From Candidatus Poribacteria bacterium (GTDB lineage Bacteria; Poribacteria; WGA-4E; PCPOR2b), in NCBI GenBank assembly GCA_965218095.1, contig OZ244587.1, positions 4,896,001-4,960,000 of the forward strand: a stretch of 64,000 bases of DNA. The letters are read 5' to 3'. A program made the position numbers and the translations under genes. Every line of letters starts with the position of its first letter. Position 1 is the first letter of the stretch. The notes below the pieces were generated by a model. That model did no database searches. It was not told the origin of the DNA and was given only the letters and a program-made list of their open reading frames with translations. Positions 1-64,000 of the stretch are shown one piece after another.

Positions 1-1
1 G

Positions 2-1270
2 GGACAGGTCTTTGAGGAGCTGCTCCGCCGATTCTCAGAGATGTCCAACGAAACCAGTGGGGAACACTACACGCCGCGGGATGTTGTGCGGTTATTGGTC
101 TCTCTGCTGTTTGCAGAACACCATGAAGATCTGCGCGGGCAGGGAGTTATCCGCAGTATCTTTGATCCGTGTTGCGGGACGGGCGGCATGTTGACAATTG
201 GGAAGGAATACTTCCGTGAACACATCAACCCCTTAGCCGATCTCCGGCTGTTGGGTCAGGAACTGAACGCGCAGACCTACGCGATCTGCAAGTCGGATAT
301 GCTCATTACCGGAGAGAACCCCGATAATATTCAACTCGGCTCCTGCCTCTCCGAGGACCAGTTTCAAGGGGAACGATTCGATTATATGATAACAAATCCG
401 CCCTTTGGCGTCAGTTGGAAATCTGAGGAAGGGGCGGTGAAAGCGGAAGCGCAGACCGCCAACGGCAGATTCTCAGTCGGTACGCCTCGCTCCTCCGATG
501 GGGCGTTGCTGTTCCTGCAACACATGCTCTCCAAGATGGAGGACGGTGGAAGTCGAGTTGGAATTGTCTTTAATGGTTCGCCGCTCTTTACGGGTGATGC
601 CGGCAGCGGTGAGAGTGAAATCCGACGCTGGATCATTGAAAACGACTGGCTGGAGTGCATTATCGCGCTGCCCGATAAGTTGTTCTTCAACACCAGTATC
701 TCTACCTATATCTGGATCTTAACGAATCGAAAATCAGCGGCACGACAAGGCAGGGTACAACTGATCAACGCCGTTGACTTCTACGATAAGATGAAAAGGA
801 ATCTCGGAGACAAGGGGGTTTTCATCTCCGATACCCATATCCATCAACTGGTGGAACTCTACACCAACTTTGAGGAAACCGAGCACTCCAAAATCTATCC
901 AAACGACTTTTTCGGCTACACCAAAGTGACGGTTGAGAGACCGCTCGTCGAAAAGCGTGAGATTCTGGGCGAGGAGAGGGAGGTCGTCCTCCGGGACAAG
1001 CGAGGCAATCCGAAACCGGATCCCGCACTGCGAAACTATGAGCGCGTCCCCCTCACAGAGGAGATTGATGATTATTACCAACGAGAGGTCAAACCGCACC
1101 TGCCGGACAGTTGGCTAGACAGAAAGAAGGATAAGGTGGGCTACGAAATCAACCTCAATCGGTATTTCTATCAGTACACGCCGCTGCGCTCGTTGAAGGA
1201 GATTGCCGATGAAATGCTGGCACTTGAACGGAAAAGTGAAGGCTTGTTGAATGAGGTGTTGACGTTGTAA
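2..1270 (+). CDS. hsdM: Type I restriction-modification methyltransferase subunit M (5'-truncated by window edge)
   Basis: The frame is open from base 2 (GQVFEELLRRFSEM). GEHYTPR, the FDPCCGTGGM SAM-binding motif and the NPPF catalytic motif are present. Confidence 0.95.
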   Translation, partial: GQVFEELLRRFSEMSNETSGEHYTPRDVVRLLVSLLFAEHHEDLRGQGVIRSIFDPCCGTGGMLTIGKEYFREHINPLADLRLLGQELNAQTYAICKSDMLITGENPDNIQLGSCLSEDQFQGERFDYMITNPPFGVSWKSEEGAVKAEAQTANGRFSVGTPRSSDGALLFLQHMLSKMEDGGSRVGIVFNGSPLFTGDAGSGESEIRRWIIENDWLECIIALPDKLFFNTSISTYIWILTNRKSAARQGRVQLINAVDFYDKMKRNLGDKGVFISDTHIHQLVELYTNFEETEHSKIYPNDFFGYTKVTVERPLVEKREILGEEREVVLRDKRGNPKPDPALRNYERVPLTEEIDDYYQREVKPHLPDSWLDRKKDKVGYEINLNRYFYQYTPLRSLKEIADEMLALERKSEGLLNEVLTL

Positions 1271-1295
1271 GGTCAGGACTTACACACTTCAGATT

Positions 1296-1392
1296 GTAGG
1301 GAACGCAGATCTGCGTTCCCTACTTACCCATAGAAAGGGGCATAGGCACAAGGAATCAGGCGTATGTAGGGACTAACATCGCTAGTCTCCAC
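1296..1392. repeat. GTAG-type REP-like palindromes
   Basis: Perfect 28-bp palindrome GTAGGGAACGCAGATCTGCGTTCCCTAC at 1296-1323 and an imperfect GTAG-led hairpin at 1366-1392. Confidence 0.7.
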
Positions 1393-1593
1393 GAATCAAA
1401 AGTACAACGCTGAAAAATGAGATAAGCGATTCTAGGCTAATACAGGCTAATACAGGCTAATGAGCTGCGGGCACTAGAGAAGCATCACCGATAACTGGAA
1501 TCTCAGGCAGCGAGCGGATTCAACGCCGGGTATGACAGTCTGAAATCTACAATTTCAACTTTTAGCCTAAAAGAGCAAGAGGAGAGAGTCACT

Positions 1594-1878
1594 ATGCCAT
1601 ATACCAATTATACCTCCAAAGAGGTTGCATCACGGGGGGAAGCAATCTATAGGCGAGAGATACGTGACAAAGTTGAGCCGAAGCACAAAGGCAAGTTTTT
1701 GGTCATTGACATCGAAACGGGTGAATACGAAATGAATGCCGACGATTTGGTAGCCACGAAACGTCTTCTTGCCAAGCATCCCAATGCTGTCGTTTACGGC
1801 TTACAAATCGGCTTTCCAACCGCTTATCGAATCGGCGGACACTTTAAGGAAATGAGGGAGAGCATAATTATCGTCTGA
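1594..1878 (+). CDS. Small DUF5678-like protein
   Basis: RBS GAGGAG. The pattern GEAIY...HKGKFLVIDIETGEYE...IG matches this small-protein family. Confidence 0.7.
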   Translation: MPYTNYTSKEVASRGEAIYRREIRDKVEPKHKGKFLVIDIETGEYEMNADDLVATKRLLAKHPNAVVYGLQIGFPTAYRIGGHFKEMRESIIIV

Positions 1879-1924
1879 ATCACAGATTAAACAGATGAAA
1901 CGGAAAACACGGATTAGTCCAATT

Positions 1925-2099
1925 GGGCAACCACGAGGGTTGCCCCTACGGAGGAGGACCCCATGTAGGGGCAGGTCTTGTGCCTGCCCGCAACAACTGT
2001 TGACGCTCATGTTAAGAATTAGTGCAACAGCACCGATTTGCCTCAAAAACCGTAGGCGGGGCATCCCCGGTCACGGGATCCTCTCGGACTTGCCCCGCC
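1925..2099. repeat. Cluster of GTAG/CTAC-bounded REP-like hairpins
   Basis: GGGCAACC-ACGAG-GGTTGCCC-CTAC at 1925-1949, GTAG-GGGCAGG...CCTGCCC at 1965-1989, GTAG-GCGGGGCA...TGCCCCGCC at 2052-2099. Confidence 0.7.
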
Positions 2100-2192
2100 C
2101 TCAACGCCTTCACCGTAATTGCACTCCGTTTTTACATGAGCCACTGTTGATTTTGGAAAATCGACCTACAGAAGTGAAAAAGGGGACAAATT

Positions 2193-3458
2193 ATGATTAC
2201 CGAACTCAGGGCGCAAAATTTCAAGTCATGGCAGGATACCGGTGCGCTACACCTCGCCCCATTGACTGGGCTTTTCGGCGCGAATAGCTCCGGCAAAACC
2301 AGTATCTTGCAGGTACTACTGATGCTTAAACAGACCGTAGAACGTCCACCAGATTGGAATGAGCCACTCTACTTTGGTAATGAAGAGTCGCTGGTCAACT
2401 TAGGTAACTTTGGCACTGTTATCCACAAGCACAAACAGGATTTAAGTCTTGACATTTCTGTGTCGTGGAAGTCTTCTACAGTTGCAGATATTAATAAATA
2501 TATTAGATTTCACAGTTTGAAGTTTCCGTCTCATGTAGAAATGCTGCCTCCGAGTCAAGGAGATCGAGATCGATCGGAAGAGATTTCTTTTTCAACCGAT
2601 ATTGTCCGGGGTGCCGTGAATAATTTTTATTATAAAACTGATCTATATAAATTTGATGGTCAGCAACCAGGTCTATTTCGGTGTTACGGGCTTCGCACTG
2701 CACGAACCCAAATTATGGAAATTTCTTCCAGATTTGAAGAGGCTTTTGAAAACCTATTCTCTCGAATCCTTTACCTCGGCCCGCTCCGAGAATATCCCCG
2801 ACGCCATTACCCTTGGGAAGGCGACCATCCAAAAGGCATCGGACAGTATGGAGAAAAGACAACTTCCGCCCTGCTCTCCGGGCGCATCCGACGCCTTCCT
2901 GTTGACGAGCAGATACCGAAATGGTTACAACGGTTGGAGTTGATCGACTCCTATGACGTTCAACCTGTCTCTGATACAGGAGGGGATTACGAATTACTTG
3001 TCAAACAGCACAAAGGCGGTCCCGAAGTCCCACTAACAGATGTTGGCTTCGGCGTTTCTCAAGTTCTACCTGTGCTGATTCTTTGCTATTACGCTCCTGA
3101 GGGCTCAATCCTCATTCTTGAGCATCCTGAAGCGCATCTGCATCCGAAAGTGCAGTCAGAGTTGGCAGATGTTCTGATTGATGTCGTGAAGAATCGGAAC
3201 ATACAGATTATCCTTGAGAGCCACAGTGAGCATCTGCTGCTACGCTTGATGCGCCGGATTGCTGAGGAAGAAATTTCGGCGGATGACACGGCACTCTATT
3301 TCTGCCAAATCAACGACGGCACATCCGAAATTGAACGCCTCAACATAGACGAATACGGCAACATCCGGAATTGGCCTCAAAACTTCTTTGGCGATGAGAT
3401 GGGCGATCTGGTGGAAAAGACGAAAGCCGAAATGCAGCGGCGGAAAGTGATTGAATAA
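2193..3458 (+). CDS. ABC/AAA_21-type ATPase with C-terminal DUF3696
   Basis: NFKS start, Walker A GANSSGKT, signature-like DVGFGVSQ, Walker B ILILEHPEAHLHP, ESHS H-loop, WPQNFF tail. Confidence 0.9.
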   Translation: MITELRAQNFKSWQDTGALHLAPLTGLFGANSSGKTSILQVLLMLKQTVERPPDWNEPLYFGNEESLVNLGNFGTVIHKHKQDLSLDISVSWKSSTVADINKYIRFHSLKFPSHVEMLPPSQGDRDRSEEISFSTDIVRGAVNNFYYKTDLYKFDGQQPGLFRCYGLRTARTQIMEISSRFEEAFENLFSRILYLGPLREYPRRHYPWEGDHPKGIGQYGEKTTSALLSGRIRRLPVDEQIPKWLQRLELIDSYDVQPVSDTGGDYELLVKQHKGGPEVPLTDVGFGVSQVLPVLILCYYAPEGSILILEHPEAHLHPKVQSELADVLIDVVKNRNIQIILESHSEHLLLRLMRRIAEEEISADDTALYFCQINDGTSEIERLNIDEYGNIRNWPQNFFGDEMGDLVEKTKAEMQRRKVIE

Positions 3459-3964
3459 TGGCGGTGATTGTAGATACAAATGTCGCTTTGGTCGCTAGTG
3501 GATGGTCAGAGCACGCATCTGAGGATTGTGTGGCAACCTGTGCTGAGAGACTTGGACAGATTAACAACGGTGAAGTGAAATTAGCGTTGGATGATCAACG
3601 GCGAATCATTGATGAATACCGGGGACAACTGAATCCGGATGGTCAGCCGGGTATCGGCGATGTGTTTCTTAAATGGGTAGAAATGAATTGGGCAAACCCT
3701 GATCGGTGTGACTTGGTTGCGATTACGCCTGTCGATGGTTCAGAAAATGAGTTTGAAGAGTTCCCAGACGATCCGGCATTGAATGATTTCGATTCAGATG
3801 ATCGGAAATTTATCGCGGTTGCAGTTGCCCATTCAGAGAACCCACCTATCCTACAAGCGGTGGATAGTCAGTGGTGGGATTTCCGTGATGCTCTCCGTCG
3901 GAATGGTGTGACAGTGGTGTTTATTTGCGAAACTGACATTCAACGGTTACGCGGGGGTAGTTGA
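3458..3964 (+). CDS. PIN-like domain protein coupled to the ATPase
   Basis: N-terminal VIVDTNV, then DSDDRKFIAVA and AVDS acidic motifs. TAATG overlap with the ATPase stop. Confidence 0.75.
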   Translation: MAVIVDTNVALVASGWSEHASEDCVATCAERLGQINNGEVKLALDDQRRIIDEYRGQLNPDGQPGIGDVFLKWVEMNWANPDRCDLVAITPVDGSENEFEEFPDDPALNDFDSDDRKFIAVAVAHSENPPILQAVDSQWWDFRDALRRNGVTVVFICETDIQRLRGGS

Positions 3965-4006
3965 ACGAAGGCTTGCTGAATAAAGGACAACGGTGAGGTA
4001 AATTAA

Positions 4007-6496
4007 ATGAACAACATTCGTGTCGATATACGCCTTCGACCCATTCGGTTCGGATTTTTGGTTCGTCCAGATGACAAGGAAAAGGTACTTGAGATTTTCC
4101 GTATCAATACATGTTTGTGGGGCGGCATATTCAATCCCATTATCCCTTTGTTTGAATCTGTACCATTTTGGCTGGAAGAAGAGGGTTTTCGTTTTGAGAA
4201 TCCCAAGCAAATCATCAGAGATTACCTAGATTTCTTTGAACCCGACTTCCTTGTTGAGGCAGAAGAAGGGTTAGCAGAAGGATTCGACTTTGACCCAGAA
4301 AGGGTACGGCTACTTGCAGATATGATAGAAGAGCCAGGAGGGAATTACGCACATAGATATGGATTAAGCGTCTATGGGATCTATCAGGATTTATATACAA
4401 AAGCATTTCAGTTTGAGCAACGTCACAAAAATCCGGTTGTTCACGTACAACCAGCCGATGCAGCTTTCACAAATTTCGCTGCGGCTCATTTCGGAAGCTT
4501 TCCAACTCAAGAACGGCTTAGGTATTTTGAACATAACTACAAAGGTATATTCAATCCAAAACAGATAGTATTGGATGCTGCTGCGTTCTCAGAACTATAT
4601 CAATCCGGGTATAGTTCTGCCCTAGAAATGGGTCGTGCAAAACTTCGGGTAGGTTATAATGCACCGCTGTTGTCTACATTATTCATATTAGATCCGCATG
4701 AGTCAAAAGATCTAGTCAATTTCTGGAATTTGCGGGCAATACATCAACATGTTCTTGCGGTCCCTATTCAATGGATTGAAGAGCTTTCACCTTTCTGTAA
4801 AAAATTCATTCGGGATAATTATCGCCGTCAGCCTGATGACCCAGGCGGGAAAATGGTTGGTCCTGTCTTAATGTTTTCACGCTCTCTATCTGAGGGGGAC
4901 GTAGAAGAAATAGTAGGAAATTGCTCTTTTGTTGAGGAGGGGGATGTTTACACAATACAAAGATGGGCTCCAACCATCTGGTATAAGTTGTCAGAACAGG
5001 TTGCTAGCCCTACCCGTCCAACCTTAGAAGCCGACAGGAAAACCATGAATTTACCTATTGATGGAGATAATCCTGAAATTCGATTTGATCTTCTCTTTCC
5101 AGAGTTCATCATCAGTGAATATAATCTATATCGTGTGGCAAATGTTGTCAGGTTGCAAGATTGGAGCAATGAAGATTACGTTGCCAGAGTACGCGATAGA
5201 ATCGACAATGATCAAATAGCCACAGTTTTTCCGTGTAATTATAAAAATCCTGCTGTTCCCAAATTCCAACCCGAATTCCTGCAGGAAGAGCAGTATCTTT
5301 TGTCCACTACTGAAGGTTTAGTTATTTTTCCTTATAGGGAGAATTTTTCTGAATTGTGGAATTTAGTTGATGGAACCACGGCATTCAATCAATGGTTGAC
5401 AGCTAAACAAGTGCCTGCCATTCGTTCTGATGCGGGGAGAGCAACACAACAGATCATTCAGACATTGGGAGGTTTGCAGCAGGGTGTTCTCTGCCTAGCA
5501 CATAAAGGTGTTATTGAATTACTCGACGAAATGACAAGAAAACTCACCAAGTCCTTCCATTGTCAGAAATTTCGGAGCAAGATCCGTAACGCGGTCAATA
5601 ACGAGAGATTGAAAGACAGAACTTTTGAGATATTGGTCAGGCAGAAGGCTGTTGAACTTGGATTAGAACTTAAATGTAGCAAGTGCAGTAAGTGGAGTTG
5701 GTATTCAGTAAACCAACTTGATTACTCACTAATCTGCAATTTCTGTTTTAAGCCGTTTGATTTTCCTATTATTGCCCCTACAGATAAAAAACATTCCAAA
5801 TGGGCTTATCGTGTCGTAGGACCGTTTGCTCTACCTAAATACGCTGATGGGGGGTATGCTGCCGCCCTAGCTATCCATTTCTTTACAGATGTTATAGGTG
5901 GATTCGATCAAGCAGGAGTAACTTGGTCGTCTGCTCAAGAACTGAAGTTAAACACAGATAAAAAGGTCGAAGCTGATTTTATGTTATGGTATCGGCGCAA
6001 AGAGATTTTTGGAACGGAGCGGTCGTTTTTTGGAAATGGTTTGCCTATTTTTGGAATAGATCGACCTACCGAAACGGTGTTCGGCGAAGCTAAGAGTTTC
6101 GGTAGGCGCGGCGAGGATGTTTTTGAGCAAGATAATGTTGATAGAATGAAATTATTGGCGAAAAAGTTTCCGGGGTCTATATTGGTATTTGCTACGATGA
6201 AAGAAGAACTTTCTCAGGAAGAAGTTGACCGCATCAAAGAACTAGCGGAATGGGGACGGGAATATGATCCGGAAAAGAGACAAACGCGCGCGCCAGTGAT
6301 AGTGCTTACCGGGACAGAGTTGTTCTCGACAGGCTCTTTAAATACTTCATGGGAAAAAAAAGGGGGAAAGCACAAGGAGTTGATTGATCGAGCATGGCCA
6401 GGCAGGCATAATCTGAGATTCTTGGCAGACCTTACACAACATGTATATTTGGAAATGCCACCGTATGGATCGACTATGACTCAACTAATAAGATGA
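4007..6496 (+). CDS. Large hypothetical protein with Zn ribbon and C-terminal PD-(D/E)XK-like nuclease motif
   Basis: 829 aa, visibly AT-rich. CSKC...CNFC zinc ribbon and an EADF...GEAKS motif. Confidence 0.7.
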   Translation: MNNIRVDIRLRPIRFGFLVRPDDKEKVLEIFRINTCLWGGIFNPIIPLFESVPFWLEEEGFRFENPKQIIRDYLDFFEPDFLVEAEEGLAEGFDFDPERVRLLADMIEEPGGNYAHRYGLSVYGIYQDLYTKAFQFEQRHKNPVVHVQPADAAFTNFAAAHFGSFPTQERLRYFEHNYKGIFNPKQIVLDAAAFSELYQSGYSSALEMGRAKLRVGYNAPLLSTLFILDPHESKDLVNFWNLRAIHQHVLAVPIQWIEELSPFCKKFIRDNYRRQPDDPGGKMVGPVLMFSRSLSEGDVEEIVGNCSFVEEGDVYTIQRWAPTIWYKLSEQVASPTRPTLEADRKTMNLPIDGDNPEIRFDLLFPEFIISEYNLYRVANVVRLQDWSNEDYVARVRDRIDNDQIATVFPCNYKNPAVPKFQPEFLQEEQYLLSTTEGLVIFPYRENFSELWNLVDGTTAFNQWLTAKQVPAIRSDAGRATQQIIQTLGGLQQGVLCLAHKGVIELLDEMTRKLTKSFHCQKFRSKIRNAVNNERLKDRTFEILVRQKAVELGLELKCSKCSKWSWYSVNQLDYSLICNFCFKPFDFPIIAPTDKKHSKWAYRVVGPFALPKYADGGYAAALAIHFFTDVIGGFDQAGVTWSSAQELKLNTDKKVEADFMLWYRRKEIFGTERSFFGNGLPIFGIDRPTETVFGEAKSFGRRGEDVFEQDNVDRMKLLAKKFPGSILVFATMKEELSQEEVDRIKELAEWGREYDPEKRQTRAPVIVLTGTELFSTGSLNTSWEKKGGKHKELIDRAWPGRHNLRFLADLTQHVYLEMPPYGSTMTQLIR

Positions 6497-6523
6497 ATTG
6501 GAAGAATCTGAGGTGTTGGAATT

Positions 6524-7825
6524 ATGAAGCGTTATCCTGAATATAAAACGAGTGGTGTGGAGTGGGTTGGGAAAATACCGCACCATTGGAGGTTAAGCAG
6601 AATTGACTCCCTTTTTTTTCGGAGAAGAGAAAAAAATACCAACATCATTAGCGACAACATCTTGTCTGTCCTAAAGGATCGCGGGGTCATTCGTTATGAA
6701 GATAAAGGAAACATCGGTAACAAGGTTTCTGAGAAAATTGAAAACTATCAACTTGTATATGCCGGTGACATAGTTGTAAATAACATGAATGTCACTATCG
6801 GGTCTGTAGGAAGGTCAGACCAATTTGGGGCTTTGTCAGGGATTTATATTGTTCTTGCCCCCAAAAGGGATAATGTTGACATGGGTTACTACGAATATGT
6901 ATTCAAAATAAAACCTTTCCAAAAAAGTCTGATTCAAATATCATCAGGTTTGATGGAAATTCGTGAATCTCTAAATTTCATCGAGTTCAAAACTCTAAAA
7001 CTACCAACACCACCATTCTCTGAACAAACCCAAATCGCCAACTTCCTCGATTGCAAGACGGGACAGATTGATGAGCTCATCCGCATCAAAGAACGACAGG
7101 TAGAACTGCTGCACGAACAACGAACTGTCCTGATAAATCAGGTAGTGACGAAGGGACTTGACCCGAATGTGGAGATGAAACCGTCGGAGGTGGAGTGGAT
7201 TGGGGAGATACCGAAGCATTGGACTCTTACAAGATTGAAGTATGTTTCCAACATCCCGGTGACTTATGGTCTTAATATTGAGGCTGATAGATATAACACA
7301 GAAGGAATCAGATTGATAAGAATTACTGATATTGATGAAAGTGGAGGTCTCCGTCAGAAAGGGGTTTATCTGCCTGAAGACTGCGTTCCTCAAGAGCAGA
7401 TGCTTAATAGTTATGATTTGCTTTTGTCTCGTAGTGGAGCAACAGTGGGAAAATCTTATCTACACTTTGAAGAAGGAAAATACACTAGTGCAGGCTATCT
7501 CGTTAGGTTTAACTTCGGTGATTATTGTACATCGAAATTTATCTACTATGTGACACTATCACATTTTTATAGAAATTGGCTTGAGCAGCAGATAATCATC
7601 TCGACAATCCAGAATGTCAATGGCGAAAAGTATTCAAATTTCCAACTCCCTATTCCTTTGCACCAAGAACGGAAACAAATCGTTGCCTTCCTTGACTCCA
7701 AGACACAACAGATTGACGAACTGATAACCGCGGAGCAGCGAAAAATTAAACTCCTTAAAGAATACCGTCAATCCCTCATCTCCGAAGCGGTGACCGGCAA
7801 GATAGATGTCCGAAGCGAGGTTTAG
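6524..7825 (+). CDS. hsdS: Type I R-M specificity subunit S
   Basis: YPEYKTSGVEWVGKIPHHW, EQTQIANFLD, KPSEVEWIGEIPKHW and SLISEAVTGKID conserved blocks flank two target-recognition domains. Confidence 0.95.
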   Translation: MKRYPEYKTSGVEWVGKIPHHWRLSRIDSLFFRRREKNTNIISDNILSVLKDRGVIRYEDKGNIGNKVSEKIENYQLVYAGDIVVNNMNVTIGSVGRSDQFGALSGIYIVLAPKRDNVDMGYYEYVFKIKPFQKSLIQISSGLMEIRESLNFIEFKTLKLPTPPFSEQTQIANFLDCKTGQIDELIRIKERQVELLHEQRTVLINQVVTKGLDPNVEMKPSEVEWIGEIPKHWTLTRLKYVSNIPVTYGLNIEADRYNTEGIRLIRITDIDESGGLRQKGVYLPEDCVPQEQMLNSYDLLLSRSGATVGKSYLHFEEGKYTSAGYLVRFNFGDYCTSKFIYYVTLSHFYRNWLEQQIIISTIQNVNGEKYSNFQLPIPLHQERKQIVAFLDSKTQQIDELITAEQRKIKLLKEYRQSLISEAVTGKIDVRSEV

Positions 7826-7828
7826 ACC

Positions 7829-10783
7829 ATGCCGACGTATACAGAAGAAAATTTTGAAGATCACATCGAAGCGCAGTTGAACCGGGCGGGCTATCGGTCG
7901 CGACAACCCGCTATCTATAATAAAGACCTCTGCTTGATACCCAATGAGACACTGCAATTTATTCGGGATACGCAACTGGAGGAGTATCAGAAACTGGAAC
8001 GCCAGTACGAGGAAAAGACGCCAGTTAACCTCATCAACCGTGTGAGCAAAGAGATTGAACGTCGCGGGGTGTTGGACGTACTGCGGAAAGGGGTTAGAGA
8101 CAGGGGGTGTTACTTTGACCTGACCTACTTTCAACCGTCAAGTGGCATGAACCCCGACCATCAAAGGCTCTACGCGCAGAACCGATTCTCTCTGATTCGG
8201 CAGCTAAAGTATTCACAGAAAGGCGGAGAATCGCTTGATATGGCGTTGTTCCTCAACGGTTTACTGTTAATAACAATGGAACTGAAGAACAGCCTCACCG
8301 GTCAGGTAGTGACAGATGCGGAGAAACAGTACCGGACCGAACGGGATCCGAGAGAGCCGTTGTTCCAATTCAAGCGGTGTCTGGTTCACTTTGCGGTGGG
8401 GAACGAAAAGATTTCGATGACGACCCACTTGCGGGGAGACCAGACGCGATTCTTTCCGTTTAACAAGGGGGTCGAAAACCCGGTGAATCCGGACGGTCAC
8501 AAGGTCGCCTACCTGTGGGAAGACATCCTACAACCCGGTAACCTGATGGAGTTAATCAACAGCTTTATCCATGAGCAGGAGGTTACAGAAAAGGTTTACG
8601 ACCCCGGACGCGACGCGGTGAAAGATGTGAAGCGCCGCGTGCTCGTTTTCCCTCGATACCATCAGCTTGACGTGATCCGTCAGTTGAAGAAGGCTATCGT
8701 TGCGGAGGGGGTTGGGCGCAACTACCTGATCCAACACGCCACAGGGAGCGGCAAGTCAAACTCCATCGCATGGTTGGCGCACCTGCTCACGCATCTGTAC
8801 CGTTCTCCAACTGATACAAAGCGCATCTTCGACTCCGTTATCGTCGTAACCGATCGGCGCGTGCTTGACAAGCAACTTCAGGAGACGATCAAACAGTCGG
8901 AACAGGTCGAAGGCGTGGTTCACTCCGTCGATAAAACCTCGGCGCAACTCAGAGGGTTCCTCGAATCTGGCAAAGACATCATCATCTCAACGATTCAGAA
9001 ATTCAGTATGATTGCCGAGACAATCGGGGCACTCAAAAGCAGGACCTTCGCCGTGATTATCGATGAAGCCCACTCCTCGCAGAGCGGCGAGTCCGCAAAG
9101 AACCTCAAAGTGTCGCTCTCGAAAGGGATTCCGGCAGAGATAGAAGATGATGACGACCTCGAAGTATCGGATATGGACGCCCGGATCATTGAGGAGATGG
9201 AACGGCGCGGGGCGCAGGATCATATCTCCTATTTCGGTTTCAGCGGCACACCGAAGAACAAAACTTTGGAACTGTTCGGACGGAAGGACGCGGACGGGAA
9301 ATTTGTCCCGTTCCACGTTTATTCGATGCGCCAGAGTATCAGCGAAGGCTTCACACTCGACGTGTTGCAGAACTACACCACCTTTAAGCGATACTTTCAA
9401 CTGGTCAAAAGTGTGCCGGAGGATAAAGCGTATGAGAAGGGACGGACGCTGCGGATGCTGACGAATTACGTTGACCTACAGCCCCACAGCATTGAGACCA
9501 AGACACGGATTATCCTAGAACACTTCACCGCACGGACCGCAAAGACAATTGAAGGGAAGGGAAGGGCGATGTTGATTACGCCGTCCCGGTTGCACTGCGT
9601 CAGATATAAGTTAGAATTCGATAGGCAGATGCGGGAGATGGATCTCCCCTACGGCTGTCTGGTGGCGTTCAGCGGCACGGTGCACGACACCGATAACGGA
9701 CGGGACTACACGGAAGACGGGATGAATGAGTTACCGTCGCGCGTGTCAATTGCAGACAGTTTCAAGAGTCCTGAGTATCGGATTCTGATTGTGTCTAATA
9801 AGTTCCAGACCGGTTTCGATGAGCCGCTCCTACAGACGATGTACGTCGATAAGCGGCTCGACGGGCTGCAATGTGTCCAGAGCTTAAGCCGCCTGAACCG
9901 AGTCGCTACCGGTAAGACGGAGACGCTAGTGCTTGATTTTGTGAATGAACCCGACCAGATACAAGCGGCGTTTCAGCAATACTATGAAACAACGATGCTT
10001 GAGGAAGAGACCGACCCGAATCGGTTGTATGATCTACAGGGTCAATTGGAGGATTTTAACCTCTACGATGCGGATACGGTCAACCAATTCTGTGTTGTCT
10101 TTTATGACCCGGATCGGCCTGACGAATTTCTACAGGGCATTTTGGATCGGGTCGTTGAGAAGTGGTCAGACCTTGAAACGAATGAGAGGGAAGAATTTCG
10201 TTCTACCTTGCAGAGTTATATTCGCCTCTACGGCTACATCTCACAGTTGATTACCTTCACCGACGCAGCGTTGGAAAAGCTGTACGTTTTCGGTCGCAGT
10301 CTCAACAAGAAGCTGCCGAAACGGGACCACCCTGACCTGCGTGATGTGCTGGCATCTGTCGACTTGGATTCGTTTCGTGTGGAGAAAATCCACGAAGGTC
10401 AGAAACTGCAACTCGAAGCGGGAGATAGCGAAGTCGAAGGGATTGGCAGTGGTGTTCGCGCAGCTAGAGATTCGGTGGAGGATTTACTCTCCAAAATCAT
10501 TCAGACTTTGAACGAGGCCTTTCAGACAGACTTCACAGCGGAAGATAAGGTTGACATTGAAACCATTTACCGAAAAGTTCGTGAGCACGAAGAACTTCGG
10601 CAGGTGATTGAAGGGGATAATTCGGAGAGCAATAAATGGTATAAGTTTGATCGGGTGGTTAATGACATTTTATACGATTTCGTCGATAGTAAGTTGGAAC
10701 TCTTCACGAAATTATCACAACGGGAGGTCAATGCGGATCTTAAGCGTCAACTCTATGAAGCCTATCGTGAGCAACAGCGATAA
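7829..10783 (+). CDS. hsdR: Type I R-M restriction subunit R
   Basis: D...ELK nuclease motif, HATGSGKS Walker A, DEAH box, TGFDEP, QSLSRLNR helicase motifs. Confidence 0.95.
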   Translation: MPTYTEENFEDHIEAQLNRAGYRSRQPAIYNKDLCLIPNETLQFIRDTQLEEYQKLERQYEEKTPVNLINRVSKEIERRGVLDVLRKGVRDRGCYFDLTYFQPSSGMNPDHQRLYAQNRFSLIRQLKYSQKGGESLDMALFLNGLLLITMELKNSLTGQVVTDAEKQYRTERDPREPLFQFKRCLVHFAVGNEKISMTTHLRGDQTRFFPFNKGVENPVNPDGHKVAYLWEDILQPGNLMELINSFIHEQEVTEKVYDPGRDAVKDVKRRVLVFPRYHQLDVIRQLKKAIVAEGVGRNYLIQHATGSGKSNSIAWLAHLLTHLYRSPTDTKRIFDSVIVVTDRRVLDKQLQETIKQSEQVEGVVHSVDKTSAQLRGFLESGKDIIISTIQKFSMIAETIGALKSRTFAVIIDEAHSSQSGESAKNLKVSLSKGIPAEIEDDDDLEVSDMDARIIEEMERRGAQDHISYFGFSGTPKNKTLELFGRKDADGKFVPFHVYSMRQSISEGFTLDVLQNYTTFKRYFQLVKSVPEDKAYEKGRTLRMLTNYVDLQPHSIETKTRIILEHFTARTAKTIEGKGRAMLITPSRLHCVRYKLEFDRQMREMDLPYGCLVAFSGTVHDTDNGRDYTEDGMNELPSRVSIADSFKSPEYRILIVSNKFQTGFDEPLLQTMYVDKRLDGLQCVQSLSRLNRVATGKTETLVLDFVNEPDQIQAAFQQYYETTMLEEETDPNRLYDLQGQLEDFNLYDADTVNQFCVVFYDPDRPDEFLQGILDRVVEKWSDLETNEREEFRSTLQSYIRLYGYISQLITFTDAALEKLYVFGRSLNKKLPKRDHPDLRDVLASVDLDSFRVEKIHEGQKLQLEAGDSEVEGIGSGVRAARDSVEDLLSKIIQTLNEAFQTDFTAEDKVDIETIYRKVREHEELRQVIEGDNSESNKWYKFDRVVNDILYDFVDSKLELFTKLSQREVNADLKRQLYEAYREQQR

Positions 10784-10819
10784 TTGTGCGACGACAGGGA
10801 TTTTTGGAAGGAGTTTTAG

Positions 10820-13156
10820 ATGTTTGAACAGTTAATGAAATACCCAATCGACATCTTCCGCAGGGGCGATTTTTATTTCGGCATTCGCCTGCCAGGACTC
10901 ATTCTGTTCCTCATCTTCGTCGCCCTGATTGCCGTGTCGATTTGGGCGTATCGAACGGCCCGGGGGCGTACGCATCGGGGGTTCCGCGGATTTCTGATCT
11001 TCCTCCGAGCCGTCGCGCTCTGTGGACTTGCGTTCTGTCTGCTCAAGCCTTTTGTCGCAATCTACCAAACAAGCCCGGACGATTCCTACCTCTTGCTACT
11101 GTTGGACGAATCCAAGAGTATGCAGGTGACCGATTCCGTCAATCAGGAATCCCGTCTGAGCAGGGTGAACCACCTGCTCTTTGACCCGGAGGGTGGGATA
11201 CTGAATTTGCTCAATGAGAGATTCAAGACACGGTTGTTCTCCTTTGCTGCCAGTCCAAAACGGATGGCTCCCGTTGCGCTAACTCAGGCGAACGGCGAAA
11301 CCACCAATATCCCCGTTGCGCTGAATGAGGCATTAGACAATTTGCAGGGCGTGCCCCTATCGGGCGTGGTTATTTTCTCTGACGGTGCGGATAGGAGCGG
11401 CGAAGATATCACCAAACTCGCCTTTCGGATGCGGGAACGCAAGATGCCTGTTCATACGGTTGGCGTCGGTTCAGCGGAAGGAATCGACGATATTGAAATC
11501 GTGAAAATTGATGTCCCTCGCACGGCGGAAGAGGATTTTCCTGTTGAAATTTGGGTAACTGTCAGTTGGAAGGGTTATGACCAACGCGCTGTCACGCTGA
11601 GACTGAAGGATAAAAACCGTGTCGTCAAAATGCTGACTGTAAATCTTGATAAAGATCAGCCAACCCGTCGTGTGCCAATCAAATTTATCCCGCGCAATCC
11701 GGGAACTCAAAAGTATGTGGTTGAAATTTCACCCGAAACTGACGAAGCCATTCCGCAAAACAATACCAAAAAATTCCTGCTAAAGGTTGCTCCGAGCAAG
11801 CGGGTCAAGATTTTATACGTTGATGGTCGACCACGTCCGGAACTTAAATTCATCAGGCGTGCCTTTGAGAACGATCCGAATATCCGATTGACAGTTCGAT
11901 ACTTCATTGATGATACGAATATCGGAGGAACGAAAAGTGTCACTGAACATGAATTTGACCTCTATCCGAACTCAAAAGAAGTGCTCTTTGATTATGATGC
12001 AATCATCTTTGGCAACATCGCGGCGTCAGCCTTTACGAAGCAACAGCTTGAAAACACAGCGGAATTTGTACGGACGCGCGGCGGCGGATTTCTGATGCTT
12101 GGCGGGTCAAGTTCGTTAAGCAATCACAATACAGAGGATTCCTACATCAATACGCCGATTGCACAGATTCTTCCGGTCGAACTTGAGTTGGGGACGCCAC
12201 CGGTCCCGCCCCCGGCGAGACACCGGTTTGCAATCCCTCCACTACGAGATCGGAAGCCCCCGGAACTAGGATATGCATTACAGTTGACCGCTGAAGGGAA
12301 AACGGATCCGTTGATGGCTTTAGCGGACCAGCCACGCGCGAACGTGATGCGTTGGGGCAAACTGCGAACCTTAATTGGCTATAGCCGGGTGCAGCGAGCG
12401 AAAGCCGGCGCGACAGTCCTCGCTGTGCATCCCACAGACCGCAATGAATTCGGCAATCGCATTCTCATCGCAACCCACAACTACAATGCAGGTCGTGTCA
12501 TGGTCTTCACGCCTTCCAGTTCGTGGCGCTGGCAGATGCTAATGCCGCATGAGGATGAAAGCCATGAACGCTTCTGGCGTCAGGTGGCCAAATGGTTGAC
12601 AACAATTCCAAAAGATCAACTCAAACTCGATATTGCAAAAACTTCATATGCTCTAAAAGAGCCTGTGGTTATCGAGGCAGCCGCTTATAATCACCAATTT
12701 GAATTGACCAATCAAGCAAAAGTGCGTGTAATCATCATAGATGGGAATGGAAAAAAAAGAGAGCTTCATCTTGAACAGGTACTTGGAAAGGATGGATTAT
12801 ACGCGACCCGATTTATCCCCCCTCGGCGCGGCGAGTATCGGGTGGATCTGATTGGCAGCTTAGGCAGTAAAAGTTTAGGTGGACAGCACGGACTCTTTGA
12901 GGTCGCGGAGTCCCACGCTGAGTTCACGAATGCGGAACTTAACACACAATTGCTGCAAACCCTTGCCAAGACCAGTGGCGGCGAATACTATACCCTCGAC
13001 GATGCGTCAGAGATGGTGAACCACATCCCCTTAGTTGAAAGTGCAACATCGCGCCTTGTCGAGGAGGATGTTTGGGACATGCCGCTCATTTTCGGAAGCG
13101 TCACCCTGCTTTTCGGGTTAGAATGGTTCCTACGTAAACGGCGCGGTTTGGCTTAA
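10820..13156 (+). CDS. Membrane-anchored vWA / Ig-like / glutamine amidotransferase-like protein
   Basis: Two N-terminal TM segments, DESKSM MIDAS-like motif, SDGAD, GGGFLMLGG, and the C-terminal EWFLRKRRGLA tail. Confidence 0.8.
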   Translation: MFEQLMKYPIDIFRRGDFYFGIRLPGLILFLIFVALIAVSIWAYRTARGRTHRGFRGFLIFLRAVALCGLAFCLLKPFVAIYQTSPDDSYLLLLLDESKSMQVTDSVNQESRLSRVNHLLFDPEGGILNLLNERFKTRLFSFAASPKRMAPVALTQANGETTNIPVALNEALDNLQGVPLSGVVIFSDGADRSGEDITKLAFRMRERKMPVHTVGVGSAEGIDDIEIVKIDVPRTAEEDFPVEIWVTVSWKGYDQRAVTLRLKDKNRVVKMLTVNLDKDQPTRRVPIKFIPRNPGTQKYVVEISPETDEAIPQNNTKKFLLKVAPSKRVKILYVDGRPRPELKFIRRAFENDPNIRLTVRYFIDDTNIGGTKSVTEHEFDLYPNSKEVLFDYDAIIFGNIAASAFTKQQLENTAEFVRTRGGGFLMLGGSSSLSNHNTEDSYINTPIAQILPVELELGTPPVPPPARHRFAIPPLRDRKPPELGYALQLTAEGKTDPLMALADQPRANVMRWGKLRTLIGYSRVQRAKAGATVLAVHPTDRNEFGNRILIATHNYNAGRVMVFTPSSSWRWQMLMPHEDESHERFWRQVAKWLTTIPKDQLKLDIAKTSYALKEPVVIEAAAYNHQFELTNQAKVRVIIIDGNGKKRELHLEQVLGKDGLYATRFIPPRRGEYRVDLIGSLGSKSLGGQHGLFEVAESHAEFTNAELNTQLLQTLAKTSGGEYYTLDDASEMVNHIPLVESATSRLVEEDVWDMPLIFGSVTLLFGLEWFLRKRRGLA

Positions 13157-13303
13157 AAGGAAAGAGCTTTCCCTTTTCGGCGACGCGCTCATAAATTGAC
13201 ATACTCTCAAACCCTCCCTGTAACCTCCGTCAAGTGCTTCATCCCGATCCTATCAGGGGGTTGGCTGGAAGCTTGTCTGTAAATTTGATAAAGGAGTCAT
13301 AAA

Positions 13304-14500
13304 TTGAATCAGAATCTACCTGATGCAACAGGGCATTTCGGAGAATTCGGCGGTAGATATGCCCCGGAGACGTTAATGTCCCCGCTATTAGAACTTGAAG
13401 ACGCCTATCTGTCCTTAAAGGACGATTCCGATTTTCAAGAGGAATTTCAGTACTACCTCCGCGAATATGTGGGGCGTCCCAACCCGATGTATTACGCCGA
13501 GCGTTTAAGCGAAGAACTCGGTGGCGCCAAGATCTATCTCAAGCGGGAAGACCTCAATCACACGGGGGCGCACAAAATCAACAATACCATCGGACAGATC
13601 TTGCTCGCCCGACGGATGGGCAAAAAGCGGATTATCGCCGAAACGGGCGCCGGACAACACGGCGTCGCGACGGCAACGGTGACAGCAAAATTCAACATGG
13701 AATGCAAAGTCTATATGGGCGAAGAAGACATGGAACGTCAAGCCCTGAACGTCTTTCGCATGCGATTGCTGGGCACAACGGTGACGCCGGTGAACTCTGG
13801 TTCGTGTACCCTCAAGGACGCAATCAACGCCGCTTTCCGCGATTGGGTGACGAATGTTCGGACGACATATTATTTGATTGGATCTGTCGTTGGGCCGCAC
13901 CCGTATCCGATGATCGTTCGAGATTTTCAAGCCGTCATTGGTCGGGAAGCCAGAGCACAGATTCTTGAGAAAACGGGGCGGTTGCCAGATTGCGTGGTTG
14001 CCTGCGTCGGCGGCGGCAGCAATTCGATCGGCATGTTTTACCCTTTTTACGCGGATAGCGCTGTGAAGCTAATCGGCGTCGAAGCGGCAGGCGAAAGTAT
14101 ACTCAGTGGCAAACATGCGGCGACGATTAGCGCCGGCAGCGTTGGCGTGTTTCATGGGGCAAAGTGCTATCTGCTACAGGAAGATGATGGGCAGATCACG
14201 CCTGCACACTCGATTTCGGCGGGTTTGGATTACCCCGGTGTTGGTCCCGAACATAGTTTTTACAAGGCAACGGGTCGCGCCGAATATGTATCCGTTACCG
14301 ACGAGGAATCCGTTGAAGGGTTTAAGCTGCTATCGGAATCGGAAGGAATCATCCCCGCACTTGAGGTCGCTCACGCAATCGCTTACGTCCGCAAACTCGC
14401 TCCGACACTGGATCACGATGAAATCATAGTTGTCTGTCTCTCTGGGCGTGGAGATAAAGACGTGTATACAATTGCCAAAGTACTCGGCGTCGAATCGTAG
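13304..14500 (+). CDS. trpB: Tryptophan synthase beta subunit
   Basis: [18 protein letters not shown] lysine, [23 protein letters not shown]. Confidence 0.98.
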
Positions 14501-14501
14501 C

Positions 14502-15128
14502 ATGAAGGAAACCGAAGAACAAAGATACAGGAAATCCGGAAGTTCATTGGTTCATTCACGTATTATGCAAGACCCATGGCAAGCCCGACATAGGAAGAAC
14601 AAACAATTCGAGAGGCTTAAAGAATGGATTCTCCCCAAACTCAAGTACATACTGACACGGTGGGTTCTCCTTCCTAAGCTGAGGTCAGAGTCAGCAGAGG
14701 TACGATCCTATGTCGCCCAGGTGTTGGAGGAAATGGGAGATGTACAAGCCGTGCAGCCACTTATCGAAACCTTGCAAGATACAGACAGCACTGTCCGTCG
14801 TTTTGCAATCTCCTCGCTTGGGAAGTTGCGCGATGGGCGTGCTGTTGAGTCGTTGATTCCTTTTCTGAACGATGAGGAACCGGATATGCGCTGTGCTGCT
14901 GCTGTCGCACTAGGTGACTTGAGGGATGCCCGTGGCGTTGAACCGTTGATTGAAGCTTTGTACGACCCAGATCGGTCAGTCTGTTCAGCGACGATCATTG
15001 CCCTCGGTAAAATTGGTGGCCAGCAAGCCATTGAACCACTCAGCAAGTTGGCGAGGACGACTTCCAGTGAGTGGGTGCGTCGCTACGTGAGTGAGACGTT
15101 ACATCAGATCGACGAACATGAAACGTGA
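14502..15128 (+). CDS. HEAT (PBS-lyase-like) repeat protein between trpB and trpA; start uncertain
   Basis: Repeated AV.PLI..L.D.D..VR..A..ALG units. Confidence 0.8.
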   Translation: MKETEEQRYRKSGSSLVHSRIMQDPWQARHRKNKQFERLKEWILPKLKYILTRWVLLPKLRSESAEVRSYVAQVLEEMGDVQAVQPLIETLQDTDSTVRRFAISSLGKLRDGRAVESLIPFLNDEEPDMRCAAAVALGDLRDARGVEPLIEALYDPDRSVCSATIIALGKIGGQQAIEPLSKLARTTSSEWVRRYVSETLHQIDEHET

Positions 15129-15299
15129 TGTGGAAAAGGACTCTTCGATTCTCGGAGCATAGCCTACCCCCGCGAAGCAAATTTACGACTGAAACAGAAT
15201 TGATCATTCCAAACGGCTTAATAGATCTGCAAATGACGCAATACACAATTGGCTATCCGATTTCAGACCGAAAGAATAACATAGAGAAGAGGTGTTATA

Positions 15300-16106
15300 T
15301 TGAATCGAATTGAAGCAAAATTTAAGGAATTACGGGCGAAGGGAGAAAGTGCGTTTATGCCATACGCCTGCGCAGGCGATCCGACTCCAGAGATGACCCG
15401 CAAGCTTATCTTGACATTTGAAGAAGTGGGGGCCGACCTGATTGAACTTGGTGTGCCATTTTCTGATCCCATCGCGGATGGCCCGACCATTCAGAGGGCA
15501 AGTGAACGAGCGTTGGCACATAGAATTTCACTGCGACAGATTCTTGATATGGTTGATGGCCTCCGGCAGGAAACAGATATTCCGATCGCGTTGATGACTT
15601 ACTACAATCCAATCTTTCGGATGGGAGTCGCTGAATTTTGTGCCGCGGCATCCGAGGTAGGCGTGGATGGGGTAATCATTCCAGATCTGCCGCCGGAGGA
15701 AGCGGGTACACTGTTAGAAATCGCTCCAGCCCACAACCTCGCCACAATCTTCCTCGTTGCCCCTACAAGTCCATCCGAACGAATGCGTCTCATTTCATCC
15801 ATCGGCACCGGTTTTATCTACTGTGTTTCGGTGACAGGTGTCACGGGAGCGCGGGATTCGCTCTCAGGAGAGATCCGCCCGATGATTACTCAATTGCGGA
15901 ATCACACCGAAATGCCGATTTGCGTCGGCTTTGGGATTTCGACAAAAGCGCAAGCACATAGTGTAGCGCAAATAGCGGACGGGGTCATCGTTGCGAGTGC
16001 CATCATCAACGAGATTGAAAAGCATCTGAGCGATGATGAAAAGATCTTGTCGAGCGTGAGGGAATTTGCGGGAGAATTGGCGAGGGGAGTGAAGGGAGAA
16101 ATTTGA
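15300..16106 (+). CDS. trpA: Tryptophan synthase alpha subunit
   Basis: ELGVPFSDPIADGPTIQ, YYNP, GVTG, VGFGIS motifs. Confidence 0.98.
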   Translation: MNRIEAKFKELRAKGESAFMPYACAGDPTPEMTRKLILTFEEVGADLIELGVPFSDPIADGPTIQRASERALAHRISLRQILDMVDGLRQETDIPIALMTYYNPIFRMGVAEFCAAASEVGVDGVIIPDLPPEEAGTLLEIAPAHNLATIFLVAPTSPSERMRLISSIGTGFIYCVSVTGVTGARDSLSGEIRPMITQLRNHTEMPICVGFGISTKAQAHSVAQIADGVIVASAIINEIEKHLSDDEKILSSVREFAGELARGVKGEI

Positions 16107-16112
16107 CAAAAA

Positions 16113-16146
16113 AACCTTCCGAAAGTTCCAAACCTTCGGAAGGTTA
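16113..16146. terminator. Inverted repeat after trpA
   Basis: AACCTTCCGAAAGTT...AACCTTCGGAAGGTT preceded by an A-run. Confidence 0.5.
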
Positions 16147-16639
16147 AGGGCATCTCAAGAAAACAGAATTCGGAGACATCGTAAAACTAGACCCGATAGG
16201 GACGGCAGCGAGATTGTAATGAGGCGAGATGGGGTTTCTCTTTCGGGTGGATATTGAAAGCAAATTCGTCACAAATATGTGACAGGTTATCAATAAAATT
16301 CGTCCAACTGTATTCTTTACCGGTCCGGACTTGCCCATCCGCAAGAAGTAGAGCCAGTTCGTAGAAATTCAGACGATTCTTTTGAGAGAATTTGTGTGTT
16401 GTCATAATTTATTTCCTTTCTGTTTAACCTTATTGAAGCCGCCCTTTGAAAGTACGGTATCAATATTTAGCTGATTTGATCTATAGGCGCCGTTCTAAGT
16501 TACAGTTTTAAGAGCATAGGGGTCTGAACTATGAATGTGTTTTGATCTCATGTCCCTACAGCTTTGGACAATAAGAAAGCTAGCAAAGAGGCAAAATCGT
16601 TTCTATAGAGTTAAGCAATAATAATGCCAAAATTTGTCG

Positions 16640-16668
16640 TTGACACCCCCTGGTGAATCTGGTATGCT
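16640..16668 (+). promoter_or_regulatory. Sigma70-type promoter about 420 nt upstream of gltX
   Basis: TTGACA-17 nt-TATGCT with an extended -10 TG. Confidence 0.55.
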
Positions 16669-17091
16669 TTAACGCCTTCCCGTTTCACAGCGCCGAAACA
16701 GAATCTCATTTCACGCACCTTACCCGATCTATCGGCGCGGTACATGAGATGAACATTTAATCAATTCTTGTTTATTCGGCAAGTTGGCAAAAATCGGGCA
16801 GATGCCTGTCCATCTCAGGCAGATTTTGTGCAGTATCGGGTTTTTCAACGCCGCTAATACGATGCCGTCAAGAACCATCATATTTGTAAGGATCCAAACG
16901 ATATTCAGTGATGGCTAACACTGATAAAGCCATATTTATGAAACGTCCAAATTTCCGTCAGGTTACTGGAAATTGCTCGCAGATAATATCTGTACGAGGG
17001 GCATGATGTGTCAAATCTATGTTTCACAATGGCAACAGTATGTCTCAAAAATCGCACAATAAACTTGTAACATGAAGGAGTAAATACCACA

Positions 17092-18564
17092 ATGGGAATG
17101 AATCAGCCAGTTAGAGTTCGCTTTGCCCCCTCTCCAACGGGATTTCTCCATATTGGAAGTGCACGCACGGCGTTATTTAATTGGCTTTTCGCAAGGCATC
17201 ATGGCGAAAAATTTATCCTCCGGATTGACGATACCGACGAAGCCAGATCCACTGAGGAATTGATGCGAGAGATCTACGATTCGATGGAATGGCTTGGACT
17301 GGATTGGAATGAGGGACCGGTTGTGGGTGGGCCGCACGCGCCTTATGTGCAGTCGGAGCGGAGCGATCTTTATCGGAAATATGTGCAGCAGTTGCTCGAC
17401 AGCGGGGGCGCATACCGTTGCTACTGTACCGCCGAGGAATTGGACCAGATGCGGGCACAAGCCCGGGCTGAAAAGCGCTCACTGGGATACACTGGAAAGT
17501 GCAGGCATTTGACGGAGGCAGATCGGCGGAAACTGGAGGCGGAGGGGCGTCAATCCACAGTCCGACTCAAAATCACGAGCGGTACAATCATTGTGCCCGA
17601 TTTGGTGCTTGATTCGGTGAAATTTGAAGCGGATATACTCGACGACTTTATTATTGTCAAATCCAACGGATCGCCGTTGTACAATTTTACATCCATCATT
17701 GATGACATTGAGATGGGAATTACCCATGTCATCCGTGGCGCGGATCACCTCGCCAATACGCCGAAGCAGATCTTGATTTGTCAGGCGCTTGGCTCGGAAC
17801 CACCGCAATTTGCGCATCTGCCGATGGTACTTGGCAGCAGCAAAGGGGAAAAGTTGAGCAAGCGTCATGGCGCAACCTCCGTCGGACAATATCGTGAGGA
17901 CGGATATCTCCCCGAAGCGTTGATCAATTTTCTCGTGCGGCTTGGTTGGTCTTACGATGACAAAGCGGAAATTTTTTCCGTTGACGAATTGATCGAGCGG
18001 TTTGATCTCGATCGTGTTGGAAAGAGCGGTAGTGTGTTTGACATCAAGAAACTGCAATGGCTGAATGGGCATTATGTGATGAAGTTAGAGCTCCCCACAC
18101 GTACCGATGCGGTCATCCCGTTCTTGCAGAAGGCTGGATTGCTGGAAGCCCATCCGTCGCCGGCGCGTCGGGCGTGGCTGGAAAAAATCGTTGAGGCAAT
18201 TGACGATCGACTGACGACGCTCGCAGATGTTATCACCTATAGCTACTTTTTCTCGGATGATTTCGACTATGATCCAAAGGCGGTCAAGAGGTGGTGGAAG
18301 GGCGATCCAGTCGGGATTTTGCAGGGGTTGCGTGAGATTTTGGCGGGGATTGATGGGTTTAAAGTGGAAGCGATCGAATCTGCAATCTGGGCGCACATCG
18401 AAGAGAAAGGCGTGAGTCGAATCAAAGCGATGCAGCCGTTACGGATTGCAGTGACCGGTGAATCGGGTGGGCCCGGTTTATTCGACATTATCGTTCTACT
18501 CGGCAGAGAAAGGGTTCTTGAAAGGTTAGACCGAGCAATCCGCTATATTCAGGAAACCTCATAA
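17092..18564 (+). CDS. gltX: Glutamate--tRNA ligase
   Basis: RFAPSPTGFLHIG (HIGH-type motif), KLSKR (KMSKS-type motif), LRIAVTG anticodon-binding domain. Confidence 0.98.
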   Translation: MGMNQPVRVRFAPSPTGFLHIGSARTALFNWLFARHHGEKFILRIDDTDEARSTEELMREIYDSMEWLGLDWNEGPVVGGPHAPYVQSERSDLYRKYVQQLLDSGGAYRCYCTAEELDQMRAQARAEKRSLGYTGKCRHLTEADRRKLEAEGRQSTVRLKITSGTIIVPDLVLDSVKFEADILDDFIIVKSNGSPLYNFTSIIDDIEMGITHVIRGADHLANTPKQILICQALGSEPPQFAHLPMVLGSSKGEKLSKRHGATSVGQYREDGYLPEALINFLVRLGWSYDDKAEIFSVDELIERFDLDRVGKSGSVFDIKKLQWLNGHYVMKLELPTRTDAVIPFLQKAGLLEAHPSPARRAWLEKIVEAIDDRLTTLADVITYSYFFSDDFDYDPKAVKRWWKGDPVGILQGLREILAGIDGFKVEAIESAIWAHIEEKGVSRIKAMQPLRIAVTGESGGPGLFDIIVLLGRERVLERLDRAIRYIQETS

Positions 18565-18946
18565 CACCACAATCTTCATCGTTGCATCCCCCACGGGATC
18601 CTTCTCACTATTTCTTCTTGACCCACCGCTGATACTCCTCCCACACATCTTCAGGGCTGACGAACGGTTTGAAGACCACACGGCCGCTAAAATTCTTGAA
18701 GTTTATCCTGGAACAAATAGGACTTACGCACTTCAGTAGGGAACACCCCGATAAGATCGGGGTGTTGTGTTGTGCGGCGATGAATCGCCGAACTACAAGT
18801 TGCTTTGAATCCCGATCTCCGCATCGGAGGCTTCGAGTGTTCAACTGCGTAAGTCCTAACAAAATACGAGGATACGGCAATAAGCAAGTTAATTCCACTG
18901 TTAAATCGGAGGCTGACACGAGCGAAAAAAGTAGAAAGGACACCCA

Positions 18947-20527
18947 ATGAACAATATGCCGGCGCAACGTGACTTTTTAGCGGGTGGGAGCGTCCAAAGT
19001 GAAAGGCCGAATATCTTGCTGATCATGGCTGATGACTTAGGCTTTTCCGATCTCGGCTGCTATGGCGGAGAGATTCACACGCCGAACCTTGATCGGCTGG
19101 CATACAATGGACTTCGTTTCACGCAGTTCTACAACAACGCAATTTGCACCGCCAGCCGGGCATCTCTGCTGACCGGACTTTACTCCCAACGGGTCGGCTG
19201 CACAAGAATGCAAAACTGCGTCACCGTCGCTGACGCCCTCAAGTCCGTCGGCTATCGCACGCTGATGACAGGGAAGTGGCATTTATCTGGAATTCCTGTC
19301 GAGCGCGGCTTTGACCGCCATTACGGTCTCGTCACCGGGGCCTGTAACCATTTTAATCCGGGGCTGAGACGCCCTGGGGAAAACGCGCCTGGTAAAAAAT
19401 CCCCCGGCGATAATGCACCCTTTGCCATTGACGACCAGATCATCCAGCCTTACACGCCCGAAGACAGAAATTTCTACAGCACCGACGCTTTTACCGATTA
19501 CGCCATCAAATACCTGGATGAGTACCGTCGGGAGGAAGCCCCGTTTTTCCTTTACGTGGCCTATACCGTGCCGCACTATCCGCTGCACGCCTTGCCAAAC
19601 GACATCGCCAAATATCGGGGGAGGTACAAAATCGGTTGGGACGAACTTCGGGAACAACGTTTTGTACGCATGGTCGAGATGGGCTTAATCGAAAAGCAGT
19701 GGAACTTATCGGTGCGCGATCCGGACTCGCTGCCATGGGAGGGGGTCGAGGATAAGGACGCCTGGGACCTGAAAATGGCCGTTTACGCGGCGATGGTCGA
19801 TCGCATGGACCAGGGCATCGGCCGAATTCTGACCAAGATCCGTGAGCTCGGCGTGGAGGAGAACACACTTGTGCTGTTTCTGTCAGACAACGGCGCCAGT
19901 GACGAAGACCGGACCCGTACGCCTGACCTTCCGCCCGGTCCGATGGAGTCGTACCGCACGGTAGACCTGCCCTGGGCGAATCTCAGCAATACGCCTTTCC
20001 GCAAATTCAAGCGATGGAACCACGAAGGCGGAATCGCCACGCCGCTGATCGCTTATTGGCCACGAGTCATTAAAAATGGAGGCGCGATCACCCACCAAAT
20101 GGGTCATCTTATCGACGTGATGTCCACGCAGGTGGCTATCACCGGAGCGGAAGCCCCGGCCTCCTATAATGTCCGCAAGGTTCTATCTTTGGAGGGAAAG
20201 AGCCTGCTGCCAATCTTCGAGGGCGGGCAGCGCGAAGGGCACGAGGCGCTGTATTGGAATCAGGCTGGACTGTGGTGTGCCGTCAGAAAGGGAAAATGGA
20301 AACTGGTCTCTCCAGACTATTGGATAAATTATCGTCCCTGGCGCCTCGACGGAGGGGAAACATCGGCACGTCCAGCGACTTCGGATGCGCAAACGATATG
20401 GGAACTTTACGATATGGAAGCCGACCGGACCGAATCAAATGACCTAGCGGAGCAGCATCCGGATCTTGTGAAAGAAATGGCTGAGATGTATGTCGCTTGG
20501 GAAAGGCATTGTGAAGCGAAGGGTTAG
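18947..20527 (+). CDS. Arylsulfatase (Cys-type, formylglycine-dependent)
   Basis: PNILLIMADDLG, CTASRASLLTG (CxxxR), GKWH, SDNG. Confidence 0.93.
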   Translation: MNNMPAQRDFLAGGSVQSERPNILLIMADDLGFSDLGCYGGEIHTPNLDRLAYNGLRFTQFYNNAICTASRASLLTGLYSQRVGCTRMQNCVTVADALKSVGYRTLMTGKWHLSGIPVERGFDRHYGLVTGACNHFNPGLRRPGENAPGKKSPGDNAPFAIDDQIIQPYTPEDRNFYSTDAFTDYAIKYLDEYRREEAPFFLYVAYTVPHYPLHALPNDIAKYRGRYKIGWDELREQRFVRMVEMGLIEKQWNLSVRDPDSLPWEGVEDKDAWDLKMAVYAAMVDRMDQGIGRILTKIRELGVEENTLVLFLSDNGASDEDRTRTPDLPPGPMESYRTVDLPWANLSNTPFRKFKRWNHEGGIATPLIAYWPRVIKNGGAITHQMGHLIDVMSTQVAITGAEAPASYNVRKVLSLEGKSLLPIFEGGQREGHEALYWNQAGLWCAVRKGKWKLVSPDYWINYRPWRLDGGETSARPATSDAQTIWELYDMEADRTESNDLAEQHPDLVKEMAEMYVAWERHCEAKG

Positions 20528-20670
20528 ACGGTCAGACCTTCCGGCGCTAAAAAGGCGGATTTGTGGCTGTCTGGCACAACGGTCAAACCCGTCCCGTAAC
20601 CGTTCAAAGTTGATTCAATTTCAACCATTAATGTGCTCCCTAACAACCTTGGTTTCATCTTATCTGGATG

Positions 20671-21735
20671 TCAGTTTGATGCCATTACGCCGTCTGCCGA
20701 GGCCTCAAGCGCCTGCAAGACTTCTATCGCCACTTTTGCCTGATCGGTTGTGGGGTCGTGTTTGATGATGCGATTCAGAACCAGTATCGCTTGTGCATCG
20801 CCGTCGCTGGCCAGAGACAACGCTTCGTCAAATCCCTTGTTCAAGTAGCTAAAGTCCCTTGCCACAACAGGTGTCTCTACCCGATCTTTCCAGTAGTATT
20901 TCAGTTCATCAGACTCCCAGTCACGGTACACATCCTCCCAACTGAGTGGACTAAGGCGGGTAAGGTGAGGCATCAACATGTGCTCGGCAATCGGATCGCC
21001 TATCGCCTGATAACGGTTGTCCAGCGAGACGCGCAGCCGGTCCTCCGTTAGATTAGGCAGTGCCTCATGTATGGTCAGCGCCGGAAAGATCAAGGTGTCG
21101 CCAATCTCGTAGTCTGTGGTGTGCCACTCGCCGGAAAGTTCATCGGTGTTGACACGCAAACCGCCAGCGCCCAGCGAAAAGTGGTGTTCTAACACCTTAC
21201 TGACTTTGTGGGACTCCGGCAACACCGCCAGTCCGCCTAACTCGATTGGACAATCGCCGACGGACGCCCAACAGGTATAGGTCTCAAAATTCCCCTGGAA
21301 GTGAACAAAATCCTGGTGCACCGGCGTGGTATGTTCCGTATACTTCGGAAACCAGATGCGGGCGATTTTCTGTGGGTGGGGCAACACCGGTCTGCCAATC
21401 ACCTTTTCCATCATGTCCAGCACTTCAGGCCAGTGACCCGCTCGGTGAAAGGCTTCTAACTTATAGACTTCGTGGTAGACGTCGGTGTACCCCATGTCTC
21501 CCTCAGTACACTGGCGCGAGATGTCGGCGATGCCATCCATCGGATCGGTGCCCGCGACGAGCCAACCGCCCTCCTGGATGACGGTCAACATCTGCCGACG
21601 CAAGTCCCATAGTTTATCGGGGTTCTGGAGTCTCTTGAAAAAGAGATACCCGTCATCCTGAATCCGATGACGCAGTTCCAATGGGTCGTTCATTGCATCG
21701 TTGGACACTCGTAATTCCTTTAATTGCGTTGCCAT
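20671..21735 (-). CDS. Phytanoyl-CoA dioxygenase (PhyH) family protein
   Basis: DGYL, HQD iron motif, LAVLPESH, distal His in TIHEALPN. Likely start MATQLK. Confidence 0.88.
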   Translation of the reverse strand: MATQLKELRVSNDAMNDPLELRHRIQDDGYLFFKRLQNPDKLWDLRRQMLTVIQEGGWLVAGTDPMDGIADISRQCTEGDMGYTDVYHEVYKLEAFHRAGHWPEVLDMMEKVIGRPVLPHPQKIARIWFPKYTEHTTPVHQDFVHFQGNFETYTCWASVGDCPIELGGLAVLPESHKVSKVLEHHFSLGAGGLRVNTDELSGEWHTTDYEIGDTLIFPALTIHEALPNLTEDRLRVSLDNRYQAIGDPIAEHMLMPHLTRLSPLSWEDVYRDWESDELKYYWKDRVETPVVARDFSYLNKGFDEALSLASDGDAQAILVLNRIIKHDPTTDQAKVAIEVLQALEASADGVMASN

Positions 21736-21859
21736 TATATGTCTCCTCTCGAAATGAGAATGACTTAGCAAACTTGAATCCGGTGAGTTGTTAAGTGGGT
21801 ATCAACCCGTTTGGTGTAGTGAAATTTTTAATGAATGAACCATTCCGAAAACAAAACCG

Positions 21860-22684
21860 TTAAACTTTCTTGTTGGGCGCCCGAGGTAGGAGTTGCAGCG
21901 GTTGAACAATTTGCCGGCGCTCGGGGGTGAGTCGTTCCAGGAGTTCCGGCGAGGGTTGGTAGCCATAGCGGAAATTGCCCCAGGACGGACCATAGCGATA
22001 GACAACAGTTCGTCGGATACCTGCGTTCACCCGTTTCGCTGAACCGTGTGACAGCCCGTCTACGAAAAGCAGAGCGTCACCGGCTTTGATGTGAAGCTCA
22101 ACAGCCCCTTCTATCCCCTCGACTGTAGCCCCCTTCGCTATTCTGTGTCTTTCGTAGTGCGGGTGTCTAAAATTGGATTTGTGACTGCCGGGGATGATCA
22201 TTGTGCCGCCGTCGCCGAGCCCAATGTCCGTCAGCGCGATGAGGATATCGATCTGTCCGCACATGAACCGCCCGTTGTGATATCGAAACTGGTTGCGATG
22301 GATGGGCGGATACCCCCCAGAGTGCAGCCCGATAGCTTCTCCCGTCCCTCGAAAGTTGGCGAAGTTCTCGTCAATAAATAGAGGACCGTGGTGATAATCG
22401 AATGTCCCTTCTCCCCCAACGAAATATTTCACCTTGTCTATCCATGAGGGGTGATCAATCAGCTTCTCGAAAGGTTCTCCCGCTTCATAGATCTGCTGTA
22501 GGTTGATCCCATCGGTGGCGCCGTACTGGTGCGCATGAATATAATCGTACCACTCTCCGGGTTTCAACGGCGGTATCGCATCGAGGCAGGCATTGAGATC
22601 GGCGACTTCCTCAGGGGTTAACGCATTTGGCAAAACGACATAACCGCGTAAGTCAAAAAGATAGATCTCAAGATCGGATACCAT
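21860..22684 (-). CDS. Phytanoyl-CoA dioxygenase (PhyH) family protein
   Basis: YLFDLRGY, LHSG, GGTMIIPGSHK, KAGDALLF, HG motifs. Confidence 0.9.
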   Translation of the reverse strand: MVSDLEIYLFDLRGYVVLPNALTPEEVADLNACLDAIPPLKPGEWYDYIHAHQYGATDGINLQQIYEAGEPFEKLIDHPSWIDKVKYFVGGEGTFDYHHGPLFIDENFANFRGTGEAIGLHSGGYPPIHRNQFRYHNGRFMCGQIDILIALTDIGLGDGGTMIIPGSHKSNFRHPHYERHRIAKGATVEGIEGAVELHIKAGDALLFVDGLSHGSAKRVNAGIRRTVVYRYGPSWGNFRYGYQPSPELLERLTPERRQIVQPLQLLPRAPNKKV

Positions 22685-22946
22685 AAGTCCTCCTTTGATT
22701 CGGTGTTCGTTAAACAGAATTTAATCCGCATCCAATTATAATTGCGTGTCAAAGCGGCGTTCCCTGATTTCAAACGGAAATAATCCTGCGCTTTATAAAA
22801 AAACCATTGGATTCCGCACAAACTACAACAGGGTCTCTTATCGGGACGCTACCTTCGGGGCGTAATGTGACGGAAGCTGGCTGTGGAGTGGCTGTAAGTG
22901 ATGGCAAACCCGGATCAAACAGATCTCGTTACGTTTGAGGATACTC

Positions 22947-24011
22947 CTAATCCGGCTTACTTCCCCGACGATTGGTAAGCGAGCGAGGTGTCAGGTCGAA
23001 GAATGTCTCGTGGCCATGGAAAAAGCGATCCAGCTCGTCCACCATCAGCGTGAAGAAATGCGGGTATGCGTCACCAGTAAAGGCGGCAGAGTGTGGGGTC
23101 AGGAATACGTTGGGGAGATGGATAATTTCGCTGTTGGGCGGAATCGGCTCTGGGTCGAACACATCCAATCCAGCGGTGATGTCCCCACGCTTTAACCGCG
23201 CAATGAGTGCCTCAGCGTCGATAATTGCTCCGCGGGAGACGTTCACCAGCGCCACGCCTGATGGAATCAAATCCAGTTCGCGTTGACCAATCATCCCCCG
23301 CGTCTTCGGCGTCAACGGCGCGACGCAGACAATCACGTCACACTGCGACAATAGGTTGTCCAGCGAGGTCTGCAAAAAGCCCACCGCTTCTGCCATCTCC
23401 CGCGGCAGATAGGGGTCGTACACCCAGATATCGACCTCGAAGGGCCGCAGGAACTTGATCAGACGTCGGCCCATGTGCCCACAGCCGATTAACCCAACGC
23501 GCTTGCCTATGAGGCTGCCACCCGCATGTTTGAGCGCCTCCTGGCCCCAGGCGGTCTCACCGGCGATGATGCGGCGGAATTGCGCTCCGGCGTTGCGCAG
23601 CGAAATCAGGATGAGCGCCAGCGCCCACTCCGCCACCGGATAGGAGGATCCATTGGTCGTATCCACCGTGCGGATGCCCCGCTCCCAGGCGGCTTCCAAG
23701 TCAATTCGACTGGCGAAGCGGTCGCCCTCCAGCTCTCCGATGATTTTCAGGTTTGGCGCAGCGTCCATAATCTCGGCGTTTATCGTGGGTGAGCCGTGGC
23801 AGACGACAAGACTGTTGATATCGCCAACGCGCTCGCGTAGTTGCGCTGCTGCATCCGGATCTTCGTTCGCATTGTGGATGCCCCCGCCCTTGCAGGAAAA
23901 CCACTCCCAGTCGGCAAAGGTTTCGAGTCGTTCGATTTCTGCTGGGGGCAGGTAGCCCTCGCGCACATGCTCATCGCAAGCCAGCAGGACTTTAGGACGA
24001 AATGTTGTCAT
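22947..24011 (-). CDS. D-isomer-specific 2-hydroxyacid dehydrogenase
   Basis: GLIGCGHMG, YDP, NVSRG, LDVFDPEP, TPH motifs. Confidence 0.92.
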   Translation of the reverse strand: MTTFRPKVLLACDEHVREGYLPPAEIERLETFADWEWFSCKGGGIHNANEDPDAAAQLRERVGDINSLVVCHGSPTINAEIMDAAPNLKIIGELEGDRFASRIDLEAAWERGIRTVDTTNGSSYPVAEWALALILISLRNAGAQFRRIIAGETAWGQEALKHAGGSLIGKRVGLIGCGHMGRRLIKFLRPFEVDIWVYDPYLPREMAEAVGFLQTSLDNLLSQCDVIVCVAPLTPKTRGMIGQRELDLIPSGVALVNVSRGAIIDAEALIARLKRGDITAGLDVFDPEPIPPNSEIIHLPNVFLTPHSAAFTGDAYPHFFTLMVDELDRFFHGHETFFDLTPRSLTNRRGSKPD

Positions 24012-24423
24012 CGCGTATATACCTCCATTATGGTGGTTTTCTTAACTTGTAGTAAGCGTGCAGGGGGTAGGCTAGTTGATGCTTCCCTGTAGAGCGAGCA
24101 TCTCGCTCGTTCCCCAACGACAAGGATTGAACCAGCCAGCGGCAGGCTCTACCGGAACTGACCACATATTTCTGCCATCGTAGGAACGGTTATCAGGCTT
24201 TTCCACTGCGCCTCACCTTTTCAGGAGATTATAAGGGCTTTACCGTCCTGATAAGGATGGCGTTGGTGTCCGAAATGATGAATTTTTCGTCAATGCCCGT
24301 AAACACTGGGTTAATCTGAATTATTAGATAGGCTCTTAGTACAGGTAAGGATAACTTAAAATGGTCGGCGTGTCAATCGGTTTTTGTGATTGGTAGAAAT
24401 TCCCCATAACGAAAATTTTCTCA

Positions 24424-24451
24424 TTGACATTACCATTTGAATTAGTATAAT
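24424..24451 (+). promoter_or_regulatory. Consensus sigma70 promoter for the SnoaL/Sec gene
   Basis: TTGACA-16 nt-TATAAT about 100 nt before the ATG at 24551. Confidence 0.7.
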
Positions 24452-24550
24452 TTGAAAGCCCACTGCTGCAGAGTCAATCGGAAGCTACCAGTTCAACTGT
24501 CAATCCAATTTTGACCGAACATACTTGTAGTTATAGATAGGAGCTAAATT

Positions 24551-25669
24551 ATGAAACAACCTGTAACAATAACAAGAATGATATGCCTCCTGATAGTGGG
24601 TGTGTACTTATTCCTCTTCCTCAGCGTTGATCCGACTATTAATGGGTCAACTGCAGAGGCTGACGACGACAGATCAGCAGAAAACCGAGCCATCGTCCGT
24701 CGCATCTACGAGGAAGTTTTTAACGCTGGAAAGCTGGGCCAGGCAGATACGTTGATTGCGGCTGAATATATCGACCATACCCCACCGGGGCCAGGCGGGA
24801 AATCTGGCATAGAGGGATTCAAGCAAACCGTTAGAGCGTTCCGTTTTGCCTTTCCCGACTTGCGTTTCACAATTGAGGAGGTGATTGCCAAAGGAGACAC
24901 GGTGGTGACTCGTACCACCATGCACGGCACGCACAAGAGCGATTTTATGAGTATCAACGCAACTGGCAAGTGGGTAACGGTGGCAGGGTTCGACACCTAC
25001 CGCATCGCTGACGGGGTAGTTGTGGAACGATGGGGAACCCTTGACGGGATGACACTGATGCAACAAATCGGCGATCTTCCCCCAACGGCCTGGCAATATA
25101 CGCTACTTGGGGTGCTAACCCAAGAAGAACGTAAGCAAATGCTTGACGAAATGAGTAAGGCTTCCCAGGAGAATGTAGACGTCTTCGCAGCAGACCCTCC
25201 CCCGATAATGGATCTTGTTCATTTAGATCAGCTAAAATACCTGTTCCAGGGGGACGACGGTCGGGTCCGCTTGGTTGCGTTGCTTTCCCCCAACTGACCG
25301 AAATGCCGTCGGGGGGTCTCCGAAATCACAAAGATATTCAAAAGAATTCCAGACAACCGGCTCCGTACTTACCTCATCTGGCAGCCGATTCTTAACAGCG
25401 ATGATCGAACTTCAGCAGAAAGGCGCGCCCGTGAATTTTCAGACGAAAGGTTCACCCATCTCTGGGATAGTAATATCTTCACCGGAAACCTTTGGCAGCG
25501 CATTCTTGGTCTCCACAAAATTGCATGGGATGTTTACATGCTGTATGGTGCATACGCTCAGTGGGAGATAGAGCCTCCACCACCGGATCTCTGGTTGCCC
25601 CAGCTCCATAGCACAACACGCGCGCGATTCGAGTTGAAAACAAATCAACTCCTACAACAAATTCAGTAG
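24551..25669 (+). CDS. Exported SnoaL-like domain fused to a thioredoxin-like UxxC domain (probable selenoprotein; UGA at 25295-25297)
   Basis: Signal/TM segment and SnoaL motifs (FPDLRFTIE, GTH). The frame continues past TGA as LLSPN-U-PKCRRG for 123 more sense codons to TAG at 25667-25669. A hairpin lies 11 nt downstream of the TGA. Confidence 0.8.
25309..25323 (+). promoter_or_regulatory. Candidate bacterial SECIS hairpin
   Basis: TCGGGG-GGT-CTCCGA stem-loop starting 11 nt after the UGA, with GU in the apical loop. Confidence 0.65.
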
Positions 25670-25803
25670 TTTGCGGAGAATCGCCCACCGTCCGGTGCGG
25701 ATGCGAGGCCAAATCATCCAGCGGAAAACGTCGTGAGGATAAGCGTAACCATAGTGATTCTCAAATCTGCCCTGCGCGATGAGCGCTCTGATGCTTTCCC
25801 CCA

Positions 25804-28239
25804 ATGACTCGCTATTTCCTTTCAATCGCTCTGCTAGCCGGTTCAATCATCGCTTATGAGATTACGTTGATGCGCTTATTTTCAATTGCGCAATGGCACC
25901 ATTTCGCGTACATGATTATCAGCATGGCGCTGCTCGGATTCGGCGCCAGTGGAACGGTGATTTCGATCGCGCAGCATTGGCTGGTACCACGTTTTCATAC
26001 CGTGTACATGATCTCTGGACTCATCTATTCGATCAGCATTGTCGGCTGCTATACGCTGCACCAATATGTTCCGTTCAACCCGTTGAGGCTGGTCTGGCAG
26101 CCGAGCCAAACGTTATCCCTTTTTGCACTGTATCTTATCCTATCCCTCCCCTTTTTCTTTGGTGCAGCGTGCATCGGTATGGCTCTGCTTCAATTCACAG
26201 CAAAAGTCAATCGACTCTACTTTTTTGATCTCTTCGGTTCAGGCCTCGGCGCGCTAGGAATTATCTCCACGATGTACGTGATTCCTCCTGCGCAAAACTT
26301 GACCGTCCTTTCAACGATTGGCTTTTGCAGCATCCTGATTGCCAATTTGGGCAGATTGCGAGAGCTCGTTCTAATCACAGGGATCGCGGGCGCATCTATC
26401 GGCTATTTTTTGTTGAGCCCCATCTCTATAAAAATCTCCCCTTATAAAGGGCTGAGTAGCACACTCAACTTTCCGGATGCGGAAATTCTGAGCGACTCAT
26501 ATAGTCCACTTGGGATGCTGCATGTTGTGCGCAGTGCGTCAATCCGTGCCGCGCCGGGATTAAGTCTGGGGTCACTGCATTTGACGCCGCCGCAGTTGGG
26601 CTTATTTACCGACGCCGACGCGATGACGGCGATTACAAATTTCAGAGGGGATTTGTCGAAACTGGCTTACTTAGCCGACACAACGTCAGCTTTGGCATAT
26701 CACCTCATCGAAGCGCCCCATGTGTTGGTGTTGGGAGCAGGGGGTGGCGGGGATGTCCTCAATGCGCTGTACCACAATGCGGCTTTCGTCGATGCTGTCG
26801 AGTTGAATCCACAAGTAATCGACTTAGTGAAGGAAGAACATGGCGATTTTGCCGGGGGCGTTTACGCGGAAGATTCGATCTATCCGGTCCGGGTTCACAT
26901 TGCAGAAGCGCGCGGATTCGTGAGATCGACAGCGAAGAAGTACGACCTCATCCAGATTGCGCTGCTCGATTCTGTGAGTGCATCCGCTGCGGGGACACAT
27001 GCTTTGAGCGAAAGTTACCTCTATACGGTTGAAGCGATTTCAGACCTCTTTCAACATCTAAATCCTGACGGGATGGTGTCAATCACGCGGTGGTTGAAGG
27101 CGCCGCCACGCGATATGATTCGGCTGTTCGCGACCGCAGTCGAAGCTTTGGAACGGATCGAAGGAGGGGTTCCCGCCCAACAGTTGGCTATGATTCGGGG
27201 ATGGCGAACAGGGACATTACTGATTAAGAACGGACGATTGCACCCGGAGGATGGAGCGGCGATTCAGCGCTTCTGCCATGAGCGTTCTTTCGACACGGCG
27301 TACTACCCCCAGATGTCGGAATCCGAAGCGAACCGTTATAATCAACTGGCGGAACCGATCTACTTTCGCGCTGCACAAGCAATCTTATCCGGTAATCGCA
27401 CGCAATTTTACCGGCAATATCCTTTTGATATTCGGCCAGCGACCGATAACCGCCCATATTTCTTTCAGTTTCTTCGTATCAATTCTCTGATTCAGATGGT
27501 TCGGACAATCGGCAGGAACGCCATCCCGTTCATCGAATGGGGATACCTGCTCCTCATCGCGACGCTGATCCAAGCGGTTTTGGCGGGGCTAATCTTGATC
27601 CTCGCGCCGCTCTTTTTCTTGCGGCATCGTTTGAAGCGTTCAATCAACGAGTCTGATTTCGCCCATTCGCCCATTTGTATATTCGCATATTTTCTGAGTT
27701 TAGGCTTTGGATTCATGTTCATTGAGATGGCGTTTATCCAAAAATTTCTTCTGCTACTTGCCGACCCAACTTATTCTGTTGCGGTTGTGCTTTGTGCCTT
27801 CCTTGTTTTTGCAGGACTCGGCAGCCTTTTCTCTCCCAAACTGACGACTGTCATTGAGAGGGTGGGTCTACTTCCCCGACAACCAAAGCCAATCTCCATT
27901 GCAATCGGGATATTGTCGCTGATCGCCGTTCTTTATATCCAACTACTTCCCCCGATTTTCCGCAGTTTTCTCGCAAGCCCAGATAACCTCAAGATTATCG
28001 TATCAATCGGACTTATTGCACCGCTGGCATTTTTCATGGGCATGCCCTTCCCATTGGGGATAGATTTGCTGCGAAGACGCCATCCGGATCTGATCGCCTG
28101 GGCATGGGGAATTAACGGCTATGCGTCGGTGGTGAGTGTGATTCTCTCGACCTGTCTTGCGATTGCGTTTGGCTTTAACACCGTGATCCTTCTGGCAATC
28201 GGGGTTTACCTTGTTGGTGCATGGATGCTCCCCCGTTAG
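25804..28239 (+). CDS. Polytopic membrane protein with central spermidine-synthase-like SAM-dependent methyltransferase domain
   Basis: TM blocks at both ends, VLVLGAGGGGD SAM motif, VELNP, ATDNRPYF, AWGING. Confidence 0.88.
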   Translation: MTRYFLSIALLAGSIIAYEITLMRLFSIAQWHHFAYMIISMALLGFGASGTVISIAQHWLVPRFHTVYMISGLIYSISIVGCYTLHQYVPFNPLRLVWQPSQTLSLFALYLILSLPFFFGAACIGMALLQFTAKVNRLYFFDLFGSGLGALGIISTMYVIPPAQNLTVLSTIGFCSILIANLGRLRELVLITGIAGASIGYFLLSPISIKISPYKGLSSTLNFPDAEILSDSYSPLGMLHVVRSASIRAAPGLSLGSLHLTPPQLGLFTDADAMTAITNFRGDLSKLAYLADTTSALAYHLIEAPHVLVLGAGGGGDVLNALYHNAAFVDAVELNPQVIDLVKEEHGDFAGGVYAEDSIYPVRVHIAEARGFVRSTAKKYDLIQIALLDSVSASAAGTHALSESYLYTVEAISDLFQHLNPDGMVSITRWLKAPPRDMIRLFATAVEALERIEGGVPAQQLAMIRGWRTGTLLIKNGRLHPEDGAAIQRFCHERSFDTAYYPQMSESEANRYNQLAEPIYFRAAQAILSGNRTQFYRQYPFDIRPATDNRPYFFQFLRINSLIQMVRTIGRNAIPFIEWGYLLLIATLIQAVLAGLILILAPLFFLRHRLKRSINESDFAHSPICIFAYFLSLGFGFMFIEMAFIQKFLLLLADPTYSVAVVLCAFLVFAGLGSLFSPKLTTVIERVGLLPRQPKPISIAIGILSLIAVLYIQLLPPIFRSFLASPDNLKIIVSIGLIAPLAFFMGMPFPLGIDLLRRRHPDLIAWAWGINGYASVVSVILSTCLAIAFGFNTVILLAIGVYLVGAWMLPR

Positions 28240-28284
28240 GATGTCGTAAAAAATAGATCTCGCCAATTGATTTGTGGTATAATA

Positions 28285-29260
28285 ACCTTTGGTGCTAGTT
28301 AGAGACTAAATTGAGCAATAGATAAAGGCATAAACCCATCTGCGTCAGCCTCAAAGCCATTCCACTGCACCAAGAGATTAAACAACGCCATCGTGAAAGC
28401 GAGGCGTGTTTTGAAATAGGCCCAACAACGATGCATCACTTTCTTAAAGTGGCACACCACCGTCAACATCGACAAAACAGTTTCTACCAGCATCCGACAA
28501 TTCCATTCCCCTCGTCGGCACAGACGCAAGTTGGAAGGAAACCAATCGACCTTGGCAAACCCTTCATCGGCAAAAACAACCATCTGGTCACAGACCCCAT
28601 CAACAAGATGTTGGAAGCGACTACCGTCGTGCACATTGGCAGTATCACAATCCCAGTCGACAATTAGTCCAAGATGATTGAGCAGCAGACAAAGCTTCCC
28701 CCCCACAATCCAGCGTTGGTTGGATATCCCTTTCCGGCCCATTTGCTGCTCAGAACGACATTCTCGGCGGGGGTGAATCAGTTCGATACCATAAGTGTCA
28801 ATCACGCCGATGAGTGAAGGATTTGCCATGAAAATATCAGTCAGATGTTGATGATTGTTGAACAAGCGAAACAAGCAGGTTCGCTCGGGTAAATTGGGGA
28901 ACCAGGGTTTGTAATTGTTTTCTATCCAGCGGTAGAAGGCTCGGTTGCCAACGCCTTTGAGTGCAAAAAGTAAGGCGAGGGTTACCACTTCAGAGGGATA
29001 GAGATTGGCTTGGGTATGCTTTTGGTTTTTCTGGTGTTGTGTGAGTTTATCATCTACACAACAGAACAATTGTGTGATAAAATCTATAAGGGGCATGAGT
29101 CTGGATTTCCTCCCGTTAATCAAGAATTGTCTAACACTTAGATTAACGGTAGAATCGAGGAAATCGTCTCATGACCTCAATCCAGCGAGGACCAAAGCGA
29201 AGCCAGGGTGTTCTGTTATGCCCATTGACTTCCACCAAATTCCAAACTAGCACCATTGGT
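28285..29260 (-). mobile_element. IS982-like insertion sequence
   Basis: Terminal inverted repeats ACC(TT/AA)TGGTGCTAGTT and 5-bp direct repeat TAATA at 28280-28284 and 29261-29265. Contains a transposase. Confidence 0.8.
28299..29123 (-). CDS. DDE transposase, IS982-like
   Basis: SEVVTL HTH region, IDT, ADEGF, R..VETVLS catalytic motifs. Confidence 0.88.
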   Translation of the reverse strand: MINGRKSRLMPLIDFITQLFCCVDDKLTQHQKNQKHTQANLYPSEVVTLALLFALKGVGNRAFYRWIENNYKPWFPNLPERTCLFRLFNNHQHLTDIFMANPSLIGVIDTYGIELIHPRRECRSEQQMGRKGISNQRWIVGGKLCLLLNHLGLIVDWDCDTANVHDGSRFQHLVDGVCDQMVVFADEGFAKVDWFPSNLRLCRRGEWNCRMLVETVLSMLTVVCHFKKVMHRCWAYFKTRLAFTMALFNLLVQWNGFEADADGFMPLSIAQFSL

Positions 29261-29411
29261 TAATATAAAGGGAGTAGCACTGGGTATCATCTTCTTAAGG
29301 CGGGTGCCGATTGGCGTTTTATTCTGCCGCTTATTCCGTGTTCGCCGGGGAACCGATAAACCGAACACGATGGCTCAACGAGTTGAATTGATCCTTGCAG
29401 GGAGGATAACC

Positions 29412-30143
29412 ATGAAACCGAGGTCTTTTATTTTCGTTGCATTGGCGATTGGATTTTTCTTATTAATCGCTACGCCGCAACTCAACGCTGATGATTACCG
29501 AGCCAAACGCGAGCGGATGGTTGCGACACAAATCGACTGGCACAACGTCAAAGGCCGAATCGGTGTCAGGAACGAATTGGTTCTGGAAGCCATGCGCCGT
29601 GTACCCCGCCATGAATTTGTCCCTGACAAGCTGAAATTGCAGGCTTACGCCGATTCCCCTTTGCCGATCGGATATGACCAGACAATCTCGCAGCCGTATA
29701 TCGTTGCGTACATGACTGAAATGCTCAAACCGCAAAAGGAACACAAGGTACTCGAAGTTGGCACCGGTTCAGGGTATCAAGCCGCTGTTTTGGCAGAACT
29801 GGTCGATCATGTCTATACAATCGAAATTATCAAAAAACTTGGCGAAAGTGCGAAAGAGCGGCTAAAGCGCCTTGATTACAAAAACGTGACGGTGAAAATT
29901 GGGGATGGCTACTTTGGTTCAAAGGAACATGCGCCCTATGATGCGATCATCGTCACTGCCGCCCCCGATCACATCCCACCCCCATTGGTGCAACAGCTCA
30001 AACCCGGAGGCGTCTTATGCATTCCGGTCGGTGGGCGATTTCAGATACAGAACCTGACGCTTGTGCGAAAAACAGTGGAAGGCACCGTCAAAACGAAGCA
30101 GGTGATGCCGGTGCGTTTTGTTCCGTTGACCGGGAAGCATTGA
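29412..30143 (+). CDS. pcm: Protein-L-isoaspartate O-methyltransferase with N-terminal signal peptide
   Basis: VPRHEFV, QTISQP, VLEVGTGSGYQAA, VRFVPL. RBS GGAGG before the ATG at 29412. Confidence 0.93.
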   Translation: MKPRSFIFVALAIGFFLLIATPQLNADDYRAKRERMVATQIDWHNVKGRIGVRNELVLEAMRRVPRHEFVPDKLKLQAYADSPLPIGYDQTISQPYIVAYMTEMLKPQKEHKVLEVGTGSGYQAAVLAELVDHVYTIEIIKKLGESAKERLKRLDYKNVTVKIGDGYFGSKEHAPYDAIIVTAAPDHIPPPLVQQLKPGGVLCIPVGGRFQIQNLTLVRKTVEGTVKTKQVMPVRFVPLTGKH

Positions 30144-30178
30144 TCGCATGCGTGAAACATGATGCGTGAGGTAATCGT

Positions 30179-31387
30179 ATGAAAATCATGAATGTCAAGG
30201 CAACGCCGATCTATATTCCGATGAAACATCCGCTGCGCTGGTCAATGGGGGTTGAGCCGGGAACGACGCGCACGATTGTTGAATTAATCACCGACGAAGG
30301 GCTTACTGGACTTGGTGAAGCGTAGGGCGGCGTCGAGATGGTACGCGCCATTGAACGGGCAAAACCGCTATTCATCGGTATGACTCCACTCGAAGTTTCG
30401 CGTCTTGCCAAGCGTTTTAGTATCTATCGCCTCTCGTCAGAGCAGATGGCCTACTCCGCACAGATGAAATTTGTCGGTTCCGCGATTGAAGTTGCCTGCT
30501 GGGACATCGTTGGCAAGGCGCTTGGGAAACGGTGCGGCGACCTCTGGGGCGGGGTGGAAATGGAGCAGGTGGAATTTGCCGCTTATCCCTTTTACCGCTA
30601 TGAAACCCTTGAACGAGAGGGAAACTTGAGCGAACCACAGGCTGTAGCAGATTATATGCTCGAACTCATCGAGACGCGCGGTTTCCGGGTTGCCAAGCTC
30701 AAGGGGGGTGTCCTCAACCCTGAACTGGAAATTGATACGGTCCGGCGGCTGCGCGAAACGTGTGGGGCTCGATTGCAAAAGCTCCGCTTTGATCCCAACT
30801 AGGCGTAGTCGGTGGAAACCTCAATCAATACCCTCCGCAAGATGGAGGCTTATGACCTTGAGTTTGTGGAGGATCCGACCTGGGGAATCGAAGGGATGGG
30901 CCTCGTTCGCAAGGACGTTCGCATCCCATTAGCGACCAACATGTGCGTCGTGAGTTTCGAACAGATTCCGTTGGCTGTGAGAACGCGCGCGATTGACATC
31001 ATTCTTGGCGATTTGCACTTCTGGGGTGGACCAACGGCGTTGATCCAACTCGCCAAAATCTGCGACACTTTCAATCTCGGCCTGAGCATGCACGATGACC
31101 GTCAATGCGGGATCAGTGCCGCGGCGGCGGTTCATTTGGTCGCCGCAAACCCGACCTTCAGCCATGCGGCGGATTCGCATCTGCCTGAACACACCGACGA
31201 CATTATTACGGAGCCGTGGGAATTTGTGGGTGGCTGCTTGAAAGTTCCTGATGGACCCGGTTTGGGCGTCGCCTTAGATTACGAAAAACTCGATCAGTTT
31301 CACCGGCTTTACCTCGAACACAGCGATCGGGATGAGTTCCAGGACGAACAACGTCGCGGTTGGTCGCCGTATCTGCCCCTTTGGTGA
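30179..31387 (+). pseudogene. Mandelate racemase/glucarate dehydratase-like enolase-superfamily gene with three in-frame TAG codons
   Basis: One continuous frame of 402 codons (GLGE, KLKGG, RFDPN, EDP, GPGLG). TAG at 30323, 30800 and 30806; no frameshift. Confidence 0.85.
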
Positions 31388-31427
31388 TTAGAAAAGAGAA
31401 ACACAATCTTAACTTGAGGAAAATATT

Positions 31428-33218
31428 GTGAGCATTGAAAATACGAATGGTTTACCGACATGGGATTTGTCGGATCTATATACAGGCATCGATGACCCAC
31501 AGTTGGAAACGGATTTAAGTTCGATGGTTGATCAAGCGATAGCGTTTGAGAAAACATACAAAGGGCGCATCGCCTGCGCGGATGTGACCGCCGACCTGCT
31601 GCGGGTTGCGCTGGACGACTATGAAGCCTTGATGAAGGTGCAGTACAAGCCGGGTTCATTTGCCAATTTGCTGTTTTCGACTGACACCGCGGATGCCCAA
31701 CGTGGCGCATTGTTGCAGAAAACGCGCGAGATCGGGTCAACAGCGGCAACACATTTGATTTTCTTCGACCTTGAAATCGGCGAAATCCCGCAAGAAACTT
31801 TTGACCGCATCATTGACCATCCGCAGCTCGCACCCTACCGTCATTACCTTGAACATGAGCGCAAACTGGCAGCGCACCATTTGAGCGAAGTGGAGGAGCA
31901 AGTTTTGGAGGAAACTGCCAATACGCGGGGACGCGCCTTTGAACGGCTGTTTACTGAAATCACGGCGCGCCAAACCTTTCGCATGGACGACAAAGAGCTG
32001 ACCCAAAGCGAGTTGCTTGCACACTTTTACAACCCCGAGCGTGAAACGCGCAAAGCCGCCGCTGCCGCCTTGACGGATACGCTCAAGGGTGAGGCTCATG
32101 TGTTGACCTTCATCTTCAATACACTCCTCCACGAAAAGCAGATTATGGACGGCCTGCGAGGCTATTCATCGCCCGAGGCATCGCGGCACCTCCACAACGA
32201 GGTGGATAAGGCGGTGGTCAACACCGTTGTGGATGTGTGTGCGAATAACTACGATATCGTCGCTGACTATTATCACCTCAAGCGGCGGTTGTTGGGGCTA
32301 GGCGAGTTGACCCACTACGATCGATATGCCCCCATCACCGGCGCGCGCGCTAAACTTTCGTTTGATGAAGCACAGCACATGGTACTGGATGCCTTTGGTC
32401 AATTTTCAACCCGATTGGCGAAAATTACTGAGCCGTTCTTCAGCAAGCGATGGATTGACGCCGCACCGCATGCAGGCAAACAGGGCGGTGCGTATTGCGC
32501 GGGTATCACGCCCAACTTGCACCCCTACGTCTTCATGAACTACACAGGCGAGCTACGTGACGTGATGACGCTGGCACACGAGTTAGGGCACGGAGTTCAT
32601 GACGTGCTTGCCAGCAAGCAAAACTTGCTCAACTATCATCCCGTCTTGCCACTGGCGGAGACCGCGAGCACCTTCGGAGAGATGTTGGTGTTTGACAAGT
32701 TGCAGTCTACGTTGGCCTCGCCGAAGGAGCGATTGGCGCTGTTGTGTGGCAAAATTGAAGACATCTTTGCCACAGTGTTTCGCCAGATCTCGATGTATCG
32801 CTTTGAGCGGGAAGCACACAGCCTTCGCCGCGAAAAGGGCGAGCACCCCACCGAAGCCTACTGTGAAATCTGGCAGCGCGTGATGCAGGAGATGTTTGGC
32901 AACTCGCTAAAGTTGGGTGAAGACCATCAGTGGTGGTGGCTTTACATCCCGCACGTGTTCCAACTGTCGTTTTACGTCTATGCTTATGCCTTCGGCGAGT
33001 TGCTGGTGCTGTCGCTCTACGCGCAGTATCAACGTGATGGCGAGTCGTTCGTGCCGTGCTACTTCGATCTGTTGAGCGCTGGCTCCTCCGCCCCTCCCAC
33101 CCAGTTGGTCGCCAACATGGGCGTTGACATCGCTTCTCCCGATTTCTGGCAGGGTGGCTGCGATTTGATCCGTCAGAAAGTCGAGCAGGCGAAGCAATTA
33201 GCGGAAGCAAAGGAGTAA
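31428..33218 (+). CDS. pepF: Oligoendopeptidase F (M3B family)
   Basis: WDLSDLY start, HELGH zinc motif, AETAS, FYVYAYAFG. Confidence 0.92.
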   Translation: MSIENTNGLPTWDLSDLYTGIDDPQLETDLSSMVDQAIAFEKTYKGRIACADVTADLLRVALDDYEALMKVQYKPGSFANLLFSTDTADAQRGALLQKTREIGSTAATHLIFFDLEIGEIPQETFDRIIDHPQLAPYRHYLEHERKLAAHHLSEVEEQVLEETANTRGRAFERLFTEITARQTFRMDDKELTQSELLAHFYNPERETRKAAAAALTDTLKGEAHVLTFIFNTLLHEKQIMDGLRGYSSPEASRHLHNEVDKAVVNTVVDVCANNYDIVADYYHLKRRLLGLGELTHYDRYAPITGARAKLSFDEAQHMVLDAFGQFSTRLAKITEPFFSKRWIDAAPHAGKQGGAYCAGITPNLHPYVFMNYTGELRDVMTLAHELGHGVHDVLASKQNLLNYHPVLPLAETASTFGEMLVFDKLQSTLASPKERLALLCGKIEDIFATVFRQISMYRFEREAHSLRREKGEHPTEAYCEIWQRVMQEMFGNSLKLGEDHQWWWLYIPHVFQLSFYVYAYAFGELLVLSLYAQYQRDGESFVPCYFDLLSAGSSAPPTQLVANMGVDIASPDFWQGGCDLIRQKVEQAKQLAEAKE

Positions 33219-33253
33219 AATTTCCAATTCCATTAAGTCAGGAGGAAAGACAA

Positions 33254-33439
33254 ATGCCAATTTATGAATACCAATGCAAAACATGCCAAACCAAATTTGA
33301 AGTTCTGCAAGCCATCAACGTAGATAACAAAGAACTCACATGCCCCACTTGCGGCGTGGAAAAGCCGACGAAGGTCTTTTCAAGTTTTGCCTCCATCGGA
33401 AACGGGAAAACCGCAGCATGTCAGACGGGCTCGACATGA
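33254..33439 (+). CDS. FmdB-family zinc-ribbon protein (possible C-terminal Sec)
   Basis: MPIYEYQC..C...CPTCG...FS pattern with RBS AGGAGG. Ends CQTGST-TGA followed by a hairpin. Confidence 0.88.
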   Translation: MPIYEYQCKTCQTKFEVLQAINVDNKELTCPTCGVEKPTKVFSSFASIGNGKTAACQTGST

Positions 33440-33746
33440 GCGATTCCCGGACAGGACAGTGTGTCCTGATACTGAACTCATGCACAAACACGATTTGTGT
33501 GCGTTCGCTGCTGCCCCAAACACATACGAATGTACATCTGACTTGAGAGCAATGTGGGGTATGAATGATACAAACGAGGAATTCACCTCCCGCGGTGAGC
33601 GTTCTTCCGAACAGATGATACTTTTTGAATCTGCAACAGATCGGTTCCAAATCGACCTTTCTGCATAAACCCAACATAGACTAAGAAACTGGTGTTATCT
33701 AACCCATTCTGGTCTACCACCCTATCTCAAACACGAGGTACTGCTT

Positions 33747-34376
33747 ATGAACAATAAACCAATTGAACTGTATTTAATCGGCGGCGCCACCGGTCTTTTG
33801 AGCGGTGCACTGATGCTCATCTCAAGTTGTCTGGTTACATTCCGCCTACAAACTGCCTCCCTGGGAACACCAGATCTGCGACTCGTGGGTGTTACGCACG
33901 GGTTAAGCGTCGTCAGTCTTATTCTGATTGTGCCAACGGTGGTCGCGCTGTTTGTGCTGCTCAACACTGTCGTGACCGCGCGCAGTTTTCTGGGGCTTGG
34001 TTTTGCGATGATTTGGATTATCATTGAGATGGTTGGACACCTTTCTCAAACAGCTCCGCTCCGTGCATTGAACGAGTTATACCAAAATCAGCCCGCCCAT
34101 GCAATATCGCTTTATCAAGTATCGGAGGAGTTCTGGGAAGCCCTTTTGCTCACCGGAACATTCTTCGCTGGGCTCACGGCTTTATGTTACGGTCTCGCGC
34201 TCATTGGTGGCTGGAATCGTCTGTCAGGCTACCTCTTCTTGCTAACAATCCCGGCGTTTCCAACTGGGTTGTTGATCCCCGGTGTTGGGGTTCAACTCCA
34301 TGTTTTCCTGCGTGGACTTGCCTTCTTGATTGTCGCTGGCATTTTAATCAAAATTGCAATGGCACAGGAGGAGTAA
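33747..34376 (+). CDS. Multi-pass membrane protein of unknown function
   Basis: About six hydrophobic segments; RBS GAGG. Confidence 0.7.
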   Translation: MNNKPIELYLIGGATGLLSGALMLISSCLVTFRLQTASLGTPDLRLVGVTHGLSVVSLILIVPTVVALFVLLNTVVTARSFLGLGFAMIWIIIEMVGHLSQTAPLRALNELYQNQPAHAISLYQVSEEFWEALLLTGTFFAGLTALCYGLALIGGWNRLSGYLFLLTIPAFPTGLLIPGVGVQLHVFLRGLAFLIVAGILIKIAMAQEE

Positions 34377-34606
34377 GGATGGGAGACCGGCGATGCCGTG
34401 CGTCGATCAATACTTTCAGTGTATCGAACCCAGATGGGCAACCTACCCCGAAATGAGGCGAAGGCGAGAATGCATGCTTCCCTTGCATCACAGGAGCAAC
34501 CAGATCTCCGTCTTGGTGAAGCCGCTTTAGACGGCTATTTGCCCTGGGATAGCCCTGCATTTGAACCCGTCGAGAAGTTTATCAATCAACTTAGTAGAGG
34601 AATTAA

Positions 34607-36112
34607 ATGGCAGAAGCGCAGCAGTTTTTCGCTCTCGATCTCGGGGCAGAAAGTGGACGGGGTGTATTGGGGCATTTCGATGGTGAACGGCTCAAGTTAG
34701 AGGAGCTCCATCGATTTCCCAATGGAGGCGTGCGTGTGCTGAATAGCCTGCATTGGGACGTTTTGCGGCTCTGGAGTGAGATGAAGCAGGCGCTCTTAAT
34801 CTGTGCGCAGAAGAACATAGATCTGAAAGGTATCGGGCTCGATACATGGGGCGTTGATTTTGCGTTGCTCGGCAGAAACGATATGCTGCTTGGATTTCCG
34901 TACCACTATCGTGATTCGCGTACAGATGGCATGCTAGAGGAAGCCTTTCGTCGCCTACCACGGGTGGAGATTTTTGAACGAACTGGATGTCAATTCCTTC
35001 AGATTAACACGCTATATCAGTTGCTATCGATGGCGGTACATGAATTGCCGCTGATTGAGGTTGCGGAAACGTTTCTGATGATTCCCGATCTATTCAACTT
35101 TTGGTTGACGGGACGGAAAGTCTGTGAATTTACCAATGCGACGACGACGCAGTTTTACGATCCGCAGCAGCGGTGCTGGTCAAAAGAGATCTGCGATGGA
35201 CTCAGTTTGCCGTTTGACATCTTGCCAGAGATTGTGCAACCGGGCACACAACTCGGTACACTCCTCCCATCCGTTGCCGAAGAAACTGGGCTACCGGAGG
35301 TTCCCGTCATTACGCCAGCTTGCCACGATACCGGTTCAGCCGTTGCCGCGGCGCCCGCACGCGGCGAGAATTGGGCGTATATCAGCTCCGGGACATGGTC
35401 ATTGATGGGTATCGAAGTCCCTAAACCGATTCTCACTGATCAGGCGCTCGCGCTCAATTTTACTAACGAGGGCGGAGTGGAGGACACCTTCCGCTTCCTC
35501 AAAAACATCATGGGGTTATGGCTTGTGCAGGAGTGTCGTCGGACCTGGGTGCGAGCGGGCGATGAGATGTCCTATGATCGGATGACGCAAATCGCTGTGA
35601 GTGCAAAGCCTTTCGCTGCGCTGATCGATCCGGATGAGGACGCCTTCTTGCCCGCGGGTGACATGCCATCACGTATCGTTGAATATTGCAAACGCACTGG
35701 ACAAACCCTACCGTCAGACAAAGGCGAGATTGTCCGGTGTGCATTAGAAAGCCTTGCACTCAAATACCGGTGGGTTCTGGAAAAACTGGAAGCTGTCTGG
35801 GGAAGGTCGATCCATGTCATCCATGTCGTCGGCGGCGGAACACAGAATAAGTTGCTCTGTCAATTCACCGCAGATGCGACCAGGGTACCGGTCATCGCCG
35901 GTCCCATTGAGGCGACGGCGATTGGCAATATTGTGGTACAGGCGATTGCGAGTGGAACATCCCGATCTCGGGGCGGATTGATTGGCTCAATCTCTGAGGC
36001 GCGGGAGATTATCCGCCGATCTTTCGACCTCACCACTTACGAACCGCAAGATTTGGAGGAATGGGACGCGGCTTATGATCGGTTTCTGGGGATAACCGGG
36101 CTGCCATCTTAA
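34607..36112 (+). CDS. rhaB: Rhamnulokinase (FGGY family)
   Basis: ALDLGAESGR, DTWGVDF, HDTGSAV, SSGTWSL, EATAIGN. Confidence 0.9.
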   Translation: MAEAQQFFALDLGAESGRGVLGHFDGERLKLEELHRFPNGGVRVLNSLHWDVLRLWSEMKQALLICAQKNIDLKGIGLDTWGVDFALLGRNDMLLGFPYHYRDSRTDGMLEEAFRRLPRVEIFERTGCQFLQINTLYQLLSMAVHELPLIEVAETFLMIPDLFNFWLTGRKVCEFTNATTTQFYDPQQRCWSKEICDGLSLPFDILPEIVQPGTQLGTLLPSVAEETGLPEVPVITPACHDTGSAVAAAPARGENWAYISSGTWSLMGIEVPKPILTDQALALNFTNEGGVEDTFRFLKNIMGLWLVQECRRTWVRAGDEMSYDRMTQIAVSAKPFAALIDPDEDAFLPAGDMPSRIVEYCKRTGQTLPSDKGEIVRCALESLALKYRWVLEKLEAVWGRSIHVIHVVGGGTQNKLLCQFTADATRVPVIAGPIEATAIGNIVVQAIASGTSRSRGGLIGSISEAREIIRRSFDLTTYEPQDLEEWDAAYDRFLGITGLPS

Positions 36113-36396
36113 CAGTTAAACCCCGATCAAAGATCGGGGTTTGAGGTCTATTGGTGTCATGAAAAGTGTGATCATGGAAGTTGCGTATGTGTACGATAGG
36201 TGCGTCCTCCACGGCGATAAAGCCTTCCTGTTGAAGAACTTCGACTACCATCCTTTCCCGACAAGATGTCCCTATTTCGAATCCTTTGACGAGAGATGCC
36301 CGCACTTTGCCCTGGTAGATCACAATCAGCAGGGAGTGAACAATGAACTCCCGATTACGCAATACGTTTTACGCGTCACGTTTAACTTGAGTTATT

Positions 36397-37080
36397 GTGC
36401 CCGGCAAAGACCTACTCCAACAGATTGAACGTCGCTATCCGATAGTGGAGCAGACAATCCCTCTGACCTCCAGACACATCCGCATGACCGTTGTGAAAAA
36501 TCCAGATCATTTGCTCGAGACGTTGAGCAAAGAAGACCGGGACGGAACACTTCACCTGCCTTATTGGACATACCTGTGGCCATCTGCAATCGGTCTTACG
36601 CACTATCTCGATCAAATTGGCACATTCACAGGGCAGCAAATTTTAGAGATCGGTTGTGGGTTCGGACTCGCTGGGATTGTGGCATGTCAGAAAGGCGGGA
36701 CCGTACTTTTCACCGACTATAAAAGGGGCGCATTGATGTTTGCTCAATATAACGTCTTGCAAAACGGGTGTGCGGACAGAGCGTCCTTTGTTCAGATGGA
36801 TTGGAACGCCCCATGCCTACAGCGTCGATTCTCACGGATTCTTGCCTCAGATGTAATCTACGAGGAGAATAACTGGCAGCCAATTCTCGCGCTAATCCAA
36901 AGGTATTTGACCACAGCGGGTGAAGCCGTGTTCTCTGACCCTAATCGAGCCAACGCTTCTGGTTTTCTTGAGTTGATTGGTCGTCACGGGTTCACACACG
37001 AGAAATACGACTGCGATGTTGCCTCTGTAGATGGGTGTTCTGCCACAATCTCGGTCTACTGCGTGAGACAGACTGAATAA
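36397..37080 (+). CDS. Methyltransf_16 (protein lysine methyltransferase-like) SAM-dependent methyltransferase
   Basis: PYWTYLWPSA, LEIGCGFG, TDY, ASDVIY. Confidence 0.85.
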   Translation: MPGKDLLQQIERRYPIVEQTIPLTSRHIRMTVVKNPDHLLETLSKEDRDGTLHLPYWTYLWPSAIGLTHYLDQIGTFTGQQILEIGCGFGLAGIVACQKGGTVLFTDYKRGALMFAQYNVLQNGCADRASFVQMDWNAPCLQRRFSRILASDVIYEENNWQPILALIQRYLTTAGEAVFSDPNRANASGFLELIGRHGFTHEKYDCDVASVDGCSATISVYCVRQTE

Positions 37081-37116
37081 TTGAAATTTTCGGACTAATA
37101 AGGAGGAGTGCAAACA

Positions 37117-37827
37117 ATGTCAAAGCATGTCATGTTCATCTTGGGTGAACCGGAGTATAAGTCGGAAGTCACGATGCCGGCGATTGCCAGAGAGCTCGAA
37201 GGCAAATATAATATCACTACCAATGTCTCAATCTGCCGCGTGTTATCCGACCGGACTGACAGTCCGAGTCATGAATTCCCCGATCTCGAAGCGCTGGCAG
37301 ACGCCGACCTTGCTGTATTTTACATCCGTTTTCGGCAGATGCCCGATGAGCAGATGGAACGCATCAAGGCGTATCTGGATTCGGGACGGCCGGTGGTGGG
37401 ACTGCGGACTTCTAGCCATGCATTCCGTTATCCGGAAGACTCCAAACACCACAACTGGAATGATGGGTTTGGCCAGAACGTCTTGGGTGCGCCTTGGCGG
37501 TATCACTACGGCCATGAGTCCAGTACCGATGTAAGAATTATCCCCGAAGTGTCTGATTACCCAATCCTGAAAGGGATTCCCAGCGAATTCCATGTACGGT
37601 CATGGCTATATTATGTGCTGCCGATTACCGATACCTGCAAGCCCCTGCTGATGGGAACTTCCGTGGGCCCGAGCGGGCGAGAGGAACGGGTGGACAATCC
37701 CGTCGCCTGGACCAACACTCACAATGGCGACCGAGTCTTTTACACCTCTATGGGACATCCAGATGATTTTGAAGCCGAAGCATTCCAGGTTTTGCTGACT
37801 AACGGCATTCTCTGGGCAGTGGGCTAA
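37117..37827 (+). CDS. ThuA-like domain protein
   Basis: GLRTSSHAF, WLY, PVAWT, RVFYTSMGH. Confidence 0.85.
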   Translation: MSKHVMFILGEPEYKSEVTMPAIARELEGKYNITTNVSICRVLSDRTDSPSHEFPDLEALADADLAVFYIRFRQMPDEQMERIKAYLDSGRPVVGLRTSSHAFRYPEDSKHHNWNDGFGQNVLGAPWRYHYGHESSTDVRIIPEVSDYPILKGIPSEFHVRSWLYYVLPITDTCKPLLMGTSVGPSGREERVDNPVAWTNTHNGDRVFYTSMGHPDDFEAEAFQVLLTNGILWAVG

Positions 37828-37882
37828 TCTTTACTAGACTGAGTCGACTGAAACGTCAAGTTGAAACTTTCATGGGTATATA

Positions 37883-38704
37883 TCACGCTTCTTCCCACGC
37901 ACGACGAACGAAAGAGATCGCTTTTTCAAAGCCTTCTTCTCCGGTACGGCTCGCCTCCTCAATACTCAACCAACCATCGAAACCGTTGCGTTTCAAAATG
38001 GAGAAGACTTGCTTGATGGGAGACACGCCGGTGCCAACAAGGACAGGCTCAAAAACACCAGAGGCGCGAATGTCGAACGCGTGGACGACGACCACTTTTT
38101 TTATAACGGCTTCTAATAACGCTGTGGGCTCTTCGCCGATGACCAGCGGATTTGCCGTATCAAAACAGACACCCAAGGAGGTTTCAGCAAGATTGTTGAG
38201 AATTTCCAGAAAGATCTCTGCGGGCTGCGAGAAATCCCAATACTGCCAGGGCGCACCTTTAGTATGATTCTCATAAACCAAAGTCACTCCCATTTTATCC
38301 GCCTCATCAAGCGCTTGGCGGAGTCCCTCAACCGCCCAGCGAACACCCTGTTCTCGATGGATGCCGGGGTGGTTCTGCCCGGCAGTCACGCGGGCGAACC
38401 TGGCTCCCAGCGCCGCAGTCAGTCGCACGTCGGCTTTCATCTGTTCTATTTCTTGCGTACGTTGCCCGGCATCCGGGTGGGTGAAATCGGGATAACACGC
38501 TAGCATGCAAAGCTCGATACCCACTTTTTGAGCCATCTCGGAGATGGTGTTAAGCACTTGTCTCTCTCGGGTTGGGAAGAATTTCACACTGAAGTCAACG
38601 CCATCCAATCCGAGGGCAGCGGCAAAATGCACCCAATCGACAACTGATTTCTTGCCGCTAAAGATATCGTCATAGAATGAAACGGGTATACAACTTAGTT
38701 TCAT
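37883..38704 (-). CDS. Sugar phosphate isomerase/epimerase (xylose-isomerase-like TIM barrel)
   Basis: YENH, FDTAN, VH..D, GWLSIEE motifs. Confidence 0.88.
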   Translation of the reverse strand: MKLSCIPVSFYDDIFSGKKSVVDWVHFAAALGLDGVDFSVKFFPTRERQVLNTISEMAQKVGIELCMLACYPDFTHPDAGQRTQEIEQMKADVRLTAALGARFARVTAGQNHPGIHREQGVRWAVEGLRQALDEADKMGVTLVYENHTKGAPWQYWDFSQPAEIFLEILNNLAETSLGVCFDTANPLVIGEEPTALLEAVIKKVVVVHAFDIRASGVFEPVLVGTGVSPIKQVFSILKRNGFDGWLSIEEASRTGEEGFEKAISFVRRAWEEA

Positions 38705-38832
38705 CGTTGAACCTTCATTTCTGTTGAGTGGGTTGGAAAAGAATCTCGATTATCATGAGCATATCATTTTTTAAAGTTTTTGTCAAACCGCAACTTCTTG
38801 AGAATTTACAAACGAACGGGGTGAAATCGAAA

Positions 38833-39261
38833 ATGAAACAACGGTCTGCTATTTTTCTCGTTGCAGTCAACTGTTTTCTGTTTGCCTGTGATGATAACGC
38901 CAGAGAGCATTAGAATCAAGGCGTTCACTACCAGGCACAAGGTAAGCTGGATGAAGCCATTGCTCAGTATAAGAAGGCGATTCGCATTGACCCGAACCAT
39001 GCACAGGCAAATTACAATCTGGGAGGCGCCCACGACATACAAGGCAAACTCAATGACGCCATTATCCGGTTCAAAACAGCCATCAGCATTGACCCTCTTG
39101 ATGCAGAAATGCATTACGATCTTGGACTGGCTTATGAGAATCAAAGTGACAATAAACAAGCCATCATGCACTACAAGGCGTTTGTCCGCCTCGCTCGCAC
39201 CTATAAATTGTATGAGGATTGTACTCCTGACCTCGAACGTCGGATACAAGAATTGAAATGA
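38833..39261 (+). pseudogene. TPR lipoprotein with one in-frame TAG at 38911
   Basis: Lipobox-like LFAC. The frame continues EH*NQG..Y..QGKLDEAI..YKKAI..DP..A..YNLG through further TPRs to TGA at 39259-39261. Confidence 0.8.
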
Positions 39262-39468
39262 AGTCTAATTCTTCGTATTAAGCTGAAACATCGGGTGGGT
39301 TTAGTCGGATTGAAACAGGTAACTGGGTTTATCGATATATTCGAGTCTCATCCCGGCACGAAGGTCACGGCGATCTGTGCCATTGACTTTTTTGTTTGAC
39401 ATAAAAACCCATTGAGTGATATGATAAATACCGCGTTATCAAGATAGATCTTAATTCCGAGGGAAGAC

Positions 39469-39584
39469 ATGCCAACCGTCATACCACGTCTCATTGCTGA
39501 GGTTTTCGAGCATACGAACTTCAGAGGCAGAAGAGGATATGTGATCGAGCCGGTGCAATTTACACGCGACATCGGATTTCAGGA
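39469..39584 (+). pseudogene. 5' fragment of beta/gamma-crystallin gene A
   Basis: MPTVIPRLIAEVFEHTNFRG...DIGFQ matches the start of the paralogue at 42095 (PRLVVEVFEHIHYQG...DIG). Breaks off at the intron end. Confidence 0.85.
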
Positions 39585-39959
39585 GTATGGATAGGTAGAT
39601 TCCTTACGGGATTTTCCCCCCATCAAAACCGTGCGTGCGACTTTCACCGCACACGGCTCGCCCTGCCAATTACCGATTATCTTATACTGGTAATGCTTAA
39701 TAATGCTTTGAAGTCTTAGGCTGTCTAACTTACTGCATCACTTAAAAGATAATCTCAGCCATACTTACTTTGTATCGTTCAGAACATGGGGACGAGTTGC
39801 CAAGTATGTAGCAGGGACTTGATTTGCTCTCATTTTCCCTTAATCTGTTTATGATACATTTCAGTATGTTGACACTAGGCAGGCTTTGCATAAAATGCTT
39901 TTTCTGCCTTCCTCTCCCATATCATCTTTAAGATGACTTAGGGACTCTTTTAATCTCAC
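39585..39959 (-). mobile_element. 3' remnant of a group II intron (domains V and VI), antisense to the host gene
   Basis: The minus strand reads GAGCCGTGTGCGGTGAAAGTCGCACGCACGGTTT (DV with AGC triad and GAAA loop), followed by a DVI hairpin ending CTATCCATAC. No RT ORF is present. Confidence 0.85.
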
Positions 39960-40839
39960 TATGGTAGATCTTAGAATTAATGGTACATTTGAATAATATC
40001 GTGAAGTGTGGTTTCGGGGTGATATTCTCGGTATCGCTTGATATTGGCAAAATCGTGTTCAATCGGATTGTAATCTGGAGAATAAGGCGGTAGGAACATC
40101 AGACTCGCTCCTGAAGCCTCTATCAACTCTCGGGTCCGAGGTGTTTTGTGAAGCCGCGCATTATCAAGGATTACAACCTGTTTTGAAGTCAAACGTGGAC
40201 ATAACTGTTCAGCTAACCAGTCATTGAAATCTACCGCTTTGCAGCTCCCTTTGAACACCCGTGCCGCAATAAGTGTCGCTGTCCGGGTGCGTTGGCTTGA
40301 GATAAGTCCAAAGACTTTTTCCCCTTTGGGTGCATACCCATAACGTCTATAACTTTCGTCTCGAAACCCACTCTCATCGACATAAACAAAAGACTTACCA
40401 GAGGCTTTCACTTGTGCGAGTTGCTGAAGATACGCTTGTCGTTTTTCAGCGCATTGCTCCTTATATCCGAGACTTTTTTTCGGGTGCAACCGATATTTTT
40501 CAGCCCATACCCGATACAAGACTTTGACACACCAAAATGAGCTGCGCGCTCGGCGTAGGTCTGGTCTGGAAAATCAGCGACATGTTTTCTCAGCGCATCG
40601 GGGTCAAGGGTTCGCGGGCGACGGGGCCCTGGTTTTTGACGTTTGAGCGGGTCAGGCGCATTCAACCACTTATACAGTGTTGAGCGGGCGACGGAAAAAC
40701 GGCGGCTCGCTTCGGTCTTACCACCGCCAGCTGCGATAAAATCTAAGACGCGTTTGCGTAAATCTAAAGAATAGGCCATAATAACTATAGGATACCAGCA
40801 ATATAAGAAAATGTCTACTTATTTATAGGGTTCGCCATA
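39960..40839 (-). mobile_element. IS630-family element with two ORFs joined by a -1 frameshift
   Basis: HTH ORF 40408-40779 and DDE ORF 39977-40519 (DESG, DNA, PPYSPDYNPIE). A7G slippery site at 40473-40480. Imperfect IRs with TA ends. Confidence 0.9.
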
Positions 40840-41936
40840 GTTTTGGGTCAGTGCTGACGACTCCGGGTCCTGAGTGGGGCACGATTCCCTTGATCGTCGA
40901 ATGCTATCAGCACCCAGAATACGAGGGGCGTAAAGTCACGGTCTTGCGTGATATTGCTCACACCGGAGAACTCGGTATTGAGGATGCGATCTCCTCTGTC
41001 CGCATCTTCAAGGGGCCAGACTTCCCATGCGAGGGCGCGGAAGTGATCTTCTTTGAGCATGTTGACTTCGAGGGTGCACGGCTGCCGATCCGGATGGAGC
41101 CAATGGATTACAAGAAGGAGGCACCCAATCTTCATCTGCTGCCTCAGAGCTTTGGAGATATTATTTCTTCGATAAAGATCGAGGGTTGGTCCTCCTCCAG
41201 CGAATTCACGGAACTCGTTTTTGAGGATGAATTTATCGGCAACGAGATGCGTCCTGAATGGGAGTGGGAAGATCCAAGAGGTGGAGGCGGCTGGTCAGAG
41301 CGGCAAGGTTACATGGAGATGAATGTTGAGCCGGGACAGGATCTCTGGCACGGCAACCCGCCAGGGCGAGGGGGCAATATGGATGCGCCACGCCTGCTGA
41401 TGGAGGTGGATGGCGATTTTGCCATCGAGTGCCGCATTCGTGTATCGTCACAGTTGAGAGAACATGGCGGTCTCATCGTCTGGAAGGGACCTCACGCTTT
41501 TGTCAGATTAGAAAAAACCTCTGGTCCTCACAGTTTCAGAGGCGATGTCCGATTTGAACGGCATGTCAACCGCGTTTACTCCCTCGTCGGTCGCGGTGCT
41601 GGATTGGTGAGGGTGAGGGAACTCTACTTGCGGCTTGAGCGCCGAGGCAATCTATTTTCAGGGTACGCCAGTTCTGATAGTGTCAGATGGTTAAGTTGTG
41701 GGCAAACAGTTATTGGCATGGGCGATCCGGTGAAGGTTGGGTTTCATGCGCTCTGTCCGGGAAATATTCCGCCGACGCAAACGCGATTTGAGTATTTTCG
41801 TCTCTTCAAGCGAAGGAGCGAAGCCGCTCAATACTCCCCAAGGATCGCGGAGGTTTCACAACAACGCCCTGATGGCGAAGAATATCAGCAGGAATTAGTG
41901 GACGAGCGTCGGCGTGCAATGCGTGATGTGTTCTAA
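40839..41936 (+). pseudogene. 3' part of beta/gamma-crystallin gene A, with a C-terminal ConA/DUF1349-like domain
   Basis: Greek-key motifs YQHPEYEG...DAISSVRI and FEHVDFEG...DIISSIKI, then DLW...APRLL..VDGDF. Confidence 0.85.
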
Positions 41937-42094
41937 AACGTGATGCGTGACGAGTGATAAATGATGAGTAACGAAGAATGAGTTGCCTTTTACTCATCAC
42001 GAAATACGTATTACTCATCACGAAATACGTAACAGTACAGTTCACGGGTGTGCAGGATCGATAGTATCTTTCAATACACATAGGAGCTCTTCCA

Positions 42095-43506
42095 ATGGCA
42101 CTGGCGCCGAGATTAGTGGTTGAAGTTTTTGAGCACATTCATTATCAAGGTCGCAGAGCAACAATTATCGATTCCGTTGCAACTACGTCGGATATTGGTG
42201 TGCATGACATCATCTCTTCGGTTAAGGTTTATAAGGGTCCCGGTTTTAACGCTTCCCCTAATTACAAGGCGATCTTCTATGAGGATGTCAACTATCAGGG
42301 ACGAAAGTTGGTGCTGCCGCCGGGATACTATCCGAGTATTCATGAGATTCCTTACAACTTCGGCGATGTGATTTCTTCCGTTGGCTTTAGCCCCGCGGCT
42401 CAAACAACGCCCCCGGATTACGGCGCAATTCCGATCGTTATCGAAGCCTTTCGCGATCTTGACTTTCAAGGTCAAAAGAGCGTTATCATGTGTGATATCA
42501 GCGACCTCAAAGAGATTGGCATGGACAATGTGATTTCGTCCCTGCGGATTCAACGCGGTCCCAATTTCCCTTTCAGTGGCTGTCAGGCGATTTTCTATGC
42601 ACAGCCAAATTTTGAAGGCAGGCGGATGAACATCCCGTTGGGTTCACGGGAATTTCAAGTGACAATACGGAGTCTTCACACACTACCTCAGTCTTTTTCA
42701 GATGTGATTTCGTCTATCAAAATTGTGCCAGTTGGGGTTTTTCGCGTCCTAATCGTCGTCGGTGACAATCTGACCACCGAGCCAGCGATTTTAGAATCGC
42801 TCCCTGAGATCGAGGGAAACAAATTTCAGTATACGACAGTTCATATTAATCCCAATCCGGATAATCGAGGCGATCCGAACAACGCCGTTAAGCTCTCCAG
42901 CATCACGCTTTCTGAATACGACATTATTTGGTTTACATAGAATGCGCCAGGCCACGATCGGGAGTATTTGTTAGAAGATGCGGAGATAGCAATCAGAGAT
43001 TTTGTGAGAAAAGGCGGGGTTGTCTGGGCATCCGCCATGGATGATAATATTATCCCTCCCGATGGCGTACACAGCACCGAACCGATGTGGCGTGGGGGTT
43101 GGCTCCCCGTGGACCGTCACCCCATTCGTGTTGTGAACTCAAGCGATATCAATGTCAGGATCACGCCCGAAGGACAAAAGACCGGTGTGTTCACCTGGCC
43201 CCATCAGGTCGATGTTGACGCATTGGTCACCGATGATCATTGGGTCACCGATGATCCGGCATATACCCGATTAGCCGTGCGCAGTGATAACGAAGATGCT
43301 GTTGGCGTCCAGTTGCGATGGATGGATATTATGTGACTTTTGCTGTGGATACCCGTGATGCACGACGCGCATCTCTCGCAAAAACGCTCATCGAAAATGT
43401 CCTTTGTTATCTTGCAAGCCTTGCGTGGCAGACCTCGCCTCGCCAACCCCTCAAAGGGCGCTATCGAACCCATTCCAATGCCGAGCGGCATATGCAGAAT
43501 GTGTGA
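42095..43506 (+). pseudogene. Beta/gamma-crystallin gene B (four Greek keys) plus alpha/beta C-terminal domain, with TAG at 42938 and a frameshift near 43320
   Basis: Four FE/Y..NY.G...DxISS motifs. The frame continues FT*NAPGHD into ORF 42968-43336, then shifts into ORF 43318-43506. Confidence 0.85.
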
Positions 43507-43606
43507 AACGTGATGCGTGAAACATGAAACATAAAAGAAGGAATAATTCCCGAATTTCCTGTTTTCTCGTTCCGCTCTTGAACCGTTCATACTTTAGGAG
43601 AAGCCG

Positions 43607-45650
43607 ATGCGTTTAATCCTTGTAATCGGAATTGTTATTTTAGTCTTGGGATTAGTTGTAATGCTAGTCATCCCGGAATTAACCTCCTCTGTGGAAGGGG
43701 TCCTGCGATGGGTAGTAATTACAAATGTCTTTATTCTCTCTGGTGTTATCGCCTTCATTGCTGTCGTTTTCCGCTACAGAAAACCGAGAGCAGACGTAGC
43801 GCTCGTCCGAACCGGTGGTTGAGGTGAGAAAATCTCAATCACAGGTGGGTTGTGGATTAACACAATTATCCACGAAATCAAGGAAATTTCTCTCAATACC
43901 ATGCGAATTGAGGTCGTGCGGGAATCTCAAGAGGCATTGATTACCCTCGACTTAAACCGGGGAGACATCGAAGCAGTGTTCTATCTCAAAGTGGATCCAG
44001 TAGAGGAAGGTGTATTAAGAGCCGCTCAAGCACTTGGAGATAAGTCGATGACTCCTGAGACTGTGCGTGAATTGATTGAGCCCAAGCTAGAAGGCGCATT
44101 GAGGAGCGTCGCGGCAGAAACCGAAATCCAGGATTTGTTACAGAAACGACAGGAGTTTGCCGATAAAGTTCATGCAGCGTGCGGCGTAGACCTGAAAGAA
44201 CAAAACGGACTAACACTTGAAACGGTCTCGATCATCCGTGTGGATCAAACCCCCGTTCAAACGCTCGACCCAGAGAACCGTTTTGATGCAGTGGGTATAC
44301 GCTCAATCACGGAAATTACGGCAGACTAGGCCCGTGAGAAAGAACGGATTGTCTAGGACAAAGAGGTTGCGATTGTTCAGATTGATGTTGATGCCAGAAT
44401 TCAAAGACTGGCAGCGGAACAGGAACAGGCTTGGGCGGAATCCGATCAACAGAAGAATATCGCAATCTACGCGGCGGAAAGAGAGGCAGATACACTTAAA
44501 TTCCAGTTCGAGATGGAGCGGGGGGTGCAAGAGCGGGAATATGAGACAAAGCAGGAGGTCGAAAAAGCGCGGATTACTCAGGAGCAGACGGTTCAGGAAC
44601 GCGAAATTGAGATGGATAGGGAGGTCCAGCTTGCAAAGGTACAACAGGATCAGGTTGTTGCTGAACGTGAAATCGAGATGAACCTCATCGTTGAAACGCA
44701 GCAGATCGATCAGTCCAAAGCTGTACAACTCACAGAGATTGAGCGAACCTTAACCGTTGAGATGCAAAGGATTGAGCAGGAATCAGGTTGTTGAAATCCG
44801 GGAGATCGAGAAAACCCTTACAATTGAGAGAGCCAAAATCGCCCAAGAGCAAGCCATCTCGCTCCGTGATATTGAGCGAACGTTGGAAGTGGAAACGACT
44901 CGATTCGCCCAGGAGCAAGCGGTACAACAGCGGGAGATTGAAAAGAACCTAGTGGTTGAGACCGCCCAAATCGATCAGAACCGTCAAGTCGAGGTTACCG
45001 AAATCGACAAAATGCTGACTGTGGAGCAGACGCGTATCAATCAAGAGTTAGTCGTCATGCTCAAGGATGAAGATCGGAAGATCGATATCGCGAATAAACA
45101 ACAGGTCACCGCGGCGGCGGAGAAAGAGCAGTTACTGGCGGAAGCGGAACGGATGGGGGCGGAAGTCAATGTCACTGCAACGCAGCGCACAAGGGAGGCG
45201 GAATGGCAGCGTGATGTGGCAATAATCGGCGCGGAGGCGCAGGCGCAACCGATTGAACGTCTGGCAGATGCTATTCTCGCAGAGGCAAGGGCGAAGGCGC
45301 AAGGCGAAATGGCAGAATATGAAGCGCGAAATGTCGCTGAACAGCGTGTCCTCGTTCAGGAAGCCATTCTTGATCTCATCGAAACCTCTCCAGAGCTTGT
45401 GGAAAAACTGATGAAACCTGTCGAGAAGATCGATAGCATTAAGATTCTCAATATGGGAGGCAACGAGAACCATGTCGGCGGCGTCAATCGCAGCAATATG
45501 GGACGCCTCGCAAATACCTTGCTTGATACGGGTGCAATCTCGCCGATGCTGAAAGAGCTGTTCAACTTTGCCGATGTCGATGCCCAGCAAATTGCGGACA
45601 AAGTTGCTGAGTACCTTGCAGATTTGGTGAATCGCCCTAATAATACTTAG
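43607..45650 (+). pseudogene. Flotillin/SPFH protein with long repetitive coiled coil (disrupted)
   Basis: Two TMs, ALVRTG, LEGALRSVAA, NRFDAVG, KPVEKIDSIKI. TGA at 43820, TAG at 44327 and 44354, and a 1-bp insertion near 44780. Confidence 0.88.
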
Positions 45651-45667
45651 GAGGAGGAGCGCATTAG

Positions 45668-46991
45668 ATGCTCAGGTCTGATTCATTTACCCCGAAACGG
45701 AGACGAGCAAGGAAAAGCCGCTGTCGGACGTGCCGATCGGATAACGGGAAGCGGGTGTGTCCTGCGTTGAATGGCCTCTTAATCTGTCCAGACTGTTGCC
45801 GTGAGAAGCGGGGGAAGATTCCGGGGTGTGACCAACACTGCTGCTACTACAGCCCACTGATTCGCGCAAGCAAAATCCACTCGCCTCCTGATTTCCCGGC
45901 CCACCAGTGTTTGGTCAGCAAGTCCAATGATACCGGCATGCTCACGGTCATTGTCGCTCGTGAGCGACTTGATGGCAATCTCAGAGCGATGTTCCTCCTC
46001 CTTGATCTGTGGAAAAAGGGAATACGAGACTGTTTTGTTGACGCGAATCTGTCGAAGGAAGACCTTAAGCGACAATGTGAGAAACTAGGGAAATCTTATC
46101 ATCTCGCCGAACAACCTCCCACCGATGGAAATGAAGAAGAGATAAGTGCTGTCGATTTGCCCAAAAATACGATTGTCCTTGAGGCGGAATCCGCCGACCA
46201 AATAGATGAGGGCGTAACACCAAATAGATGAGGGCGTAACAATTGTCAAGATGGACGGCGCATCGGGTGGAAAAGCCATTGACAGCGCAAGAGGCGCCCG
46301 GGCGACGCATGAAGTTAACATTCCCAAAACCGGCAAGTGGTATGTATGGATTCGTGGGTTTTTCCCTTCCGTAGACAAGAACTCGTATTGGATCGGGATG
46401 CACAACGCAGCGCCGAATCCCCATGACCCCGCCGGAGGTGAAGGTGCCGTCAGGATATACTCAGAATACGGTGATTCCGTCAACGTGACTGAGGAACGGC
46501 CCTTCAACATCTGGCATTGGGATTCTGGGGTGAAGAACGAACCACCGCCGAACCGCTTTTTTGAGGTCAAAGCGGTGGGGACGTATAAGTTGTGGTCAAA
46601 AGGGCGGGAACCCGGATCTATATTGGATCAGATCTTGCTGACAATGGATGAGGACTTCAACGCGGAAGTGGCATCCAAAGGGAAAGCGATTCCCGTTACC
46701 ACACGGGAATCTCCATTTGAGCGAATGCCATTCGCTGAATGCCAAAAACTCATCCGCCATGCTCTGGATATCGCAACGGAAGTGAACACGGAAATTCCCT
46801 GGGAATTCCATTACTGGGGCGACACTTTGGGCGATCTCTCTAAAGTCCCCACGGAAGGTTCACTTTACAAATGTCCAAAGTGCGGTGAAGATTTGCCGCA
46901 ATCTGCTGTTGATCTCATCAAGCAACACGCCCAATCCGATGACATCCAATTTTATATCGTCTGCCGGAAGTGTGGCGGAGTGTTTGATTAG
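45668..46991 (+). pseudogene. Cys-rich Zn-binding protein with inserted carbohydrate-binding-like module, frameshifted by a 22-bp tandem duplication
   Basis: CCAAATAGATGAGGGCGTAACA occurs at 46198-46219 and 46220-46241. Removing one copy joins ORFs 45668 and 46251 in frame. Confidence 0.85.
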
Positions 46992-47180
46992 TGGTTTACG
47001 GCAGCAGTATTTGGTTAAATTAGACCCCGATTGAAGATCAGGATCTGGGTCTTGGTAACCGCCCGAGCAATTATGCTTCAAAGCACTGGTCGCAATCCCC
47101 CTCTGAATCGCACCAACTCCGTTCTGGATCTCATCTTATTTGCCGCCATTCAAGCGTCGCCGAAGACTCACTGTTTTTTG

Positions 47181-47209
47181 TTGCAAATGATCCGAATCTG
47201 ATATATAAT
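47181..47209 (+). promoter_or_regulatory. nuo operon promoter
   Basis: TTGCAA-17 nt-TATAAT. Confidence 0.6.
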
Positions 47210-47299
47210 AGATACGCTCTGGGTAGCAGCAGATTTGTATAAAATAGTATTGTTCTGTCGATTGCGCAGTTTCAGGCAATTCTTTTTTTAGCCTCTAGT

Positions 47300-47317
47300 T
47301 TGTGATAAATTTCACAA
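47300..47317. promoter_or_regulatory. Rex-type operator upstream of nuoA
   Basis: TTGTGATAAATTTCACAA matches the 18-bp TTGTGAW-N4-TTCACAA consensus. Confidence 0.75.
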
Positions 47318-47342
47318 ACTCCCCTGAAAGGTTACGGAATAA

Positions 47343-47735
47343 ATGCTTTTTAATTTCGCGAATGTGCTCATCTTTTTGGTTGTTGGTTGCTTATTTGTAA
47401 CACTTAACCTCACTGTTTCTCGCTTGCTCCAAACTAGGCTGTTTATGGATGAAAAATATATACCTTATGAGTGCGGTGAGGATCCAATTGGTGATACTCG
47501 TATCAAGTTTAATGCGCGTTTCTACGTCATTGCGCTAATTTTCTTGATTTTTGATGTTGAGATTGTGTTTCTGTTTCCGTGGGGCGTTGTTTTCCGTGAT
47601 ATTGGTATTCTTGCATTCGTCGAGATGTTGATTTTCATCTTTATTCTACTGGTCGGCCTTGCCTACGTTTGGGCGAAAGGGGACCTCGAATGGATCCGCT
47701 TGATTCAGTCAGTAAGGGAGGAAAGTAACCAATGA
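47343..47735 (+). CDS. nuoA: NADH-quinone oxidoreductase subunit A
   Basis: PYECG, FDVE..FLFPW, KGDLEW. Confidence 0.96.
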
Positions 47736-48346
47736 TAATCGAAGAGAAACTGGATAAGAACATTATTGTGACCTCCATTGATGCCGTTGCCAACTGGGCA
47801 CGCGCGTCTTCTTTGTGGCCTATGACCTTTGGTCTCGCCTGTTGCGCGATCGAGTTTATGGCGACTGCCGCTGCTAATTATGATCTGGATCGCTTTGGCG
47901 CCGGTGTTCCTCGTGCGACTCCCCGTCAATCCGACCTGATTATCGTTTCGGGAACGGTCACGTTGAAAATGGCAACCCGGATTAAACGCCTCTATGAACA
48001 GATGCCTGAACCAAAATATGTCATTTCTATGGGAAGCTGCGCTACGAGTGGAGGTCCCTACTGGCAGCACGGCTATCATGTCCTGAAGGGTGTAGATCGA
48101 ATTATCCCTGTTGATGTCTATGTTCCAGGTTGCCCCCCGAGACCGGAAGCTGTACTTGAAGGTTTGATGAAGTTGCAAGAAAAGATTAAAACACAGACGG
48201 TAGCGAAACGGGCCAATATGCCTTTCTTAAAGAAACTTTTCACCAAAACGGACCTGGAGAATAATGAACAAGCAATGGCTGCAGCACAGGCTGAAGCGCA
48301 GGCACATCTCGCCGAACATGAAGAACAGGAAGAAGCCGCTGATTAA
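47732..48346 (+). CDS. nuoB: NADH-quinone oxidoreductase subunit B
   Basis: [22 protein letters not shown]. Confidence 0.97.
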
Positions 48347-48431
48347 ACTCACTAACCTTTCAAAGGTTCAATTTTAAGAAAGGAGAATTGCAACGTGATT
48401 GGCAACTTTCCAAAAGCGTTGCCTTTTTTCC

Positions 48432-48917
48432 GTGACACCACAAGAAGTTTACGAAAAACTAAAAGATAAATTTGGAGAATCAATCCTCTCCTTTGAAGAA
48501 GCCATCGCCGATCCGTTTATCGTCGTCTCACCCGAATCGATTGCTGATGTCGCAGAATACCTTGCCGAAAATGAAGCATTAGCTTTTGATTTCCTCATGT
48601 GTTTAAGCGGCGTAGATCTTGGCGCCAAAGATTCCAATTTTTACGTCGTGTATCACCTCTACTCAATGACCCACCGTCACAAACTGGTCCTTAAAGTCAT
48701 TCTTCCTAAAGAAGAAGAACCCCACGTTTCCACCGTTGAGCATATCTGGAAAACCGCCAACTGGCATGAGCGGGAGGCGTATGATCTGTATGGGATTGTC
48801 TTCGATGGGCACAGCGATCTGCGTCGCATCTTGCTTCCAGACGATTGGGAAGGATACCCGTTGCGTAAGGATTATAAGGAGCCGGAGTTCTATCGAGGGA
48901 TGCGAGTGCCGTATTGA
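48432..48917 (+). CDS. nuoC: NADH-quinone oxidoreductase subunit C (start uncertain)
   Basis: ANWHEREAYDLYGIVFDGH, LRRIL, PLRKDY. Confidence 0.96.
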   Translation: MTPQEVYEKLKDKFGESILSFEEAIADPFIVVSPESIADVAEYLAENEALAFDFLMCLSGVDLGAKDSNFYVVYHLYSMTHRHKLVLKVILPKEEEPHVSTVEHIWKTANWHEREAYDLYGIVFDGHSDLRRILLPDDWEGYPLRKDYKEPEFYRGMRVPY

Positions 48918-48943
48918 TGTACGTTGGGAGGGAGCAAAAAACG

Positions 48944-49183
48944 ATGGCGCTGTCAGAGCAGTATCAACAACAGATTATCAATAGACTTAAACAATTGCCA
49001 GAGGAAAAATTAGCCGAGGTTGTCGATTTTGTGACATTCTTAAAGGACAAATATCAACCTTGCACAGAGAAAAAAATAGTCAAATTTGGCGGTCTATAGA
49101 AAGGGTTTGAACCTACGGATAAGGGAATTCAAGCGGCGCAGAAAGAAATGTGGCACCATCTTGATACAAAGGAAATACCATGA
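48944..49183 (+). pseudogene. DUF2281-like antitoxin-type small protein with in-frame TAG at 49097
   Basis: LPEEKLAEVVDFVTFL, then GGL*KG. The frame ends in an ATGA overlap with the next gene. Confidence 0.75.
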
Positions 49184-49545
49184 GTGAGCAAGTTACTATC
49201 CAGGTATCCGACCGGGTAATACATCATGCAACGCATACAGCAGCGCAGAATCAACGGCGAATTGAGGAAGTATTGTCAGACTGGTTAGAGGGCGTCATCA
49301 CTGAAATGCCGGTAGAAGCGATGCCAGATGAGGAAATATTAGCACTTGCGGAACTTCAACTTACGACGGAGCAGCAGACAACCTTGAGCGACTTGTTGGC
49401 GCAGAACCGGGAAGATACCCTCAATGACGAGAGACGCCGTCAACTAGATGAGTTGATGGGCGCCTACGAACGCGGTCTACTTCGCAAGGCGCAAGCGCTT
49501 CGGGTTGCTGTGCAACGAGGTTTACGCGAACCGCTACGGCCATGA
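49180..49545 (+). CDS. Small helical protein coupled to the HNH gene (antitoxin-like)
   Basis: Ribbon-helix-helix-like N-terminus and LRKAQAL..AVQRG tail. ATGA overlap with the HNH gene. Confidence 0.7.
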   Translation: MSEQVTIQVSDRVIHHATHTAAQNQRRIEEVLSDWLEGVITEMPVEAMPDEEILALAELQLTTEQQTTLSDLLAQNREDTLNDERRRQLDELMGAYERGLLRKAQALRVAVQRGLREPLRP

Positions 49546-49949
49546 GCTCAACTATTGTGTCTGCCACCATACGTCAGCGTGTGCGAGAGGCTGCATGTGA
49601 CCGTTGTGGTTACTGTCTCAGTTCACAACAGTATGTGATGGGGAAATTGGAAACCGAACACATTATTCCACTGGCTCGGGGCGGGAGCAATGATGAGTCA
49701 AACCTGTGGCTTTCTTGTAGTTTGTGCAACCGTTATAAGGGGGCTCAGATTGCGGGAGGTGACCCATATAGCGGTGAAACGGTGGCGTTGTTCAATCCAC
49801 GTACTCAGGTCTGGAGCGAACATTTTCGCTGGAGTCGGGACGGAGCACATATCCTTGGCTTAACGCCCATTGGTCGGGCAACTGTTGAAGCGCTTCGACT
49901 CAATAACGATGTAGCGGTATTAGCCGGCTGGCATCCCCCCGAGGTGTAA
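49542..49949 (+). CDS. HNH endonuclease
   Basis: CGYC, EHIIP..GGSN..SNL..SCSLCN, LFNPR, GRATV. Confidence 0.9.
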   Translation: MSSTIVSATIRQRVREAACDRCGYCLSSQQYVMGKLETEHIIPLARGGSNDESNLWLSCSLCNRYKGAQIAGGDPYSGETVALFNPRTQVWSEHFRWSRDGAHILGLTPIGRATVEALRLNNDVAVLAGWHPPEV

Positions 49950-50080
49950 CGTGAAGTTTCCTTTCATTACGACCTCCGTTAATGTGGAAGAAGAAGAAAG
50001 CCAAAGATGCAATCATTTACTTGTTTCGTGAAGAAAGAGGGAACCTAGTCTATTTTGCTTGATAGTAAAGAGGAACTTGT

Positions 50081-50446
50081 ATGGAAGCAAATATAGTTAA
50101 TCTGCAAACTCTGTTTGAACAGCAGGTCTCATATCAAATTCCTCAATTCCAGAGACGCTACGAATGGAAAGAGAAGAGGCAATGGCAACCTCTCTGGGAA
50201 GATGTACGTAAGGCTGCAATGCGCTTTCGCAACAAGGAAGGGCACGATAAAATACGACCACACTTTATGGGAGCCATCGTCCTACAACTGCAACAAAGCA
50301 ATACTGGGGAGGTAACGAAAAGACTGGTAGTTGATGGACACAGCGATCTGCATTGCATCTTGCTTCCGGACGACTGGGAAGGGCACCCCATGCGTAAGGA
50401 TTATAAAGAGCCTGAGTTCTATCGAGGGATGCGAGTGCCGTATTAA
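50081..50446 (+). pseudogene. DUF262 (GmrSD-like) N-terminal fragment fused to the duplicate nuoC tail
   Basis: IPQFQRRYEW, HFMGAIV and LVVDG, then a switch to the nuoC tail HSDL...RVPY in place of DGQQR. Confidence 0.9.
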
Positions 50447-50456
50447 TGCGTGAGTA

Positions 50457-51240
50457 ATGATAGAAGACCAAATACGAATAACCCAAATACGACGGATTTG
50501 CGATGAGCACCGTATAACAACACTTGTGCATTTTACCCGGATCGAAAATCTATCTAGCATTCTGCAAAAAGGTGTATTGAGTCGCAGTATTCTGGAAACA
50601 AGCGGACAACAGTTTTTCTGGAATGATTCAGATCGGGCTGATGGACATCCAGAAGCAATTTGCTTAAGCATTAGTTTTCCAAACTATCGCATGTTCTATT
50701 CAATTAGATAAGGAGAAGGAGAATACTCAAGGGGTTAACGATTGGCAGTGGGTTGTTTTACTTCTTGATGCAAAAATGTTGTGGGAGTTGGACTGTGCAT
50801 TTTGTCAAGAAAATGCCTCATCTAACGCTGTTCGTTATATTCCATTGGGGGATAGAAAAAAACCTGATGCACTAAAAGGTATGGTAGAAGATTACCACGC
50901 TATTAAGCGTCAATCTTTACAAATACCCAGCGACTACCCAACGCATCCCCAAGCAGAAATTCTGGTATTTGACCAAATTCCTGCACGGTATATCAACGAA
51001 GTCCATTTTTTTACTAATACTGCTTTGGAGCAATGGTTGGCTAGCAGCCAAGCAGCTTTTTCTCGAACAGTTTCCGGTGAACCGCGCTATAGCTATCAAC
51101 GAGAATATTTCTATCCTAGATGTGATTACCTAAAATGGCAGTCTGCTGGTTCGGACAACAATGATATATCTGAGGTTGACGAGCATCAGGATTTTTGTGA
51201 GAATTCCGAGCCATGTATAGAGAAGGATATACCTTTTTAG
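50457..51240 (+). pseudogene. darT: DarT (DUF4433) DNA ADP-ribosyltransferase, frameshifted near 50705
   Basis: HFT..NL.SIL..G, RADG, CLSISFPNY.MF in one frame; W.V, ENASS and QAEILV (catalytic E) in the +1 frame. Confidence 0.82.
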
Positions 51241-51252
51241 GAGGTGAGAGGA

Positions 51253-52065
51253 ATGGCAAAACGCCCTATTTTTACCCCTGATTTCAGCGATTTTCCTTAT
51301 GTTAAAGCGGTGGACATAGAGTTTCGATGGTATTCTGGTTTTGCAAAATCGCAGCTCCAAAAATCCATCGCCTCCCTACACAAAGCCGCTGAGGATAAAG
51401 GCATTGCTCCAATTTTGGAAATCTCAGGAAAATCTACTTCAGCCTTGGGTGTTTCATTGAGTGCTTTTAATCTCCCTTTAAAAACGACAAACGGACAAAC
51501 GTTGAGCGTGGAATGTGCCTATCAAGGAAGCAAGGTGTTTGAAAACGGTGGCCCCTACCAAGATCTGTATTCGGTCTCGAGTCGAGTGGCGAAAACCGAC
51601 GAGCGGTTGCGGAATTCGGGGGAGCTAATTGCTTTTGACTTCTTCGGTGAAGACTTTCCCATAGAACCCCAAACAGCTTTCTACGACTGGTTATACCTGA
51701 CTGCGCTTTGGCAGAAAAATCCAAATATAGCAAAAGAAGAGCTTGAACCGTTTGAAGGGTTTTCAGATATAGTCTTTAATCCGCAACGATCTCTCAATTG
51801 TCAAGCACGTACCGCCGCGCTTTTTGTTTCGTTAAGCAAAGAAGAGTTGCTTGATGAACAGTTTCTCAATAAGGATTGTTATCTTGAACGAATGGCTTGC
51901 GACTTGGATTGCAACTCAGATAGTCGGAACCGACAAACCGAGCTGACTGCACACCAACTCTATCTATGGCCATTCACTGAAAAATTTAAGGCTACTAAGT
52001 TCCTGTTAATCAACCTAATCGGGTTAAAGGAAATTCATCATGGCAGTACCACAACCGGAAAGTAA
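51253..52065 (+). CDS. DarT1-associated NADAR-type antitoxin (DUF6977-like)
   Basis: MAKRPIF, GFAKSQ.QKSI..LH, LEISGKS, LSAFNL, YQGSKVF, FYDWLY, FNP..SLNCQA. Confidence 0.82.
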   Translation: MAKRPIFTPDFSDFPYVKAVDIEFRWYSGFAKSQLQKSIASLHKAAEDKGIAPILEISGKSTSALGVSLSAFNLPLKTTNGQTLSVECAYQGSKVFENGGPYQDLYSVSSRVAKTDERLRNSGELIAFDFFGEDFPIEPQTAFYDWLYLTALWQKNPNIAKEELEPFEGFSDIVFNPQRSLNCQARTAALFVSLSKEELLDEQFLNKDCYLERMACDLDCNSDSRNRQTELTAHQLYLWPFTEKFKATKFLLINLIGLKEIHHGSTTTGK

Positions 52066-53218
52066 ATTTATTGAACTGAAGCCATTTTCAGATGAAATGG
52101 TTGTTAGCATGGGGCCACAGCACCCAAGCACCCACGGGGTTTTAAAACTTGAACTGAAACTGGATGGAGAGATTGTCCGAGAAGCGACTCCTCATATTGG
52201 GTATCTGCACCGCTGCTTTGAAAAACATTCTGAGAATCTGAATTATCAGCAGATTATTCCGTTTACCGACCGGATGGATTATATTGCAGCGATGAATATG
52301 AATTGGGGATTCTGTCTGGCGGTTGAGAAGCTGATGGAGGCGGATGAAAAGAAATCCTCCGGTATTCCCGAACGTGCAGAATACCTGCGTGTGCTCATCG
52401 GTGAGTTAAACCGAATCGGGAGTCATTTGTTGTCCTTCGGCACCTACGGCATGGATATTGGCGCGTTCACCCCATTTCTTTACGCCTTTAGAGACCGCGA
52501 GAAAATCCTCCTGCTTTTTGAAAAAATCTGCGGTGCACGATTAACGTACAATTATATCCGTGTCGGTGGAGTTTCAAGGGATACACCCCCGGGATTTCTT
52601 GATGAGGTTAAGGAATTTATCGACTATTTCGAGCCGAAGATCGATGAGTACAACGCACTACTCACAGCCAACCGCATCTTCATTAAGCGCACAGCAGACG
52701 TAGCTGTCATGGATACAGAAATGGCGATTAACTACGGTATCACGGGGCCAAACCTACGTGGGGCAGGTCTACAATGGGATCTGCGCAAAGATGAACCGTA
52801 CTCCATTTATGACCGATTTGACTTTGACATTCCGGTTGGCAAAGATATTCCGGAACTTGGTGTGGTTGCTGGCGACTGCTGGAGTCGGTATAAAGTTCGG
52901 ATGGACGAGATGAAACAGTCCGTGCGAATTGTCCGGCAGATCCTTGAGGAGGGGATTCCCGATGGACCAATTCAGGCTGAGATGAAAGCCGTTCGTCCGC
53001 CCAAGGGGGAGATCTTCTTCCGAAGTGAGGCGCCGCGTGGAGAAATTGGATTTTACATTGTGAGCGATGGCACGCCAAAGCCGGTTCGAGTCAAAGCCAA
53101 ATCCCCCTGCTTTACAGCGTTGAGCGCGTTTCAGGAGTTGAGTCGCGGATTGATGGTTGCGGACATTATCGCGATTATCGGCAGTATTGATATTGTCATG
53201 GGAGAAGTGGATCGCTAG
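52040..53218 (+). CDS. nuoD: NADH-quinone oxidoreductase subunit D
   Basis: GPQHPSTHGVL, GYLHR, EAPRGE, GEVDR end. Confidence 0.97.
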   Translation: MAVPQPESKFIELKPFSDEMVVSMGPQHPSTHGVLKLELKLDGEIVREATPHIGYLHRCFEKHSENLNYQQIIPFTDRMDYIAAMNMNWGFCLAVEKLMEADEKKSSGIPERAEYLRVLIGELNRIGSHLLSFGTYGMDIGAFTPFLYAFRDREKILLLFEKICGARLTYNYIRVGGVSRDTPPGFLDEVKEFIDYFEPKIDEYNALLTANRIFIKRTADVAVMDTEMAINYGITGPNLRGAGLQWDLRKDEPYSIYDRFDFDIPVGKDIPELGVVAGDCWSRYKVRMDEMKQSVRIVRQILEEGIPDGPIQAEMKAVRPPKGEIFFRSEAPRGEIGFYIVSDGTPKPVRVKAKSPCFTALSAFQELSRGLMVADIIAIIGSIDIVMGEVDR

Positions 53219-53338
53219 ATTAGGTTTTGGGTATTAGAGGGTTAGGCGTGAGTCTCTGTATGCTTAATACATTTGCTTCGTTCAAGGGCAGGTCTAAGTC
53301 CTAATACCTATTTCACGCATCACGCATAAGGAGTTGGA

Positions 53339-54568
53339 ATGCCACTCGGTCTACAACATCTTGTTGATAATTTCCCTCAATTTTTTGTACAGGCATCCGG
53401 AAACTGGGCGCAGCAATTCATTCAGAATCATGTCCCGCTTTTGGACCATTTGCCCCCTTCGATCAGCGAGCTCGCGATTATGCTCGCGTGTTGTGCAATT
53501 TTCGTCGCTGTTGTTCCCCTTATACCGTTGGGGCTCGTTTTAGCCGAAAGGAAAGTATCAGCACACATTCAAGATCGGGTTGGCCCGATGCGAGTTGGCC
53601 CACATGGTACCCTCCAAACGTTAGCGGATGGAATTAAACTAATCTTCAAAGAAGATTACATTCCACGACAGGGGGATAAGCTGCTCTTTGTTCTTGCTCC
53701 ATATATTATTTTTTCCTGTTCCTTTGCTGTATTTGCCGCGATTCCTTTCAGTCAGTCCATTTTAGTGAGTAATCTTAATATTGGCATCTTTTATATCATG
53801 GCGATTTCCTCTGTCATTGTGATGGGCGTAATTATGGCAGGTTGGGCTTCTAATAGCAAATGGTCGCTGCTCGGGGCAATGCGATCGGCTGCTCAAATTG
53901 TCAGCTATGAAATCCCGATTGGTCTCTCCATTTTGACTGTCGTCATGCTTGTGCAGACCTTGAATATGCAGGAGATTGTCAATGAACAAGCCGGAATATG
54001 GAACTGGCTTATCTTTCGCACGCCGTTCACCTTCATCGCCTTCTTTATTTTCTTTATATCGTCAATTGCTGAAGTCAACCGAACCCCCTTTGATCTCCCG
54101 GAAGCGGAATCTGAACTGGTTGCCGGGTTTCATACCGAATATAGCGGTATGCGCTTTGCGTTTTTCTTCATCGCAGAATATGCGAATATGTTTGCCGTCA
54201 GTGCAATCGCAGCAACCCTATTTCTCGGTGGTTGGCAAGGGATTTTACCGGGGTTCTATATCCTTGGTGGATTCCCCGGCCTAGTTATTAAGACACTCTT
54301 TTTAGTTTTCGTTATGATGTGGATAAGATGGACTTTGCCACGCCTCCGTGTTGACCAACTGATGAATCTGTGCTGGAAGTATTTTATTCCAATTTCATTT
54401 TTCAATATACTGGGCGTTGGAATATGGGGGTTGATTTTTCAAAGAGACTCTTTATTAAGTATTGGCATTAGCCTGGTCATTATCTTTTTGGGATTCATTG
54501 GCACATTCGCCTTATTCGGCAAAGGGTTATCTAAAGCCCCTGCGCCTCAAGCAAGTTCAACGTCATAA
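53339..54568 (+). CDS. nuoH: NADH-quinone oxidoreductase subunit H
   Basis: ERK...QDRVGP, NRTPFDLPEAESEL, PRLRVDQL. Confidence 0.97.
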   Translation: MPLGLQHLVDNFPQFFVQASGNWAQQFIQNHVPLLDHLPPSISELAIMLACCAIFVAVVPLIPLGLVLAERKVSAHIQDRVGPMRVGPHGTLQTLADGIKLIFKEDYIPRQGDKLLFVLAPYIIFSCSFAVFAAIPFSQSILVSNLNIGIFYIMAISSVIVMGVIMAGWASNSKWSLLGAMRSAAQIVSYEIPIGLSILTVVMLVQTLNMQEIVNEQAGIWNWLIFRTPFTFIAFFIFFISSIAEVNRTPFDLPEAESELVAGFHTEYSGMRFAFFFIAEYANMFAVSAIAATLFLGGWQGILPGFYILGGFPGLVIKTLFLVFVMMWIRWTLPRLRVDQLMNLCWKYFIPISFFNILGVGIWGLIFQRDSLLSIGISLVIIFLGFIGTFALFGKGLSKAPAPQASSTS

Positions 54569-54582
54569 AGGAGGTGTTCGTC

Positions 54583-55254
54583 ATGCGCACATATTTTGAA
54601 AACATCTATACGGGGGTTTATACCGTACTTGTCGGTCTAGCTATTACCATGAGACAAATGTTCAAGGAATCCGTCACGCACCAATACCCCTATCAACATT
54701 CCTTCGAGCGGAAAAAAAATGTACGTGATATTCCCAAGGGCTATCGAGGAAAGCTAGACAACCGTGTTGAGGACTGCATCGGTTGTAAAAAATGCGAGCT
54801 GATCTGCCCTGTCGATTGTATTATCATTACCACGCAAAAGCTTCCTAAAGGGGAAAGACTGTGGGATAGCATGAACGTGGTTCATCTCAAGGATAGGACA
54901 GAGATTGTCGGAAATATTGAGGGAGACGAAAAACCCGCTCCCAATACAATTGTTACAATTAATACACGCGATGAGAGAGCAGTCACCGTTTCAAGTGAGG
55001 AAATCGCTAACATCGTTGAACGTAAACCGGTGATTTTTTACCTCGATCAGTTTGACATCGATATGTCCCTTTGCATGTATTGTGGACTTTGCACTGAGGT
55101 CTGCCCAACAGAGTGCTTGATTATGTTCGATAATCTTCGAGATGGCATTGAGTACTCAACCTTCGATCGGACAGACCTGATTTACGAATTTGCAAAACCA
55201 GAAATGTACGAGCAGCCGAGTGATGAATCAAGCGAAGCGGAAACTGCTGACTAA
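54583..55254 (+). CDS. nuoI: NADH-quinone oxidoreductase subunit I with internal insertion
   Basis: CIGCKKCELICP and CMYCGLCTEVCP ferredoxin motifs; position between nuoH and nuoJ. Confidence 0.93.
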   Translation: MRTYFENIYTGVYTVLVGLAITMRQMFKESVTHQYPYQHSFERKKNVRDIPKGYRGKLDNRVEDCIGCKKCELICPVDCIIITTQKLPKGERLWDSMNVVHLKDRTEIVGNIEGDEKPAPNTIVTINTRDERAVTVSSEEIANIVERKPVIFYLDQFDIDMSLCMYCGLCTEVCPTECLIMFDNLRDGIEYSTFDRTDLIYEFAKPEMYEQPSDESSEAETAD

Positions 55255-55315
55255 TTCGGGGCAGTGAATTGTGACGTAAGCCCTCAAACCCAAAATTGAT
55301 AAATTTGGTCGACTC

Positions 55316-55834
55316 ATGGCATTGAATTTTCAACAATTGGTGTTCTATCTTTTCGCCCTGCTAACAGTTGGATCGGCGATTATTGTTGTGACGGTGAAAA
55401 ATATCGTCCATGCTGCTTTCTCGCTAATGGTTACGCTCTTTAGTGTTGCAGGGCTTTATGTTTTTTTACAAGCAGATTTTCTTGCCGCAACACAGGTGAT
55501 TGTCTATGTCGGTGGAATCCTGGTGCTCATTCTCTTTGGGGTGATGATGACCAGTGGCCGCTTGGACATGACGTTGCGGCTTGAGCGCGGACAGCTATTC
55601 TGGGGTGGTCTGGTTTCCCTCATCATCTTCCTCCTTCTTCTGAGTGTTATTACAAAGACGCCACAATGGGAGAACGTCGACAAAGGCGCTTCGCAGGAAC
55701 CAACAACCCAAAAGATTGGCGAAATGATTATGCAGAAGGAATTTCTACTCCCATTTGAGATTGTCTCGATTCTACTCCTGGTTGCGTTGATTGGAGCAGC
55801 TCTAATTTCCCGTAAGGAGGTTCGGGAGGAATGA
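55316..55834 (+). CDS. nuoJ: NADH-quinone oxidoreductase subunit J
   Basis: QVIVYVGGILVL, PFE..SILLL. Confidence 0.96.
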   Translation: MALNFQQLVFYLFALLTVGSAIIVVTVKNIVHAAFSLMVTLFSVAGLYVFLQADFLAATQVIVYVGGILVLILFGVMMTSGRLDMTLRLERGQLFWGGLVSLIIFLLLLSVITKTPQWENVDKGASQEPTTQKIGEMIMQKEFLLPFEIVSILLLVALIGAALISRKEVREE

Positions 55835-56139
55835 GTTTACAAAATTATCTTGTCATCAGTATCATACTGTTCAGTCTTGGAATCTTCTGTGTTTTGACGC
55901 GCCGGAATGCTATCAGCATTCTGATGGGAATCGAATTGATTCTCAATTCTTGTAATCTCAATTTTGCGGCTTTCTCTCGCTTTGTTACTCCTCCTGACGA
56001 CATCAGTGGACAGATCATCGCGCTCTTTGGAATTGTCCTCGCTGCCGCCGAAGCTGCTGTCTTTTTGGCGATTATTTTGGCAATTTATAGAGAGTTCAGT
56101 ACCATTAGCCCGGACGAAACAGATAGTTTGAAAGGGTGA
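55831..56139 (+). CDS. nuoK: NADH-quinone oxidoreductase subunit K
   Basis: RRN, IELILN, AAAEAAV. Confidence 0.96.
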   Translation: MSLQNYLVISIILFSLGIFCVLTRRNAISILMGIELILNSCNLNFAAFSRFVTPPDDISGQIIALFGIVLAAAEAAVFLAIILAIYREFSTISPDETDSLKG

Positions 56140-56171
56140 GCCTCCGCACGCTTAATGAAGGAAATGAAAGA

Positions 56172-56586
56172 GTGGGACGTTTTGCTGTGGAATGCGAGTT
56201 GGCAAATAATGAAGATGTTGGCCTTGCACAACGCGGCTTGCTTCCTCCTGAGAAGATGTGTCAAGTCACAATTCAAGGCGTAGTAGGAACCAATACAATA
56301 CGGCTGAGTGATTCCCGCCAGTGTGGTAGAGCGGTTAGGTGTTCGTGAAACAGGTGAGACTTAGGTCCGTTATGCTGATGGATGCAAGGCAACACGGAAG
56401 CTGATCGCTAATGTTCGGGTGGAACTACTGGGACGTTAGGCAACTTTCCGTGCAGTTGTTGAACCCGATCGGGATTCTGTTCGGATTGGCTGGCCTGTCC
56501 TCAATGACCTAGATCTTGTCACGGATCATTCCGCGCAAACCCTAAGACCCCGTGACCCAAATTACATTATCTCAGAAATCGAGTGA
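56172..56586 (+). pseudogene. Degenerate clan AA (retropepsin-like) aspartic protease between nuoK and nuoL
   Basis: Catalytic DTG has decayed to GTN. Frameshift near 56307, VRYADG flap, IG..VL.DLDL motif, TAG at 56362 and 56437. Confidence 0.72.
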
Positions 56587-56611
56587 CCTCCCGCATTAGG
56601 AGATTTCTTAT

Positions 56612-58816
56612 ATGTCTGTTATACTTCTCATTAGCATCATTTTGCTTGCCCCCCTTGCCGCGTTTGCGTTTTTTGGTATCCTATCGCTAACCGGACGCAA
56701 TTACCCCCGCCAAGATCTTGTTTCAACGGCAGCGATGGTCATTGCATTCCTCTGCGCCCTCCTTTTATTTACAAAGATTATCGCCAATCCGGATCAATTC
56801 TCACAAGATGGAGCAGAGAGATACTCACTCACATGGCTTCCGCTTAGCGCGGTCAATTTTTCAATGGGATTCCTTTTTGACAGCGTGACATCAATCATGC
56901 TGCTTGTTGTCACGATTGTCAGTGGTCTTGTGCATATCTTCTCGATAGGCTACATGCACGGCGATCTCCGTTATCCTCGCTTCTTTGCCTTCCTCTCGTT
57001 GTTCTCTTTCTCCATGCTTTTCCTGGTTGTTTCTGATAACCTACTTGGCATCTATATCGGTTGGGAGCTTGTCGGCGTCTGTTCTTACCTGCTGATCGGC
57101 TTTTGGTTTGAAAGAGATGCGCCGGCGGATGCGTGTAAAAAGGCGTTCATGACGACCCGTGTCGGAGATGTCGGGATGTTCATCGGCATGATGATGCTTT
57201 TCGCCAAATTCCGTACTTTATCGCTTTACGGTGAAGATGGTATTTTCGCGTTAGCCAGCAATTTGACAGCAGGCGACATGACATGGCTTTCGGTTGCTGG
57301 CGTCCTGATTTTCTGTGGCGCTGTCGGCAAGTCAGCTCAAATCCCCTTGCACACATGGCTGCCGGACGCAATGGAGGGGCCCACGCCCGTCAGCGCATTG
57401 ATCCATGCCGCAACGATGGTCGCAGCGGGGGTTTATCTGGTCGCACGAATGTTCCCGATCCTGACGCCTGATTCCTCGTTGGTCATTGCTTACGTCGGCG
57501 GCATCACGGCGATATTAGCCGCCACGATTGCGATCGTTCGGTTTGACATTAAGCGCGTCCTTGCTTACTCGACCATCAGCCAACTCGGTTATATGATGCT
57601 GGCGATTGGGGCGGGGAGTTATGTTGCCGGACTTTTTCACCTTACCACACACGCATTTTTCAAAGCCCTGCTATTCCTGGGTTCTGGCAGTGTCATCCAC
57701 GCCTTTCATGCCGGCCACGATTCCCATGATGAAGACCATGCGCATGACGGTGAACATGGGCATACCGATGCGCACCAAGCTTCATTCGATAGCTTCGGCA
57801 TCGATCCGGCGCAAGATATGCGTCACATGGGCGGACTCCGTCACAAGATGCCGTGGACCTTCATAACCATGTTGGTTGCGACGTTGTCAATTTCCGGCGT
57901 GCCTTTTGTCTTTTCGGGGTTCTGGAGCAAGGATGCGATCTTAGGCGGCGTTCTTGAAAGGGCAATGGAGTGGGGGGATGTCCACTACTATATCCTGTTC
58001 GGTATGGCACTTTCCGCTGCGGGAATTACCGCATTTTATATGTTCCGCCTGATTTTCATGACCTTTACCGGCGAACCCCGCAATCGAGAAATGTACGACC
58101 ATGCACATGAATCCCCAAAGGTTATGGTGGTTCCGTTGATCATCTTGATGGTTCTCAGTTTTCCAATTGTCAACAAGTTGTCGTTTGAAAAACATGTAAA
58201 AGCCCCCAAACAACCACATGTGCATGCGCCTGAACATGCTATGAGAGGGGGCCAAAGCCAGCCAATCCTGCTCGCGCAAGCTGGTGTTTCAGATGCTTAT
58301 ACCGCTGAAGAAGAAACACATGGCGACCATGCGGCGGAAGTACATCACAGCCCCGCGCATACCATCGCGATGTCGTTATCGGTCTTTATCGCAGGACTGG
58401 GGATTTTGTTATCCTGGCTTTTCTATCATCGGAAGACTTTTTCCGCCGAGGCTGTAGCAGCGCGGTTCAGGCCAATCTACACGTTGTTTTGGAATAAATA
58501 CTACTTTGATGAATTGTACAATGGCGTGATTGTCGCGTTTACTGTTGTGGGCTCAAGAGCCCTTGGACACTTCGATTTGCGGGTCATTGATGGTATCGTC
58601 AACGGGGTTGGCTTCATCGTGCGCGCGATGCTTTCTCAGTTCATCGGCTGGTTCGATAACACCTTCGTTGATGGACTCGTCAATTGGATCGCTAAAATTA
58701 CTTGGTCAGTGGGTGGCAGAGTCAGGCGGGTCCAAACAGGTATGATTCAAAATTACCTGCTGGCTATTCTGGGCGGTGTTGTGCTGTTGATTTTGATTTT
58801 CCGTAGTTTATTATAG
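56612..58816 (+). CDS. nuoL: NADH-quinone oxidoreductase subunit L with His-rich loops
   Basis: WLPDAMEGPTPVSALIHAATMV, HAFFKALLFL. Confidence 0.97.
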   Translation: MSVILLISIILLAPLAAFAFFGILSLTGRNYPRQDLVSTAAMVIAFLCALLLFTKIIANPDQFSQDGAERYSLTWLPLSAVNFSMGFLFDSVTSIMLLVVTIVSGLVHIFSIGYMHGDLRYPRFFAFLSLFSFSMLFLVVSDNLLGIYIGWELVGVCSYLLIGFWFERDAPADACKKAFMTTRVGDVGMFIGMMMLFAKFRTLSLYGEDGIFALASNLTAGDMTWLSVAGVLIFCGAVGKSAQIPLHTWLPDAMEGPTPVSALIHAATMVAAGVYLVARMFPILTPDSSLVIAYVGGITAILAATIAIVRFDIKRVLAYSTISQLGYMMLAIGAGSYVAGLFHLTTHAFFKALLFLGSGSVIHAFHAGHDSHDEDHAHDGEHGHTDAHQASFDSFGIDPAQDMRHMGGLRHKMPWTFITMLVATLSISGVPFVFSGFWSKDAILGGVLERAMEWGDVHYYILFGMALSAAGITAFYMFRLIFMTFTGEPRNREMYDHAHESPKVMVVPLIILMVLSFPIVNKLSFEKHVKAPKQPHVHAPEHAMRGGQSQPILLAQAGVSDAYTAEEETHGDHAAEVHHSPAHTIAMSLSVFIAGLGILLSWLFYHRKTFSAEAVAARFRPIYTLFWNKYYFDELYNGVIVAFTVVGSRALGHFDLRVIDGIVNGVGFIVRAMLSQFIGWFDNTFVDGLVNWIAKITWSVGGRVRRVQTGMIQNYLLAILGGVVLLILIFRSLL

Positions 58817-58851
58817 GCTTCCGTTCACCGATAACAGGAGGATTTTACTGG

Positions 58852-60348
58852 ATGTTATTAACGTTGATGATTTTTGTCCCGCTGATAGGGATGATTACTG
58901 TTTTGTTCCTTCCGCGCGAGAAAGAGGAATATATTAAGCGAGTGGCGCTGGCTTTTACCTTTGTCCCGCTGTTTTTGGCAGTGATTCTTTTCGTTCAATA
59001 TAATGGAGATGATCCAGGGCTTCAGAAAGAAGTTGATGTTATGTGGATTAGCGCGTTCAATATCCATTACCACATTGGTATTGATGGGTTGAGCGTGACC
59101 TTGATTCTTTTAACCGCGTTATTGGGACCGATTTGTGTTCTTGCGTCATGGAGGAACATTGAGAAGGGCATCAAGGCGTACATGGCATTGTTTCTGTTGC
59201 TGGAAACGGGGATGCTCGGCTTTTTCACCGCTTTGGATCTGTTCCTCTTCTATGTCTTTTTTGAGCTGACGCTGTTACCGATGTACTTCTTAATCGGGAT
59301 ATGGGGCGGGCCTAGGCGTGAATATGCGGCGATTAAGTTTTTCCTATATACGCTCTTTGGCGGTGTACTGATGCTCATTGCCATGATCGCCGTTTATCTT
59401 AAGGGCGGAACCTTTGATATTCCAGAGCTGATCCGGCTTGCGAGTACCCCAGACCATCCGCTTGCGGATCGCGAGTTTCAGAAATGGGCATTCTTGGGTT
59501 TCTTTATCGGCTTTGCGGTTAAGGTGCCGATTTTCCCCTTCCATACCTGGCTTCCTGATGCCCATGTTGAAGCGCCAACCGCGATTAGCGTCATCCTTGC
59601 AGCGGTTCTCTTGAAAATGGGGACGTATGGACTGATCCGCATCAATTTTGAGATGTTGCCTGAAGGGATGGATATCTTCTGCAACGGCGAAGGATGGAAA
59701 GGGAATAGTTTAGCACTCCTCGGCTTTATCAACATTGTCTACGGTTCACTTTGTGCACTAGCGCAGACAGATTTCAAGAAACTCGTTGCCTACTCCAGTA
59801 TTGGGCACATGGGATTCGTCCTCTTGGGGCTTGCGGCGCGAAATGAACTTGGATTGAATGGCGCAATTCTTCAGATGTTCAATCATGGTGTGATTAGCGC
59901 AATGTTGTTTCTCTTAGTGGGTGTTGTGTATGATCGGGCGCACCACCGTGAGATCAACGGCTTCGGCGGACTCGGCGGCAAAATGCCGATATACACCGGC
60001 ATTACAACGCTGGCATTTATGGCATCTCTGGGACTGCCGGGACTCAGTGGGTTTGTTGGTGAGGCACTGTCCCTGCTAGGGGCATATAGTAAATTCCCAA
60101 TGCTGACCATCCTCTCAACAATTGGCATTGTTGTCGGTGCGGCTTACTTCCTTTGGACGTTACAGCGTGTCTTCCTGGGACAACTGAACCCAAAATACGA
60201 AGGCATATCCGAAATCAATGGACGCGAAATCGCAACATTAGTACCGTTGGGCATTTTAACGATTGTCCTCGGCATCTGGCCGTCCCTTGCGCTCGATATG
60301 TTTAGTCCAAAAGTAAATGACTTGCTTAAAGTTTTGCAGCTTATGTAA
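58852..60348 (+). CDS. nuoM: NADH-quinone oxidoreductase subunit M
   Basis: PFHTWLPDAHVEAPT, LLKMGTYG, YDRAH. Confidence 0.97.
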   Translation: MLLTLMIFVPLIGMITVLFLPREKEEYIKRVALAFTFVPLFLAVILFVQYNGDDPGLQKEVDVMWISAFNIHYHIGIDGLSVTLILLTALLGPICVLASWRNIEKGIKAYMALFLLLETGMLGFFTALDLFLFYVFFELTLLPMYFLIGIWGGPRREYAAIKFFLYTLFGGVLMLIAMIAVYLKGGTFDIPELIRLASTPDHPLADREFQKWAFLGFFIGFAVKVPIFPFHTWLPDAHVEAPTAISVILAAVLLKMGTYGLIRINFEMLPEGMDIFCNGEGWKGNSLALLGFINIVYGSLCALAQTDFKKLVAYSSIGHMGFVLLGLAARNELGLNGAILQMFNHGVISAMLFLLVGVVYDRAHHREINGFGGLGGKMPIYTGITTLAFMASLGLPGLSGFVGEALSLLGAYSKFPMLTILSTIGIVVGAAYFLWTLQRVFLGQLNPKYEGISEINGREIATLVPLGILTIVLGIWPSLALDMFSPKVNDLLKVLQLM

Positions 60349-60362
60349 TAAGGGAGGCAGGC

Positions 60363-61829
60363 TTGGATCCATTGACAAATGTTGCAAGCATTCCATATTT
60401 TATACCAGAGATTGCTTTAGTAGTCTTTGCTGTGGCCGTCATCTTGTATGATCTGGCCGCCAAAAGAAGAAACACTGATGGGGTTGCCTATCTGTCGCTT
60501 GCTGGACTCGCAGTAACGGTTGTTGCAGCGATCTTGGTTGGATCTGAAGATCGCTCACTTTTCCTCGGCATGATTCGACTCGATAGTTTCGCCATGTTCT
60601 TCAAGATCATTGTCTCCATCGCCACAGCCGCGACAATTCTGTTTTCGATTCGCTCTGATGAACTCGATCCGGAGACAAAGGGTGAATACTACGCGCTTTT
60701 GCTTGCAGTAACATTAGGCATGTTCTTGATGGCATCATCAACCCATCTGTTGATGATCTACCTTTCGCTTGAAATGGTCAGCTTAACCTCCTACATTCTC
60801 GCCGGGTTCTTGACGCATAGTCCGCGTTCCAGTGAAGCCGCATTCAAGTATATTACTTTTGGCGCAGTCTCTTCGGGAACGATGCTATTCGGTATATCCC
60901 TTCTGTTTGGCATGACCGGTACCGGGGATGTCGTACAGGTTAGCAGCCGCCTGACGGAGATGTTCAATCAAGGCGACGTTTATCCATTGGCTGTGCTGCT
61001 GTCGATCGCCTTTATCCTCGCCGGTGTCGGTTACAAAATCGCCTCCGTGCCCTTCCACATGTGGTCTCCCGATGTCTACGAAGGGGCGCCGATTCCAATC
61101 ACAGCGTTCCTATCTGTCGCCTCCAAATCTGCCGGCTTTGCCCTGTTCATTCGCCTCTTCTACTCAGGTTTCAGAGCGGCGGATGCCTTCGTTGATTGGT
61201 CACTCATGCTGGCAATGGTTTCTGCGTTAACGATGACTGTTGGTAATCTTGCCGCACTCCCCCAGCAAAATGTCAAGCGACTCCTTGCCTACTCAAGTAT
61301 TGCACACGGCGGCTACTTGCTAATGGGAGGGGTTTTGCTGACGAGTGAGGGAATCCAAGCGATTCTCATCTACCTAGTGATTTACCTGTTTATGAATCTA
61401 GGGGCATTCTTCGTCGTTATCCTCATTGCAAACGAAGTCGGCAGTGAAACAATTGACGGATACCGCGGACTTGTTTCCCGTGCACCGCTCGTCGCGGTCT
61501 CGATGGCAATCTTCCTCTTCTCACTGACGGGCATCCCGCCCCTTGCCGGCTTTGCGGGGAAATGGGTCCTTTTTGCGGCAGTCATTAAAGAGCAGCTCTA
61601 CTGGTTAGCGATTATCGGTCTGCTCAACACTGTCGTATCGCTCTACTACTATGTACGGATCGTCAAGGCCATGTTCCTTGAAACCTCCGACGGAACCGAA
61701 TCCCTCTCCTTCTCATTCGGCAACCGTGCCTTGCTCCTTATTTTTGTCATCCCGACGCTTCTGCTCGGTATTTATTGGAACCCTTTATACGAATTGTCCA
61801 GAGTGTCACTCGGAAAACTTATGGGCTAA
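60363..61829 (+). CDS. nuoN: NADH-quinone oxidoreductase subunit N
   Basis: PFHMWSPDVYEGAP, KRLLAYSSIAH, YYYVR. Confidence 0.97.
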   Translation: MDPLTNVASIPYFIPEIALVVFAVAVILYDLAAKRRNTDGVAYLSLAGLAVTVVAAILVGSEDRSLFLGMIRLDSFAMFFKIIVSIATAATILFSIRSDELDPETKGEYYALLLAVTLGMFLMASSTHLLMIYLSLEMVSLTSYILAGFLTHSPRSSEAAFKYITFGAVSSGTMLFGISLLFGMTGTGDVVQVSSRLTEMFNQGDVYPLAVLLSIAFILAGVGYKIASVPFHMWSPDVYEGAPIPITAFLSVASKSAGFALFIRLFYSGFRAADAFVDWSLMLAMVSALTMTVGNLAALPQQNVKRLLAYSSIAHGGYLLMGGVLLTSEGIQAILIYLVIYLFMNLGAFFVVILIANEVGSETIDGYRGLVSRAPLVAVSMAIFLFSLTGIPPLAGFAGKWVLFAAVIKEQLYWLAIIGLLNTVVSLYYYVRIVKAMFLETSDGTESLSFSFGNRALLLIFVIPTLLLGIYWNPLYELSRVSLGKLMG

Positions 61830-61904
61830 AAGCGTTTGATTTTCTGTTTCCTCACCAAGGTATCATCAGGACAGTTTTTTCTCCTTTCCTACCCAATAAA
61901 AAAT

Positions 61905-61936
61905 AAAAAAGGGCAACCTGCTATGGTTGCCCTTTC
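61905..61936. terminator. Bidirectional intrinsic terminator between convergent nuoN and the repeat-protein gene
   Basis: AAAAAAGGGCAACC-TGCTAT-GGTTGCCCTTT. Confidence 0.75.
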
Positions 61937-61970
61937 CTATTTCTAATGGGTTAGCTCGGACGGCATGTGA

Positions 61971-62525
61971 CTACCCTAAAAAAAACTGTTTTACGATTAT
62001 CGCCAAAACGCCGAGCATAATAGAGGCAAACATCCCGAAAAGCCACTTGAAATTCGCCTCAAACCGGTCCATCCTTTTCTCAAGGTTGGTAAACCGCAAA
62101 TCAACACTTTTCTGAAAATCACTCATACGTTTATCAGCATTGGCAAATCGCAAATCAATACTATTCTGAAGGTTGCTGAAACGAATATCCCAGCCTTGTT
62201 CCAGATCACTCAGATGGGCCTCCCATCTTTTTTCCAAATCAGTAAAGCGGTGATTGATAGTTTGTTCTAAACCCTCAAACCGCTGATCCAGATTCTGTCT
62301 CAAATCCTCGAATCGCTGGTCAATCCCTTCAAATCGCTGATCCAGATTCTGTCTCAAATCCTCGAACCGCTGGTCAACCCCTTCAAATCGCTCGTTTACA
62401 TTCTCTTTAAATGCAGCGATTTGTCCTTCTATGGCTCGAAACTCGCTGGTCACATAGCGATCAAAGTAGACTGGAATCGGGATACCCTCGATCGATTCCC
62501 TTTCTTCTCTCGGTTCTTTTGACAT
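61971..62525 (-). CDS. Coiled-coil DQRFE-repeat protein with C-terminal membrane anchor
   Basis: 7/11-residue repeats (DQRFEGI, DQRFEDLRQNL), 54-bp DNA tandem repeat around 62272-62393, hydrophobic C-terminus, RBS AGGAG. Confidence 0.8.
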   Translation of the reverse strand: MSKEPREERESIEGIPIPVYFDRYVTSEFRAIEGQIAAFKENVNERFEGVDQRFEDLRQNLDQRFEGIDQRFEDLRQNLDQRFEGLEQTINHRFTDLEKRWEAHLSDLEQGWDIRFSNLQNSIDLRFANADKRMSDFQKSVDLRFTNLEKRMDRFEANFKWLFGMFASIMLGVLAIIVKQFFLG

Positions 62526-62731
62526 CGGATAATCTCCTGAAAAGTAAGATGAACACCTTTAATCATAGCACCTCATGTGCCTGAAATCAAGGCAAAATGA
62601 GGTCAGATGCAACCAAATCTCATCGTAGAAAAAATCATAAAATATGACAATGAAAAATCTATTGATGTAGAAGCATATTTTCTGGTAAACTGTTGATATA
62701 GCAATTATTCAGCAATTTCAAAGGGGAATGC

Positions 62732-63688
62732 ATGAAAATAAAACTCGGTTTTATTGGAACGGGTGGTATGGCAGGAGCGCACATGCAAAACCTGCAAACC
62801 TTCGATGATATAGCGTTCACCGCAATGTGTGATGTCTCTGAGGAACGAGCAAAGCAGCGGGCAGAGGAGTACGATGGTAATGTCTACACGGACTTCCGGG
62901 AGATGTACGACACAGAAAAACTTGACGCGGTTTATATCTGCACGCCTCCATTCGCACACGGTGAGCAGGAGCGAATCGCTTGCGAGAAAGGTGTCCCGAT
63001 GTTCATTGAGAAGCCCATTGCGGTCGAGCTAGAGCAGGCGATTATCATCAATGAAGATGTCCGACGAAGTGGCGTCATCACCAGCATCGGGTATCAGTGG
63101 CGCTACGGCGGTAATGCCCAACATGCGAAGTTGCTTCTGGGAAAGGAACCACAGGTCCTCGGTGCGTTAGGATACTGGATGGGTGGGCTGCCCGGCGTGC
63201 CCTGGTGGCGGGCCCGCGCAGAGTCTGGCGGACAACATGTCGAACAGACGACGCATATCTTCGATTTGGCGCGTTACCTGCTCGGCGACGCCAAAGCGGT
63301 GCATGGCGTTGCAACCCGTGGAAGTATGGCGGGTGTTCCAGACTACGATATCGATGACCTCAGTATGGTCAACATTGAATTCAACAACGGCACGATTGCC
63401 AATATCGTCTCATGCTGCGCGATGGAGGGTTGGGGTCGGGTGCAGCTTGAGGTTTTCTGTCGCGGTTTAGTGGTGACGGTTGGTGGCCCCAACACCATTA
63501 ATAAAAAAGGTGAGGAGGAACCACTCCCTCAGACCGGCGGGCAAGATTGCGATCGGGTATTCATCAATGCCGTGAAGACGGGTGATTCGTCGAAGATTCT
63601 TTCACCCTATAGCGATGCGTTGAAGACGTTCCGAATTATGATGGCAGCGAGCACATCTTTTGAGACGGGCAAAGCTGTTGATCTGTGA
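62732..63688 (+). CDS. Gfo/Idh/MocA family oxidoreductase
   Basis: GFIGTGGM, EKP, GYQWRY, EQTTHIFD. Confidence 0.93.
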   Translation: MKIKLGFIGTGGMAGAHMQNLQTFDDIAFTAMCDVSEERAKQRAEEYDGNVYTDFREMYDTEKLDAVYICTPPFAHGEQERIACEKGVPMFIEKPIAVELEQAIIINEDVRRSGVITSIGYQWRYGGNAQHAKLLLGKEPQVLGALGYWMGGLPGVPWWRARAESGGQHVEQTTHIFDLARYLLGDAKAVHGVATRGSMAGVPDYDIDDLSMVNIEFNNGTIANIVSCCAMEGWGRVQLEVFCRGLVVTVGGPNTINKKGEEEPLPQTGGQDCDRVFINAVKTGDSSKILSPYSDALKTFRIMMAASTSFETGKAVDL

Positions 63689-63768
63689 TGCGTAAAACGT
63701 AACGTGAGAGCAGGTTCAATCGTGTTCATGTTTCACGTTCAACCAATAACGGAAATTGAGGGGTGACA

Positions 63769-64000
63769 ATGACTAAATTCGTTGCGATTCTAACGTCTAT
63801 CGTTATCTGTTTCAGTAGCGCCGCATTTGCTCAGAACAGCGGTTTCGGTTTAGGTGTCATTTTTGGTGAGCAGACCGGGCTCAGTTTCAAGAACTGGACC
63901 GGAGGTACGTCTGCGATAGCCGGTGGAATTGCTTGGAAATTCGGCGCCAGGGATACCTTACATCTACACGCCGATTATCTGATTCACAACTTCAACTTTC
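63769..64000 (+). CDS. Probable outer-membrane beta-barrel protein (3'-truncated)
   Basis: Signal peptide ending AFA, then GFGLGVIFGEQTGLSFK...LHLHADY amphipathic strands. Confidence 0.7.
   Translation, partial: MTKFVAILTSIVICFSSAAFAQNSGFGLGVIFGEQTGLSFKNWTGGTSAIAGGIAWKFGARDTLHLHADYLIHNFNF

Follow-up and report, generated by a model that had tools for sequence, protein, structure and literature searches.

How did the end of nuoC come to stand twice in the complex I operon of this genome, and how did a series of cargo genes settle between nuoC and nuoD? The original prediction regarded this spacer as a stacking hotspot at which defence genes are captured without an integrase. The window, that is, the whole 64,000-nucleotide stretch of DNA that was analysed, lies in a genome assembled as a single 6.35-Mb contig.

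Anatomy of the nuoC-nuoD spacer

The repeat search identified a direct repeat of 116 nt (48804-48919 and 50333-50448; 90% identical, spacing 1529), and this pair of nuoC tails is the sole long dispersed direct repeat within the whole 64-kb window. The features of the region are the following.

47732..48346, + strand: nuoB (ORF), conserved left flank and possible homology anchor, 78-99% amino acid identity to relatives (tblastn)
48399..48917, + strand: nuoC, intact (Pfam Complex1_30kDa, E 6e-47)
48804..48919, + strand: nuoC tail copy 1, the working nuoC end, then a DUF2281-type leader (repeat, alignment)
48944..49180, + strand: DUF2281/VapB-like antitoxin gene (Pfam DUF2281, E 2.3e-7; NCBIfam TA_VapB below cutoff)
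49180..49545, + strand: 121-aa protein, first member of a conserved two-gene pair that ends with HNH (ORF, no family)
49184..50063, + strand: 880-nt segment (121-aa gene and HNH gene) in place of 87 nt between DUF2281 and GmrSD in the relative G019 (blastn blocks)
49542..49949, + strand: HNH endonuclease, 135 aa (Pfam HNH, E 1.3e-11; weak PADLOC PtuB-like matches)
50081..50338, + strand: GmrSD (DUF262) type IV restriction gene, first 86 codons, rest missing (Pfam GmrSD_N; 86% nucleotide identity to the G019 gene)
50333..50346, + strand: illegitimate joint within an imperfect patch of homology (GATGGNCA, followed by CAGCGA at an offset of one base; sequence comparison)
50333..50448, + strand: nuoC tail copy 2, a relic in frame with the GmrSD fragment, then a TGCGTG-type leader (repeat, alignment, codon count)
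50457..51240, + strand: DarT1 toxin gene, frameshifted near 50709 (ORFs 50457-50711 and 50776-51240; Pfam DarT on both pieces)
51244..52065, + strand: NADAR antitoxin of DarT1, intact (Pfam NADAR-DarT1, E 5.2e-84; 82% identity to the G016 protein)
52040..53218, + strand: nuoD, intact, with AAGGAAATTCATC leader, right flank and possible homology anchor (Pfam Complex1_49kDa)

In database proteins nuoC starts at 48432 (161 aa), and the exact 161-aa protein was found on four contigs. Alignment and codon counting of the two tails gave 12 differences across 114 coding bases, namely seven synonymous, four missense (R>H, R>C, Y>H and L>M) and a stop swap (TGA>TAA), which reproduces the count of the original prediction exactly. 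The leader downstream of copy 1 matches that of the relatives G013, G014, G017 and G019, and the leader after copy 2 resembles the post-nuoC leader of G011 and G015 as well as a relic in G019.

Three of the six cargo genes are broken. The DUF2281 gene has a premature TAG at 49097-49099 (GGL* in the window, GGLW in relatives, which carry intact versions of 78-81 aa), the GmrSD gene is shortened, and DarT is split into ORFs of 84 and 154 aa in different frames, with one base fewer at 50709 in contigs of three runs. Intact DarT relatives measure 239 and 258 aa, and intact alleles are present in G016 and as the public protein P0008. The first ~25 DarT codons in the window differ from otherwise near-identical intact alleles, which implies at least one further recombination at this locus. 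The NADAR gene is intact and its end overlaps the start of nuoD, the leader of which is conserved in both empty and loaded loci. The start of the HNH gene likewise overlaps the stop of the 121-aa gene, and an HNH gene follows the 121-aa homologue in three of seven other loci. No family was assigned to the 121-aa protein in Pfam, PADLOC or NCBIfam scans. Its neighbours in the Atlas are cyanobacterial hypothetical proteins, with weaker RHH/Arc-like clusters, which serve as a lead only.

The Pfam search detected no integrase or transposase in the spacer of the window, and the nearest DDE transposase gene in the window lies at 39977-40519. Rfam gave no match on the spacer at E up to 1, no tRNA gene was present in it, and promoter and terminator scans of the spacer returned no more candidates than shuffled sequences. 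The original prediction had further invoked an hsdM tail relic, but tblastn and blastn of hsdM against positions 1-12000 of the window returned only the gene itself.

Cargo variation among relatives

The comparison with 40 relatives demonstrates that the nuoC-nuoD spacer is a real hotspot and that it is integrase-free. The flanks are conserved in every relative (nuoB/nuoC and nuoD; amino acid identity of 55-87% for nuoC and 79-92% for nuoD, with nuoC nucleotide identity of 80-86% to the closest relatives), and the gap between nuoC and nuoD ranges from 8 to 4,356 nt. It reaches at least 250 nt in 18 of the 40 relatives, comprising 14 of 24 in family f1, 4 of 5 in f3 and none of the 11 in f2 and f4. 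All recognisable cargo is on the nuo strand and is of at least seven types: DUF2281, PIN, GmrSD, DarT-NADAR, a trypsin-cohesin-dockerin protease, a 140-aa membrane protein and an aspartyl-protease-like protein. In the 67 ORFs of the relatives' spacers (22 sense and 45 antisense), Pfam revealed no integrase or transposase family, and none of the 45 antisense ORFs had any Pfam match. The variable cargo expected by the original prediction was thus present.

This variation was described there as exchange of defence cassettes. Defence or toxin-antitoxin cargo is present, with GmrSD in four relatives and the window, DarT-NADAR in one relative and the window, and DUF2281-PIN in four relatives; the function was overstated, however, since half of the window's cargo genes are broken and relatives also carry a secreted protease (three), a membrane protein (two) and several ORFs without a family.

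The window is a mosaic of two arrangements found separately in relatives. Positions 48317-49183, which include the DUF2281 region up to 49183, and 50064-50346 are colinear with G019 (85-86%), in which nuoC is followed by DUF2281 and an intact GmrSD (both GmrSD_N and GmrSD_C), and positions 50483-52200 are colinear with the DarT-NADAR-nuoD region of G016 (79%), which carries DarT1-NADAR. Two relatives bear comparable scars between nuoC and nuoD. G019 contains a decayed nuoC-tail relic and leader between DUF2281 and GmrSD, with 45 of 56 nt identical to the nuoC end and leader of G011 (score 34, maximum 15 in 500 shuffles), and in G018 the nuoD leader and first three codons are duplicated in front of DUF2281.

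The original prediction expected a donor with an intact DUF262 gene; an intact GmrSD does stand at the expected position in G019, but none closer than 79% was found. The search for the donor compared longer public proteins by their identity over the 86 residues, and among the 139 matches listed (E <=1e-20) none was an intact GmrSD near-identical to the fragment, G019 being the best at that 79%. A metagenome scan with the 86-aa fragment returned four loci with a best identity of 64%, none of them a close relative or parent, and neither parental haplotype was recovered as DNA at near identity. In G013 and G016, copies of this GmrSD subtype that lie outside the nuo locus have no remnants of nuoC, nuoD or DUF2281 beside them.

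Origin of the two tails and of their joint

At the GATGGNCA microhomology, copy 2 continues the reading frame of the GmrSD gene after its first 86 codons, and the resulting ORF (50081-50446) encodes GmrSD_N (DUF262; residues 9-87, E 4.6e-14) and then Complex1_30kDa (residues 83-111, E 6.5e-8) in Pfam. GmrSD is defined by a DUF262 ParB-like DGQQR N-domain and a DUF1524 HNH-like C-domain, of which only residues 1-86 are kept here; PADLOC matched the fragment to mREase_IV/Orf5/HEC-06. The sequence at the joint is GTTGATGGACACAGCGAT, compared with TTCGATGGGCACAGCGAT at the matching site of nuoC copy 1 and GATGGACAGCAGCGA or GATGGGCAACAGCGA in the intact GmrSD of relatives; therefore, the DGQQR motif was cut at DG, and the fusion reads DGHSD. 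As the original prediction stated, the joint lies at a microhomology: nuoC and GmrSD match at 7 of 8 positions of GATGGNCA, with CAGCGA following at an offset of one base, and by hand arithmetic a 7/8 match at a randomly placed joint has a chance of ~25/65536. The whole imperfect patch of ~20 nt occurs both where GmrSD encodes DGQQR and at nuoC codons 135-140.

The joint is also found outside this assembly. Contigs of the runs X3 (1,551 nt) and X5 (1,535 nt) span 48886-50436 and 48885-50413 with zero differences, and P0002, encoded on an 8,073-nt contig of a different assembly, joins these 86 GmrSD residues to a nuoC tail of the copy 2 type. X3 and X5, or X2, may share a sample with the genome assembly, in which case some of the read support would not be independent. 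A chimeric assembly of two co-occurring strains, named beforehand as one outcome that would overturn the proposal, might be suspected because the runs come from mixed communities with several related strains and many variant letters, and because the depth in X2 is 24.6 for the cassette and 4.6 for a window-identical DarT contig, although contig depth cannot rank parts. Nevertheless, the genome is one contig, the contigs of two runs cross the joint between GmrSD and tail 2, and a variant form of this fusion also occurs in another public assembly; the last point in particular makes a chimera extremely improbable. In X1, no contig covers 48908-50314, contig gaps and depths being no evidence in themselves; together, the cover and depth pattern is a hint of strains with DarT-NADAR without the cassette and of DarT alleles that vary among otherwise identical strains. 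A joint from 50447 to 52027 with 12 letters between (in X1, X3 and X5; 20 letters on its shorter side) is the same as the spacer of the empty site in G022 and is most likely from another species in those samples.

In P0002, the joint is six codons further into GmrSD than in the window, and at least two frame shifts separate its relic from that of the window. These differences indicate either more than one event or later reshaping, which is unlike a single clean HFIR event (homology-facilitated illegitimate recombination, see below).

Concerning the tails themselves, each matches the working nuoC allele of a different lineage. The tail protein of copy 1 (EGYPL type) is identical to that of P0131, a nuoC protein linked to the cassette: P0131, a 126-aa homologue of the 121-aa protein and an HNH fragment each come from a 1,394-nt contig (JGI), and probably from one and the same contig. 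Copy 2 (EGHPM type, with the H and M residues) agrees in full with the tail of P0009/P0143 but for RR>HC, two residues at which 36 of 40 relatives have RR; among the other nuoC alleles, P0009/P0143 is the closest (93% identity). Omega between the copies is 0.12, and the probability of at most 4 nonsynonymous changes out of 11 under neutrality is 0.002-0.018. Because of these values and the matches to the two working alleles, the tails are alleles of different lineages and not a fresh duplication, as had been proposed from the sequence alone. The changes fall on both branches; with the count restricted to those that can be placed on the branch of copy 2 (~3 nonsynonymous and 3-5 synonymous), there is only a weak case against its neutral decay. 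The two tails are mutually nearest: they differ from each other at 12 sites, whereas copy 1 differs by at least 13 and copy 2 by at least 16 from the tails of all 40 relatives. The proposed tree of the tails (31 rows, 111 columns) placed both copies outside the g4 and g5 clades, but support at the relevant fork was 32/69, only 2 of 28 inner branches were well supported, and the tree does not give the direction. A paralogue was ruled out as the source of copy 2, since the genome contains no second copy of the region and its second nuoC is only 43% identical.

Based on this evidence, the duplicated tail is very probably the scar of one recombination between two nuoC-nuoD spacer haplotypes from related Poribacteria-type lineages, resembling homology-facilitated illegitimate recombination (HFIR). 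Extended homology on one side, a microhomology joint on the other and differing donor and recipient alleles, as in an HFIR scar, are all found at this locus. Under HFIR, the donor DNA would have been taken up through natural transformation and handled by RecA. Haplotype 1 would have carried nuoC (EGYPL tail), DUF2281, the 121-aa/HNH pair and GmrSD, and haplotype 2 nuoC (EGHPM tail), DarT1, NADAR and nuoD. One end of the exchange would lie in ordinary homology within the conserved nuo genes, and the other would be an illegitimate join in the ~20-nt patch (GATGGNCA..CAGCGA), through HFIR or an equivalent one-sided event. The product would keep nuoC working through copy 1, strand copy 2 behind the shortened GmrSD, and line up two cargo sets one after the other within the complex I operon. 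We infer this pathway, together with the mode of DNA entry and the choice of resident haplotype, from the scar. The original prediction, in which the donor added new cargo in front of an older DarT-NADAR, is borne out as to an integrase-free hotspot, but the order of events is indistinguishable from a mirror event in which tail-DarT-NADAR would have entered with nuoD as the anchor, cutting the resident GmrSD.

Other routes to the same arrangement were weighed. In a Campbell-type insertion-duplication, a donor circle of tail, cassette and GmrSD N-part, closed at GATGGNCA, would enter by a single crossover in the nuoC tail and yield an identical final anatomy. The X5 contig even goes back by 1529 (from 50413 to 48885, with 31 shared letters), as a circle would look; however, the 31-nt word common to both tails makes the same loop in a k=31 assembly graph, so the loop is no evidence for a circle. 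Moreover, the crossover would be needed within 114 nt of 90% identity, and each tail protein fits one haplotype throughout (Y,L or H,M) with no hybrid, albeit at low resolution, and we consider this route improbable. The microhomology could also serve an intrachromosomal event: within a single lineage, unequal exchange between the patches in nuoC and GmrSD would produce a tandem duplication in situ, with a deletion and prolonged neutral decay of copy 2 thereafter. The longer branch of copy 2 (0.099, compared with 0.022 for copy 1) and its RR>HC changes at conserved residues agree with such decay, yet the duplication predicts DUF2281 after copy 2, where a different leader was found with DarT 10 nt later. 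The tail differences are mostly synonymous, the H and M of copy 2 are states of a working nuoC allele of another lineage, and indels and stops are absent from both the relic and the GmrSD fragment although pS is 0.31, which makes a duplication within one lineage very unlikely.

Direct repeats of a 3' end bracket many integrative elements, and the cassette contains an intact HNH gene, of which the G006 spacer holds a 56-nt relic (89% identical). A site-specific element at the nuoC 3' end (attL/attR duplication) with its recombinase lost or acting in trans, or HNH-driven homing, might therefore be considered. Against this, the spacer lacks integrase, transposase and tRNA, the right end of the supposed element is a shortened host-type gene joined in a mid-codon context, and the repeats differ at 12 scattered sites with no identical core at the ends; neither the recombinase nor the identical-core att repeats that define an integrative element are found here. 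The HNH paralogues in the genome itself are only distant (40-47% identity), so the HNH module is not spreading, and the 121-aa/HNH pair is missing from the relatives' nuoC-nuoD gaps apart from the G006 relic. Site-specific insertion or homing is thus highly improbable.

Beyond the single recombination between two haplotypes favoured here, the spacer could be, in this Poribacteria family, a dedicated, operon-embedded cassette dock, in which toxin-antitoxin and restriction genes would ride complex I transcription, invariably on the strand of the operon, and be stacked time and again at a few recurring microhomology patches. The window and P0002 would then represent two independent joins, or heteroduplex segregants, in one 20-nt patch, and breaks by resident nucleases (the 121-aa/HNH pair) may promote them; we regard this reading as rather unlikely.

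Known systems and meaning for the lineage

The type of event is already known, and no new mechanism is revealed by this locus. HFIR was described from laboratory transformation events (de Vries & Wackernagel 2002; Prudhomme et al. 2002; Meier & Wackernagel 2003, as presented in PMC5361080). As outlined there, it shares with the present case a long homologous anchor on one side, a joint of a few bp of microhomology on the other and no recombinase. The event in the window, in contrast, was inferred from a natural scar, and its joint falls within an imperfect patch of ~20 nt that has two alleles (window and P0002). Kirchberger et al. 2017 (PMC5361080) dealt with the displacement of rhs/CDI C-termini and the sequential displacement of T6SS effector-immunity modules in Vibrio cholerae, for which HFIR was proposed. 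In that account, as here, entry takes place behind a conserved upstream gene, the older module persists downstream with a stranded 3' piece, and arrays stack; the anchor there, however, is the toxin system's own gene, whereas at nuoC-nuoD a housekeeping respiratory gene has this role, with cargo of toxin-antitoxin and restriction type.

Core defence hotspots between conserved genes were reported in Pseudomonas aeruginosa by Johnson et al. 2023 (PMC10250203). According to that report, these also are fixed sites between core genes at which defence systems differ by genome. The nuoC-nuoD site differs in lying inside a co-transcribed respiratory operon, with 0.4-4.4 kb of cargo on the operon strand only and not solely for defence. 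DarTG1 (DarT1-NADAR) is a toxin-antitoxin and defence system, as described by Schuller et al. 2023 (PMC11543638). Its gene order, DarT directly followed by the NADAR-DarT1 antitoxin gene, is that of the window by Pfam; the definition of the system calls for an intact DarT, whereas in the window the toxin gene is frameshifted and the antitoxin alone is intact.

The hotspot probably has its cause in the highly conserved, co-oriented core genes that flank the spacer, so that incoming DNA of any relative can swap or stack cargo within it. This locus is an unusually well-resolved natural example of cargo entering and piling up between core genes without mobile-element machinery, since both cargo arrangements are found in relatives, each tail can be assigned to a working allele, the microhomology can still be read, and one locus holds three separate scars. 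The finding bears on the expression and exchange of defence and toxin-antitoxin genes in uncultured lineages, and it means that a respiratory operon can act as a cargo slot in bacteria of the sponge-symbiont type.

The nuoC-nuoD spacer and its cargo

The complex I operon lies on the + strand of the window, with nuoC and nuoD interrupted by a 3,122-nt insert.

Genes of the complex I operon (ORF and Pfam calls)
47343-47735, +, nuoA
47732-48346, +, nuoB
48399-48917, +, nuoC
52040-53218, +, nuoD
after nuoD, +, nuoH, I, J, K of the same operon
from 56612, +, nuoL, M, N of the same operon

Every gene in the insert is on the nuo strand. Directly 3' of nuoC stands an antitoxin gene of the DUF2281/VapB-like kind that a TAG stops prematurely (GGL* vs GGLW in nine relatives), followed by a 121-aa gene of no family, which has an ATGA overlap with a gene for an HNH endonuclease (135 aa, intact). 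The next features are 86 codons of GmrSD, a second nuoC tail (copy 2), a DarT1 gene beginning ten bases past copy 2 and split by a frameshift near 50709, and an intact NADAR-DarT1 antitoxin gene whose 3' end overlaps nuoD. Contigs of three sequencing runs are one base shorter at 50709 and so keep the DarT frame open. Searches of the insert turned up no Rfam family, tRNA gene, integrase or transposase, and terminator-like sites were not in excess. Judged from its reading frames, the slot in this genome is largely a graveyard (GmrSD truncated, DarT frameshifted, DUF2281 stopped), in which the NADAR gene and the 121-aa/HNH pair are still intact.

This overlapping pair (49180-49949) is conserved and also occurs in three other genomes of the Poribacteria phylum (loci L061, L062 and L063; 30-52% identity) and, by Atlas features, in Cyanobacteria; the HNH gene directly follows the 121-aa homologue in three of seven other loci. 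By Atlas features, as a lead only, the 121-aa protein falls in a family without a name that is mostly cyanobacterial; its likeness to RHH/Arc-like clusters is weaker. Together the two genes could be a small nuclease or toxin-antitoxin-like module, and since the HNH paralogues in the genome are only distant, there is no sign of the HNH module spreading.

The nuoC-nuoD gap was measured in all 40 relatives returned, the closest of which have 82-87% nuoC amino-acid identity, and ranged from 8 to 4,356 nt.

Gap lengths and cargo in relatives (f1-f4, families of relatives; G0xx, their genomes)
f1 (n=24): 6 empty (20-28 nt), 4 at 117-160 nt, 14 at 419-2,270 nt
f3 (n=5): 16, 299, 2,820, 3,039 and 4,356 nt
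f2 + f4 (n=11): every gap <=120 nt
DUF2281, adjoining nuoC or inside the gap: 9 relatives
DUF2281 + PIN toxin: 4 relatives
GmrSD: 4 relatives (G019, G029 intact; G008 split; G021 C-terminal fragment only)
DarT-NADAR: intact in G016
Trypsin-cohesin-dockerin protease: 3 relatives
140-aa membrane protein: 2 relatives
Aspartyl-protease-like protein: 1 relative
Recurrent small ORF immediately 5' of nuoD: 8 relatives

This range and the varied cargo support the original prediction that nuoC-nuoD is a genuine integrase-free hotspot. Its expectation of variable cargo and of a donor with intact DUF262 holds at the species level, G019 having the order nuoC-DUF2281-intact 618-aa GmrSD-nuoD. Since Pfam matched none of 45 antisense spacer ORFs of at least 55 aa, whatever cargo is recognisable runs in the direction of the operon. 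The nuoD leader AAGGAAATTCATC is conserved in the seven compared loci, loaded and empty; G018 has a variant.

The small ORF before nuoD (L005, L006, L009, L026, L032, L033, L036 and L037, in two families) has a conserved ending, ...AWLNLSIQGLE.AYGEDEPEYS.DLIKEVNPHY, matched nothing in Pfam or NCBIfam, and may be an old spacer resident. The f3 protease in the spacers of L036, L037 and L038 (G038, G035, G029) is secreted and trypsin-like (595-632 aa), with cohesin, dockerin and a Por-secretion-type tail. The nuoB-nuoC spacer is enlarged in L006 (G013), L016 (G007) and L018 (G023), to about 370-745 nt vs 52 nt in the window, and contains a common non-coding-looking element with an antisense pseudo-ORF 'MNRFSLKWHHN...' in all three. 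Each of the 41 genomes searched, the present one included, has a further, distant nuoC homologue elsewhere (38-45% identity; own copy G000:C1:814951-815403), which makes the cargo operon one of two NDH-1-type sets of genes and perhaps not the sole complex I.

The duplicated nuoC tail and its joint to GmrSD

The direct-repeat search returned one repeat in the insert region (116 nt, 90% identity), which is the sole long dispersed direct repeat of the 64-kb window.

48804-48919, +, copy 1, 3' end of the working nuoC
50333-50448, +, copy 2, relic tail fused to the GmrSD fragment

Copy 2 forms the 3' part of an ORF at 50081-50446, whose residues 1-86 are a GmrSD/DUF262 N-domain and whose last 35 are a nuoC tail by Pfam. 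Our codon count of the differences between the copies gives the same totals as the original prediction, with 7 synonymous changes, one stop swap (TGA>TAA) and four missense changes, namely R>H, R>C, Y>H and L>M. Omega between the copies was 0.12 (pS 0.31, pN 0.045), and four or fewer nonsynonymous changes among 11 random substitutions arose in 0.2-1.8% of simulations, a range set by transition bias. States departing from the family majority are present in both copies.

In the public protein collection, the window nuoC (tail EGYPL..K) was found on four contigs. The same tail is carried by P0131 (JGI), on a 1,394-nt contig; since P0146 (a 126-aa homologue) and P0004 (an HNH fragment) are also on a 1,394-nt contig, the three are probably located together, as are their counterparts in the window. 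The closest other nuoC proteins, P0009 and P0143 (93% identity), end in EGHPM..K, a tail equal to that of copy 2 apart from RR>HC. As 36 of 40 relatives have RR at these positions, the change looks like decay once the tail was stranded. The low omega and the match of each tail to a different public allele (P0131 vs P0009/P0143) uphold the view that the tails are alleles of two lineages and no fresh duplication.

The joint likewise lies where it had been placed, at a microhomology in the DGQQR motif. The motif reads GATGGACAGCAGCGA in the intact GmrSD gene of G019 and GATGGGCAACAGCGA in that of G029, nuoC has GATGGGCACAGCGA at the corresponding patch, and the fusion is GATGGACACAGCGA. The parents have GATGGNCA in common, plus CAGCGA one base out of register; the homology patch is about 20 nt and imperfect. 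The fusion is in frame because nuoC and GmrSD read this patch alike, as D-G in one and the same frame.

A chimeric assembly, which the original prediction had named as its refuting case, is not borne out. The genome is one 6.35-Mb contig, and Logan contigs of runs X3 (1,551 nt; 48886-50436) and X5 (1,535 nt; 48885-50413), possibly from the source sample of the genome, cross the joint with zero differences. The self-closing X5 contig was rejected as evidence of a circle, since a k=31 graph makes the same loop from the direct repeat, a 31-nt word being common to the tails. Support from another assembly comes from P0002, a 116-aa protein on an 8,073-nt contig, whose first 86 residues are identical to the fusion; beyond them, QQRLT is followed by ALHLA, PDDW and KGTPCV, which read a copy-2-type tail in each of its three frames; copy 1 would instead yield ASHLA and KDTRCV. 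As P0002 thus encodes the GmrSD fragment with a copy-2-type tail, the same kind of fusion is present outside the own assembly. The P0002 joint falls at the opposite edge of this patch, six codons deeper into GmrSD (DGQQRLT), and the P0002 relic, with frame shifts, is more decayed than that of the window. A pair of joints within a single 20-nt patch points to either a recurrent event or both products of one heteroduplex; for P0002 itself, a second event, later reshaping and the other segregant of one heteroduplex are candidate origins, unranked.

A proposed exchange between two haplotypes, and further scars

What comes after copy 2 is a different leader and then DarT, with no DUF2281 there, and this rules out simple tandem duplication. 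The window is colinear with G019 over 48317-49183 and 50064-50346 (blastn, 85-86%) and, over 50483-52200, with DarT-NADAR-nuoD of G016 (79%). The structure is most economically explained by one exchange between a locus of the type nuoC (EGYPL tail)-DUF2281-121aa/HNH-GmrSD and one of the type nuoC (EGHPM tail)-DarT1-NADAR-nuoD, which would be homologous on one side and illegitimate on the other, at the homology patch. The anchor may have been in nuoC or upstream, the incoming DNA being the cassette (DUF2281 through the GmrSD fragment) with copy 1; in the mirror version, the anchor would be in nuoD, and incoming tail 2-DarT-NADAR would have cut the resident GmrSD. Both versions fit the evidence equally well, which leaves unproven the proposal of a cassette placed ahead of older DarT-NADAR cargo.

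Other scars were found at the same site. In G019, the 87-nt DUF2281-GmrSD spacer contains the last ~14 nt of nuoC and the post-nuoC leader of G011/G015 (45/56 nt identical; score 34 vs <=15 in 500 shuffles), and a gapped alignment to G012 takes the match deeper into the tail of nuoC. G018 has, ahead of a DUF2281 gene that runs from codon four, the empty-site spacer, the nuoD leader and ATGGCAGCA; nuoD itself is preceded by another nuoD leader. Together with the window, these scars indicate one-sided joins at nuoC-nuoD at least three times in 41 genomes. The locus was also reshaped in other ways. The 121-aa/HNH segment (49184-50063) takes the place of the 87 nt in the G019 arrangement. The first ~25 codons of the window DarT (50457-50540) are strongly unlike the intact P0008 and G016 genes, the remainder being near-identical to P0008, and a 15-nt near-repeat (CAAATACGAATAACC / CAAATACGACGGATT) lies at the DarT start region; this pattern points to another recombination breakpoint within DarT.

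A type I restriction-modification operon occupies 41-10783, where some 5 kb of additional genes separate hsdM from hsdS.

41-1270, hsdM
2193-3458, AAA_15/AAA_21 + DUF3696 ATPase
4007-6496, 829-aa protein, no Pfam family
6524-7825, hsdS
7829-10783, hsdR

The hsdM tail relic described earlier was not recovered, as self-comparison of positions 1-12000 of the window showed no duplicated hsdM tail.

Relation to known systems

Homology-facilitated illegitimate recombination (HFIR) is described in PMC5361080 as homologous on one side and illegitimate on the other, and is proposed there to account for rhs C-terminal displacement and for the stacking of T6SS immunity genes; the exchange proposed for the window resembles it in both sides of the join. 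The type of event, an HFIR-like scar with a displaced gene tail, is already known, as is the type of site, a defence hotspot between core genes (PMC10250203). A literature search on toxin-antitoxin insertions in nuo operons and on HFIR in defence, judged by titles and the opening lines of abstracts, brought up no cargo site in a nuo operon, which is weak evidence of absence. Compared with the core-gene hotspots of PMC10250203, the window site lies inside the complex I operon and its cargo is strictly co-oriented; these two features and the quality of the record are what is specific to the window case.
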